Shown here in pieces: positions 1-64,000 of a stretch of 64,000 nucleotides of DNA (position 1 is its first letter; each line of letters opens with the position of its first letter). Source of the stretch: Nemertoderma westbladi (lineage: Eukaryota; Animalia; Xenacoelomorpha); the NCBI GenBank assembly GCA_032718475.1, contig JAUCBJ010007520.1, positions 33,800-97,799 on the forward strand, in the 5' to 3' direction. The position numbers were made by a program, and so were the translations under genes. The notes beneath the pieces were generated by a model. It worked only from the letters and a program-made list of their open reading frames with translations. It searched no databases and was not told the origin of the DNA.

Positions 1-656
1 TGGGTAGTTCTTATGAAACGAACCACACTGTGGGTAGTTCTTATGAATCGAACCACACTGTGGGTAGACCTACAGGAATGAACCACACTGTAGGTAGACG
101 TACAGGAGTGAAACACAATGAAATGATCCACAATGTGGTTAGTTCTTATGAGACGAACCACAATATGGGTAGACCTACATGAATGATCCACAATGCGGGT
201 AGACGTACAGGAATAAACCACAATGTGGGTAGTTCTTATGAAACGAACCACACTGTGGGTAGACGTACAGGAGTGAACCACAATGAAATGAACCACAATG
301 TGGGTAGACGTACAGGAGTGAACCACAATTTAAATTTCAATCCGGGAAGGCCCGGGCCTTTATTTGGGATACATAGCAGATATTGATAGAATATATTTGC
401 ACCCCAACACAAATAACTACAGTACATAACACTATAGTACAGTACGAGAAAAAAAATATTTATGTTAATGTGATTAATGGCACCCACAGAAATGAACCAC
501 AATGTGGGTAGACCTACAGAAACGAACCACAATGTGGGTAGACCTACTGAAACGAACCACACTGTGGGTAGACCTACAGGAATGAACCACAATGTGGGTA
601 GTTCTTATGAAACGAACCACACTGTGGGTAGATCTACAGAAACAAACCACAATGTC
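1..656. repeat. 30-bp minisatellite array (core AACCACA[C/A]TGTGGGTAG plus a 13-nt variable half), block 1
   Basis: Repeated units aaccacactgtgggtag-ttcttatgaaacg / -acctacaggaatg / -acgtacaggagtg; interrupted at 330-486 by LINE 3'-UTR-like sequence; source of the spurious NHTVG ORFs. Confidence 0.95.
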
Positions 657-1404
657 ACCATGTCCGTGGTGGCGAGTTTGTCTTTAGCTGGACACGAAAT
701 ATTACCCTCGCCCCCTGTAGCTTGACCACGAAATCTGCAGGAGTTGCAGATCGTACAGATAACTGGGCAGACTTTAATATCGTGTCTTGACCGCGTGCAG
801 TACATGCAATATGGCATGCCTAAAGCAGATAAACAAGACTCAGCTTCGTGAAATGCGGACATACATATGTTTTCACATACGTCCCAAGTCTCAGGCATTC
901 CTTGTTATATCGGAAGTTTATCATTCGAATGGGAGTTTATCTTTCGATCTCCTCGTTTGATCGCAATGTTCTCGCTGAGACTGGCATACGCTCGGCTACT
1001 CCGAATTTGTTCGTCACTACGAAAGCCGATTTGAAATGATGTTGTTCGAAATTGGATGGAACCCGTTTGTCTCTGTATCCATTTAGCTTGTTCCAAATAC
1101 CAGTAGGTAATTCTCATCAGGTCGCGTGGCACCTCAGTTGTCACGGGTGCTGGTAACGACCTCTTTAAACCAGTATTTATCCTTGGCGATATCATTTGAG
1201 AAAATCAAAGTATATCCTCGGGAGCAGGTGGCAGGAAAGGTCTTCGACTTGTACTCGGCATTGCATATCCCAATCCTTACCTTCTGGTAACCGGTAGGGC
1301 AACATTGTTTCACATTTCCGTTTAAATGTATCGAACACTTGGGTGTTGTCCATAGACCTGGCAGGGCAGTCACCCGAGTTTCCTTCAGGCACCTTCACAT
1401 ACAA
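657..1404 (-). pseudogene. Fragment of a retroelement accessory gene with a triple zinc-knuckle region, embedded in the minisatellite
   Basis: ORF 605..898: CENICMSAFHEAESCL...CMYCTRSRHDIKVCPVICTICNSCRFRG aligns by eye with CDYCGRQTHLERSCL...CLYCCESSHRMGACPRLHNRCSKCNFRG of ORF 58427..59740; broken ORFs 905..1195 and 1192..1404 lie upstream on the same strand. Confidence 0.65.
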
Positions 1405-1958
1405 GAATGAACCACAATGAAATGATCCACAATGTGAGTAGTTCTTATGAAACGAACCACACTGTGGGTAGACCTACTGAAATGAACCACAATGAGGGTA
1501 GACCTACAGGAATGGACCACACTGTGGGTAGTTCTTATGAAACGAACCACACTGTGGGTAGACCTACAGGAATGATCCACACTGTGGGTAGACCGACAGG
1601 AGTGAACCACAATGAAATGAACCACCATGTGGGTAGTTCTTATGAAACGAACCACACTGTGGGTAGTTCTTATGAATCGAACCACACTGTGGGTAGACCT
1701 ACAGGAATGAACCACACTGTAGGTAGACGTACAGGAGTGAAACACAATGAAATGATCCACAATGTGGGTAGTTCTTATGAGACGAACCACAATATGGGTA
1801 GACCTACATGAATGATCCACAATGCGGGTAGACGTACAGGAATAAACCACAATGTGGGTAGTTCTTATGAAACGAACCACACTGTGGGTAGACGTACAGG
1901 AGTGAACCACAATGAAATGAACCACAATGTGGGTAGACGTACAGGAGTGAACCACAAT
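1405..1958. repeat. 30-bp minisatellite array, block 2
   Basis: Same units as block 1; 1630..2115 is a near-exact copy of 1..486 (offset 1629; identical 67-aa ORFs at 183 and 1812). Confidence 0.95.
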
Positions 1959-3685
1959 TTAAATTTCAATCCGGGAAGGCCCGGGCCTTTATTTGGGATA
2001 CATAGCAGATATTGATAGAATATATTTGCACCCCAACACAAATAACTACAGTACATAACACTATAGTACAGTACGAGAAAAAAAATATTTATGTTAATGT
2101 GATTAATGGCACCCAGTGGCTATTAGCTGTAGCAAAGCTAGTTTAGCTTACCACCATGCGCAAAAGTCATCTACATATTTGTGAAACTTGGGGTGGATTG
2201 GGAGATGGAGGGGGGGGGGGGGGGGGGGGGAACTCGATAGCACAACCCATTCCGAAACATCTGTTTATAAGAAAAAAATGCTTACTTCAGCGAGGAATTT
2301 ACCTTAGCTGGGACCTGTCTCGAGAATAAAAATGTTGAAAATTATACTGTATTTGTGATTTTATGCATCTTTAATTGTTATGTAAATTGATTATAACGAA
2401 TCAAGATATGTTATTTTTAGCTTGGTTGATAACGATTTTTTGGATTTAGAATTTTTTAAAACTGGGGGCAGTTCATTCCAGATTTTGGGGCCTGAAAACT
2501 TCAAAAATATTTTTGGGAAAGTTCTAGTCTAACGCGAGGAATAAAAAACTTCTGAGCTGATGCAGATCTAGTAAAGTGATGATGGATAGAGCTAGTGGGG
2601 CGAAATATGTCCTGTAGAGCTTTTATTTTATTAAACTTGTGTATATCGAACATAAATTTATTTACTTCGAGTTCAAACAATTTATCTAACGGAAGAATTT
2701 TGAGGGATTTATATATTGGTGCTGCATGGGCTTGGTAGTGACTGAAGGTAATGGCTCGAATTATTTTATTTACTTTAATTTTTATTTTCTTTACGTTTGT
2801 GTTATAACTGTTGCCCCATAAAGTAATGCCATAAAGTATGTGAGGGTGAACTAGCGCAAAATATAGAGTTCTAAGTATATTTAATGGTTGAGTATTGTAT
2901 ACCTTGGTTTACATAAATTGCAGTACCTCCCCTATCCCCTATCCCTCTTACCGTATTGTCGGTTAGTTACAATTGGATCATTGTTACCATCTACAGTATA
3001 TGTACTAAGGAGAGGTCTAATTCGTCAGTTAAGAAGGTTTCCGTAAAAGTAAGAATGTCGAACTGTGAATGTAATAAGTCTAAATAGTCAGTTGTTTGCT
3101 GTAGGTTTTTTTTGTAAACTGCGGCTGTTTAAGTGAAACACCGTCAGAGGTTTCTTGTTAGAATTGTGCTTTTGGAGTTCTAGAAGTGAGTTGAAGGCAC
3201 CAGTGTCAAGGTAATCAGAGCTATTAATGGATGAAATTATATTTCTGTCTTGGTCAATTGAGTTAAAATGGTTTTTACTGACGGTAAAGTCTTTGCAGTC
3301 TGTAGTGTCATTTTCGATTGGAAAGATATCGGTATCAGAATTCGGGGTGGCCGAGAAAGGAAACAGTTGCACGTAGCAGTATATACAGTATGTTTGAATA
3401 GTATTGGATGAGTTAGATACTGGCAGTGGAAGGTCAGACAATTCCAGACAGGTCCCGCAAGGATGGTGAAACATATTCTCACAAATTAAGCATTTTAAGG
3501 AAATTTCGGTTTGAGATACTATCGAGTAACAAAAGGAACAGGATGGGGTTAACCCTATTAAACCCGGGGTGTCAATATGACCCCCCCCCCCCCCCCCGTG
3601 GTTTTTTTATTATAATTCTGAAACAAACGCAGTTGGGAATCTGAAATTTTATGACTTTTCCTAAAAATCTATTATCTTCCTAGTA

Positions 3686-6600
3686 CATGAATTCCATGAG
3701 AAAACGGACATGGCATGTCAATTATTAAACCCCCCAATGTCTATTTTCAAATATGGGAGCTCTCAACTAATGTCCTGAAGTACTTAAAACAAGAAGAGTT
3801 TCGCCATGCCGACAATATGGCGCCGCTCGGCGCCTGTTTGAATACAAGCATATACTTACGGAAAATTTTTGTACATTTGCGTGTGATTTTAGCCATTATT
3901 TGAAGGTAGGTAAACAGAGAATGCCACATTTTCCCACAGATTTTGAAACCAATAATTGTAAGCTATTATAAGAGGCTGTGGTTGATTAAATATCAGCCAC
4001 GCTTATGGTGTTCTGTGCTCACAGGGATCAAAAAACCAAAGTATAAAAACGCAATTGCGAATTCTGAAATTCCGTAACGAAAAACATTACGAAAAACTTA
4101 CCTGTAGATGGATATTGGACATTGTGGGTTAAAAACAAGATTCCTCTTTCGGTTCATCAGTGTCAACCAGCCAGATGTTGTTCCGTAAATTATGATGCAT
4201 GTAAAGCTGAGAAAAAGCCATTACGGAATTTCAAAATATCGTTACGGAATTTCAAAATATCGTTACGGAATTTCGTTTTTGAAATTCCGTAACGAAATAT
4301 CCTGTAGGCCTACGTCTGGTATCGCCCAACTACAGTATCACAATTACTTTCGGTTTCTGTAGTCCACACATGGTGTAGGCTACCTAATTAGGCAGTCGCT
4401 GCTGTACTTACAAAGTTCATTTACCGGTAGTAAAATGGCAAAAACGAACGCTCAAAGGCAGCGTGAGTACAGGGAACGTAGAATCGAGAAAGATAAAGTG
4501 GGTTTCTTGAAACAAGAGAGTGAAAGGAAGGCAGCTAAACGAAAGTCGTTATCTCCACGTAGTCTAGACAAGTTGCGCAGGAGACAGAATACGAGTCTGC
4601 TGAAATGCCGCCGAAATAAGCTGACTGTATCTGCATCGACAGCGAAATCAGGCCATGCAGCTGGATATTCTACGTGCCAATCGCTAGGCAAAGCAGTTGC
4701 ACGAGTGAAACGCACTTTACCAAACAGCCCGCGGAAAAGAAAGGCCGTGATACGGAAGTTATCTCTGGACCAATCGTTGGTGAATGAACGGCCAGTAGTT
4801 GAAATTCATCGCCAACGTTTAAGTGACGAGGTCATCACCAAGGTTAAGCAGCATTACTTGTCGGATGAAATATCTCGACAGGCACCAGGCAAGGCAGATC
4901 AGATGTCTGTTTACGAAGATCGTGTAAAGGTTCATAAACAAAAGCGACATATGGTAATGACGCTGCGAGAGGCATATGAAGTCTATATTGAACAGCCAAA
5001 TGCTAAGGACGACATTGGGTTTTCCAAATTTTGCATGTTGCGTCCAGCACATGTCCTGCTGTCATCGCAGTTGCCGCGCAATGTATGCACATGCATTTAT
5101 CACCAGAACATCATCCGTTTAATGCAGGCACTGCATCGAGATATGCCAGATCAGTTTCCGTTGTATGGAGATGAATTTATCACTAAATGTGTTTGTGACG
5201 TGACCAATAATAAGTGCATGCATGGTCTGTGTGATATTTGCACTAATAAATTTGCTGCCTGCTACATTGATGATCTATCGCCAGCGACTACCAGTAAACC
5301 TTTCGTCTGGTGGGAATGGAAGAAAACCCTCCACGAGAACGGGATTGCAACGGCAATGCGACTGAGTCAGCGGCGAGGGACTGTTGCAGATGGAATAGAG
5401 ACCCTTGAAGCGATGTTACCGAAGTTTTTGGCTCATCATTTCATCAAGCGGAACCAGAGTGACTATTATGAAACAACTAAGGGCGAATCATCGGAAGATG
5501 CATTAATGCAACTCGACTTTGCTGAGAATTTCACCTGTAAATATCAGGATGAGGTGCAATCGGCTCACTGGAATGCACAACAGGTAGGCATATTTACAAG
5601 CGTTGTGTTTGCAAAGGGAACTGCTCACAATACGGTTGTAGTATCTGACTCACGTGAACACGAAAAGAAGACTGTGTCTGCGTGTGTTGTGAAGATCTTG
5701 GAACATTTAACGTTAGATGGACTTAAGACGTTGCACATATGGAGCGATGGACCTAGTTCACAGTTTAAGAATAAGTATATAATGTCGCTTGTCGGATGTG
5801 TGTTACCACACCTGTTTCCTACGCTCACTATTACATGGGATTAGTTTGCAACATCGCATGGGAAGGGGCCCTGTGATGCAGTTGGAGGTAGAGCAAAGGG
5901 AATGGTTCAGCGCGTGATTAACTCTCGGCGAATGATTGTCCAAGATGTTGAGTCATTTGCCACTGCTCTGCGCAGTGTTGACAAGAACACCAATGTGATT
6001 GTAATCACAGAGGCAGAGATTGCTGATTGGTGTTCGGAAAACACAGCTGAGTTGTGGCAGCGAGTCGAGGCAGTTCCCAATTGTCTCTCAATCCATCATG
6101 TTGAACCGCTTTTAAACAATGAAGCGATTAGCATCCGCCGCTATGGCAATGATACTACCACCAAGATCCACAGTTTCAGTAACATTCTTCCAAATGCAAA
6201 GGGACCCACCATACTCCACCCTGAAGAATCTGCCACAACTGTGGGGCTTAGTGAATTCAAAGAGGGCGATTATGTTGTCGTCAAGCACGGCGATTACAAA
6301 CCAGGTAAAATCGTCCAGATCTTAGGGTAATCTGCCAACGTCCTTGCAATGCAAAAGAGCGTTGGATATAGCTGGAAGTGGCCCGATACTGCAACAAGTA
6401 TATCCTGTAAACGGGGAGATATCGTCGTCGCCATTAAGGAACCAGCTGCTGTTAATAGTCGGGGAATGTATCGAATCCCTGAACTGGACTACTACTATAC
6501 TATGGCTTCTAGTTTTCTAGTAAATTAACTCGGTTCTACTGTTGGCCTACTGTATAATGTTGACTATAATATATCTGTCTGTCTCTATTTTGGATTTTCA

Positions 6601-7092
6601 CCTTTTGTAGTAAATGAATTCAGTTCAACTACATATTGACTATTTTCCCCATGTCTCACTGACTATACTTTCCAGAAGAAATTCCGTAACGTTCAGCTTT
6701 GAAATTCCGTAACGACAAGAAAATTTAGATTTGATAACCTAAATGAATTTCGTTGTGTAGTTTGTTGTGGATCTAATACATGCCACTTCACAGCTAACCC
6801 ACCCAAAGCTCATTAATTCAGAACAACCTCATAATTCGCAGAAATGTTTATCACAAAATTTTCAAAAATATGCTTGTCTTTTTCATGAAATTCCGTAACG
6901 ATGTTTAGACGCGACATGCTGCATGATTCACCAGTCTAAGAATTTAAAATTAACATTCAACAGTGTTGGCCATATGTCGCACTACGTTTACGTCATAATA
7001 GCTTGCATTGGCAATTGCAAACCAAGCTGCTATTTTGACCCAAAGTTTAGAAAACACGTGCGATTTGAAATTCCGTAACGATGGAATTCATG
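3686..7092 (+). mobile_element. Sola-like (DDD transposase) DNA transposon nested in the piggyBac-like element
   Basis: TIR CATGAATTCCAT...ATGGAATTCATG; 4-bp TSD AGTA (3682-3685, 7093-7096); many subterminal GAAATTCCGTAACG motifs in both orientations; superfamily label tentative. Confidence 0.75.
4435..6528 (+). pseudogene. Transposase of about 697 codons with two in-frame stops (5842 TAG, 6328 TAA)
   Basis: Basic N-terminus, C-x-C-x2-H and Cys cluster, catalytic motifs DFAENF, IWSDGPSSQFKNK, WD*FATSHGKGPCDAVGG; one frame through ORFs 4435..5844 and 5902..6330. Confidence 0.85.
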
Positions 7093-7289
7093 AGTAGTGA
7101 AAACCGTTTTTAAAAATATTGGGTACTTTTCGAGTTATTTTATTTATTTTTTAACCCTACTTTTGGCACTTTTTTTGAGACGTTTTTTGAAAATTACATT
7201 TCATTAAATATGAATTGTAACATCTCTATTTTTGATTTACACCGGTTTTTTGGTGTTAGAAATTTGATGGAATTCATATAAATTGATTT

Positions 7290-8010
7290 AGAAATTTCAA
7301 ACTTGTTTTTTTCGGTGGGTGCCAAATTTTGGTGCCAGCACCAAATTTTGAAATAAGCCAATTTTGTAAATTGATCGTTTGAAACTTGTTTTCACGCAAT
7401 TGGGGTTTTTTGGGTTTCTGGATTCGATGAAATATATACGAGTTGCACCAAGCGTATCAAACTTGTATTTTTCGGTGCTGTGTGCAAATTTTGGTGCTAG
7501 CACGAAATTTTGAAAATCCATTCAATAGATAATAAAATTGCTTGTGACAATTTATTTCTTGCGTTTTAGAGGTTTATGGCTGTTCTGAATTCAATGTAAA
7601 ATATAATTATCGAACTAGACATCTCAAACTTGTATTTTTCGGATGTGGGTGCAAAATGTGGTGCTAGCACCAAATTTTGAAAACCATCAAATATATCAAT
7701 TGATTGTGTCACCTTGTTTCTTGCGTTATACGGGTTTGTGATGGTTCTGAATTCAATGGAATCAATAAAAATTTCATAAGAGTTCTCAAACTTGTATTTT
7801 TCGCCGGTGGGTGAAAATTGTTGTGCCAGCACCAAATTTTGGAAAATATGCAAATTGATAAGTAGATAGTATCACCTTTTTTCTTGCGTTATACGGGTTT
7901 ATGAGGGTCCTGAATCCGATGGAATCAATAAAAACAGCACTGGACATCGCAAACTTGTACTTTTTGGTGATGGGTACGAAATTTGGTGCTAGCACCAAAA
8001 TTTGCCAAAT
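7290..8010. repeat. Diverged tandem repeat of about 163 bp (5 units) inside the piggyBac-like element
   Basis: CAAACTTGTATTTTTC...TTTGGTGC[C/T]AGCACCAAATTTTG recurs near 7298, 7458, 7625, 7787, 7950. Confidence 0.85.
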
Positions 8011-9655
8011 TACGCCGAAAAATACAAGTAGCAATGATCTGGCATATTAGAAATGTATTCCATTAGAATCAGCGCCCTCGAAAACCTGAAAATGTGAATT
8101 TATAGCATCGTATAAGTGAATTAAAAATTTTGTGTTCTAACTGAAAAGTGCTGGTTACTTGTTTTTTTCATTTTTTTCCTACGCAGAGAGGACTAAACAG
8201 CCATTATTAGTAATCATATCATTTTTTAATATTTTCCAATGTATTTTGCACCCCAGAAAACCTGTATTGAAAAATAATTAGCAGAAAATGTAACTTTCAA
8301 ATTTGGTGAAAATTGTGCACTACTTGTAATTTTGGTGCTGCAATACAACCACCCCAGTACATTTTTTCGAAAATTTTTTTTTTCGGTCGGATCCAGACAA
8401 GTGATACCTACGTACAAACAAAAAATCAGACGTTTTCGTAAATATTTGTAGATTTTAGAGGGGGGGGGGGGGGGGGGGGGGTCAATATGACCCCCTCTGG
8501 TATTTGTACAACATTTTATAGCCCGGTACTAATAGGGTTAAGGGGGGTGGCATATAACTAGGGTAAGTAAATCCTAATTATAACGAGAGGGAAACTAACA
8601 GATAATGGGGTATGGTGCGCAAGACAGTGCATGTTAGAAAATAATGAAGATGTGAAACCAAACCAAATACTGGTACCTATGAGTAGCCCATTAGTACAGA
8701 TTGAAATGAAATGGTGGTATGTTATGGATTATAATGATTTTCTAAATTAAGCCTGAAAGCTTAATTTAATTTTTGGAGAAATAATTCTGATTTGAGTGGA
8801 TAGAAGGATAATGGGGTGATAGGTGGGTTCCATATAACCAACTAAGGGATGAGGGTTATGGAATGAAAAGAAAATTAGTATTTTGATTAGTATTAGCATT
8901 AAATTTCTAAACGAATGTACGTTTACAAAATGTATATATCATATATATATAGGCCTAGATAAGCATAAAATACATAAAGAACCTCAGTAATACCAGATTA
9001 CCTTAGTTAAATCGTCCATTGCTATGCGATATCACAATAGAGAGACCTAGTATGGTACCAAAATCAGATTCACTCGTCGGGCAGATTTTCGAACCTGTTA
9101 CTAGCCGCTATGCGTTTGGAACCAGAAGTAGTTTTAGAAAAGCAGAGCGTCACATCACTCACATCGGAAGAAGGGTTCGACAACGAAAGTCGAAGCTCGT
9201 TCAAATCGGTTTGGTCGTTGATTGGCTCCGGAAGGCCACCCTTAACTCTACGAATAAAGATATCTCCGTTAAATGTGTAGGCACCGGCGAAATTGTATTT
9301 CTTCTTGAGCCTGGTGGCTTCCCGCAACAATGCGGCTCTCATTGGCGTTAGGTAGTCGTTGACATAGACATTTTTAGGTAGATTTTTCCGATTGGCAAAT
9401 AGGACATAGCGCGACGAATGGGCGATAAAGCGGATAATCACTGGACGACGTTTATCAGGTTTGAAAGTGCCAAGTCGATGAAATACGTCAACTTTCTCGA
9501 GGTTGACTCCAAGGTTATGGAGGAGCGTGGATACCTGGTTTCTGTCGTCGGACTTGTCCGGTAGTTCCTCGAAACCGTATAACCGAACATTGTTACGGCG
9601 AGCATGCTGCTCGCGTTGGTCACACTCTCGGCGTAGAGAGTTAACCTCCTCCTTA

Positions 9656-9740
9656 ATGAAATGAACCACAATGTGGGTAGTTCTTATGAAACAAAGCACA
9701 ATGTGGATAGACCTACAGGAATAAACCACACTGTGGGAAG
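9656..9740. repeat. 30-bp minisatellite array, block 3 (other side of the LINE)
   Basis: aatgaaatgaaccacaatgtgggtagttcttatgaaac units resume directly after LINE ORF1. Confidence 0.85.
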
Positions 9741-10698
9741 GCATACTGGAACCTTTTAGCGCATTTGATCAAGAAGCAGTTTACCCACAATTAAATTAGG
9801 TTTAATTCTCAAATTCTTTATTGTGTAAGTCATGTAAGTAATTTGTTTACCCAGAGTCCACACTCAAAAGAAATGGGTTATTTGATTTAATCACTTGGGC
9901 CACATCTGTTATACTGTACTTGGGTCGGGATGATTTATTAAAATTTGTGGGAAAATATTGAGAGTCAGAGAAGTGATATTTTGGGTTCTAAAACGTCACT
10001 TTAAAAATCAGTCCTGCGATTTTTATGGGACTCGGTGTGGGCTCTGATGTTTGATTTTGGGGGTAATTGAGGAAGATGGTGGAGTTCCGCTCATTCTAAA
10101 CGTCTTCCGCATTTAGAGATTCTAGATTTATCTAAGGATTCTTGTTCAATCTGTTCATCGCCGTCGCCAGCGCGTCTCTTCCTGAGAATCTGACTATTTT
10201 TTTCTTGAATACTAATCGCATTCTATAATTCTTCCTGTTGTTTTTTAGTTTGCAGAATTTTCAATTGAGCTGCCTGTGTGGCTGTTAAGAGTAACCGTTC
10301 CTTTTGTTTTTGTTCCCACAATAAAAGTTATTGTTCTCATTCTCGGTCTTGCTCCCTTTCTTTGTTCTCGTTCACGTACAAGAATTATTCTTTTTCTTTT
10401 TCCTGTTTTTGTATTTATTTTTCCTGCTCCGATTGCAAATGATATTGTTCTTCCTGAAGTTTCAATTCGCTTAGTTTATCCTTCTTTTCAGAATCAATTT
10501 ATTAATTGATATTAAATAAAACGATAATAACTTTAACTAAAAATATTAAACATCAATCAGCTGTTTTCATTTCTGCAGTACTTCTCATTTCCTGTTCTCA
10601 ATATTACAATTTTGGAATAAAACTATATTAATACGTGTGTTGTTTAAGTAATTTATATCATTAATAATTAATAAGCATTAATGTGACTTTTCAGTTTC

Positions 10699-11913
10699 TG
10701 TAAAAGCTTTTGCTGAATTGTCCGGTTATTTTTCCTTATTTTTCCCGTAAAATACTCTGTAGTTGGTTTACCAGGCATAAAAAGGCCGTGTCCTTGCTGT
10801 ACTGGTGTTTTAGCGGACATAAAAGCTATTTCTTCTGTATTTGTACTTTAGAGGACATAATCCGTAATTCCGTGACGTAAAAGCTCGATACTCTTGAAAA
10901 CAGTGTCGCTACCATGACGACGGCTAGCAGCTGATATTGCCACGTCGACGTTTCTTTGTTTCTCTGTTCTCTCGTTGTTCAGGTTGACCAATCAGAGCGT
11001 TTGTTATCTCTGTGTTGGAGGTATATACAGAAACTCAGTAGTTCAGTGTTATGTTTTTCCCCAGAGCCTAAGAACCGGCTTTGGCACCTCCGTGTTTCAG
11101 TTTTTAGTCTTACACTAGTAGGTTTAATTATAAAGGGCATATATCCTTTAACTGACCTGACTCATGGAATCACTGCTAACTGATCATACATACTGACTGC
11201 TGAAACATTGCAAACTCATAACAATCAGTGTTTTCATTGTTGTTTTATACTGCTATTTACCGTCAGTTCTTCATAATATGGTTGATGAATTATTATATTT
11301 GGAATAACGATAAATAACCCCGAAACCCAATATTCTTGATATACCGAAGGTAAGAGAGAAGGGTTACAGATAAACGATTGTGACTTATGTTAAAGTGGTT
11401 TGAAGTGAATCTAATGTTATTTGATAGACCCTACATGAGTCAGTCTGTGTTCCTTTTATATGTGACTAAAATCAGTGAAGATTGGCATATTAGTGTGCAG
11501 TATTGTGCAGCATTGTGTATGAGTGAGTCTGTTAAAGAAGCAATTCCTAAAGAATGCGCCATATATGTGAATTATAATTAAGCCATATCGTTGTGAGTAG
11601 TTTAAGTCATAACTCTGTTTATACAGATAAAGCGCCACGTCCTAAAGGAACTGTTAATATTACCGAAGGTGAATAATATTGTCAGAGATTATATAGTACT
11701 GTCAGTCGAATAATACATTAGGCTTACATAGCAATAAAATTAAACCGTCGAACCCAATCTCCCGGGAATATCCAGCGGGTGAATGATGGCGCACAGATTG
11801 GTTTCGACTAGTGTAGTGAATCAAATACTTGTCATAGACTAAAAACCGATTTAATATCTAGAAGACATCTTAATTTGGTGGGTTAAACTGCCAAAGGTCT
11901 GAAAGCGCGAACA
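10699..11913 (+). repeat. 5' LTR of element A
   Basis: TGTAAAAGC...GCGCGAACA; CCAAT near 10988, TATA-like GTATATAC near 11021, AATAAA near 11733. Confidence 0.95.
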
Positions 11914-11925
11914 TTAAAGGATATA
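11914..11925 (+). promoter_or_regulatory. Non-canonical primer-binding site TTAAAGGATATA, complementary to LTR segment 11140-11151
   Basis: Directly follows the LTR CA; no TGG; exact reverse complement TATATCCTTTAA lies in both LTRs. Confidence 0.6.
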
Positions 11926-12199
11926 GCTTCTTTGTTGCAGTAAGCAATAAAGTTGAAAGTACCGGTCAACCGGTAAACCTGAACCGGTACACTCTGTAGG
12001 TCAGTAGGCCTAACTGTTCTAACCGGTACTTCAGTATAAGTACACTAGTATTATTCGATTTGATTGTTGTATACCGATAGGCTGTTTAGGGGATTAGGGA
12101 TTGATCACCCCTTATACCTTTATATGGTTTACTTATTTCTGTCAAGTTTTATTTATTTGTAGGCCAGTATTGAACAGAAGGCGTGTAAGCCTGATCAGA

Positions 12200-12775
12200 T
12201 TGTACAGACAATTTGTAGGCTGAGCTGTTGTCTGATTGCTGTTAAGTCCGAACGAATTGCAGTGTGTGTAGATCACCTGTCCGATTAAGTACGATTAGGC
12301 AGTAGGGGCAGCGAACGCTGTAAGGTAATCCCCCAACTAAAGAATAAGTCGCACTACTGGGTTAGAGCGCATACTCCCTAATCATTTCGGAGTCTGCATG
12401 TCCTGTGGTTTATTTAGGCTTGAGAGTGGTCTGCCATCGTTTAGTCTGTACTTTGTTTGTGTAAGTCTGTACGGGTAGCGTATAATTTTATTTAGATAAT
12501 TTGTAGGCTGGATAGTTGTCTGGCTGTTATTAGGTCTGAACGGATTGCCGCGTGTGTAGATCATCTGTCCGATTAAGTACGATTAGGCAGTAGGGGCAGC
12601 GAACGCTGTAAGGTAATCCCCCAACTAAAGAATAAGTCGCACTACTGGGTTAGAGCGCATACTCCCTAATCATTTCGGAGTCTGCATATACCGTAGTTTG
12701 TTTAGGCTTGATGGTAGTCTGTCAGTGTTCGGTCTGTATTTTGTTTGAGTAGTTTGTACGCGTAGCGTAATATTT
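12200..12775. repeat. Direct duplication (period about 288 bp) in the 5' leader of element A
   Basis: GATCA[C/T]CTGTCCGATTAAGTACGATTAGGCAGTAGGGGCAGCG... at 12271 and 12559. Confidence 0.9.
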
Positions 12776-14101
12776 ATTATTCGGAGTTTATGCGATTAGT
12801 CGCAACATTCAAGTCCCCAAGTTTGTTCCTACAGTAATTGTGTTTGTTATACATACCGCTATAGTTAAATTAACCCCGGTACTACACGGGCTGCTCGGCG
12901 TAGGTAAAGACTGGTGATTTTGTGCATCGGTCACTCCAGCAGATGCCGTGGTTCTTTTAGCTGTTCAAGTATATTTAACTACTGATTGTCTGTTATATAA
13001 GTACTCGTACCTAATTTAGGGTTTAGTGTACAGTACTTTCCGAAGTAATTATTGTAGACATTATATTTGTGTTGTAAAGTGGTTGATAGGCACATTCGAT
13101 TAGCTCTATTAACTTCTAGGGAGGAACACTCCGTGATACATAACGTAGAACCTATAGCGATACGGCTATAGGTCGTCAGGCGGTGGTATTTTCCTATCTG
13201 GACAACGCAGTGTATTTACTACTACTTATTATTTCAAATACCGTAGTACCCTGTCCGTTGTAATAACCGGTTTTCTAACCCTTTGTTAGGCTGGTTTGTA
13301 GACTTCTTGTAAAATTACCCTAAAAATTCGTATTTTGTGTTTTTTGTAAATTTTTGTGTTTATTTAGAGATTGTAATCTCAACCCGAATTGTACGTAATT
13401 TGTAGTATAAGTAACTTAGGTAAATTAGTATTATTTGTTTTAGTGTCTCATAAGTAACACTTCACTGAAAGCGCACCGCTTTGTGTAGTGATTACTCCCC
13501 AGAAATAATAACATTTATTTCAAACATTGACAAAACCCATTAAAACGGGTATATATATATTATAAATCAAATCTAAAGATTTATAAATAGTAGGCCTACC
13601 ATACAACCATTAGGTCTTAATATCAGTTGGATTACTGCTTAAATAACGGTAATAAAGTAAGTTAAAGTAACCAAGTAACCCTAAAGTAACAGAAATTCAA
13701 TTATTTGAAACAATTGATATACCGGTATTTACGATAGGCCTATTATCTTTATTTCTATAAATCTAGGCTGAAATTATACCGGTACTTGTAATTAATTCTA
13801 TTTCAGAATTATATATACTATAAACTGTAAGCTGTATACCGGTATTCCGATAGGCCTATTATATATTTATATATATTTTGTGCTAAAATTATACCGGTAT
13901 TCGGAGATAAACCTAGTCTGTAATAATACTTATATAGTTATATATACTATAAGTATACCGGTATTCTAATATATTATATATATATCACGCTACACTGAGT
14001 AGCAGTAACGGTAATTAATTACTAGGCTAGCAGTTAATACTGAGTTACTAGACTTGCTCAGACTGTAATACAGCAGTAGACATTCAACTGTACACACAAA
14101 C

Positions 14102-17100
14102 ATGTCTGACGCAAAGCAGAACCTGTCAGACAGTCTACTAGATACAATGGATATCCTGCTCGGGCAGATGCAGGAGACTGTCCTGCAATTCAAGGGCACA
14201 GTAAGGGAAAGTAGGCTGGAGTTGCAAGAAGTGCAGCAAAGTATCGCGCTTGAACGCGATAAATTAGTAAATACCCAAAAGGGTATACCACCACCCTCTG
14301 TAACAATGTGTCAACCTGTTAGGTCTGAAGTATCTCATGCGCAAGGTGTGGAGCCTACACGCATCTATACTGCTAGCGAAGTAGAAACTCCTATAGTGAA
14401 CCCTATTAAGGGTAATTATAGACCTGTTGATAATGATATTCCATATAGAACTGATCATAATCCGAGAAATTTATATGCCGATAACTCGATATTAAATAGC
14501 ACGATGGCCCAAGAAAGTTTTACGCGTCAAATGGCTAGAACCGAAGCCCGGCAAGCGGTAAAGGTGGGAGAGATCGTTAAGTTCAATGGAGATGAGATGA
14601 AATGGTTACCTTTTAATGAATATTACAAAGATAACATACAGAACTCCGTACTATCTAATGGAGAAAAACTTAGATACCTCATCGAGTGCTTGGAAGGATC
14701 TCCCAAGTCAATGGCGTTAAAATTTATTGGACATCCAGATGGATTAAGACAAGTTTGGGATACACTAAACATCAGGTATGGTAATAGGAATGACATAGCT
14801 GGGTATTTGTATGCAAAATTAATGGCGCCCCGAAAGTTTCTTAGCAGCGGGATTATAGAGTTTTCCGATGAGATTCAGGAGATCTGTAGACAATTAGATT
14901 GGCTAGGTAAGTCTCATGAATACCAGAATTCTATGGTTGTAAGAGCCTTAGCATCTGCTTTGCCCAAGGGTGGAGTAGGTACACGCTGGGATAAGAAGGT
15001 GTTATATATGATGGAACAACAACGACGAGACCCTACCATGACTGATCTCATGTCATTCTTAGATAGAGAAGTGAAATTACAGCTCCTAAGGCAGTCCAGA
15101 GAGAAGACATTGGAAAACAAGGTAAGTGAGAAACCCGTTTCTAGGAGAAGGGTAACACCAGTATGTTATACCGACGACGGTGAAAGCCAAACCTCTCAAG
15201 GAGAGGACAGCGGGAAAGACACTGACAGACCTTATTATGTCAATAAAATGCCTAAAGAACAGGTAAGTAAATCCAAGTCTCGACCCAATGACAGAAGGGA
15301 ACCGATACAAAAAACCCCTCCTACGTCTCCTAAAGGAATTCAGGTGAGAAAGCCCGAGGAAATAACAAGTGTGCACCACATAGCACAGGTTAAAGTAAGT
15401 AACATCAAGCCGAAATGTGTGCTGTGCGACGGGCCCCACCGTTTAAATGCGTGTGATAAATTCCTGAGGAAATCACTCGAGGATAGACGTGAAGTCATGT
15501 GGGATAAGCGGTTGTGTTATAATTGCCTCAGACGAGGACACCAACGGCGAACCTGTAACTCCGATGCAAGGTGTGCAAAGTGCGGCGCAAAACATCATAT
15601 CTTGTTGCACACGGAATTCGAACGAAACAGCCCGAGTCAGGTAAGTGAGTCCGAACTACATGTCCAATTCAGTGATGTGAACGACACTGATCAATCTGAG
15701 ATGGAAGGATTCTATACGGACGAGTTCTCCGACCAAAACGAATCCTGTTACCTAATAAACACCACCGCAGTGTATCGAGCACTTGTGTATGAGAAAGACA
15801 CAGACAGCGACCTTACCTTAACTACTTCCGATCAACAACCATCTTGGAAAGCGCCAACTTCCAATATAGGAATCCGAGAATTTCCTGTAGTCCAGTTACG
15901 GGTCCACGGACCTCAGAAGAGCTATATAGTGAACGCCCTCCTGGACTCCGGTAGCACAGGAACATTCATCGATAGGGAACTAGCCGAAGTCATCTTTGCT
16001 GGACAACCCAAGTTCCGAACCAAGCTAAACCTGTCAGGGATCATGCAGGTTTGGAATTCTACTGTAGCTGCCGACTATTATATAGGTGAGTTGTCCACCC
16101 CCCAGGACGAACTAGGAGAACATAGCATAAGGTCAGTGAAAATGGTGGCTATAAAGAACTTCGCTACTACTCAAGCAGACCTTTATAATTGGGACGAGGA
16201 TGAGAGCATCCGACATCTTAACATACCTCGATTCCAGACAGATTATCCTGGAGTGCAAATACTCATCGGCCAAAACGCGCATGAGGCGCTGGAGACATTA
16301 GAGAAACGGCCTGCTCAACCGCAGCCCCTACAGACCTATGCGGTAAGAACTAGAGTAGGTTGGTACCTTGCTGGACCTTCCCGTAGAACGCTCAGGGAAA
16401 GACTGCTTCAAGATCGCGTCTGCCAGGTGAGTGAATGGGAAGATGATACTAGTGAGGGAGACGACCCAACTGAGGGAACACCACACTCCTCAGATAATGA
16501 CAATCTTAGCTCCAATGTAGATCAATGGAGATATTGCCCCAAGAAGTTTAATCCAACAGACATCGCTTCCAGAGGAGCAACTCCTCAAGAACTGACAGAT
16601 ACTACAGACCGGTTAGGTGAACCCGACTTCCTGAGTAAGGAGAATGAATGGCCTCCCCATCTTACTCCGACTGAGATTAGACCAGCCAAGGGAGCGGAGA
16701 AAGTCGAACCTGAAACCCGGACGGGTGGATCGGAGTTATTTGAACCCGGGATAGATCTGTCGGTATTACATGTTGCCAGGGACGACGCCGTGGATCTGGG
16801 CCTCCCCTCCGCGAGTGGATCCTTCATGAAGATCAGAGAGAGCGATTGGAGCTCTGGAACATCAGACGTCTCGCAGGGACTCTCACCTCTCCTGCAGAGA
16901 GCGACGGACCACTATAGCTCCTGGAATCGGCTTTGTGACGCCGTCATATACTTTGAGCAATGTTTCTATCGTCACTATTCCAGGACGAAGAGGAAACCTG
17001 GAATTGTATTCAGGATGCAGCGACTCAATCACCCAGTCGGTCGTTTGTGTTTATCGGAAGGGAATGGAGGACTCTCCGGAAACTGTGGAAGGCAAGATTC

Positions 17101-17155
17101 TCTTCCCACGACCACCTCCCTAATCCTTCAAACATCTAGGGACTCCATAACGTAA
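14102..17155 (+). CDS. BEL/Pao Gag-protease polyprotein (1017 aa) ending in an RNase H C-terminal remnant
   Basis: DUF1759-type Gag (FNGDEMKWLPF...EKLRYLIECLEG), three knuckles (CVLCDGPH, CYNCLRRGH, CAKCGAKHHILLH), protease LLDSGS, TRVGWYLAGP, then QWRYCPKKFNPTDIASRG; no YxDD or integrase. Confidence 0.9.
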   Translation: MSDAKQNLSDSLLDTMDILLGQMQETVLQFKGTVRESRLELQEVQQSIALERDKLVNTQKGIPPPSVTMCQPVRSEVSHAQGVEPTRIYTASEVETPIVNPIKGNYRPVDNDIPYRTDHNPRNLYADNSILNSTMAQESFTRQMARTEARQAVKVGEIVKFNGDEMKWLPFNEYYKDNIQNSVLSNGEKLRYLIECLEGSPKSMALKFIGHPDGLRQVWDTLNIRYGNRNDIAGYLYAKLMAPRKFLSSGIIEFSDEIQEICRQLDWLGKSHEYQNSMVVRALASALPKGGVGTRWDKKVLYMMEQQRRDPTMTDLMSFLDREVKLQLLRQSREKTLENKVSEKPVSRRRVTPVCYTDDGESQTSQGEDSGKDTDRPYYVNKMPKEQVSKSKSRPNDRREPIQKTPPTSPKGIQVRKPEEITSVHHIAQVKVSNIKPKCVLCDGPHRLNACDKFLRKSLEDRREVMWDKRLCYNCLRRGHQRRTCNSDARCAKCGAKHHILLHTEFERNSPSQVSESELHVQFSDVNDTDQSEMEGFYTDEFSDQNESCYLINTTAVYRALVYEKDTDSDLTLTTSDQQPSWKAPTSNIGIREFPVVQLRVHGPQKSYIVNALLDSGSTGTFIDRELAEVIFAGQPKFRTKLNLSGIMQVWNSTVAADYYIGELSTPQDELGEHSIRSVKMVAIKNFATTQADLYNWDEDESIRHLNIPRFQTDYPGVQILIGQNAHEALETLEKRPAQPQPLQTYAVRTRVGWYLAGPSRRTLRERLLQDRVCQVSEWEDDTSEGDDPTEGTPHSSDNDNLSSNVDQWRYCPKKFNPTDIASRGATPQELTDTTDRLGEPDFLSKENEWPPHLTPTEIRPAKGAEKVEPETRTGGSELFEPGIDLSVLHVARDDAVDLGLPSASGSFMKIRESDWSSGTSDVSQGLSPLLQRATDHYSSWNRLCDAVIYFEQCFYRHYSRTKRKPGIVFRMQRLNHPVGRLCLSEGNGGLSGNCGRQDSLPTTTSLILQTSRDSIT

Positions 17156-17699
17156 CAACATATGGAGTGGGTGTGTGACTCTATTATTTTATATTATTTT
17201 ATTATTTTTATATTTATGTATGTATTACTATGTAATTCTATTATAATCGTTTTCTTTAATTTTATTCAGTAGAATGTTATTTTAGCGATTATTTAGTAGA
17301 TTAGTGCAATATATATTCGCGTTTATTACTTAATTACGTATATATTATATTTAATGCGACGGCAAGAAATAATTCTTTTCCTTCTTCCTTACTGTCCGTA
17401 TTACATTACAAATACGTAACTACAGTAAGATGAAATGTCCGTACTTATTAAAGTACAATAAAGCCACTACTATATTCAAGTATTATTGGTAGGCAGAGTA
17501 TTAGGAATGCAAAGTTCAGATCCTCGTGTCTCGGCTAAACCAAGCTCTGGGTAGACCTTGGAAACGACTTGCCTCTTCACACTGACATTGCTTCGTGCGA
17601 TATTGCTCTCATACCGTATATTAAATAATACATATAGTAGCGTGATGTCCCTTTAACAGTAGCGTATAACGCAAAATAAATCTGTTAAACCCTTTGACC

Positions 17700-17995
17700 A
17701 TCTGTAATTCTAGTCGATTAAGATATCGCGGCACCCACCGATATACTTGAAAGACAAATTCTAGAATCAGTGGTTAACGTCCCCAGACAAGTTCTGGAAT
17801 AAATCGGTGCCCATCTCAAATATTAATTATTTAATATTTGCAAATCTAATAAATCAAAATCTGTAAAATTCAGATCCTTCAGCAATTCTAGTCAATTAAG
17901 ATATCGTAGCATTTACCGATATTCTTAAAAAGACAATTGTCATAGAATTAAGGATCTTGTGTCCCCAGACATATTCTAGAATCAAAATATGTCAA
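17700..17995. repeat. Diverged direct repeat (period about 179 bp) between the ORFs of element A
   Basis: AATTCTAGTC[G/A]ATTAAGATATCG...GTCCCCAGACA near 17706 and 17884. Confidence 0.75.
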
Positions 17996-18812
17996 TTTAA
18001 TTATCAAATAATAAAATTTCAGGGAATAAATTTAAATTCATGCCTTTTAATGAATTTAATAAATTGCCATTTTTACGCAATTTATAACATTCCCAAAATT
18101 CCATTAATTAATAGATCAAGGGAGCGGAGATTTATCTTATTATGTGTATGAGTGTGCGAAAGTCTCCCAAACATAGTCAATAGCCGATAAAATTCATAAA
18201 GTCATGTATAAAACAGAACATTGACTATTAAAGAATACTATTAAATAACATCCCAGATCTGTATGCATTGGAATTGCTCTAATTCTACCGCTAGCTTTGC
18301 ATAATGTCACCATAGCAACAACCACGCTAGAATTAGAATTGAGTTAAAAGAACAATAGAAAGCTTGTCCCATTGAATAGCATAGGGAATAAATAGTGCAC
18401 TGATAGTATCCAAGGATACATAATAATACAGTGACATTCTGGAAGGCATTGACTAACGGACAAGTGACCCGAGTGTGTGTAATTTGTGACAAGTTGTGTG
18501 TGTGGTATTTGAGAGTTTATAGGCGAATGTTACTACTAAGGTGTGTTTACAGTAGCTAGTCGCAATCGTAAAAGTAACCTAACTCTCCAAGGAAAACCTG
18601 AAGTACATCTAAGCCTTTGGGACGGACAGTTGAGTGACTTGTGCCGGTTGTCGTTGTCGTTGTGCGGCTACGTCGTTGGCGAAAGTACAGAGGCGACGAC
18701 ACATCGGCGCTGAGGATCTCGTACTGTCCGGGGGTTAATTGGGGTAGTCAGCGACGCTCGCTAGCCTAAATATAAACTCCTTATAATATGGATAAACTCA
18801 TATATAGCAGAT

Positions 18813-19505
18813 ATGACGGAGTTGATAGAAGATGGTCTTGGTATCGGGGAGCGATATACTCTACTTTTACAAGCGTTTGTTGATAGCTTAATACGCGGCG
18901 ACGTTAGTCCAACTGCTGCGGAGGACGATGGTCGTTATGTCAAACCGACAATGTCCCAAGTGCAGCTCTCGCGAGAGTTGGACTATAGAAAATTCGCTGC
19001 TCGATATACGCAGCGTAATGGTACGTATATGGGCTTCTTAACTACTGGTCATCCTATCGATTTACACGATACGGACAATGTCGACACCAAAAGGGAAATG
19101 GTACGATTGAAATATCCTACCCAGCGGAGGCGGAACGATAAACCGAGAATGGAACACGAGAATTCTATTCGAAACAGACTCGAAAGAGAAGACGTTGAGG
19201 AGCCGGATAAACGCAGCGACTTCAACGATTATCTGGAATTCCTGATAGAAACATATCTCAATATTGCCAGTCAACCAAATCTAGAAACTCGATATCCTCA
19301 AGGTATACATCATGACCGCATGGTAGAACTCAAACGGCTCAATTCCCCTATGATGTATCTTACCGCCGATCGACCGCTACCTGTTGTACCGAATAGCTTC
19401 GAACGGATGGAGGAATATTGTAAGCTGGAGAAAGATCACTCGCGTTTCCCCTACAAGACGTACGTTTTTGGGTATTATTACGATAAATGCCCTAGACCCA
19501 ACTAA
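18813..19505 (+). CDS. Accessory ORF of element A, unknown function (230 aa; probably once extended to ~20284)
   Basis: ATG-initiated ORF between gag-pro and the 3' LTR; downstream broken frames end in ...LKKLRKRRLRKKD*. Confidence 0.55.
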   Translation: MTELIEDGLGIGERYTLLLQAFVDSLIRGDVSPTAAEDDGRYVKPTMSQVQLSRELDYRKFAARYTQRNGTYMGFLTTGHPIDLHDTDNVDTKREMVRLKYPTQRRRNDKPRMEHENSIRNRLEREDVEEPDKRSDFNDYLEFLIETYLNIASQPNLETRYPQGIHHDRMVELKRLNSPMMYLTADRPLPVVPNSFERMEEYCKLEKDHSRFPYKTYVFGYYYDKCPRPN

Positions 19506-20363
19506 TAAACGGAAAGACATAAACATCCACGTAAACCGAAACTTGTTGACGTATCACCTATGCTCACTCGGCTCGAACGATCCTGGAGTAAACCTACGAT
19601 CAGAGTCCCGGAATACTCGGTCAAACCTCCTCATTCCTTAGTTGGACCTCAGACCTGCGATCCTGGTGGTGTCGCGGATCCTCGCGGACTGTATTCACTG
19701 TTCAAAGATCTAGTGCTACCCTAACAATTAATCGGTAACACTCCGACAGTGATTTCTAGCTAGCCGCCCATCTTACCTAGCCGGATTGTGACGCGGACAC
19801 CTAATATCACTATCCAACCGTATGGTCGTCCACGTTTAACGCGATACAACCCCTCATCAAGGTGAAGGAGAGCGTTGTACGAAACGAGTTAAACGCTATT
19901 CTATAAAGATCAAAAGGGAAACCTGCGTTTGTTCAGATAAACGTAAGTTATAACAGTAAGTCCAATCGATAAACGAATTGGCCTTATCTCAATTCGATTG
20001 GGAAATCCAGAATCTCTAAGAAGTTATCGAACTTGGACGATCCTATTCTCTGCGAGAGTTTTTGGATGAACGTATCCAGCTACGAGCGGAGGAAAATCAG
20101 CTCGAGGAGAAGCATATCGAAACGGCAGATACCTCGACCATAAACCTACACCTTCTGATGCAATCATATTGCACCCTTCACCCAGGAGTTATGGCCCTCC
20201 TAGTAAAGTGGCTCCCCCCAAAGAGAAAAAGACTCTTGCTAGCCTCAAAAAACTGCGTAAACGCCGTCTGCGTAAGAAAGACTAACTGTTTAGAGTATCT
20301 TTATATTTTAGAAACTGTGATTTTGTATATTTTATAGACTTAAATCCCATTTTCTGGGAGCGG

Positions 20364-21578
20364 TGTAAAAGCTTTTGCTGAATTGTCCGGTTATTTTTCC
20401 TTATTTTTCCCGTAAAATACTCTGTAGTTGGTTTACCAGGCATAAAAAGGCCGTGTCCTTGCTGTACTGGTGTTTTAGCGGACATAAAAGCTATTTCTTC
20501 TGTATTTGTACTTTAGAGGACATAATCCGTAATTCCGTGACGTAAAAGCTCGATACTCTTGAAAACAGTGTCGCTACCATGACGACGGCTAGCAGCTGAT
20601 ATTGCCACGTCGACGTTTCTTTGTTTCTCTGTTCTCTCGTTGTTCAGGTTGACCAATCAGAGCGTTTGTTATCTCTGTGTTGGAGGTATATACAGAAACT
20701 CAGTAGTTCAGTGTTATGTTTTTCCCCAGAGCCTAAGAACCGGCTTTGGCACCTCCGTGTTTCAGTTTTTAGTCTTACACTAGTAGGTTTAATTATAAAG
20801 GGCATATATCCTTTAACTGACCTGACTCATGGAATCACTGCTAACTGATCATACATACTGACTGCTGAAACATTGCAAACTCATAACAATCAGTGTTTTC
20901 ATTGTTGTTTTATACTGCTATTTACCGTCAGTTCTTCATAATATGGTTGATGAATTATTATATTTGGAATAACGATAAATAACCCCGAAACCCAATATTC
21001 TTGATATACCGAAGGTAAGAGAGAAGGGTTACAGATAAACGATTGTGACTTATGTTAAAGTGGTTTGAAGTGAATCTAATGTTATTTGATAGACCCTACA
21101 TGAGTCAGTCTGTGTTCCTTTTATATGTGACTAAAATCAGTGAAGATTGGCATATTAGTGTGCAGTATTGTGCAGCATTGTGTATGAGTGAGTCTGTTAA
21201 AGAAGCAATTCCTAAAGAATGCGCCATATATGTGAATTATAATTAAGCCATATCGTTGTGAGTAGTTTAAGTCATAACTCTGTTTATATAGATAAAGCGC
21301 CACGTCCTAAAGGAACTGTTAATATTACCGAAGGTGAATAATATTGTCAGAGATTATATAGTACTGTCAGTCGAATAATACATTAGGCTTACATAGCAAT
21401 AAAATTAAACCGTCGAACCCAATCTCCCGGGAATATCCAGCGGGTGAATGATCGCGCACAGATTGGTTTCGACTAGTGTAGTGAATCAAATACTTGTCAT
21501 AGACTAAAAACCGATTTAATATCTAGAAGACATCTTAATTTGGTGGGTTAAACTGCCAAAGGTCTGAAAGCGCGAACA
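20364..21578 (+). repeat. 3' LTR of element A
   Basis: Copy of 10699..11913 at offset 9665. Confidence 0.95.
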
Positions 21579-22188
21579 GTTTCACACCAGTACTATATAT
21601 ATGAAGTTACTATCTAGCTAGATTTCCCTTAAAAATAATATCCTCTCATTGGTAATGGTAATCAATCACTCAGTGCTGGATCAATGTTGTACAAACAATA
21701 AAAAGCAATAAGTCAGTCTCATGCACATCATAAAGAATAACTATTTAAGTAGTTGTAGAAAAGTATGCTCTTTTTGCCTACTGTAAAATAATAAAGAAAG
21801 ACAAAAAATGTTGTTTCTTTTTGCCACCACTTAATGTAATTTTATTTGTTGAAAGTAATTTGAAAAGAATAAAAACAAAAAAAATATCTTCCATCGAAGC
21901 GTCTTCCGCAGTGAAATAACTAAAGCAAAAGCGAAATAGTAAAATGGGTAATATGGCTATTATAATATTATAATATTCTAGAATAATAAATATCATGTGG
22001 AAACCATTAGCGCTATCTATTTAAATTCAATAATATTTATTAATGTCATGGAAATTACTTTGAAATTTAATTCGAACATTATGTTTTTTGTTGACAAAAA
22101 AGTGCTATTTTTGTCAAACTTGTTAATGAATTTGACAAAAAAAAGTGACTTAAATCAAATACATAAACTTAAAAAAGATCTTACATAC

Positions 22189-22314
22189 CTATACAGCTGC
22201 CCACGCTTTCATGCGTCATGTATAAACAATCACATTGGTAACCGCCATCTAAGTTAGTACAATTAGATATTGTCAGATTACATAGATGTGTGTTGCTTTC
22301 ACATTCATCTACAT
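22189..22314 (-). CDS. Host exon, calcium-binding EGF domain (126 nt, phase 1-1)
   Basis: DVDECESNTHLCNLTISNCTNLDGGYQCDCLYMTHESVGSCI; acceptor ttttag|, donor |gtatgt. Confidence 0.9.
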
Positions 22315-22454
22315 CTAAAAAATAAGAAAATAATTTATTAGTAATTAACTGATTTTTTACACCCATGCAAACCATAAAAAGCATAAAATAATAAATAAAT
22401 AAATAAAATATATTAATAAGTATATAATAATGAAATAAAATTGTATGAATTATA

Positions 22455-22720
22455 ATAAAATATGACGCTTTGATAAGTTTTTCACTGCTGAGTTGTCTAG
22501 GTTTAGAAGCTTGAATATCGGCTGTGATAATGTGATGCACGGTGTCGGACACTGATGCATGGTGTCGGATTCAGGTGGACCCATGAAAGTTGTATCATGG
22601 TTAAAAATATCGGAGAAATCGTTCAGTAGTTTCTCCAGAGGGGGGTTTTCTTGAGAACTTGTGACTTCAATAATATTTAGACTTTGAGAAGAAGAGTTAT
22701 TGAGTGTTTGCCTGAGCTTT
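22455..22720 (-). mobile_element. Decayed Ty3/Gypsy pol fragment (protease-RT linker)
   Basis: LEKLLNDFSDIF...VHHIITADIQASKPRQLSSEKLIKA resembles the Gypsy linker before RT. Confidence 0.45.
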
Positions 22721-25398
22721 GTTTTGTTATCTAAGATGATTTTATTTTTTGCAATCGAGAACTGTTACGATATATGGCGCTGTGTACTAGAACAGCCCAT
22801 CATACAGCATAGAGCGATTAGATAAGTTTTATCGATGTAGAGCATTCATTAGGTAAGGAAATTGAAATATACGAGTTTATATTATTCAACCAATTTTGTA
22901 TAGTATGTAGCCTTACATATGTAATTTTTATAATAAAACCTTAGTATATTAAATTATGGTGGCAAACTTTTGTAAAACATTAATACGAATTTGCCGTTTA
23001 TTGACATTGACTGATCCTAATGTGTATTCGTATTAATTTCGTTTATATTTCCCTACAAACTAATGTTATACTAAATTAATGCTAAATGTGCTTTAATAAT
23101 TGCGAAATTAATGCTACGGCCATAAACCTATAAGCCCACCAAGACAGATTTATTACCATATATGGTAATGATTTGGGAAATGGGGAAGCATAGGGCTATA
23201 ATCCGGCTCTCCCATTGGTTTAGTTATTTTAGGTTGGTCTAATGGTAGTAGGATTTGTTGGACCAATGATATAATCATTGCTTCATACCTATATTTTGTC
23301 AGTGTACCTCAGTATACTTTTAGTGTATGCCAGTGTATACCTGTCCACCAGTATAGCGGTACTGTGCACGTTTTAGTTGACTTTAATGTTTTCGATCTTC
23401 TTGCTTGTCATTTGTACATCAATTTCTGCTTTTAAGCCTATATAATTACAACTTTGAATAATGATCTTCTTGCATTGACTCTTGATTTCTTTAATCTTTG
23501 CGATTGCGATGTAGCAATTCCTTACAAGAATTTCCTTTCAACTGTCAGACTGTTTGTAAATGCATGCGCCGATACAGTAACTATTTGCTTTAGAATGATG
23601 GGCTAAGGGTACCTGTAGGCGTAGCAGGCGCACTGTGGAAGCGACGGAAGGAGGAGTGGAGGATCCAATGTGGGGCAATGCTGGTGGGGGGGGGGGGGGG
23701 GGGGGGGGTAGTTGCGGTTGGGCTAATCAATTAAGGACCGGGGACCGGTCGTCACTACAGTGTTTGGGGGCTGACGATCTAGCTTCGTCTCAACTGTGTA
23801 GTACTAGGGTAGTAATAGCGGTTTAGTTAGGAGAACCGCACGTAGCTTGAGTGGCCTTGCTCTCTCACCCGAGCACTATCACACTAGCTCTATTACCCAA
23901 CTACCATTAGTGTTATTATTACTATATATATTAGTGTGTTGTTAATGCTATTTTATGTTGTGTTGCTGAAGAGAGCCTGGTGTTTGAATATAATGATTAG
24001 ATAGGCGCTACTCTCCCTTGATTGTTTTCTATTTCTTAGTTTATGCATATTAATTGCTGTTAGGTCAAAATAATACAGTATCTAGGCTGTTGCTAGTATA
24101 ACTCAGTAACGTAATAATTAGTAATACATATTCTGGAATACTTAGTAACAAGTACGCAAATTTGTATTTTATGACACTGTAGTTTATTTATCATGTTAGA
24201 ATAAAGTTAAGAACTTGTACGCTGCATAGCGGAGTGGAGAATAGTTGGGTAAATTACTCTTAGAAATACCTTAGGATATTCAACACTAGGCGGTAATTTG
24301 AAAATAGCAGATTAGCAGGCTGACAGAGGTAGCCAGTGTAGCACAGTAGTAATTTTGCTGGCCTAAAGCCAGTGCAAGGCCAAGTTTGACATTAGGACAA
24401 ATAAATAGTCTATCCCATTATAATATTAAAATATTCTCACATTTGACGTTGTCCTGCCCGATAACTGCCTGCATTTCTCTGTGGTAAGTGAACACCGAGT
24501 GCAAACCACCCGCACTTATATTAAGTAGCTTAGGAATCCAACTCGGATTTATTGTTTTGGTTGCTGCTGTTTTGGCTTATAAATTCGAACAGTTAGCTCT
24601 TTGTTGAGAAATCGACAGAGAAAGGAGCATGCGATTGGCAGCGTGAATAATTTGCATAGTAAATGGTTGTGTTTATATAACCCAACAGTAAAGAGTTTTG
24701 TTTGCTGTATCGTTCGACGGTAAGACATTTTGGTAGACGATTCTGCTTGCATCCAACAGTGAAGGAGTTGGATAGTTCAACAGTGAGAGAGCTGATTTTG
24801 TGTTCACTATTCATTTGAAATACAGCAGTTCATTGGGCTGTTAGGGTAGTGTAGTGTATTTATTCACTTTATTATTTGTTCACTAATCACAGAATATAGG
24901 AATTTATTGGGCCATTGGTAATCGTAAATTAGTAAGTTTTAAATTATAGCTAGGTTTGTGAGAATTCAGTTTCGGCCAAAATTATTTATATAATAAAATT
25001 TAGAGTTTTAGTACCGATATGTTGGATAACTGCTTAATTATTTTACACCATCTGGAGATACATGGCGAGATGGAACTTCTGATCCTGGGGTTTGTGTGGG
25101 CCTACGGGTTCGGTTTGCAATCAGCGACGAGACTGAAACCTAGGACGCGGACGTGGAATCTCACAGCGAACAATGTTAGTTGTTCTGTTGGTACCATTGT
25201 AATTGTGAAAGCAGTAAAAAATTACCGGTTGTTTAACTGCGAAACTGAACTCAGTATATTAGTTAGCCATCTATGGTGTTTTGGATCGCTCAGTTGGAGA
25301 GAGAGAGAGTGTCGCAACCTGAAGGTGTAGCCACGCGCCAGTGGATACATATATAAAATTTAAAAGTAAAATTACGCTAATTTGAGCTCTATATATAT

Positions 25399-26770
25399 TA
25401 GGGTGGTGCGTTTTTTACTTTTTTTCGATTTCATTGTTCTACCGGTGCATAAAAGTTGCCAAATGGTAAAAAAATAAGGCAAAAAAAATTTCTTTAAATC
25501 TATGTCTTCACGGATCCCAAGAGGGTTGAAATTTTTTGCCATCGCGATGCACCATAATGAAATTTATAACAATATAACACATTGATGAAAGATCAATGAC
25601 TCAAAAAAGAACTTCCTGCATGCATCAAATGTCATCAAATGGGTCCAAAATTAGTTAGATACCAAAATTTTAATTTTTGGATCAAGGGAAGTTGTGCCAC
25701 AGGCACATGACCAGAACCTACTCTATGGCGCAAGTGATGATTATTCTCAATTTTGGTGATGGACAACATTTAGTTCTCCTACGGCATTATTATTATGCTC
25801 ATTAGAACCGCAATGACCGATTTAGTGGGTGTAGACACCATCAAAACAAGCATAGAGCGAATAGTTCTTGAGATATTACAGAAAATGTCAACATTACTGC
25901 CTTGATAATTTATAGACAAATACACAAAAATGTTACTTCTAATTATCTTAAGGCATCAAAAATATACACATCACTGCAACAAATTGATTTAGTGTATACA
26001 GAGACCTTCAAAATTAAAGAGTACCGGTAGTACGTAATTCACTATAGTTTTTGTACAAAATGTGTGGAATGTGTCAACTCAATATCACATAGTAATTGGT
26101 GGACATAGTCTTGACATTTTGTAAAATAACTCAAGAACTAATGACTCTACTCTTATTTTGAAGGTGTCTTCACCCACAATATCGATCATTTCTGTGATGT
26201 GTCTATTTTTTGATTCCTTGAGATAATTCAAAATATCATTTATTGTGTATTTGTCCATATCACATCAAGGCGGTAATGTAGACTTGTGCTGTACTTCACA
26301 TTTTCTGCGATATCTCAAGAACTATTCGCTCTACGTTTGTTTTAAAGGTGTCTACCCCCACTAAATCGGCCATTGCGGTTCTAATGAGCATAATATGAAT
26401 GCAGTAGGAGAACTCAAAGTTGGCCATCGCGAAAATTGAGAATAATCATCAGTTGCGCCAAATGGTAGGTTCTGGCCATGTGCCTGTGGCACTAGTTCCC
26501 TTGACCCAAAAGTTAAAATTTTGGCATCTAACTAAGTTTGGACCCATTTGATGACATTTGATGCATGCAGGAAGTTCTTTTTTGAGTCATTAATCTTTCA
26601 TCAATGTGTTATATTGTTATACATTTCATTATGGTGCATCGTGATGGCACAAAATTTCAACCCTCTTGGGATCCGTGAAGATATAGATGAAATTTAAAGA
26701 AATTTTTTTTGCCTTATTGTGCACCGGTAGAACAATGAAATCGAAAAAAAGTAAAAAACGCACCGCCCTA
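25399..26770. mobile_element. hAT-like non-autonomous fold-back element with inverted arms of about 600 bp
   Basis: TAGGGTGGTGCG...CGCACCGCCCTA; 8-bp ATATATAT on both sides; arms match as reverse complements over most of the length. Confidence 0.85.
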
Positions 26771-27284
26771 ATATATATATATACAATTAGAAATAGTTCG
26801 GGTGACAAATTTATTTTTTTTGAATTTTCGAATTAGATTCAAAAATATTTTCGTGTCATACCAGTATTTAAATGCTGTATAATAGCTATAGAGCTACATT
26901 TTTGTTTAAATATTATACCGGTATTTACTATAACTATATACAATTAAATTCACAATATTTATATTGTGAATTTACTTTAGTATTTGACATTTGAGACCAA
27001 ATAAATTATTTTGAAAATAATTTAATCGAAATTTCGATTAAATTAATATATATCTCGAAATCTTGCACGTACACCCGCACTGTTACTGTTAAAATAAAGT
27101 GTCCAAACAAGAAAAAGTGTAAAACCAAGGGTTTACACACCTTGGACAGACCGGTCCAGGACATTGTGTTATTAGAGGAAACATGCATTGAGACAGGCAC
27201 CAGCTATGCTATTTGTTGGGGTAAGTCACTTTACCGATGACATTTTTTCTTTGTTTTTTTAATATATATTTGTACATGTTATAT

Positions 27285-27306
27285 ATTGTTGTTGTTGTTG
27301 TTGTTG
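27285..27306. repeat. (TTG)n microsatellite
   Basis: ttgttgttgttgttgttgttg. Confidence 0.8.
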
Positions 27307-27529
27307 CAGCAGAATGAAATACATAAATCTAATCGAATCCTATTCAGCAGCCTACCGGCACTACCGGTAGATGCTAGGCCATTCTATCCAGATAGATTAT
27401 ATGCAGATGTGCCAAACACCCCACCGGATTATAGCTACATCTCACAGAAACCAGAACAGATTATTAACCAATGAGTTAATCACTTAACTCATTAGTGTCA
27501 TTATAACAATATTAGGAATGCATTATTAC

Positions 27530-27700
27530 CTTCACAAGTGGCTATTTGTTGGTTGTCTGATATTGCTCGAGCATGTAGTTGTATTTGTTGGTATCCTGAG
27601 CGGCAAAGACATTCAAATGATCCAACTATGTTATTACAAGTAGTAGTTGTAGGATCACAATTATGCACAATCGATTCACTACCAGAACATTCGTTTATAT
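27530..27700 (-). CDS. Host exon, calcium-binding EGF domain (171 nt, phase 1-1)
   Basis: DINECSGSESIVHNCDPTTTTCNNIVGSFECLCRSGYQQIQLHARAISDNQQIATCE; tttcacag| and |gtaata. Confidence 0.9.
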
Positions 27701-28633
27701 CTGTGAAATTAAACAAAGAGAGAGTCAGTTTTATTTTTATTCAATGATATGATTTATAGCTGACACAAAATAAATAAAATGGTACCAATTATAGTCGCAA
27801 TAAATTGATGACAATTTCATCCAAATAAATTTTTGCAGATCCTTATGCTATATACGAAATACAACGAATTTATGGGATCACGTTTTACAGCTGCAGTTTA
27901 AGTGATTAATTATTTCAGATATATGCAATGAACTTTAATGAAATGCATATGTTAAAATCAAATGAAAAACCATTCTTGTGTTTTTTAAAAAAGTGTGTCT
28001 TCATTTGACCCTTAAAAACTTCTAATTACAGTATTGGATCCCTTAAACAAGGCGACAGCGCATTCCAAACGGTTGGGACTGTATGTATATATAAAAGACC
28101 TTGGTGCAAACAACTCACATAGTATGAGCTAGGTGGGTGCAAACATAGTATGAGATGGGTGGGGGGGGGGGGGAGGTGCAAACATAGTCTGAGCTGGGTG
28201 GGGGTGGGGGGAATTGGACGCACTAAAAATGCATCCCTCTCCAGAGGAAATTAGACGCAAATAACAGCTGATTACTGTCAAAAATAAAACTGTAACCTAT
28301 GTGTTCTATTGTGTTTAGCTTATTGTTCTGGTTAAAATAACGTGCCACTGTAACCTGTTCCTTTCCCTAGGGATATTAATTCACCAAGATGCGATTTGCA
28401 TCCAGTTTAACCCCCTGTCTCACCCTCATAGTCCACTATGCAGTCCAATATTCAGCAGTCCACTAAATTTAGTGGGCCAACATTCTGACTTATACTTACT
28501 TTTGTAAACAATACTTTATTAGGCCCAATACTGGCAGACAGGCTAAACCGTCCATTTTCTCTTATTCCCTTTTAATTGTTTTGTTTTATTTAACAGAACA
28601 TAATGGTTGCAGAAATGGTTGCGTTGGGGGCTG

Positions 28634-29600
28634 TGTTGCCGTTATTTGTAACGCCGATGTAAGTTCGAGAGGGTTATGGATCTCACCGATACTAGTAACT
28701 GGATATTGGATCGGGGAGTGGTTGGATAATGCAGATCAAAAATGAACAATAACGAGTTGGATTGAATCATCAATTTATTCTAACTGTTCTTGTTCTCTAA
28801 AGATTTTAACACTGATATATATATATGGGACTCCCCAAACGCCAATATAAATAGATATACACAATTATGATTTTACAATAATGATAATAAGCCTACAGTA
28901 CAAATTATTTAATCGGGCAGATGACTTTATTTTACTTAGATTTTGACCCCCCAAACTACGTGTGAAACCCGTCCGTCTATTCTGTCCGTGTCTGTCATAA
29001 GTCGGTAGGTAGGCCATCAGAAGTCCGTCGGGTCTATCCCTTATGACGCGTGTCATCATGGCCCAATACCCTTTCAGGCTCGTCCGCTTTCAGGTTGGTC
29101 CTCAGGCAAGCTTAGCAGTTCAAAGCTGACCAGCGCCACTTATGCATTTGTCCCTCTGCACTATTCTAGGTCTAGGCCTTGGCATCCAGGAAATCTACCT
29201 GGTGCCACTTTGTACTTATTTCTGGGAACTCAGGGCCCCTTTAAAAGCACGTTGAGTGACGGTTTTATGTTCAATTGTTCGTAAAAACTGCTGTAACTCA
29301 ATTAATTTTAAATTTATGAAGCTCTGGTTTTTTTCACATGGTGCCCAGGACTTTTCGGATTATTCATTTATTGGAGTTTATGAATTTTATGCATGCCCGC
29401 AACCGAGAATGAAAATAACGCAACAGGCTGTAGTTGGGATACACGTTGGAAATTCCACCTGGAACTCTAATTCCGTCATTATTTAGTTTCCCGAAATATC
29501 CTCAGGAATTTGTGGATAAACATGGATGTCCATTGTCCATCGTTTAAACATAAAGTTGGTGCATACTATGTTGCTGAATGCGGTAATTTGGCACCTTAAT
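28634..29600. repeat. Intronic LTR-like repeat, copy 1
   Basis: Starts TGTTGCCGTTAT; colinear with 31796..33150; far end not resolved. Confidence 0.5.
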
Positions 29601-29867
29601 TTACTTATTTTTATATATTTTCGGGCCTGAAATATTTTTATCCGGCTAAATCTGTGTCATCACCAATTTTTTTAAATAGCCAAATTCAAATTGCAAACAA
29701 TTGAAAACAATTATTTAAAAGAGTAAATTATTAGTAGCAGTAGGTAAGAATAAAGCTAGTGATAAAGCTAGTGACTAGGAGGACTATTGTTGTATTGCAT
29801 TAGATAAAACCTTGTTTATGTAGTAGACCTATAGTAATTTATTAAATACATAAGAATGAATTATTAC

Positions 29868-30005
29868 CTTCACATTTACCATCGCTCATATGTTTGTATC
29901 CTGAGAGGCAATCACATTCGAATGATCCATCTATGTTACTGCAGGCAGTAGTGGATAAATCACAGTTGTGCTCAATAGAATCACTACCTGAACATTCGTT
30001 TATAT
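29868..30005 (-). CDS. Host exon, calcium-binding EGF domain (138 nt, phase 1-1)
   Basis: DINECSGSDSIEHNCDLSTTACSNIDGSFECDCLSGYKHMSDGKCE; canonical AG/GT. Confidence 0.9.
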
Positions 30006-31499
30006 CTGTGAAATTAAACGAAAATTGGTTATATTTTTATTCAACGATATGATTTATAGATGACGACTGGGCATATTTTAAGTATTCATTGATGGGGCCA
30101 TTTTGTACATCAGCCTCAAAAAGTGGCCCACTACTATCTTAGAAAATGGCCTATCATTTGAGTAGGATACTTGCATCAATGTCTCGCCCCACCACTCCTG
30201 CAACATGCATTGTTACACTCATATCTTTACTAGATCAGTTCCATCCTAACCCGCTTCCCTGGACGTTACATTATATGTATATTACGGGTAGACTATGTAG
30301 ACTAGAAGACTCATCTCAATGGGTTTTCCCATACCGGGTGTCCGGCTGTAGGGACTTACTGTAGGGACATTTTCTTCTTTCAAGTATGCTATTCTGCAGT
30401 AAAGACTGTTTTTTATCTGCTTTATACAGACTACTGCTTTATTATATTCAGATTAATAGTCAAATAGTACAATACTTATTTTTATTATTATTATTATTAT
30501 TATCTTTATTCCAGTCTTAATATAGCAGCCCATAAAAATACCGGTAAATTTATATATCGAGTAAAGCACAATGACAAATAAAGTTAGCAATAAATAAGGA
30601 TCGGTTATTAAAAGATTAAAATTTACGTTAGAAAAAGGGGCCACGAGCAGGACAAAGAACAATAATATATAAAAATAGTACAATAAATATATAATTATGT
30701 AAGGTAGAATATAAGAGTTATAAACATTAAGCAAAAAGAAAAGAAGAAGAACAAACGGATGTACGGCATTACAATATTACGTTTGTGGCACAACATTAGA
30801 TTGGACACCAAAGATACGGCTCGTGGTACATGTTACTAAGCCAACTGTTTTTAAAATTCGGGTTTCAGATGATCTCATGCGATGTAACAGGGACTCCAAC
30901 GCACTGGCGGATATGAACGAGTTTTGGACGATTTAGAGCTCCATACAATGTAATGATGGGTGTATGAGGGATGTCCATCTCTATACTGAATTAATAATAT
31001 AATATAATATTGTATTAGTAGAATAGAATATAATAGATTTAATTATTGATAAAGCTAAACTATCTGTATATAAGAAATGCCCTTTTTCCAATTTGGCCCA
31101 CCAGAAGAAAATTCTAAAAATTACCATTGCTGGAGACAACAAATGACAAACACCATCTTTATAATACAATACAAGTTAATGAAATCTAACCACCTTTTCG
31201 GGTACAGTTTTCAGGTTGTGTATTGTCGGATCTATGCAATAAAATTTTTAGTGTGGTATATCAAATTATGTATAATTCAATTCATACCTATACTTTGGTG
31301 ATAACCTATGACCCACAAACACATAATGGCAGAACGGAGTAAGGAAAAACTGAGACATGTTCAGATGTTTTAGTTTCCCCCGCGTTATGTTGTTCTAGTT
31401 CCAAACTAGACCAACATGAGTATTGCTATAACTACTGTTACCTTTGTACATGAAGTACATCAATTAAATAAATACATAGAGTAGATAATGCTGTATTAC

Positions 31500-31637
31500 C
31501 TTCACATTTGCTAGGGCCCAAATGCTTGAATCCTGAGAGGCAATTACATTCGAATGATCCATCTACGTTAGTGCAGGTAGTAGTGGATAAATCACAGTTG
31601 TGAACAATAGAATCACTACCAGAACATTCGTTTATAT
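31500..31637 (-). CDS. Host exon, calcium-binding EGF domain (138 nt, phase 1-1)
   Basis: DINECSGSDSIVHNCDLSTTTCTNVDGSFECNCLSGFKHLGPSKCE; canonical AG/GT. Confidence 0.9.
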
Positions 31638-31795
31638 CTGTGAAATTAAATGAGAGTCAATTATATTTGTATTCAATGATATGATTTAATGACACTGGCA
31701 CAATAACACCTAATTGGTGGTTATTACACAAGACTAATATGGGCAGCACTAATTAGACTACAATAAATACTTAGCAGGTGCAGCACTAGATTTAG

Positions 31796-33150
31796 TGTTG
31801 CCGTTATTCAGTAACGCCGATGTAAGTTTGAGAGGGTTGTGGATCTCAGCAATACTAGTCACCGGATATTAGATCAAGGAGTGATGGATAATGCAGTCGA
31901 TAAGGAAAAAGAACGAGTTGGGTCGAATCATCAATTTTAATCCTAACTGATCAAGTTCTCTTTGCGCTGATACACACTGATTCCAAATATATGGAACTCC
32001 CCAATATGCCAATATAAATAGAATAATACACAATAATAATAAATTAGTTTTTATAATAAGCAAATTTTACGAAATTATTTAGTCAGTCAGAATTTATTTA
32101 GATTTTAACCCCCCAGAACTATATTTGATGGCCATCAAAGATCCGTCAGTAGTCAGTCGGGTCTATCCCTCACATTGCCTAGTGTCACTGTAGCCCGAAT
32201 ACCTTTCAGGTTCGCGCTACGCTAACCAGCTCCGCTCAGCTGTCGGTCGGGTTGTCAGTTAGCGAGAGAATGCAGCAGTGATGCTGCATATCACTATACA
32301 TCGACTCTTCAGCATAACGCTCGCCACTCATCATCCCCTTTGGGGTGAGTCCTAAGGCAAGTCAAGCGGTTTAACTTCAGGGTTTGTCGGGTCCTCACAA
32401 CACCTAGTGTCACCAGGGTTCGAATCCTTTTCAGGCTTGAACCAAGCTGACTGGCGCCACTTGGGCAGTGCGAGTCCCCTGGTAAAGTGGTCCCTCACAT
32501 ACCACTCGCCCCTCGCCATCCCTTTTGGGTTGGATCCTCAGGCAAGTCAAGTGGCGTAGCTCGGGGTTGGCTGTCCATGTGTCTTTCTCCCGGAGTCCCT
32601 CGTCCTCACGTACCACTCATCCCTCGCCATCCATTTCGGGTTGGGTCCTCAGGCAAGTTAAGCAGCTTAGCTCAGGTTTGTCTGTCCACGTCCCTCTAAT
32701 GTCAGCATAACCCGAATGCTTTTCAGGCTCGTGCTACGCCAACCAGCTTGGCTTGGGGTCCTCACCTTTGTGAAGCCTAGTGTCACCCTAGCCCAAATCC
32801 TTTTCAGGCTCGTGCTAGGCTGACCAGCCCCACTCGGGCATTTGTCCCTTGGCAATCAGGAACTTTGCCTGGAGCCAGATTGGACTCCTGGGAATTTGGG
32901 CCCCATTAAAAGCATTGAGAGGGGCGATTTTGTGTTTAGTCGTCATTAAAAATCGCTGTAACTTTGTTAATTTTAACTTTATATCATTCCGGCTTTTTGA
33001 ACATGGTGTCCGTGACTTTTTGGAATATTCGTTTATTGGAGTTTATAATTTTCATATAAGCCTGGCACTGCAATTGAAAATAACGCGAACATTTAGCCAA
33101 AACCTTCAATTCACTAGACCATATCACACTACGTCCTTTTAACACCACAT
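31796..33150. repeat. Intronic LTR-like repeat, copy 2, with extra internal GC-rich repeats
   Basis: Homologous to 28634..29600; repeated CCTAGTGTCAC, TTTCAGG and TCCTCAGGCAAGT motifs at 32170-32830. Confidence 0.5.
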
Positions 33151-33422
33151 GGTTGTAGTCAGAGATATTGCTATCTGAGCCTGCTGTACTACTAGGAGAT
33201 ACGTGCCAACACGTGCCTTACGTGCCAACAGAAGTGGAAGCTGCTAAATATGTATCATCACCAATTTATTTCAATAGCCAAATTCAAATTGCAAACAATT
33301 TCGAAAACAATTATTTAAGAGAGTAAATTATTAGTTGCAAAAGTCAGGTAGGTAAGAATAAAGCTAGTGATAAAGCTAGTGACTGGGAGGACTATTTTTT
33401 GTATTGCATTAGATAAAACCCT

Positions 33423-36199
33423 AAAGATGCACAACAACTGCACTACTGCACACAACTGCTTGACTCTTGAATTTGCTAATTTGCATTTTGCTAATTTAAT
33501 TAATCTCTATTGTGGATATCTGGGTTCCCTGAAATCTATTTGATTGGTGATGTCGCAGGGCTCTCAGTGGTGCTGCAACTGCGTGGCATGGGCATGTGCA
33601 CCCCGCAATCACCTTGCACCGTCTAAGGGTGGCCAGTGCAGCTGTGTCAAGGCTTTGTCTTGCCTCGCGTCCTTGTCCCGTCCTTGTCTGGCGGAACTGA
33701 ATTGTCTTCTGGAGAATGCCAAAATCCCTTCGTGGCTGTTTCAAACTCATTGGTGACGAGGCAACCAGATGCCGTCGTTTCAACCCAATTTCCGTCATAT
33801 ATTGCCGACAGTGACTCTGAGTTCGGCTCAAATTCAACCGCTACTACAGTAGTTCCTGCGCCAAATGATAGCGATGCCCCGAATGGGTCGTATGTTCTGC
33901 CCCAGGTGATAACGACGGATACAACGCCTACTGTTTCAGGGATCGTGGAAGACGCCTTCAGGGGCGTCTGGTTAAACTGCCAGGCTCCTCCTCCGATCCT
34001 GCCTGGGAGGACCGCCATGCCAGGTTGGTCCAGTTGCGGAGCCGCCGCTATATGGTACCAGGGGGTAACGTCGGGCTGAAGGTGGTAGATGTCCTCACAT
34101 CGGAGTTGGATAAACTGACAGAAGGTGTTCACCCTTTTGAACGCCCCTTGTGTTTCGTTGCCTCCATCTTCCAGCGTGACCCCGACATCACCGATACTCC
34201 CGACATCCGACGGTCCATTCTCCGACGGATCGAGATGTGGGAGCATGCTGACCCCGGGGTGTTATCACCACATCCTGGTCTGCAACCTGTTCCCGTGGTG
34301 TTACCACCACAACCTGGCCTGCCATCTGATCCCGGGTGTTACCACCACAATCTGTCCTGGTACCTGATCCCAGGGTGTTATCACCACAACCTGGTCTGCC
34401 ACCTGATCCCAGGGTGTTACCACCACAACCTGGCCTGCCACCTGATCCCGTGGTGTCAACACCGCAGTCTGTTACACCGACTGATCCCGGGGTGTCACTT
34501 AGCCCACTGCCTGTCCCCAGACAACCACCCAGTTCACCGCCCCAACACCAGTGCTGGTATGCTGACTACGCTTCTTCAGCAGGCACGCTCAACGGAGTCA
34601 GTGATTGGTGGCGCAAACTGTGTCTGGTGGGCACCAGCATCAGCTATAACCCCGAGGCAACAGAGAGTTACCTCGTAGTCAAGCCGGGGCTTGAGGCCAA
34701 GGCCCGCACTGTGTTTGGGATTGGCGGTGTACAACTCGTTTCCGGCCAACGTTTTCTGGTTGGTTTTATCGGGGAGGCCTCACAAAGGATGAAGTTTGTG
34801 ACGAAGAAGGTGTCGGGCTGGGTTAGCAGCATAGGTAAACTCGCAGAGGTGGCCAAGGAATACCCCCAGACCGCTCACACCAGGATGTCCCGGTGTATCC
34901 AAGCGGAATGGGACTACCTCCTGCGGGTTGTCCCTACTGACGAATGCGAGATTGCCCCGATTAGGTCAGCGTTGCTGCGTACATACATTCCGGCACTGTT
35001 TGGAACCCGCCTCGACGAGGCGGACGAGGATTTCATTCTCCTCCCGGTGCGACACGGTGGAGTCGGACTGCGAGACCCACTCATGAGGATGGGTCCAGCG
35101 CGGGAGGCCTCAATAAGTGGGACTTCATTTGTCTCCTCAGCGATCAATTCTGGACAGCCACTCAATGTCACAGACCACGATGCCCAACTGCTTCAGGTCC
35201 TAAAGGAGAGCCGGAGTTCCCAGGATGAGTCATACAAGGAGAGGCAAGACGCGGATGGGGGCACTTCCGGCTCATCGAAGGCGGACTGTCCAGCGGGTTG
35301 TGTCCAATAAGACTGGGGGTTGGTTGATGGCTCAGCCGTCAGCTCTGGACCACACTGACCTCAGCACCGACGAATTCAGAGACAACCTTTCTCTCCAGTA
35401 CGGCCTCGTCCCCCCTGGTCTGCCAGCTAAGTGTGGGGGTTGTGGGGAGTCCTTCTTCACATCCCACGCTTTGAGCTGCAAGTCAGGGGGTCTGATAGTG
35501 AAGCGCCACGACGAAGCCCGTGAGGTATTTGGGGACCTCTTGGCTGTGGTGGTCGGGCCTTCTAGTGTGGAGCGGGAGGTAACCCTCTCACGAGGGTGTT
35601 TGGACTGCGAGGGCCGGGTGGTAGGGGGGGGGTGCGAGCAGACCTTGTCGCTCGGGGAGTCTGGACCAATCAACGGGTGGCATCGTTTGATATATCATTA
35701 ATAAACGCTGACGCAACCTCGTATGACCGTTCGACTGAGTCACTGCTTGAGGAGCGGTGCAGGCTCAAGAAGCGCCACTACCACACCATCTGCGAGGACC
35801 GGAGGATGGCCTTCACCCCGCTGGTTGGCACCACTGACAGTGTCTGGTGCGCTGAGGCCCAGATTTTAATCTGCCACCTCGCCGAGACCCTTGTATCTCG
35901 GAGAGATGGCAGGTGCGAAAGGGGCCTCGCATGTGTCCTGGGGGGTGTTCGCCGGAGGCTGCAGTTTGCGCTCCTCCGGTCCAGCTCCCTCTGCCTCCAT
36001 GTTGGACGGTGGTCTTGGCGAGGGTTAGGGTTCGGGGATGGGGTGGGGATCCGTGGGGTGGGTTTGGTGGGGAATTATTGAATTCGGGGCGTTATACTTG
36101 TACATATCCACATATAGTTAAATATAATTAATAAAAAATATAATTATTGGTGCTGGTATATTATCTATATGGCATATCAAATGGTTTATTATATTGTGT
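33423..36199 (+). mobile_element. CRE-like non-LTR retrotransposon (restriction-like endonuclease class), decayed and internally deleted
   Basis: TSD GATAAAACCCT (33412-33422, 36200-36210); empty site seen in the paralogous intron near 29805; motifs WYADY, LPVRHGGVGLRDP, CGGC...HALSCKSGG...RHD, RADLVARGVW...FDI...KKRHY. Confidence 0.8.
34245..34500. repeat. 39-bp tandem repeat (about 6 units) inside the CRE-like element
   Basis: TGATCCCAGGGTGTTACCACCACAACCTGGCCTGCCACC (DPRVLPPQPGLPP). Confidence 0.9.
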
Positions 36200-36264
36200 G
36201 ATAAAACCCTTTTCATGTAGTAGACCTATAGTAATTTAATAAATACATAAGAATGCCTTATTAC

Positions 36265-36402
36265 CTTCACAATTACCATCACCCATATTTTTGTATCCTG
36301 AGAGGCAATCACATTCGAATGATCCTTGTATGTTAGTGCAGGCAGTAGTGGATAAATCACAGTTGTGCTCAATATAATCACTACCAGAACATTCGTTTAT
36401 AT
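36265..36402 (-). CDS. Host exon, calcium-binding EGF domain (138 nt, phase 1-1)
   Basis: DINECSGSDYIEHNCDLSTTACTNIQGSFECDCLSGYKNMGDGNCE; canonical AG/GT. Confidence 0.9.
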
Positions 36403-37329
36403 CTGTGAAATTAAACGAGAGTCAATGATATTTTTATTCAATGATATGATTTATAGATGATGACTGGGCATATTTTAAGTATTCATTGATGGGGCCATTT
36501 TGTACACCAGCCTCAAAAAATACCCCACTACTTTCTTAGAAATGGCCTACTACTAAGTGCCCTATTTCGTAACAGGCATTTAATCATAGCATATAATGAA
36601 TAATATTATTTTAATCCAAGTCCAAAATTATTTCATACAGTAGGCCCCTATACTGAATGTTTCACCAACTCATTATGTTAACAGCTTATTTATTTATTTG
36701 TTTGGATAAATTGCCATCATCCCTAATAATAGTTGATTATTTTATTGGTTATCTGACTCAACATCTGGGGTATCCCAGTGAGTATCCAGTGGGTATCCCA
36801 CAATAGGACTTCTATGGGGCGCCGTTCTGGTCAAAATCAAATTACAAAAAACCATATCTTTAGAATTCATATAGTATATTTTATTGTTTGCCGTTTGGGC
36901 CAAAAAGTTGTTGGTTAATTATTTATTTCGCCAAATGGGCCAAAGAGGGAAATTTAAATAACTACGGTACTGTAGTACAGTACTGGTCAGCTGGTATGCC
37001 TTCCCTTATTCATGTTATTCAGTTGGGACAATTACAGACAAACATTGCCCATTACACATTACAAGCTGACAGTACTGCAGTAGTGCTGCAGTTAACTTGT
37101 AAACCTCACCTTTCTGCACTGACTAAATGTTAAGTACTGAACTAGGCCTAATCAATTGGAACGCACCTTTCTGCCTTTCAGATTTTGACTGATTCTGTGA
37201 TTGTCTTCAGTTATTATTATTATTATTATTTATATTTATAATTATGTTTACTTAGATACTGGAGATAGGTTGGTCCCGCACGGTAGGCCTTGACACTTAG
37301 CTGCTTGCTACCTACTACCCTATCACCTA

Positions 37330-38410
37330 TGTCGGGTCCGGGCCGTCCTCGTGTTGTGCTAGATGATGCGCAACTACGCTTTCTATGAATTAGGCAGCGG
37401 TTTTCGATTCGAGATATTGCTAATCTCACACGTGCCTCGGAGCGAACTATAAAGAGGCGATGTTCGGAGCTAAATGTGACCAGTCAGCGATTTACGTCTG
37501 TATCAGACGACAGACTTGACCAAGAAATTAGGTAAATACTTGCTGACACTCCAAATATAGGGGAGGTATCTAATGGGGAGGGGGGGGGGGGGGGGGGGGG
37601 GGTTGCGATCGATTGGGATAAATATTCAACGATGGAGATTAAGAGAACGATTGGACATAATAGACCCTATTGGTTGAGCTTTACCGAAGAGCAAGGTAGT
37701 AAAACGGTTGGTATATTCAGTTAAAGGTGCCAATCATCTCTGGCATGTCGATTCCAACCATAAACTTTTTGATTGGAGATTTGTTTTTCATGGGATTGTA
37801 GACGGTTACAGCCGAATGGTGGTTGGAATTTTGCTAGGCGACAATAATAGGTTGGATACGGCATTGAGTAACTTTAATAATGCTGTTTCGAAATATGGTT
37901 TGCCTCAGCGAGTTCGTGGTGATCTCGGAACTGAAAACATTGCGATTGCGCGATTTATGATACAGAATCGGGGATTCGGTAGGGGTAGTTATATAGGTGG
38001 AAGAAGTGTTCATAATGTCCGAATAGAGCGTCTGTGGGGGGAAGTAAACCAAGTAGTAACCAATGAAGCCTGTGTATAAGCCTGTGAATGGTAGTTTATT
38101 TATAACAACTATAAGCCTGTGTTCAAACGCCTGGGACATGACGGTATCTTTCAGCCAACCAATGAACTGCATTTATTCATACTACACTACATCTATAAAC
38201 CCCATATAGAGAAATCTCTCGATCGATTACTGGGAGAGTTTAACAATAGAAGTGTTAGTACGGCAGGGAACAAGTCACCGAATCAGTTGTGGTATGCGAG
38301 TATTTTATCCCAACCTAATAATGGCACTGCTGCCGCCTATCAAGCAAATGATGAAATAGAAGAAGAGACTCAGGCGGTTGAAGTGCCAGTATCGTATCTG
38401 AGGTCATAAC
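37330..38410 (+). pseudogene. IS3EU-type DDE transposase (HTH plus integrase core) with stops and frameshifts
   Basis: GRPRV...IANLTRASERTIKRR; [18 protein letters not shown]...HGIVDGYSR; RGDLGTEN; [11 protein letters not shown]. Confidence 0.85.
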
Positions 38411-38856
38411 TTACGAAGGTGGTTATGGTATTGAAGAAGTAGAAGTAGACCCAGTTTCGTATATTGTGGTTCCCAAAATCGAATACGGACCACCAACTAA
38501 TATATTGCAAAGGCTTCTTCAAGAAATATCCCTGCTGGCTGAGGACAACAGATTTGGTATGGATTTGTATAAACGTGCCTTGGATCTATTTGCCAACTTA
38601 TAATTTGTAAAATATGTAAAATATTCTGCATTTTGCAATATAATATAATAATATCTCAAGGAAGTGGCTACTGACCGGACCCATAGACCGGACCTCTAAA
38701 TACCGTATTACAGCTTTATATTTGATTTATATTTTACTTGTGTATTATTGACTGGACCCTTATTACCACAATTAAGTAACCTGCATAATCTTGTAACATG
38801 TGTTAACTTTCGTTTATTGTTTTGGTTCCCCCAACACGCCCCTGTAACCTGCTCCT

Positions 38857-39225
38857 TTATATGGCAATGGGTCCGTTCAGTAGCCTTTGCCATATCTTAC
38901 TTATTAATTTGTGTTCTAGATAATCGCCATACCTATCTGGTGGACGAGATATGCGCCTAGGGCGAACAAGGGATTGAACGACGGCGATGCTGCGGTCTTC
39001 GTGATTAAATTGATCCTCGAAGTATTGAATATGGGCAGAAGCTAGCTCCGTTCTCGACATCTCTAGTGGAACCGGTGTCATTTTCTCTTTATCGATAGCA
39101 CAGCTAAAATCATACTCAGTATCTTGTTGACAAACCAAACATTTTTCGTTGTCAGTATCACCGTTTGGTGTTAAGGATACCGATCTACCACACGCGCAAT
39201 ATGTCGATACAGTTGCGTCATTCAT
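38857..39225 (-). CDS. Small convergent ORF of the IS3EU element (122 aa, CxC...CxxC)
   Basis: ATG ORF inside the TIRs; CACG...CLVCQQDTEY, RPRRISRPPDRY. Confidence 0.4.
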   Translation of the reverse strand: MNDATVSTYCACGRSVSLTPNGDTDNEKCLVCQQDTEYDFSCAIDKEKMTPVPLEMSRTELASAHIQYFEDQFNHEDRSIAVVQSLVRPRRISRPPDRYGDYLEHKLISKIWQRLLNGPIAI

Positions 39226-39819
39226 ACCTTCATGTTCATCATTATAGGCTCACATACAACACACACAACAGTACAACACAACACAACTGTACAATCAGAT
39301 AATGCGGTGACAGCAGCATAGACAGATAGGCCATTAACGTACAGTGCTGCAGTTACTTTATGAACAGGACAGACTGAAACCCAAGCCGGTGTATTTCAAA
39401 TTTCCCTCTTCATAATTTTGCCAATCTGGCGAAATAAAAAATGGCAGTGATTTTTTATGTCCTTTTATTTGACTTTTTTCCTCCTTTTTTTACGAATTTT
39501 GTACAATGACTTTTGTTGTCCCTTTAATGACTTTTTATGTATGTATTTCTTCAAACTGTCAGACTGCTGATTTCTGGACTGTCAGACAGTTGATTTCAAC
39601 ATGCCTATACCAAAACATTCAAAATTTGTTGATTTCTGGTCGATGGACAGTTGGTTTCACTATGCCTGTGCCAAAACATTCAAAATTCCATGATTTATAG
39701 ACTATGAGATAGATTTCCATATGCGCCTGTGGTAAAAGACTCTAAATGTAATAGTTTGTGGTTGTTGTCGATAATTGATTACCACATGACGTAGCAAAAC
39801 ACTCATTTTATAGCAAAAA

Positions 39820-40636
39820 ACAATTACCAATTGATGGAAAGGAGCATGTTAGAGAGACCGGATTTTCTAACCAAAACAATAAACAGTCGCTTTACCAAAT
39901 GAAGGAAAAGGGAACAGGTTACAGAGGCTGGCCTTTCTAACCAAAAAAAATAAACGGTCACTTTACCAAATCAGGGAAAGGAGCGTTACAGAGGCGGGAA
40001 TTTCTAACCAAAACAATAAACAATCACTTTACCAAATGAAGGAAAGGAGCAGGTTACATAGATGGTATTTTCTAACCAAAACAATAAACGATAACATTAC
40101 CAATTGAGGGAGAGGAGCACGTTAAAGAGGGTGGGCTTTTCTAACCAAAACAATAAACGATCACTTTACCAAATCAGGGAAAGGAGCAGGTTACAGAGGC
40201 GGGATTTTCTAACCAAAACAATAAACGATCACTTAACCAATTGAGGGAAAGGAGCAGGTTACAGAGGCGGGATTTTCTAACCAAAACAATAAACGATCAT
40301 TTAACTAATTGAGGGAAAGGGGTGTGTTACAGAGGCGGGATTTTCTAACCAAAACAATATAAACAGTCACTTTACCAAATGAAGGAAAGGAGCAGGTTAC
40401 AGGGCGGGCCTTTCTAAACAAAACAATAAACGGTCACTTTACCAAATCAGGGAAAGGAGCAGGTTACAGAGGCGGGATTTTCTAACCAAAAGAATAAACG
40501 ATCATTTAACTAGTTGAGGGAAAGGAGCGGGTTACAGAGGCGGGATTTTCTAAGCAAAACAATAAACAGTCACTTTACCAAATGAAGGAAAGGAGCAGGT
40601 TACAGAGGCGGGCCTTTCTAACCAAAACAATAAACT
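39820..40636. repeat. Tandem array of about 68 bp (about 12 units)
   Basis: TTTTCTAACCAAAACAATAAACGATCACTTTACCAAATCAGGGAAAGGAGCAGGTTACAGAGGCGGGA. Confidence 0.95.
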
Positions 40637-40719
40637 ATGTCATGAACATAACAATAAACTATGTAAAACCGGTACCGGTACTAAAATTCTGAAATTACCG
40701 TAATTAATAAATTACCTTT

Positions 40720-43700
40720 ATCATTATTATTATTATATTATGTGGGTGGAGACACCGCTGTCATAGAAGCGTATAAACAAAACTGCACATAATTAAACAG
40801 AAGAAAGTTGAACAGTGAATAAAACAAAACGGCTTATACTATGGATTACTTTATCACAATTCAGCAATTAGGCCTATCATATTTACAACTGTACATATCA
40901 CAGAATCAGTTAGTTAGTGCCTAATAACTGTCCAGATATAATCAAAATATTATACTATAATCTCACGAACCTAATAAATTAAATAATTATTAAATTTACT
41001 TATACAATGCTAGTACTAAATCTATGTATTTACATACTGAGTAGATTTCTGTTAAGTTTTTATCAAAAAGCTCATTTATATTACCAAACGTTTGCGAAAT
41101 TAATATTTGGGAAACAATCTCGGATGGTTGCCGTTAACCTGCAATTGAGTAATACATGTGTCTCATCTTGGATAGACACATTATCACAGCTACAAACCCT
41201 GCTTTCGCGGGGTATGCGTTGCCATCTACCTTTCTCAATCAGCAAGTTATGAGACATCAACCGACATCTTGAAAAGGATAAGCGTAAATAATCAGGCACA
41301 AGAGGAGATTTCAAATTATAAATAGGATGACACGATAACGATGGATTTAAAATTGTTCTATAAGTGAAAAATTTGGTTGCAGTTTCTGGTTTATTACAAA
41401 CATTATTAACAATATTACTATTAAATACACTAGGTTCATGCCAACATAATGCATCTTTTATCATTCTAGAACCAGGTGTGTCAGCACCTTTACATAAGTT
41501 TAAGCAACCCCAGCCTCAAAAACTTATTTCTTTAGTACAAATGGTAACGCTGTATTTTTAGCACAAAATATATAAAATTTATTAACAAATTGTTCGCATT
41601 TAATTTTATGTAAATTAAATACGGTATTAAATTTACCGTCTTCAGTAAAAATGGAGCCTAAATATATGTACTCTACACAATGTTTTACAATAATATCATC
41701 AACATGTAATGGTACTTTGTCACTTGTCGTAACATTTATTACAAAAAACTTTGTTTTTTTCAAATTAAGTACCATCCCAGTATCATTGCAAAAGGAAATT
41801 AAAGCACGTAGTTTACATAATAACAAGTCGCGGTTTGTGGACAAAATAATTGTGTCATCCATCAATAACATTATATGTAATAAACCCAAAAAACCATCAG
41901 ATGAAACTGATGACATTACCATTTTGACCAACGTGTCTATATAAAAACAACAAAGCACAACACTCGTAGATGCACCCTGGCGTACACCAGTTGCTGTAAT
42001 AACTACAGCTGACTTTAAAATACTTTTTGTACATTTATAAATTGAAAATATTGCTAACAACATAACTCTTCCACAGCCTGCCTTCCTTAATCTGTCTAAA
42101 AGTTTCATCCTTGGCACCTTATCATACGCTTTGGAAAAATCCACAAACAAAATAAATAATTTTAATTTTTTAAATTTAGCGTAGTCTCTGAGTAACCTTA
42201 CTGCAAAAATTTTCTACCACCTGCTTGGCAGTTACTAATATTGCACCAAATAGTAAGCCTAGCTGCTAACAACAAATCATAAATTTTGGAAAACACGGAT
42301 TCCATAATGGATATCCCTTGATAATTTGTACATAATGACCTCCTACCAGATTTAAATATCACAATCAGCTTACTAATACACCATGACATTGGGTATAAAC
42401 CTAATGACAAAACTAAATTAAACACAGTTAGAAAGAATAACATCCAGTTGCCTGGCAACGCCAAAAATAAACCTAATGCAATACCTATGTAGCTTTTCTC
42501 AACCTTAACATCACTAAGAACATCAGCCAGTTCCCTTTCAGAAAACTGTTGGTCTAGAATTGGTACATAAGGAGAGTTATTCCATTCCGGGTCTATATTC
42601 AATTCGTCTACCGTATCGGGATTTAATAGGGCCTCAAAGTGGGTTTAAAGTTCTCATCTGAAGGTGCTGGCTGATCAACCACTTTACCACCATCAATATC
42701 ACCTTTCCAGTTGATAGCATGCCAGATAGATTTGGCATTATTCGTTGCTAGAAGTTTAGCCCAATGTTGCTGATTTGTATTTGGATTCTCTACATCTTCC
42801 ACATCGTCACTTTCATGGGATTTACACGACTTTGCTGCTTCATTTATCATTGAGTTCGCCATATCGAGCGTCTTTTGAATAATTTTGGTTGATAAACCCT
42901 CATTGGATAAAAATGGTGGCTGTATATTTGTCATAAGGTCAATGAAACGTGGAATATCAGTCTGTTTATGAGACTGACTCTTGAACACTGCATTTAGCTG
43001 TTGTGAGTTGCTATTTGCTAGAGTCCATGTAATACCCAGGTTGTTAGCCCTTTCTATTAAATTCTCGTCCATCGATACCCCATTGTTGTTGGGTATAACC
43101 ACTTTAACGACCAACGGCGCATGATCAGAACCTGATTGGTCCCTATCACCGGTAATTGAGTGGATATTATTCATCAACTCATCGGATATGACACAAACAT
43201 CGACTTCGCTAATCCACTGTTTACCTTTCCTGTACGATAAACCACCTCCGAGTGTACCATTTTCCATAGTAACTAAATGGTTGGCAATACCACATCCAGA
43301 ATCTGTACAGATACGTGACCATTTATTGAATTATACTCTACACCATCATATTCATATTTGGATCTTTGTAGGTCATAAGGATTACCATATACTGGGGTTC
43401 CAACTCTGGAATTTAGATCTCCAATCGCAACCACTTTCTTGTTCTTTTTAAATACAGCATGTAAATTTCCGAATAAATCATTAGAGAAGTAGTGAGAATC
43501 TGATGGTGGGATATACGCTGTACCAATTATCAAGTCAGACGCGAATTTGAAACATAGCCACAACTGTCCATTTTTCGTGGAATCAACACTCAATATACTA
43601 CTAGACAACGCATTTTTCACGAGCGCCAAAACTCCACCTCGATGGCTGCTTTGCGATCCATTAATAAACGATACAAAACCAGGAACATGTAAGGGTTTCG

Positions 43701-45025
43701 CAGTTTTTATCTCTGATAGAAACACTACATCGTATTTATGTACAAATGCTAAAAACTGTGGTTCTAAAAGTTTATCTCGTAAACCACATATATTCCATGA
43801 GCAGAATGACAGAATATGGGATGAGCTTTGTGCAGCGTGATCCTATAAAGAGTTATACATTTTAAATGTCATCAATTACCGTCTCCCCTCGGAGAACAAC
43901 ACGGCGTCTGTAATCATAACGGATCGTTACTCCCGCATTTTCAGGTTTAAGTTTCTCATCCTTTGCGAATCGACGTAGTCTCTCTTCTTCACTCCTAATC
44001 AGTGGATGGACATCCGGCTTTACATACACACGTTAGTACTCAGCGATATCTTTAAGGATTTTGGATGCCGACAGGATTTTATTCCTCATCGATCAGTCAG
44101 GTAACAAAACCAACAATGGGCGGGTGCATTTATTTGGCCCTCTTGCATTGTTTCTACCGACAGTACTGGTGCCACCAGCGTTTGCATCGTTTTTCCCTAA
44201 CCTTTTGATGTCCCAATTTGGGATGGTACCTCGTATTTCGTCCAATTTCAACGCCATCATTAAGTTATCCACCGTTGCACGATCATCCATGGTTTCTTCT
44301 AAACCCGTAATGATTAAATTCCTCCCTCGTTCCTTACTGTCAATCTCCTCAATAAACTGCTGTTGTTTATTTATGATCTTAAATGCTGTATCTATCCTTC
44401 CCGTCAACTCGGCGACGTGATGCTTTTCTCTTTGCAGCTGCTGTCGAATCTCGCACAATTCTAATAGAATTTGTTTTCCAACCGACGTGTCGATAGCCAC
44501 TTCTGACTCACCTTCGGTTCCGCTCATGCTTAACCCGCCGGTACTGGTAGAGTTCAACACGAGGTTCAACACCGTCTTCAATTGAGGTTTAGTTAAGTTG
44601 TTACGCTGCGCCTGGGAGAGAGACAAAACCCCCTCAACAGTATCCAACGACTCATCCACAACCGACTGGCGATTCTCGCGCGATTGCCTCTTTGATTTCA
44701 CAGTACCGTTAGATTTCGGTGACGTACCCATAGATACAGCTCCAGAACCAGAGCCATTGAGGGCCATAGCCAAAACTGACTCAACTTAGGCTGGATACAG
44801 GGATATTCTGAATTCTGATATTTCTGTATTGCCTACTGCAGTACAGCAGTACCGGTCAAACCTACAAAGCTAAAATCAGTACTACATAGCCACCATATCA
44901 GTACAATGCCTACATACAGTACAATGCAATACTGCAAAATAGTGCTCTATATATACTAATACCGGAACTTATAGCCTAAGAGAACAGCAGTAGAGAAACC
45001 GGTAGCAAGGAACCCAACGCTAGAT
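40720..45025 (-). mobile_element. Near full-length decayed LINE (RTEX/Proto2-like): ORF1 plus APE-RT ORF2
   Basis: ORF1 44093..44773 (ERGRNLIITGLEE); APE FLSEIK, IGDLNSR, SDHAP; RT FVDFSKAYD, GVRQG, LLMDD, YLGS; C-terminal RLMSHNLLIEKGRW...CSC...ETHVLLNC. Confidence 0.85.
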
Positions 45026-45820
45026 TTCTGGAGGACATAAAAAGTCAAAAAAAAGGACAAAAAAAGGATTTAAATGGACAAGAAAAATTATTGCGATAAA
45101 AAATTAACCAACAACATTTTGGCCCATACGGCGCAACATTTAAATTAACTATATGAATTCCAATGACATAGTTTTTTTACTTGAATTTGGCCCAAACGGC
45201 GCCCCATAGACTTCCCTCTAATAATGCAAACACAATACAATATATAGTATTACACGTGCCTATAGTATTCTGGGGCATGCTTGCATACTCGAACATACAG
45301 TATGAACCTATTAATCCATTGTATTATTTAGTATTCTATTGTTAATACTATTCTGTATAATTGTATATTTTATATTAATATAATAATAATTCTATATTTA
45401 TTATATAGGTTATTTATTTATATTCTTTTATTTTTATCACTACCCAGTTACTATGTTTATTTTTATTTTATTTAAAATACAAAAACTTATTTTGTAGAAT
45501 GAAATGACAGCCTACCTCATTCTGCTATATATCAGTCTACTAAAGGGAAAACTAAGCTCATTTGTCTCTCATATAATTTATTATTGATACAACTACCATA
45601 TCCACATCACTGTCACATATTAGTATATACATATATTCATAATAGTCGTTGTAACGTAGGTGAGTGAGACCTTGTGTCCACTCTTGATGGTGACACAGAT
45701 CCATTAGAAGTGTTATGGGGAGTCCTCATTCGTATTCCTCATTCGCCCGATTCGGGTTGCCCTTTCATACCCAATTGTTTGCATATATTCATATATATAC
45801 ATAGTAGTAATATATAAAAG

Positions 45821-46050
45821 GCGAGATAGCTGAGTTGTTTGAGCGCCAGGCCTCATTCTATTGATTTAGGTTCAAGCCCTACCAGGGTCAACTCAGCCCT
45901 TCATCCAATGGGGTATTTAAAATTATGACCAGTGGAATTACTGGGAGTAAAACTTGGGATGGGAGTAGCATCCCCCTACCTTTCGTGTAGTAGCTATCGA
46001 AAGATGAGCCTTTTTCTCGCCTCAAGCTTTGGCTGACTGTTTGCTTGCAA
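45821..46050 (+). mobile_element. tRNA-derived SINE with a Meta-domain-like core
   Basis: A box TAGCTGAGTTG, B box GGTTCAAGCC, then GGTCAACTCAGCCCTTCATCC...AAAATTATGACCAG. Confidence 0.6.
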
Positions 46051-46059
46051 CAGTTGAAA

Positions 46060-46175
46060 TACTACTACTATAAACCACCAGCAAAGATAGAGGGTTCTTA
46101 ATAATCTAACCCGCTGTTATACTACTACTATAAACCACCAGCAAAGATAGAGGGTTCTTAATAATCTAACCCGCT
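46060..46175. repeat. Exact tandem duplication, 60-bp period
   Basis: ATACTACTACTATAAACCACCAGCAAAGATAGAGGGTTCTTAATAATCTAACCCGCT occurs twice. Confidence 0.9.
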
Positions 46176-46413
46176 TCCCTGAAGGTTACATTATATGTAT
46201 ATGTATACTAGCTGGCGGTGATGGCGCACCGCGAAAGAAGCTTTCTAGCTTCAGCGCGACTGTCCAATTGTCCACGTCTTCGTTCAAGTTTCACACAAAA
46301 TATTTTCAGACAATATTATTCAAATACAGTTTCAAACGGTGCTACTATTGTAAGCGGATTCAATTCCACTTCATTATCCACCAGAAAATGAGAATAATGG
46401 CATTTTAGCAATA

Positions 46414-46975
46414 TGTTGGGGATACAAGATTACCAATATTAATCTCATATCATAACCAACATTGGGGGGGGGGGGGGGGGGGCGACACAAGCCCCAAAGC
46501 CACAGAGAAAGGTGAGAGGTCAAACCACCTCGGAGGGAATACAACTAGTAGAGGCTAGCAGCGGAGGGGAAACACTCCCAGGGAGTGCCAAGGTGACAAG
46601 TAGTATATTAGCCAATAGTGGGGAGGGAAGCACGTGATAGGGAACAGGAAAGCATCCATTGGGTAGAGGGCTAAAGTAGAGTAGGAGGTGAACCAATATC
46701 CAATGTATTAATCATATATTATCTCACATTACTGGTTTACCGGTCAGTTGTGCTATTCAGTTTAATCAGTGCAGACTGGTCATAGTTAATGACCGCCACC
46801 GCCATACTGGTAACAATTTATCTGTATTTCTGCTTTAATCATATATTGTGATATTACTGCCTATATTAACTAATATCGAAAGACAACAGGAACTTTTACT
46901 GTTTTCCCAGTCGGCCTCGGCCAAAGCCAATAGCATGATCCCCAGCAGTGTGACTGGATCAGGGATCCCGACTGG
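46414..46975 (+). mobile_element. Solo LTR-like sequence distantly related to the LTR of element B
   Basis: Starts TGTTGGGATACAAG; shares the motif order AATATTAATCTCATATCA...AACACTCCCAGGGA...TATTAGCCAAT...GGGATCC with 47880-48417. Confidence 0.55.
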
Positions 46976-47829
46976 GTTAATGCTTCTATGCGTCGCCGTA
47001 GGCTGATGTTATCAGGTGACTTGGCCGAGGCAGTTGGAGAAAAAAGTTTGAGTTTGACATTCCTTGCGTTCCAATATATGTGTAATAATAGCACAGTTAA
47101 TAAACGGTATGTAGGAGATAATGTATATGATAACAGCATATAACACCAGTTGGTGACGACGGTAAGACAATGTTGCCGGTCTGCACTGAAACTGGTAACT
47201 GGGTAAACTGAATGACAAACCGGTATGTAGGATACAGTCCCAATCCCAATAAACATTAACTTGGTCATTTTGGCGGCCAAAACGACCAAAATGGCCAAAT
47301 ATAAATTGCGGCATTCATGAAAGGAACTTCTGAGGCAAGTTGGCTTGTCAATCACAGCCAGTGAATAGAGGCTGAGTGTAAGTAAAGCCCAGGATGTTGG
47401 CAGATAGAAAAAGGCTTCGATTTCCGGACATTCCCCCCCCCCCTGGACCGTTCCGTTCCGTTCGAGTAGGACACTACTGTTTTATATTTCGCACGTTTAT
47501 TTTTCATTTTGTAAGGTAAACGGACCGCTTGTATCCAGACAAGTTGTACAGTATCCAATTTCCCTTTATTAGCTCAGAAATTTATATTTTGCATCCCGAT
47601 TTTACATTTTGTATCCACGTTTTATTTATGGATTTCATCAATTCAATTACACTGTATTGTTTGCTAATCTTTAAACAATTAATTAGATGACCTATATATT
47701 CCATCTGTTTCTCCTGTTCAAAGCAAAATCTAAGCATGAATACTTTTTCACTGTAACTCGGGTGGTAGGTGGTACAGTAGGTACTACAGTTTACATGTTC
47801 AAGGGCGCCAGTCCCTAGTCGCTAGCCCA

Positions 47830-48417
47830 TAGTAAAATTCAATTCCGCTAGCCAGCCCCATAAAGTGAGCTTTAAGCAATATTGGGAACACGAGGTTGAT
47901 ATCCAATATCAACCTCGTATCACCCCAATAAAATGGGGACAAGAAAACCCAGAGGACACACACAATAGGGGTCAGGGGTTACACCCCTGAGAGAGAGGGA
48001 ATAGCAGGAGTAACGGGAAACACTCCAGGGAAGGTGAAGGGGCGACAATTAGGTTATTAGCCAATGGGGGGGGGGGGGGGGGGGAAGGCATCAATCAAGT
48101 AATGTAACGCGGCCAACCATGCAATATATATTATCAGTAACTGCGTAATTCATTCACTTGTAGTAAGTCAGCTAGTTAGGGCGGTACCGGGATTCTAATC
48201 ACCGTACATATCCATCTACTGTCAGTAATATATCACCATTTACCAGTAACTTTGCTTTCAATAATATTCACTTCAGTAATTGCTATATTGTACTAATATA
48301 CCCTTGGAACTATATACACCGATCAATAACTCTTTCCATCTTTTCACACACACACGGCGGGGACGATGCGTAGACTAGAAACCGGATAAATCGGGATCCT
48401 TGGTGGATCCCATCACA
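47830..48417 (+). repeat. 5' LTR of element B (first bases altered)
   Basis: AATTCAATTCCGCTAGCC...GGATCCCATCACA matches the 3' LTR. Confidence 0.9.
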
Positions 48418-48426
48418 GTGATTAGA
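48418..48426 (+). promoter_or_regulatory. Non-canonical primer-binding site GTGATTAGA, complementary to LTR segment 48194-48202
   Basis: Directly follows the LTR CA; no TGG; exact reverse complement TCTAATCAC lies in both LTRs. Confidence 0.55.
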
Positions 48427-48473
48427 CCACAACTACCCTAAAGTAAAAGTAATAAACTCTGACTGCCAGCCAC

Positions 48474-51400
48474 ATGAGCCAACAAGGAGAAACGACACCG
48501 CCGCGGACCCCGGACGGCGATCTAACGATCCGTGAGGCCGCGACGCGACGGTACCGTCCCGCGATGCCGAATCAACTGACGGCGGACGATCCGGCAATCC
48601 AAACCGAGGGGGACCGTCTAGAACCGGAAAATGAGTCGAGGGAAGGAAGAGACGAGTCGGGAGGAGAGGGAGACGAGTCGACACAGGGCGGCGGTCGACG
48701 TGCCGAAGTCGCCGGCCAGCCACAGGCCGAGGGCGACGGATGGCCCACCGGAACGGCGACGGTGGGTCCGCCGGTACGACGCCGGACCCGGAGAGATAGA
48801 GGAGATGTCGGCGACGAGGATGTCGGGGTCAGCGATCGACTTCAACGGGCCTACAACGCGACCCGGAAGCTACTCAAAGAGACTAAAGGAGGGGCCAAGG
48901 TAGACCAGGTGAAATTGAAAAGGCGAATAGGTGAGTCAAATGAACATTTTAACTACTTGATGCGTTTTGGGCAGAGAGAACTAGCCGATGAGAGAGCGAG
49001 AGGGGTTGCCACCGAACTTTTCGAACTATGGGAATGTAGGGGTATGGAACCTAGCGTAGTGTATGTAGGGCCATACTTAGTCAATGCCCGGGGAGTAAAA
49101 TTAGTGGGTTGGAGGAGACCGAAGGAGGGCGAATCCAAGGTTAACCCCGAGGATTCGGTCTCGTCGGTCGGAGGGAGTTCCGGGAGGCGGGGGAGAGTTA
49201 GTAGGATGGGAAGGCGGAGGGAATCCGTCACAACCGATAAGTCCGCTACATCCTCCGCAAAAGAAAAACGGGTGCGGGCAATAGGTCTGGCGTGCCAACT
49301 CGACCTGGCGGCGCTAGACCAGAGAGAGGTAGAGAGACAGTTAGAGGAGGGGAGTGCGCTATTAAAGGAGGAAATAGAACTGGTTAGAGAGAACAGAGAG
49401 AGGGCCGAGAAGGTCGCGAGAAGCTTTAGGGAGTGCGAGGAAATAGGGAGGAAGAAGCAAGAGGAGCGCGAGGCGAGAGAGCAGAGTGAACGTAAGGAGC
49501 GCGAGGCGAGAGAGCAGAGTGAACGTAAAGAGCGTGAGGCGGAACGTAAAGAGCGTGAGGCGGAACGTAAAGAGCGTGAGGTGGCGAGGGAGGCGAGGCG
49601 GCTTGAGAGAGTCGCGTGAGAGGCGGAATTAGCCGATCAGAGTGCGTGGGAGGATCGGGAGAGAAAGGCAACGGGGAAGCGTGTGCGGGATGATTTACAT
49701 GCCCGCCTAAAGGGGCTTATTCAATATCAAGCCAAACAAAAGCGCTGACTGGAACTGGTGCAGATGGGATTGTCAGAGAGTGACGCTGGCTCGAGTATTT
49801 TCGAGGAGCCAAGGGTTGTGGAAACATTTATTAATACCCCACTTACAGGAACCGCACGACAGACCCGAGACTGGTGTGACCGTATGGGCGGGGGGGGGGG
49901 GGGGGGGGGGGTAATAATACAGTAGACAATGTTAATATTAATAGTACCGTATTGGATAATTCTAATCAAACTTTCATTGCAGGAAATAATATTTTGCCCG
50001 ACAGTAGTAATTTAAATCCGAATGATTCTAATATTAATGTAGGAAATAATTCAAATAATATAATTATGCAAAATAATTCAAATAATATAATTACGCAAAA
50101 TAATTCAAATAATTTAAACTTAAATCCGAATTTACAAAATAATCCAAATAATCTTATTTCGAACGAGCAAAATAATTCCATTTCTAATCTGGGCGCACAA
50201 AATAACTTGATTGAGTTAGAGGATTTAATTGATCTAACCAATGGCAATATCAGTGGTGCTATTAACGTGAACGTGTCGGACGTGTATAACCCGGCAAATG
50301 AGGGCCTGGTAGGCCACGTAGTTAGTAGGCCGGAAGTGGCGGGGTTGAGCCAACCCGAAGAGGGCCTGGCAGGCCACGTAGTTAGTAGGCAGGAAGTAGA
50401 GAGCCTGGTAGGCCACACAGTAGCAGAGGGAGAGGCGGGGGCGAATAGACCCAGCCGCAGTAGGGTTAATGTGTCGGCTAGAGAGGGGTGTAGTAGCGAA
50501 GTAAGATATAGTGAAGTTAGATGTGGCGAATGGGGGGGGGGGGGCTACAGGAGCCCCACAACGACAAGTTAGTGGCGAGAGGGGGGGGGGGGGGCAGAGA
50601 GTGCCCCACATGCGTCGACGGATAATGCGCTGGCCGAGTTAGGTAAACCACAACACCCGGCGACGGAGAGTAATAGGGGGATTGCGAGTATCTACAGCGG
50701 CGTGCGATCGAGCAGAGAGAGGCAGGTTGACGTCGCGAGAGGGCAGACGAAGCGTCGAGCCCGATCAGAAGAGGGAAGAAGAACAGTGGAGTTTAACCGG
50801 GAGGTCGACGAGAGATCTCACGAGCGGGAATACTGCACTACAGAGAGAAGAAAGGAAGAGAGTAGAAGAAGTGTCGCCGCGAACGACAGGAGAGCGAGGA
50901 TGGATAGCGAGCCGTCGGTGGTAGAGATGGTGGCGGAGAGTCAGAGGGGTCGGACTTCGGGAGATTGCCGTCGTCCTGGAGAAGCGCGACCTGATGAGGC
51001 GTATTACGCGTCGAGAGAAGGGTACGAAATGTACTGGTACGAGGACGAGAGAAGTAGAGGGGGTCGAAGAGAAACTTCCCAACGGGATATACCTACCGAT
51101 CGAGAATATGGAAGCCGCGGGGAGGATTATTTGCGAAGGTTAAATTTCGATCCCGAGCGACACGTACAGACTGCAGGACATACTGTAGGCCTTACTGCAC
51201 ATATGATAGGCCATGCTGAGAGAGATAATATAGGCGATAGGATAGCGCGAACAACGGGATTAAACCCGGAAGTCGCGGAGTACATACCGGCAGGTAGGCC
51301 AGAAGTAGATAGGCCTATACCGGTACCAGCACAGCAGTATGACTACAGCATGCAAGGACATAACATATACCCAGGGGAGGGGAGAATTATTGCGGATAGG

Positions 51401-54400
51401 TGTATGGGCCCCAATATAATAACATCAACCCCAGTACCAAACATACCAGTTGGGGGGGGGGGGGGGGGGGGCAGGGTGACATTCCCCCATCACGATATCA
51501 ACAATATACCCCAATAGGAGTAAGAATATCGAACCCCTTGGACGAGAATAGATCATGCGACACAGAAATATGGACGGGGCCGCTACCCCCTATGATATAT
51601 CCAAGTCAGAGGAAAGCGGCAGACAGGACGAACGGACCGCACCCAACGGGAGAACCTATGCAGCATCCATCGAACCCATTGGAAGCACAAGCGATGGGGA
51701 TGGCCACGTTAATCGATGCACTAAAAACAAGGATCGAGTTACCACCCGTGGAACCATTCAAATTCGATAGAAGTAGGCCAGAAGAATACCTACAGTTTCG
51801 GCGTATGTATAGTAACGAAATATTAACAAAGAATTTGACGCAGGCGGAGTGCCTAAAGTATCTGCAAGTATATACAGGGGGCCCAGCATACGACATCGTG
51901 AGGCAATACCAAGGCATTGAGGGTGGCTTCACGACGGCATGGCGGGCGTTAGACAGGGAATACGGGCACCCGGCCAAGATCATCCGGCAGACCCTGAGAG
52001 GTATAACATCGGGTGGCCTACAGGATAACCCCGTTAGCATAAAGACATTCGCTAACAAAGTCGAGAAGGCGCTAATCGTGCTAAAGACGCTGGACCCGCC
52101 ATACGAACTCAATGCGTCCAACAACATCACTACGATAGCCCAGGCACTACCGATGTGGCTGCGCAATAGAGTGGAGGAATCGCGGTGCCCTCGAGATAGG
52201 AAGGGTGCGGAACCGGGTTTAGAAGAGATGTCAAGCTTCTTAAACTATGAAGCTGAACTTATAACGGACCCAGTCTACAGCGAGGATAGCCTGGGGAAAG
52301 GGATCAAAGACCGATTATCACAGGCCGAAACCAGAGCATAACGCGTCGAACGCATTGCCGAAGCTCAGACAATCACTGCCATACGCAGCGATGCAGGGGA
52401 CTGCTAGTCCACAAGTAGCCGGGGGTAAGACCACATCATGGAGCGGACAGGGGAAAAATAACAACACAAATAAACATAACCCCAGCACGCCCAGTAGGCC
52501 AAACCCAAACAATAAGAATAGTAGGGACTTTGGTACAAATATAAGTGCGATATGCGACGCACTTTATAAGGATGGCTACAACCCAAAGAGCAAATGCCAA
52601 CTACATACAAATGCGCCTCATCAGACCATGAACTGCAGGTATTGGCAAGCACTACCCAGGGAAGATCAGGTAGAATACGCGAGAAGAAATGAAATCTGCT
52701 CGCGATGTGTGATGAGTGGACATAGAGCTAACCAATGCAAAGAAACGCCAATTAAGTTTGGTCAGAGTAAAGGACAGACAATGGCAACGAGCACCGTAGT
52801 GGCAAGGAAGAGAGGAACGGTACTATTGGGGGTAGTACCAGTAAGGATAATCGGGGAAGGCAATCGATCAGTAACCACACTGATGCTGGTCGACAGTGGT
52901 GCAGCCTTCACCCTAGTTGAGGATTGGGTGGCCGAAGAGATAGGATTGAGAATGAGGCCAAGTAGAATGGCGGTAACAACCATCTCCAGCAAAGATGAGG
53001 TTCTGGAGATGAGGACCGGACGGTGCGCGATAGCACCGGGATGCGACTATGGGGCGACCATCGACCCCATCCAGGTGATAGAGTCGATAAATATTAACGC
53101 CAGGCGGCCAACCAACATCGAGGTCGAACAATATAGATTCCTGGACAGTATCGACTTCTCAATCCCAGAGGTGGACGTCAGGAAGGTATCCATCATAGTA
53201 GGAATGGACTGCCCGACGGCCCACGAGAGAATGCAAACGGTCTTCGGCGAAGACAGGCAGCGTGACCCAGTGGCGATATTAACACCATTCGGGTGGACGC
53301 TGAGTGGCCCAATCAGGAGTAAGATACCATTTAGGATGTCGGAGACATCAGGATGCATGTTCGCGGGAACTATGCTGGAAATGGGAGATGAGGGAGCGGA
53401 GGAGCAGCTCAGGAGACTGCTCAGGCAGGATTTTGAGGGATTAAAGGAGACCGGGGTCGGAACCTCGGTAGAAGACAAGCAGGCTTTACAAAGTGTAAAG
53501 GAATCGATGACATGCGATGAGGGGCGGTATACCATAGGAATGGTATGGAAGCTACCGAAGCTACCGTTACCCGACAACAAAGGGATGGTACTAACGAGGC
53601 TTCGTAAGTTAAAGCAGACGCTAAAACGGAGCCCCTAGAAGAATGAGTACATTCACAAGACAATTAGAAAGTATGTCGAGAAAGGATGGGCCGTGGAATT
53701 ACCGGTCGATGAACCAAACACGGACAGGACCTATTACCTGCCACTCCACGTGGCTCTAGACCCGAAGAAAGGTAAACTGCGGATGGTAGTTGACGCATCG
53801 GCCAAGACCAACGGAAAATGCCTAAACGATTATCTGCTGGAGGGTCCCAACATCTACAACTCAGGGATCGAGGTCCTACTCAGATTCAGGAATGGTAAAC
53901 ACGCTTTCACCTGCGACATCGAAGGCATGTTCAACCAAGTCCGTGTAACGGAAGAGGATAGCGACAACCAACGCTTCCTATGGTACGACGGCGATGAGGA
54001 ACCGCCGACCATACCAATGTATAAGATGATAGTACAGAATATGGGAGCCAAGTGGTCTTCGTTTACAACGACTATGGCCGTAAGAGATACAGTAGTAGGA
54101 AAGGAAGATAAATTCAGCACCAAAGCCGTCGATATGAATCCACGAGGTTTCTATGTAGACGATGGGATGGAGTCTGGAAATACGGTTAAGGAACTACTGG
54201 ACACGGGGCGCGAGGTTTGCGACATCCTAAAAGGATCAGGGTTCAACCTAACCAAGTTCCAATCCAGCTCGCAAGAGTTTATGAAAGCCATAGAGGACAG
54301 GAGGCCAGAGTTGACCATGGATAATCCCACGACAGCCAAGGGACAGGACATGGCGAACAAGAGAGTGGAGTCCCAGCAGAAGGCACTAGGGATCGTGTGG

Positions 54401-56798
54401 AACCGAGAGACAGATGAGTTAAAATACCAGTTGAGTCAGGAGGGCGCAGGTATCCACACAAAGAGGGACTATGTATCGTATATAGCGAGGATATACGATC
54501 CTCTAGGCCTAGCATCCCCATTACTAGTCATGGGGAAACAGATACTCAAGAGAGTATACAAATTAAAGGACGAGTGGGACACAGAGGTCCCGGAAGAGAT
54601 TAGTAAGCAATGGAGCAAGTGGACAGAGAGTTTAGAGCAGATGGGAACATCCAGCATGTCATGTGTATATTTCCCGGACGGGAACATGGCGAATCTGGAT
54701 TTACATATGTTCTCCGATGCGTCATTAGAGGCATACGGAGCGGCACTCTACCTAGTACAGCGAGAGGGGGCTCACAAGCCCAGACTCGCCTTTAGCAAGG
54801 CGAAAGTCGACGCCACCAGATTCAGCATCAGTTCTGAAACTCGAGTTGACAGCTGCGAGATTAGGAGTTAGGGCCACAGCCTACTTAGTGGACGCTATTC
54901 CCAACATAGTGGAAACACACTACTGGACGGATACCATGGTAGTGCTCGGTTGGCTACACAACGAAAGGACAAGATACCCTATATTCATCGCGAATAGGGT
55001 GGACGAAATAAGGGCAACCACAGAGTTAGAAAGGTGGCACTACTTCCCAACGGACGAGAACCCAGCGGACTTGTTATCGAGGGGCGTGGCACGCCACACT
55101 TTCTTGAAGAAGGAAGTATTGTGGCAGCATGGGCCGCAATTTCTGAATGATAGGACAGCCTGGCCGCCGATGAGAAAGGTAGACCCGGGCGCAGAACAAG
55201 TAGCGTTAGAAGAGGAGGGAGTAGATTCAGAAGGTGAGGAGATATACAGCCAGATGGTGAGGGAGATAAGGGACGTGCAACCGAAACCGGAAGAACTGTG
55301 CGATAACCCAACGGACAAACTCCTTAGCTACAGCTCTAGTTGGTACAAGACCAAGAAGTTAGTGGCGTACTGGAGAGCCTTCGGGGATTTCCTCAAGGGG
55401 GTCGACAAAGACGTAAAAGTTAGAACAACCATCGATCTGGAGGGAGCGGCCAAAGCAGTCATCCGCTATGAGCAGAGAAAGAACTATGGCGACGAGGTGG
55501 AACGCGTCGGTAAATAACAGCATCTCTGACGGGACAGCGAGCTGATCACGCTGTCACCACAACTTAATGATGACGGGATTCTAGTAATGAACTCGAGGGT
55601 ATTGAACAACAACAGTATTGTAATACCGCCAAAACCCATCATCATACCTACTGGATCGCCGATAGTTCACCAGATTATATGGGACTCCCATAAGTCGATA
55701 TTGCACGGGGGCACCAACCGAACCCTCACGGAGATACGGAGGACCTTTTGGGTCAAACAGCTGAGGAAGAAGGTAAAGGCGGTAGTGGGGCAGTGCCAGA
55801 CCTGCCGATGAGCGAAGAAGGAGCGAGCCATACAGGAGATGGCGCCACTACCGGCCAGTAGGGTGAGACAGCACGACCCGCCATTTACGCATTGCAGTGT
55901 GGACATGTTCGGGCCGATAAAGATTAAGGTGATGCGGCACATGGAGAAGCGCTACGGCATCATCTTCATATGTAACAACACACGGGCGGTAGGGATAGAA
56001 CTCGCCCAAGATGCAACCGCATCAGCATTCATTAATGCTCTAGAAAGGTTCAGAGACCGCAAAGGTGGGACGATTACAGTAATATATTCTGACAGCGGAA
56101 CCAACTTTGTGGGGGCGGAGAACAAGATGGTGGATGCCTTGGATATCCTGGAAGGGGAAGAAGTCAGGGCAGCCATGAGAAGGCGACAAGTGAAGTGGGA
56201 GAGGAGGACGCCGTATGCTCCGCATACCCTAGGATGCGTCGAGAGACTCGTGGGTAGTTCGAAGCGTCTAATGACGAAGTTGATGAACACCCACATGGTC
56301 ATGGAGGACGTGCTGAGGACGGTACTAGCAAAGTGTGAGGGTATCATTAATAGCAGACTGCTATATCCAGAAAATGATGACCCTGAGTCATTAGACGTGC
56401 TGACGCCCAGTCACTTTCTAATGGAAAGGCCAGCGACAATCGACATGCGGGGTGTAGACCCAGACGATATACACTCCCGACAGAGTTGGAAAGTCGCTAA
56501 GGCGATAAGCGCAGAGTACTGGAGGAGGTGGGTCGAGGAATATCTGCCCACACTACATAGAAGAATTAAGAGGAGGAACACGAATAGAGAGCTAAAGGAG
56601 GGTGATCTGGTGATCGTCACGGACGATACCATCATTAACAACCAATGGCGGTTGGCGAGAGTTGTGGGCACTTACTCCGATGAGGACGGAAGAGTCCGAT
56701 CGGTAGAAGTGTGAATAGGTGGCAAGATAGGTGCGAAAGACAGGAAGACCTACAGGAGGGCTGTAGGGAAATGCTGTCTGCTAGAGGGGGCACCTTGA
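48474..56798 (+). pseudogene. BEL/Pao gag-pol polyprotein with several stops and frameshifts
   Basis: Gag 51400..52341; knuckles and protease LVDSGA in 52355..53638; RT YYLPLH, KLRMVVDAS, DIEGMFNQV, FYVDD; IYDPLG; RNase H FSDASLEAYG, WTD, NPADLLSRG; integrase H-H-C-C, VDMFGP, SDSGTNFVG, VERLV; C-terminal LKEGDLV...WRLARV. Confidence 0.93.
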
Positions 56799-56949
56799 GT
56801 TAGAATGGATTTTAGTGGAGTTTAGTCGTCCAAGTTTTGGACTGAGGGGGGTGGGATTGAGGGCGAGGCGCCCTTCCCACACAATTAAAATAAAAATAAA
56901 AAAAATAAAAGAGAAAGTAAGAATAGTACATAATAGGTACGCAGTAGTA

Positions 56950-57235
56950 GGCAGAAGTTAGTTAGTAAGAGGGTACGTAGTACCGTCAGTAGTTAGAAGC
57001 TAGGTAGAGGGTACGTAGTACCGTTAGTTAGTTAGAGAGAGTTAGAGGTTAGTAAGAGGGTACGTAGTACTGTTAGTTAGTTAGAGAGAGTTAGAGGATA
57101 GTAAGAGGGTATGTAGTACCGTTAGTTAGTTAGAGAGAGTTAGAGGTTAGTAAGAGGGTACGTAGTACCGTTAGTTAGTTAGGGAGGGTTAGAGGTTAGT
57201 AAGAGGGTACGTAGTACCGGTTAGTAGGAGTAAGA
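56950..57235. repeat. 49-bp tandem repeat between pol and the accessory gene
   Basis: GTTAGTTAGTTAGAGAGAGTTAGAGGTTAGTAAGAGGGTACGTAGTACC, about 5 units. Confidence 0.9.
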
Positions 57236-57687
57236 AGTAGAAGGGTATATATAGTATAGATATTAGTTGGTAGTGAGTAGCGAGAGGGGGGCATATGAGT
57301 ACAGCTGGATAAATCGTGTAGGCCACGCGACGCATACTGTTGTACTGCACAGGCCCACAGAGTAGGCCAGAATGTGGATTATGGAATAGAATAATCCATC
57401 GGCAATAATAAGTAAGTAGCACAGTAATAGAATTGAATTAAATTAAAATATTAAAAATAGAATAGGGCTAAGAAAATTAACAAATTATGGTAACAGTAGC
57501 AAGAAAATTCTGGAACATAATTAAAGTAACTGACAAAATTGTAATTTAAGGTACAATTTGGTAGCTTCAGAAATTAGGTAGTGTAAAATAGGCTTAGTAA
57601 TTCAGAGAAAGACAGGCCATCGAACTAAATAAACCATCTTAACCTATCACTCATCCTATTGCACCTTGGTAAGGCACCACCCAACGG

Positions 57688-60283
57688 GTGAGCGATCGGG
57701 CAAAGTTCGAGATGGCAGGCAAACTGATTAGGAAGAGAAAGGCGGAGTCAGGAGGAAAAGAAATACTAGTAGATTTCACCAAGAGGCATCCGGAAGAGAA
57801 GACGAGGGGATACTACGAGCGGTTGGAGAGAGGTCACGCAGCGCGAGCGCTGCAGGACCATTGTAGGGAGGTGCACGAACAGCGGCTGGTCGGGACCTAC
57901 GGGACGCCGTCGCTGGACAACGCGATCTTCGAGCATTTCCACTACTTGGTGAAGGGAGACGAGGCGAAGTTCGGGATTCTGAATTACGCGAGAGAGCCAC
58001 CGAGGAAGGATTGGAAGAGGTTCGTAGAGTCCGTCAGTAGAGAAGGGAACATGGTCCTAGACGATGAGGGGACTGTGGAAGACGAGGAGGGTTAGAGGAG
58101 AGGAACGGCGGCGTCAGCCAGAACCATACTCCTACATTTGGCCGCGCCAAATGGGGATATATTCCTATTCGATCTAGGAACGTATGGAAACAAGGACGGG
58201 CCGAAGTTGAACCGGTTGCCGGAGGCGGTGCAAACCCTAGTGAGAGAGAAGTCGACGACGAAAGTGGGATCGGCGATTCGCGACAACGCGGAGAGAATCA
58301 TCGGTCCGGACGCCCCCAACCTTCTGGATATGCAGACGGTCTACATGGCTATGACAGCACCAGACGGGTTGGGACTAGTAGAGAACACAGGACATTGCGG
58401 GGTGGTGGCAATGGGCCTCTGGGCTAATGGGGCTCGTGTGTCACAAACCGATGGAATGGAGTAAGTTCAGAGGGGAGTACGGAGCGGACTTGGTGAACTC
58501 GCTGAAGTGGGGAGCGAGGCCAGGGAGACAAGAGGTGTATCAATTCCGGAGAGGAGCGATAAAGGTATATCAGAAACGATATATCCTACAGGAGGACTGG
58601 ATAATGATGGGTTTGCTTAACCTATTCATGACCGTGGTTATCGAGAGGGAACCAATGGCATTCCTATTATCGGGATCACCCCTAAGCTACAGAAGAGCCT
58701 TTAAGACGGCTTTCGAGGGTCTGGTAGACCACCCGGGGCTGAAGGGCGAGTCGGTGTACTATAACAGCCGACATCTGGTAGACAGGGAGGTGGATACGCC
58801 GTGTCAGAGATGGGAGCAGTTAGAGGCGGATAGGCGAGAGGCGAAGCGATTGGAAGAAATCGCTAGACAGGAGCGGAGAGAAGCAGAGGAGAGGGAGGAG
58901 GAAGCTAGGGCACAGAGCTACGGCTTCGAGGAACAGGCGGCCTTAGACGAACTTCGTTGGACGACATCAGGGAGTTCGGGGGAGTCTTTAGGGCGAGAGT
59001 TAGGGTGGACGGTGGGATCACCGAAACAGTCGACGTCGGGATTGCAGACGACGCCCATACCAGCGGGCGCTGAGGGCGATCAGCCGCTAAGGAGGCTAGG
59101 GGAGCTAGAAGGATGGAAAGTTACGGCCGAGAGCCAAGGCGGGAAGGGACATAGTGGGTCCGCCGGGATACCGGGATTGGAGCCACTGCCAGAGGAGGAT
59201 GATGATGACGACGAGTTCGGAGAGATGCCGCCCATCGAGAGGATCGGCCACTCGGACACAGACTGGGTTGGCGGGAGGGTGGTGACGGCCAGTGGGGTGA
59301 GGGCCATCTGGGATAAACCCGGCAAGCGGGCCTGGGTGCATGAGGAGCCTGCGATGGATTTCGCGGGGAGCACCATCAGGTTGGGCGAGCAACCGGGGAC
59401 AGCACCACGGGTAGTATTCGGGGAGGCGATGCCCGGGAGGGGCGAGGAGATCGATATAAACAGGGACGCTAAAGTCCGGAAGTTCGCTTACCAGCAACTC
59501 CACAGACCGCGGAGATCGCTTGGGACGAAAGACGACATGGGGTGGGAGACATTGGTTCTCGGCTGTGACTACTGTGGGAGACAGACCCATCTGGAAAGGA
59601 GCTGTTTGTACCGGTTCCAGAAAGGGACTAGTTGTCTCTACTGCTGCGAGTCGAGCCACAGGATGGGGGCGTGTCCACGGTTGCACAACCGATGTTCGAA
59701 GTGTAACTTTCGGGGACATTACGGACGCCAGTGCGACTGAATGGACGACGAAGAGAAGTTTAGGGTCTTCGAGGAGTGGGCCGATGTCGGGGCCATGACT
59801 CGGCAACGCATGAAAGCCCAGGAGTTCCGGTGGGGCTTCTTTAACATCAATCAGGAGGCCCACATGGAGATTATCAAACGGAGGCTTCCGTTTACCTACC
59901 AGGAAGTGGCGACGGCGGCGTCATATGCCGGGGTGATAAATACACAGAGGTATTTGGACAGGTGGACGCCACAGAACAGAGGAGAGTTCAGGGATTTCTT
60001 GGCGGAGCATGTGCCGCGGGCAATGAAGATTATCCTATGGGACACCACCAGGGGGAGACAACAGGGCCACTCGGAGGGGCCACCCGCAAAGCGATACCGG
60101 GAGCTAATAACACCGGCACCCAAGGAGTCGACGACTGGGATCAGTAAGGAGGTGGCGGTGAGAGTCCGAAGCCAGAAAGCAGAAAAGACCAAAGGAGCGG
60201 CAGTAACCAGGAAACGACCGAGGGAGGAGGACGACAGAGGGAAAGACTTAAGATGGTTCCCAAAGGCAGGCGGAACAAACTAA
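57688..60283 (+). pseudogene. Accessory gene of element B (about 865 codons): DEDDy 3'-5' exonuclease-like domain, acidic linker, three zinc knuckles
   Basis: 57688..58464 is one frame (TAG at 58093); +1 shift near 58430; 58427..60283 is one frame (TGA at 59738); motifs VLDDEG, LLHLAAPNGDIFLFDL, LPEAVQTLV...KVGSAIRD, LLDM, W...YQKRYILQED. Confidence 0.7.
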
Positions 60284-60983
60284 GACATCCATGTGATATG
60301 CCTGGAAGGCACCACGCGAATTCGTGCGAATTCCTAAGTACAAATTCAAGTAATTTAAATAATTGAAAAGTGCAATTAGTATGTACGTACATAGAAATCA
60401 TTATTAGTTTAGAAAGTAATACAATCAAAGTAAGTACTATAGTCGTACAACCTTTTTCTCAATTAGCTACTGGGACTGGGGACCAATATACTATAATACT
60501 ATCACGGACGGGACACTGGACGACATCACACTTCTTAAGTGCGACCTCACAGGAGGGGCGTGAAGCTCGTTGGGAGCGAGTGAGTGAGATAGGGGTTGAG
60601 TTGTAGTGCAGAGAGAGTGCGGGCGCAATTCAAGTGTGGGGGGGGGGGGGGGAGGAATAAGAGGCTGAGTGAGGAACAGGGAAGTCCGAATGATAGAGCG
60701 AAAGTGAGAAGAAGTAGAGGAGAGTCAGGGTGAGAGTAGAGTAGAGTTAGTGGTGAAAGTGTTGGGGAAACCAAAGTTGTGTGAGAGAAGCGCACGACCG
60801 GCCCGACACGGGACGCCAGGTAAACAGGGTAGCAATATCATACCCATAGGGAGCGGCCTGGAAAGCCGGCTCCGAAAGAAAATAGTTCCACCCTACACTC
60901 GATACTAGGTCGAGATCCAGCGGAATTGTTGCGCACTAGAGGTGGATGCTATCTTCTCACCGGGAAGATAGCATGGGGGGGAG

Positions 60984-61561
60984 TGTTAGCGAATTCAATT
61001 CCGCTAGCCAGCCCCATAAAGTGAGCTTTAAGCAATATTGGGAACACGAGGTTGATATCCAATATCAACCTCGTATCACCCCAATAAAATGGGGACAAGA
61101 AAACCCAGAGGACACACACAATGTGGGTCAGGGGTTACACCCCTGAGAGAGAGGGAATAGCAGGAGTAACGGGAAACACTCCAGGGAAGGTGAAGGGGCA
61201 ACAATTAGGTTATTAGCCAAAGGGGGGGAAGGCATCGATCAAGTAATGTAATGCGGCCAACCGTGCAATATATATTATCAGTAACTGCGTAATTCATTCA
61301 CTTGTAGTAAGTCAGCTAGTTAGGGCGGTACCGGGATTCTAATCACCGTACATCTCCGTCTACTGTCAGTAATATATCACCATTTACTGGTAACTTTGCT
61401 TTCAATAATATTCACTTCAGTAATTGCTATATTGTACTATTATACCCTTGGAACTATATACACCGATCAATAACTCTTTCCATCTTTTCACACACACACG
61501 GCGGGGACGACGTGTAGACTAGAAACCGGATAAATCGGGATCCTTGGTGGATCCCGTCACA
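60984..61561 (+). repeat. 3' LTR of element B (578 bp)
   Basis: TGTTAGCG...CCCGTCACA, preceded by the PPT. Confidence 0.93.
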
Positions 61562-61664
61562 ATGGAGTTCCTGTAGTAGTTACAGACGTTTTCACTCAGT
61601 ATCCTAGTGTCCAGGAAGTTGGGAGTTGAGTGTGGGTGGGTGGATTGGTGGCCCCCACGCAACA

Positions 61665-62495
61665 CCGCAGTGTCGGGTGACTACAAAACAAAGACCAACG
61701 ACCCAAATAATAAAGACCTGTACAAATACAAAACACATGTTTAAATGTGCAGTTAAATCTCACCTCCGTGTGCAATGTAAAAATAGGTACAATAGTCCTA
61801 CAGTAAGTTATTAGTTTATTAATTATTTACTATTTATACTGTAATTACGTTTTATAATAAATTGTTCTGTACATTACATCTTTATCGTTGAGTCGGGCAT
61901 TGTCACGCTCTCGGTAAAGTTGTACATGTACATAGTGTAATTACGTTTTATATTGGTTTTAGGTTAGCGTAGTGTAATATTGTATTTGTAACCAAGTAAC
62001 ATAAAGGACCCCCTTGGAAATAAGCTGCAAAGCTTTAGGGGTAATCCTATATGTTATGTTGGACAATACCTTTATACCGGTACATTGTTTGGTGTATTTG
62101 TTATTGTTTTTACATAATGTATAAATAAATCTATCTATCTATGTGTTAACTCTCGTTTATTGTTTTGGTTCCCCAACACGCCTCTGTAACCTGCTTCTTT
62201 ACTAACCTGCTCCTTTTAATGACAATGTGACCTCACGCTCTCTGGCAATGGGACCTAAAGCTCTTTGGAACCTAATGCTCTTTGGGACGTAACGCGACTT
62301 TACCTCTTTGTTTTGTACAGGTCACAATGAGCGTTATGTACCATTGCTATTTAAAGGAGCATGTTAGTAAAGGAGCAAGTTACAGAGGCGTGACGGGGGA
62401 TCCAAAACAATTGACGAAAGTTAACACATGTAACAAGATTATGCAGGTCTTTATAATTGGGTCTTTGTTTTGTAGTCACCCCGCAGTGTCCGCGA
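61665..62495. mobile_element. MITE-like inverted-repeat element interrupted by a LINE 3'-end fragment (~61720-62142)
   Basis: GGGTGACTACAAAACAAAGACC (~61675) versus GGTCTTTGTTTTGTAGTCACCC (~62460); inner arms 62143-62225 and 62345-62430; insert reads FKCAVKSHL then AATAAA-(TCTA)n. Confidence 0.6.
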
Positions 62496-62559
62496 ATTAT
62501 ACATTGTAAAAAAATATTAAAAAAAATTTTATTATAAAAAAAAATATTATTGAAATTAA

Positions 62560-62760
62560 TTTCCGAAATTAACATCCCGAAATTAATTTATGGACGTCCA
62601 TATTTCATTACGATTCTGATTGGTTGATAGATTAATTTCGGGACGTCCATAAATTAATTTCGGGACGTCCATAAGTTAATTTCGGGACGTCCATAAGTTA
62701 ATTTCGGGACGTCCATATAGATAATTTCGAGACGTCCATAAATTAATTTCGGGACGTTCA
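62560..62760. repeat. Short tandem repeat of about 22 bp, TTAATTTCGGGACGTCCATA
   Basis: About 6-7 copies at 62580-62760. Confidence 0.85.
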
Positions 62761-63104
62761 GATTATTATACATACTCCTCCTTTAACGAAGCCCCATTCA
62801 ACTCCTTTTATAAGACTGTGTACTCTATCAATGCCTCAGTGGGTGGACTCCAGTACTGCAAGGCTCAGCGCCGGGTAAGTTAACAATCTGTCAATAATAA
62901 AAATGAAAGCGAGCCGACATTTAGTCAGATCCACCAAATGGATGGCCAAGGAGACAGAATGTCTGCATTGAGCTGATTCGTGTTAAATCGCTTCACCAAA
63001 ACGACAAAGTAGCCCATAGGAAAACACTACATTTTTTTGGTGATTTTGGTCATTTTGACCGCCAAAACGACCAAGTTAATGTTTATTGGGATTGGGACTG
63101 TATA

Positions 63105-63365
63105 ATATATGATTACTTCACTCCTACGCTACCTTGGCATGCTACCTAGTGGAGGTTCTCCTTTGCCCTTATTGGCTAACAACCTACTTCACACCTTTCC
63201 ACTCTCTGGGAGTGTTTCCCCTCTGTTGCTAGCCCCTGCTAGCTGTGTCCCATCCGAGGTGGTTTGACCTCTAACCTCCCTTTGTGTGTGGCTTCGGGGT
63301 TTGTACTGTCCCCCGATGTTGGTTGTGATACGAGATTAATTATTGCTAATCTTGTATCTCCAACA
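63105..63365 (-). mobile_element. Truncated inverted copy of the 46414 LTR-like sequence
   Basis: Reverse complement starts TGTTGGAGATACAAGATTAGCAATAATTAATCTCGTATCACAACCAACAT and includes AGAGGTCAAACCACCTCGGA. Confidence 0.7.
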
Positions 63366-64000
63366 TGTAAGTTTTTGTACTTACGGTGATTTTACATTAT
63401 ACAACCTGTATGTAAATACATATTTCAAGACACATACAGTATTTCAAAAAATCCATATGTGCGTTTTCTTATTATCTATGCGATGACAAAACACCGCAAG
63501 TCTTGTTGACTTACGGTTTTTTGGCATATATTTAAGTGACTTACGGTCTTTTACCTTTTTTTAGACCCAGAAAAAGTGAAAAAGTGAATTTTGGAAAAAT
63601 GCGACTTACGGTCTTTTCACATTGCACGGCAGAATTGGAATTGACACGCCACGCAACTAAGAGAGTTCCTGACTTATTTAGCCTGCATTGCGGACGAGTT
63701 TTTACAGTTGCTGACAAGAATCCAAGCCATTCCTTGAAGCGGATGCTGCAGGTGAGAATCATATGAATAACTGTGAAACTATAATGATAGGAAGTCCACC
63801 CAGTCTCTAAATCGTCAATAATAGTGTTTAATGGATAAAATTCAGAAGGAAACACAAACCCCAGTAGAAACACTACGACGAATTTGACTTGTTCCAGAAA
63901 GATTGTAATAACTACAGTAGTACCGATATTACTAATATTACTAGCCCATTTAAAAAATGTATTTTCTGTAATTTTGAGAAATTTAATGTGTAGTTTATGT

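Follow-up and report, generated by a model that had tools for sequence, protein, structure and literature searches.

Complementarity between the post-LTR site and the element's own LTR in BEL/Pao element A of Nemertoderma westbladi and in further families: candidate tRNA-independent self-priming

What primes minus-strand DNA synthesis in an LTR retrotransposon whose primer-binding position cannot pair with the end of a tRNA? The question is raised by element A, located in a 64,000-nt stretch of a Nemertoderma westbladi contig (the whole of the DNA analyzed here, henceforth the window). According to the ICTV description, members of Belpaoviridae possess an 18-nt site for a host tRNA-Arg or tRNA-Gly and are primed by that host tRNA (PMC8742986). 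Element A and a second, distant element in the window (element B) resemble this family in the DUF1759 Gag, the triple zinc knuckle, the LTRs of 0.2-1.2 kb and the polypurine tract, and element B also in the order protease-RT-RNase H-integrase; they differ from it in that neither has the ICTV-defined tRNA site, with no TGG following the LTR. No tRNA genes were found in the 64-kb window. A preliminary description proposed that element A is primed by a segment of its own LTR, and here we follow up that proposal.

Element A occupies positions 10699-21578 of the window, in the forward orientation. Its two 1215-bp LTRs (10699-11913 and 20364-21578) differ from each other at 2 positions, have TG..CA ends, and are flanked by a 5-bp target-site duplication GTTTC (10694-10698 and 21579-21583), with a purine-rich tract (20356-20363) preceding the 3' LTR, as is typical of BEL/Pao. 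A single open reading frame (14102-17155) encodes Gag, with a DUF1759 domain (Pfam E-value 4.9e-13) and three Cys/His zinc knuckles, and an aspartic protease with the motif LLDSGS; BEL polyproteins match the element in tblastn searches. Neither Pfam nor tblastn revealed RT, RNase H or integrase in element A, save for a short vestige near 16520. Thus, element A, which is young, is a non-autonomous deletion derivative of a BEL/Pao element and needs the enzymes of a partner element. Its Gag-protease yielded only one match at an E-value of 1e-10 or better among longer proteins and is too divergent to be placed on an RT tree. An additional intact frame of 246 codons in the 3' part (18765-19505) has no matches in Pfam or Atlas and could not be assigned to any family. 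Contigs from the coded runs cover the whole 5' part of the element with a very large summed depth, which is in keeping with a highly repeated family, depth not being equivalent to copy number. The long 5' untranslated region contains a tandem duplication of ~288 nt (12206-12775, 88% identical).

The 12 bases that follow the 5' LTR, TTAAAGGATATA (11914-11925), contain no TGG and are the exact reverse complement of a candidate self-primer segment within the LTR (11140-11151) and of its copy in the 3' LTR (20805-20816). These two LTR copies are the only matches to the complement of TTAAAGGATATA in the 64-kb window, in agreement with the preliminary description, and the first paired base is the first base after the LTR, so that the register with the terminal CA is also as proposed. 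The suggested extension across single-base bulges was likewise reproduced in RNA folding: the duplex is predicted to reach ~21 bp across two such bulges, G-U pairs included, with -19.9 kcal/mol. Pairing of 12 nt with the LTR is attained at 1 of 8404 internal positions of the element, and a first-order Markov model yields an expectation of 3.1e-4. A local hairpin overlapping the segment (11131-11150) is predicted as well, but it is weak (-5.0 kcal/mol). Post-LTR bases complementary to the element's own LTR, in register with its end, are a hallmark of Tf1/sushi elements and were found here in element A; as judged from the sequence, the complementarity is real and selected.

Element B provides a second case. 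Its 5' LTR (47836-48417, with the first bases diverged from the 3' LTR at 60984-61561) is followed by GTGATTAGA (48418-48426), again without TGG, and these first 9 bases pair exactly, at offset 0, with a candidate self-primer segment TCTAATCAC (48194-48202, with a copy at 61338-61346); the corresponding cis helix is predicted by folding. The match is shorter than in element A: 24 of 12511 internal positions match as well, and the expectation is 4e-3. The gag-pol region of element B (51400-56714, forward strand as the other features of this element) is split into several ORF pieces containing DUF1759, aspartyl protease, Peptidase_A17, rve and DUF5641 domains, i.e. a BEL/Pao pol, whose best relatives are 33-38% identical; it forms a very long branch in a FastTree phylogeny of 85 sequences. 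Elements A and B show no match at the nucleotide level and their Gag-protease regions are ~23% identical. Neither element requires a splice-junction partner: the best spliced pairing is 9 nt in A and absent in B, i.e. no better than the contiguous matches. Element B also contains a donor-like GTAAGT motif at 48163-48168, just after the predicted start and upstream of the segment, where the next plausible acceptor would put the segment inside an intron, as well as extra ORFs before gag (48456-51517) and after pol (58382-60283) with no Pfam hits. Elsewhere in the window, long inverted repeats around a short core (25390-26779) resemble a non-autonomous DNA transposon, two satellite-like arrays (1-1976 and 39826-40663) have units of ~30 and 68 nt, and an ORF of 493 codons (4363-5844) has no Pfam matches.

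In order to see how other BEL/Pao families compare, we scanned metagenome contigs with an RT-RNase H alignment and retained 79 loci (61 nucleotide clusters) out of the 80 best among 439 confirmed matches. We inspected twelve loci in which a repeat could define the 3' end of the LTR; two of them were dropped, L026 with the repeat inside a coding region and L058 as a member of the same family as L070 with an interrupted repeat end, which together with A and B leaves 12 families. A tRNA-type site is absent from A, B and 8 of the 10 others. All ten TGG-less families with an independently fixed LTR end can pair 9-15 nt of their site with their own LTR, each with different letters, starting within 0-3 nt of the LTR end, as opposed to 4 nt in both TGG families (L043 and L073). 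The partner is contiguous in four of the ten (A, 12 nt; B, 9 nt; L013, 11 nt; L033, 11 nt), and in the remaining six it forms only when a GT..AG gap of 67-186 nt is bridged (L004, 12 nt; L005, 11 nt; L006, 15 nt; L022, 12 nt; L036, 11 nt; L070, 10 nt). L033 and L036 have TA-like LTR ends, with an uncertainty of ~2 nt in position.

When the sites and LTRs were swapped between families, no pairing exceeded 9 nt under strict splice-site rules (0 of 132 swaps), a filter that missed the acceptor of L070, and 6 of 132 swaps reached at least 10 nt with any GT-AG pair allowed. Control positions attained the observed length in none of 100 cases for seven families, in 1 of 100 for two, and in 5 of 100 for B in the loosest search. 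Another 11 loci, in which the LTR ends were placed by eye, gave 10 matches of 10-14 nt (eight spliced and two contiguous), although these loci were picked by eye and thus provide no estimate of prevalence. A blind scan of all CA/TA positions gave at least 11 nt in 21 of 36 loci versus 17 of 108 swaps; it is modest in power, with several of the best hits being palindromes or low-complexity sequences, and serves as secondary evidence only. On the midpoint-rooted tree, families with a match occur on many different branches; L004 is placed, with weak support, near the two TGG families, and the tree gives no order of events. No relatives were found by the scan among viral contigs. In L024, visual inspection shows pairing of ~16 bases between the site and the LTR, interrupted by one bulge, but this locus failed the strict test, and L067, L068 and L052 are head-to-tail BEL/Pao repeats of ~6.1-6.3 kb, i.e. 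tandem arrays, circles or assembly artefacts. The outcome of this covariation test makes tRNA-independent self-priming the best reading of element A, as the preliminary description had it, while the use of an RNA 3' end that it also contemplated is not favoured (see below).

The partners that span a gap can be evaluated as splice products. We ranked the splice sites blind to the primer site, using approximate donor weights: the donors of the six families take ranks 1, 4, 2, 4, 1 and 1 among 36-69 GT sites, and their acceptors ranks 1, 1, 1, 1, 2 and 2 among 14-36 AG sites. Moreover, L065, which is 90.3% identical over 7.1 kb to its sister L062, is missing precisely the 168 nt predicted as an intron in L062 and still has a contiguous match of 11 nt, so that intron removal is precise regardless of whether L065 represents an RNA or an intron-less DNA family. 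With the intron removed, the helix has a predicted probability of 0.89-0.97 in three of the six families (L005, L006 and L022), as compared with at most 0.09 with the intron in place; the helix is not predicted in L004, L036 and L070 even when spliced, nor in L013. The precise loss of the intron together with the gain of the modelled helix speaks for selection on the pairing in processed RNA, in which case the segment would be transcribed.

In families with a recognizable TATA-like box, the segment ends 78-296 nt downstream of that box (133-135 nt in L013), so that the segment is probably internal to the transcript; the case nearest to Tf1 is L004, with only 36 nt from the box to the donor. 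In element A the motifs CCAAT (10988) and TATATA (11022) constitute a predicted promoter (10988-11027), 130 nt from the segment end, from which we infer a transcript start near 11045-11055. Folding of the leader is less straightforward. The helix is predicted with a probability of ~1 only for starts at 11125 or later (11125-11140) and of at most 0.07 for starts at 11045-11120, where it competes with other pairings and imposing it would cost 0.4-12 kcal/mol. Little weight can be placed on predictions over 900 nt, and Gag may act as a chaperone for the helix. The region 11350-11626, with a GTAAGA donor-like motif and a YAG acceptor, may represent an intron of the LTR on the downstream side of the segment. 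Among the 38 variant places listed for family A, 25 fall into 11351-11626 versus 2 in 11090-11350, a contrast biased by the lower depth on the left side. Removal of candidate downstream introns, with the donor set one base off, gave a helix probability of 0 for a start at 11045, and of 0, ~0.35 and ~1 for three acceptors with a start at 11099, i.e. no stable prediction. Contigs of a related LTR coincide with the reference no earlier than 11101 and part from it at ~11152-11157; this related LTR thus appears to share with element A the block from 11101 to ~11157, which includes the segment. Run X5, guessed to be RNA, contains no informative joint in the LTR of element A.

These features bear on whether the primer is provided in cis by the 5' leader. 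Alternatively, its source might be the segment in the 3' LTR (20805-20816) or a second RNA packaged alongside, e.g. if TATAAA (11129-11134) were the real TATA box and the segment were transcribed only at the 3' end. The segment is indeed present in both LTRs of A, its distance from the site (762 nt) is well above that in the remaining independent families (70-216 nt), folding from upstream starts does not predict the cis helix, and the junction in L065 sits in an LTR copy following U3. Nevertheless, CCAAT and TATATA lie upstream of the segment at a distance close to that in L013, a cut in the 3' R would be expected to delete the sequence on which the strand transfer lands, and folding does predict the cis helix for B, L033, L005, L006 and L022. 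We therefore regard a primer from the 3' copy or from a second RNA as unlikely.

Another explanation is that the helix is an RNA structure selected for packaging, export, translation or splice sensing, with priming left to another molecule, e.g. an internal tRNA fragment or a host RNA. In fungal Copia elements an internal tRNA-Lys site or a hairpin is used at the same position, according to the sections available to us of PMC5445492. In addition, a variant at 11918, within the site, is common in family A (25% of the depth in run X1 and 27% in run X3) and makes the predicted duplex weaker (-15.7 instead of -19.9 kcal/mol). No compensating change at 11147 is present among the 40 of 47 variants listed for X1 and X3; beyond those listed there is one further T-to-G place in X1 and none in X3, and the depth in the next bin drops ~sixfold. 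A purely structural role is difficult to reconcile with the observations that the site differs in every family yet matches the family's own LTR, that pairing starts 0-4 nt from the LTR end, exactly where the 3' end of a primer must sit, and that the TGG families lack the helix. We consider it improbable, and self-priming of the element, by whatever route, very likely.

As to the source of the primer 3' end, the preliminary description invoked either cleavage or the 3' end of an RNA terminated after TATAAA at 11129. The latter would imply that the cleavage/polyadenylation machinery makes the primer end. TATAAA begins 23 nt before the segment end in A, a usual distance of a poly(A) site from its signal. 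In the independent families, AATAAA or ATTAAA is found downstream of the segment end in six of ten (+6 to +581), is absent from three, and occurs far upstream in B; in none of the ten is a hexamer located 10-30 nt upstream of the segment end. Hexamers being mostly downstream, the segment end is generally not a poly(A) site, and element A itself has a canonical AATAAA at 11733, which together with ATTAAA (11733-11744) is its likely poly(A) signal. This distribution favours a Tf1-like cleavage over the use of an RNA 3' end; the non-canonical TATAAA leaves the latter route open for A alone, where we find it very unlikely. The segment ends in AC in 18 of the 20 matching families or loci (8 of 10 independent and 10 of 10 secondary), with the exception of A (AA, followed by C) and L006, which suggests a specific cut. 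Finally, fortuitous complementarity in AT-rich sequence (the 12-mer of A is 83% A+T, and some control positions equal the 9-mer of B) is largely refuted by the recurrence of the match in ten of ten independent families and by the expectations given above, and hardly deserves consideration.

The known systems closest to element A belong to other groups. [quoted passage not shown] Element A is similar to Tf1 and Tf2 of Schizosaccharomyces pombe, and to Tf1/sushi elements in general, in the register and length of the pairing, but these are chromoviruses of the Ty3/gypsy type, whereas the domains of A and B are of the BEL/Pao type and place both elements outside that group. The segment in A, 130 nt from the TATA-like box, is suggested to be internal, unlike in Tf1, and many relatives of A pair only after splicing, while no splice-made partner is described for Tf1 in the same parts of these papers. 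For the TAR elements (Houba, Osr-1; Ty1/copia) and Tcn1 of plants, self-priming has been predicted from at least 10 bases, 0-5 nt after the 5' LTR, that are complementary to the LTR (PMC6317226, in the sections available to us). The ground for prediction is the same as in A, yet these elements represent other superfamilies and another kingdom, and the accessible text does not describe a partner made by a splice junction. The fungal GalEa Copia elements have a "conserved hairpin site" with both arms downstream of the LTR and no complement in the LTR (the accessible part of PMC5445492). As far as that account goes, a self-pairing sequence takes the place of the tRNA site, while in A the partner resides inside the LTR. 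Cer7 from C. elegans reportedly encodes its own tRNA-like primer.

In the body of papers that we searched, we found none on self-priming or on a splice-built primer in BEL/Pao. A search by term in the accessible text of PMC3118150, PMC554778, PMC6238403, PMC8556966 and PMC2996953 yielded no discussion of the primer site, and the portions available to us of PMC6317226, PMC3601003, PMC3286476, PMC5443660, PMC5445492, PMC12451622 and PMC6934838 mention self-priming only for Tf1-type elements, Tcn1 and TAR.

Taken together, the primer for the minus-strand DNA of element A is probably the element's 5' leader RNA, cleaved where the duplex ends. In this model, transcription would start ~100 nt upstream of the segment, which would lie inside the predicted R region, and the leader would fold back onto the post-LTR site. 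A cut after 11151, probably by the RNase H of the partner element, would leave a primer ~100 nt long; cleavage by RNase H is the simplest model by analogy with Tf1, where this enzyme cuts the duplex. The strong-stop DNA would span U5 and the part of R downstream of the cut, and would then jump to the 3' R. In many relatives, removal of an intron from the LTR transcript would bring together the last 10-15 bases of the primer. This intron would be inherited from the unspliced 3' copy; copying of a spliced 3' copy would give rise to intron-less families, and A and B may be such. As to the group as a whole, we lean slightly towards the view that in a large part of BEL/Pao tRNA priming has been replaced by a primer from the element's own leader, that in many families the spliceosome joins its LTR exons so that splicing licenses reverse transcription, that the unspliced 3' copy passes on the intron, and that A and B are already contiguous.

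BEL/Pao is one of the main groups of animal LTR retrotransposons. If many of its members self-prime, the reference description in terms of host tRNA would be wrong for a large share of the group, annotation tools relying on a tRNA site would miss or misjudge such elements, and silencing by tRNA fragments at the primer site would not be expected to reach them. The predictions of the self-priming model are specific, namely one particular splice junction and one particular RNA 3' end, which in most cases would follow AC. A primer created by splicing, if true, would connect host RNA processing to the initial step of reverse transcription in a way not described before, and would pose the puzzle of an intron that is removed at one end of the RNA yet survives at the other. 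If this reading is correct, self-priming arose in all three LTR superfamilies.
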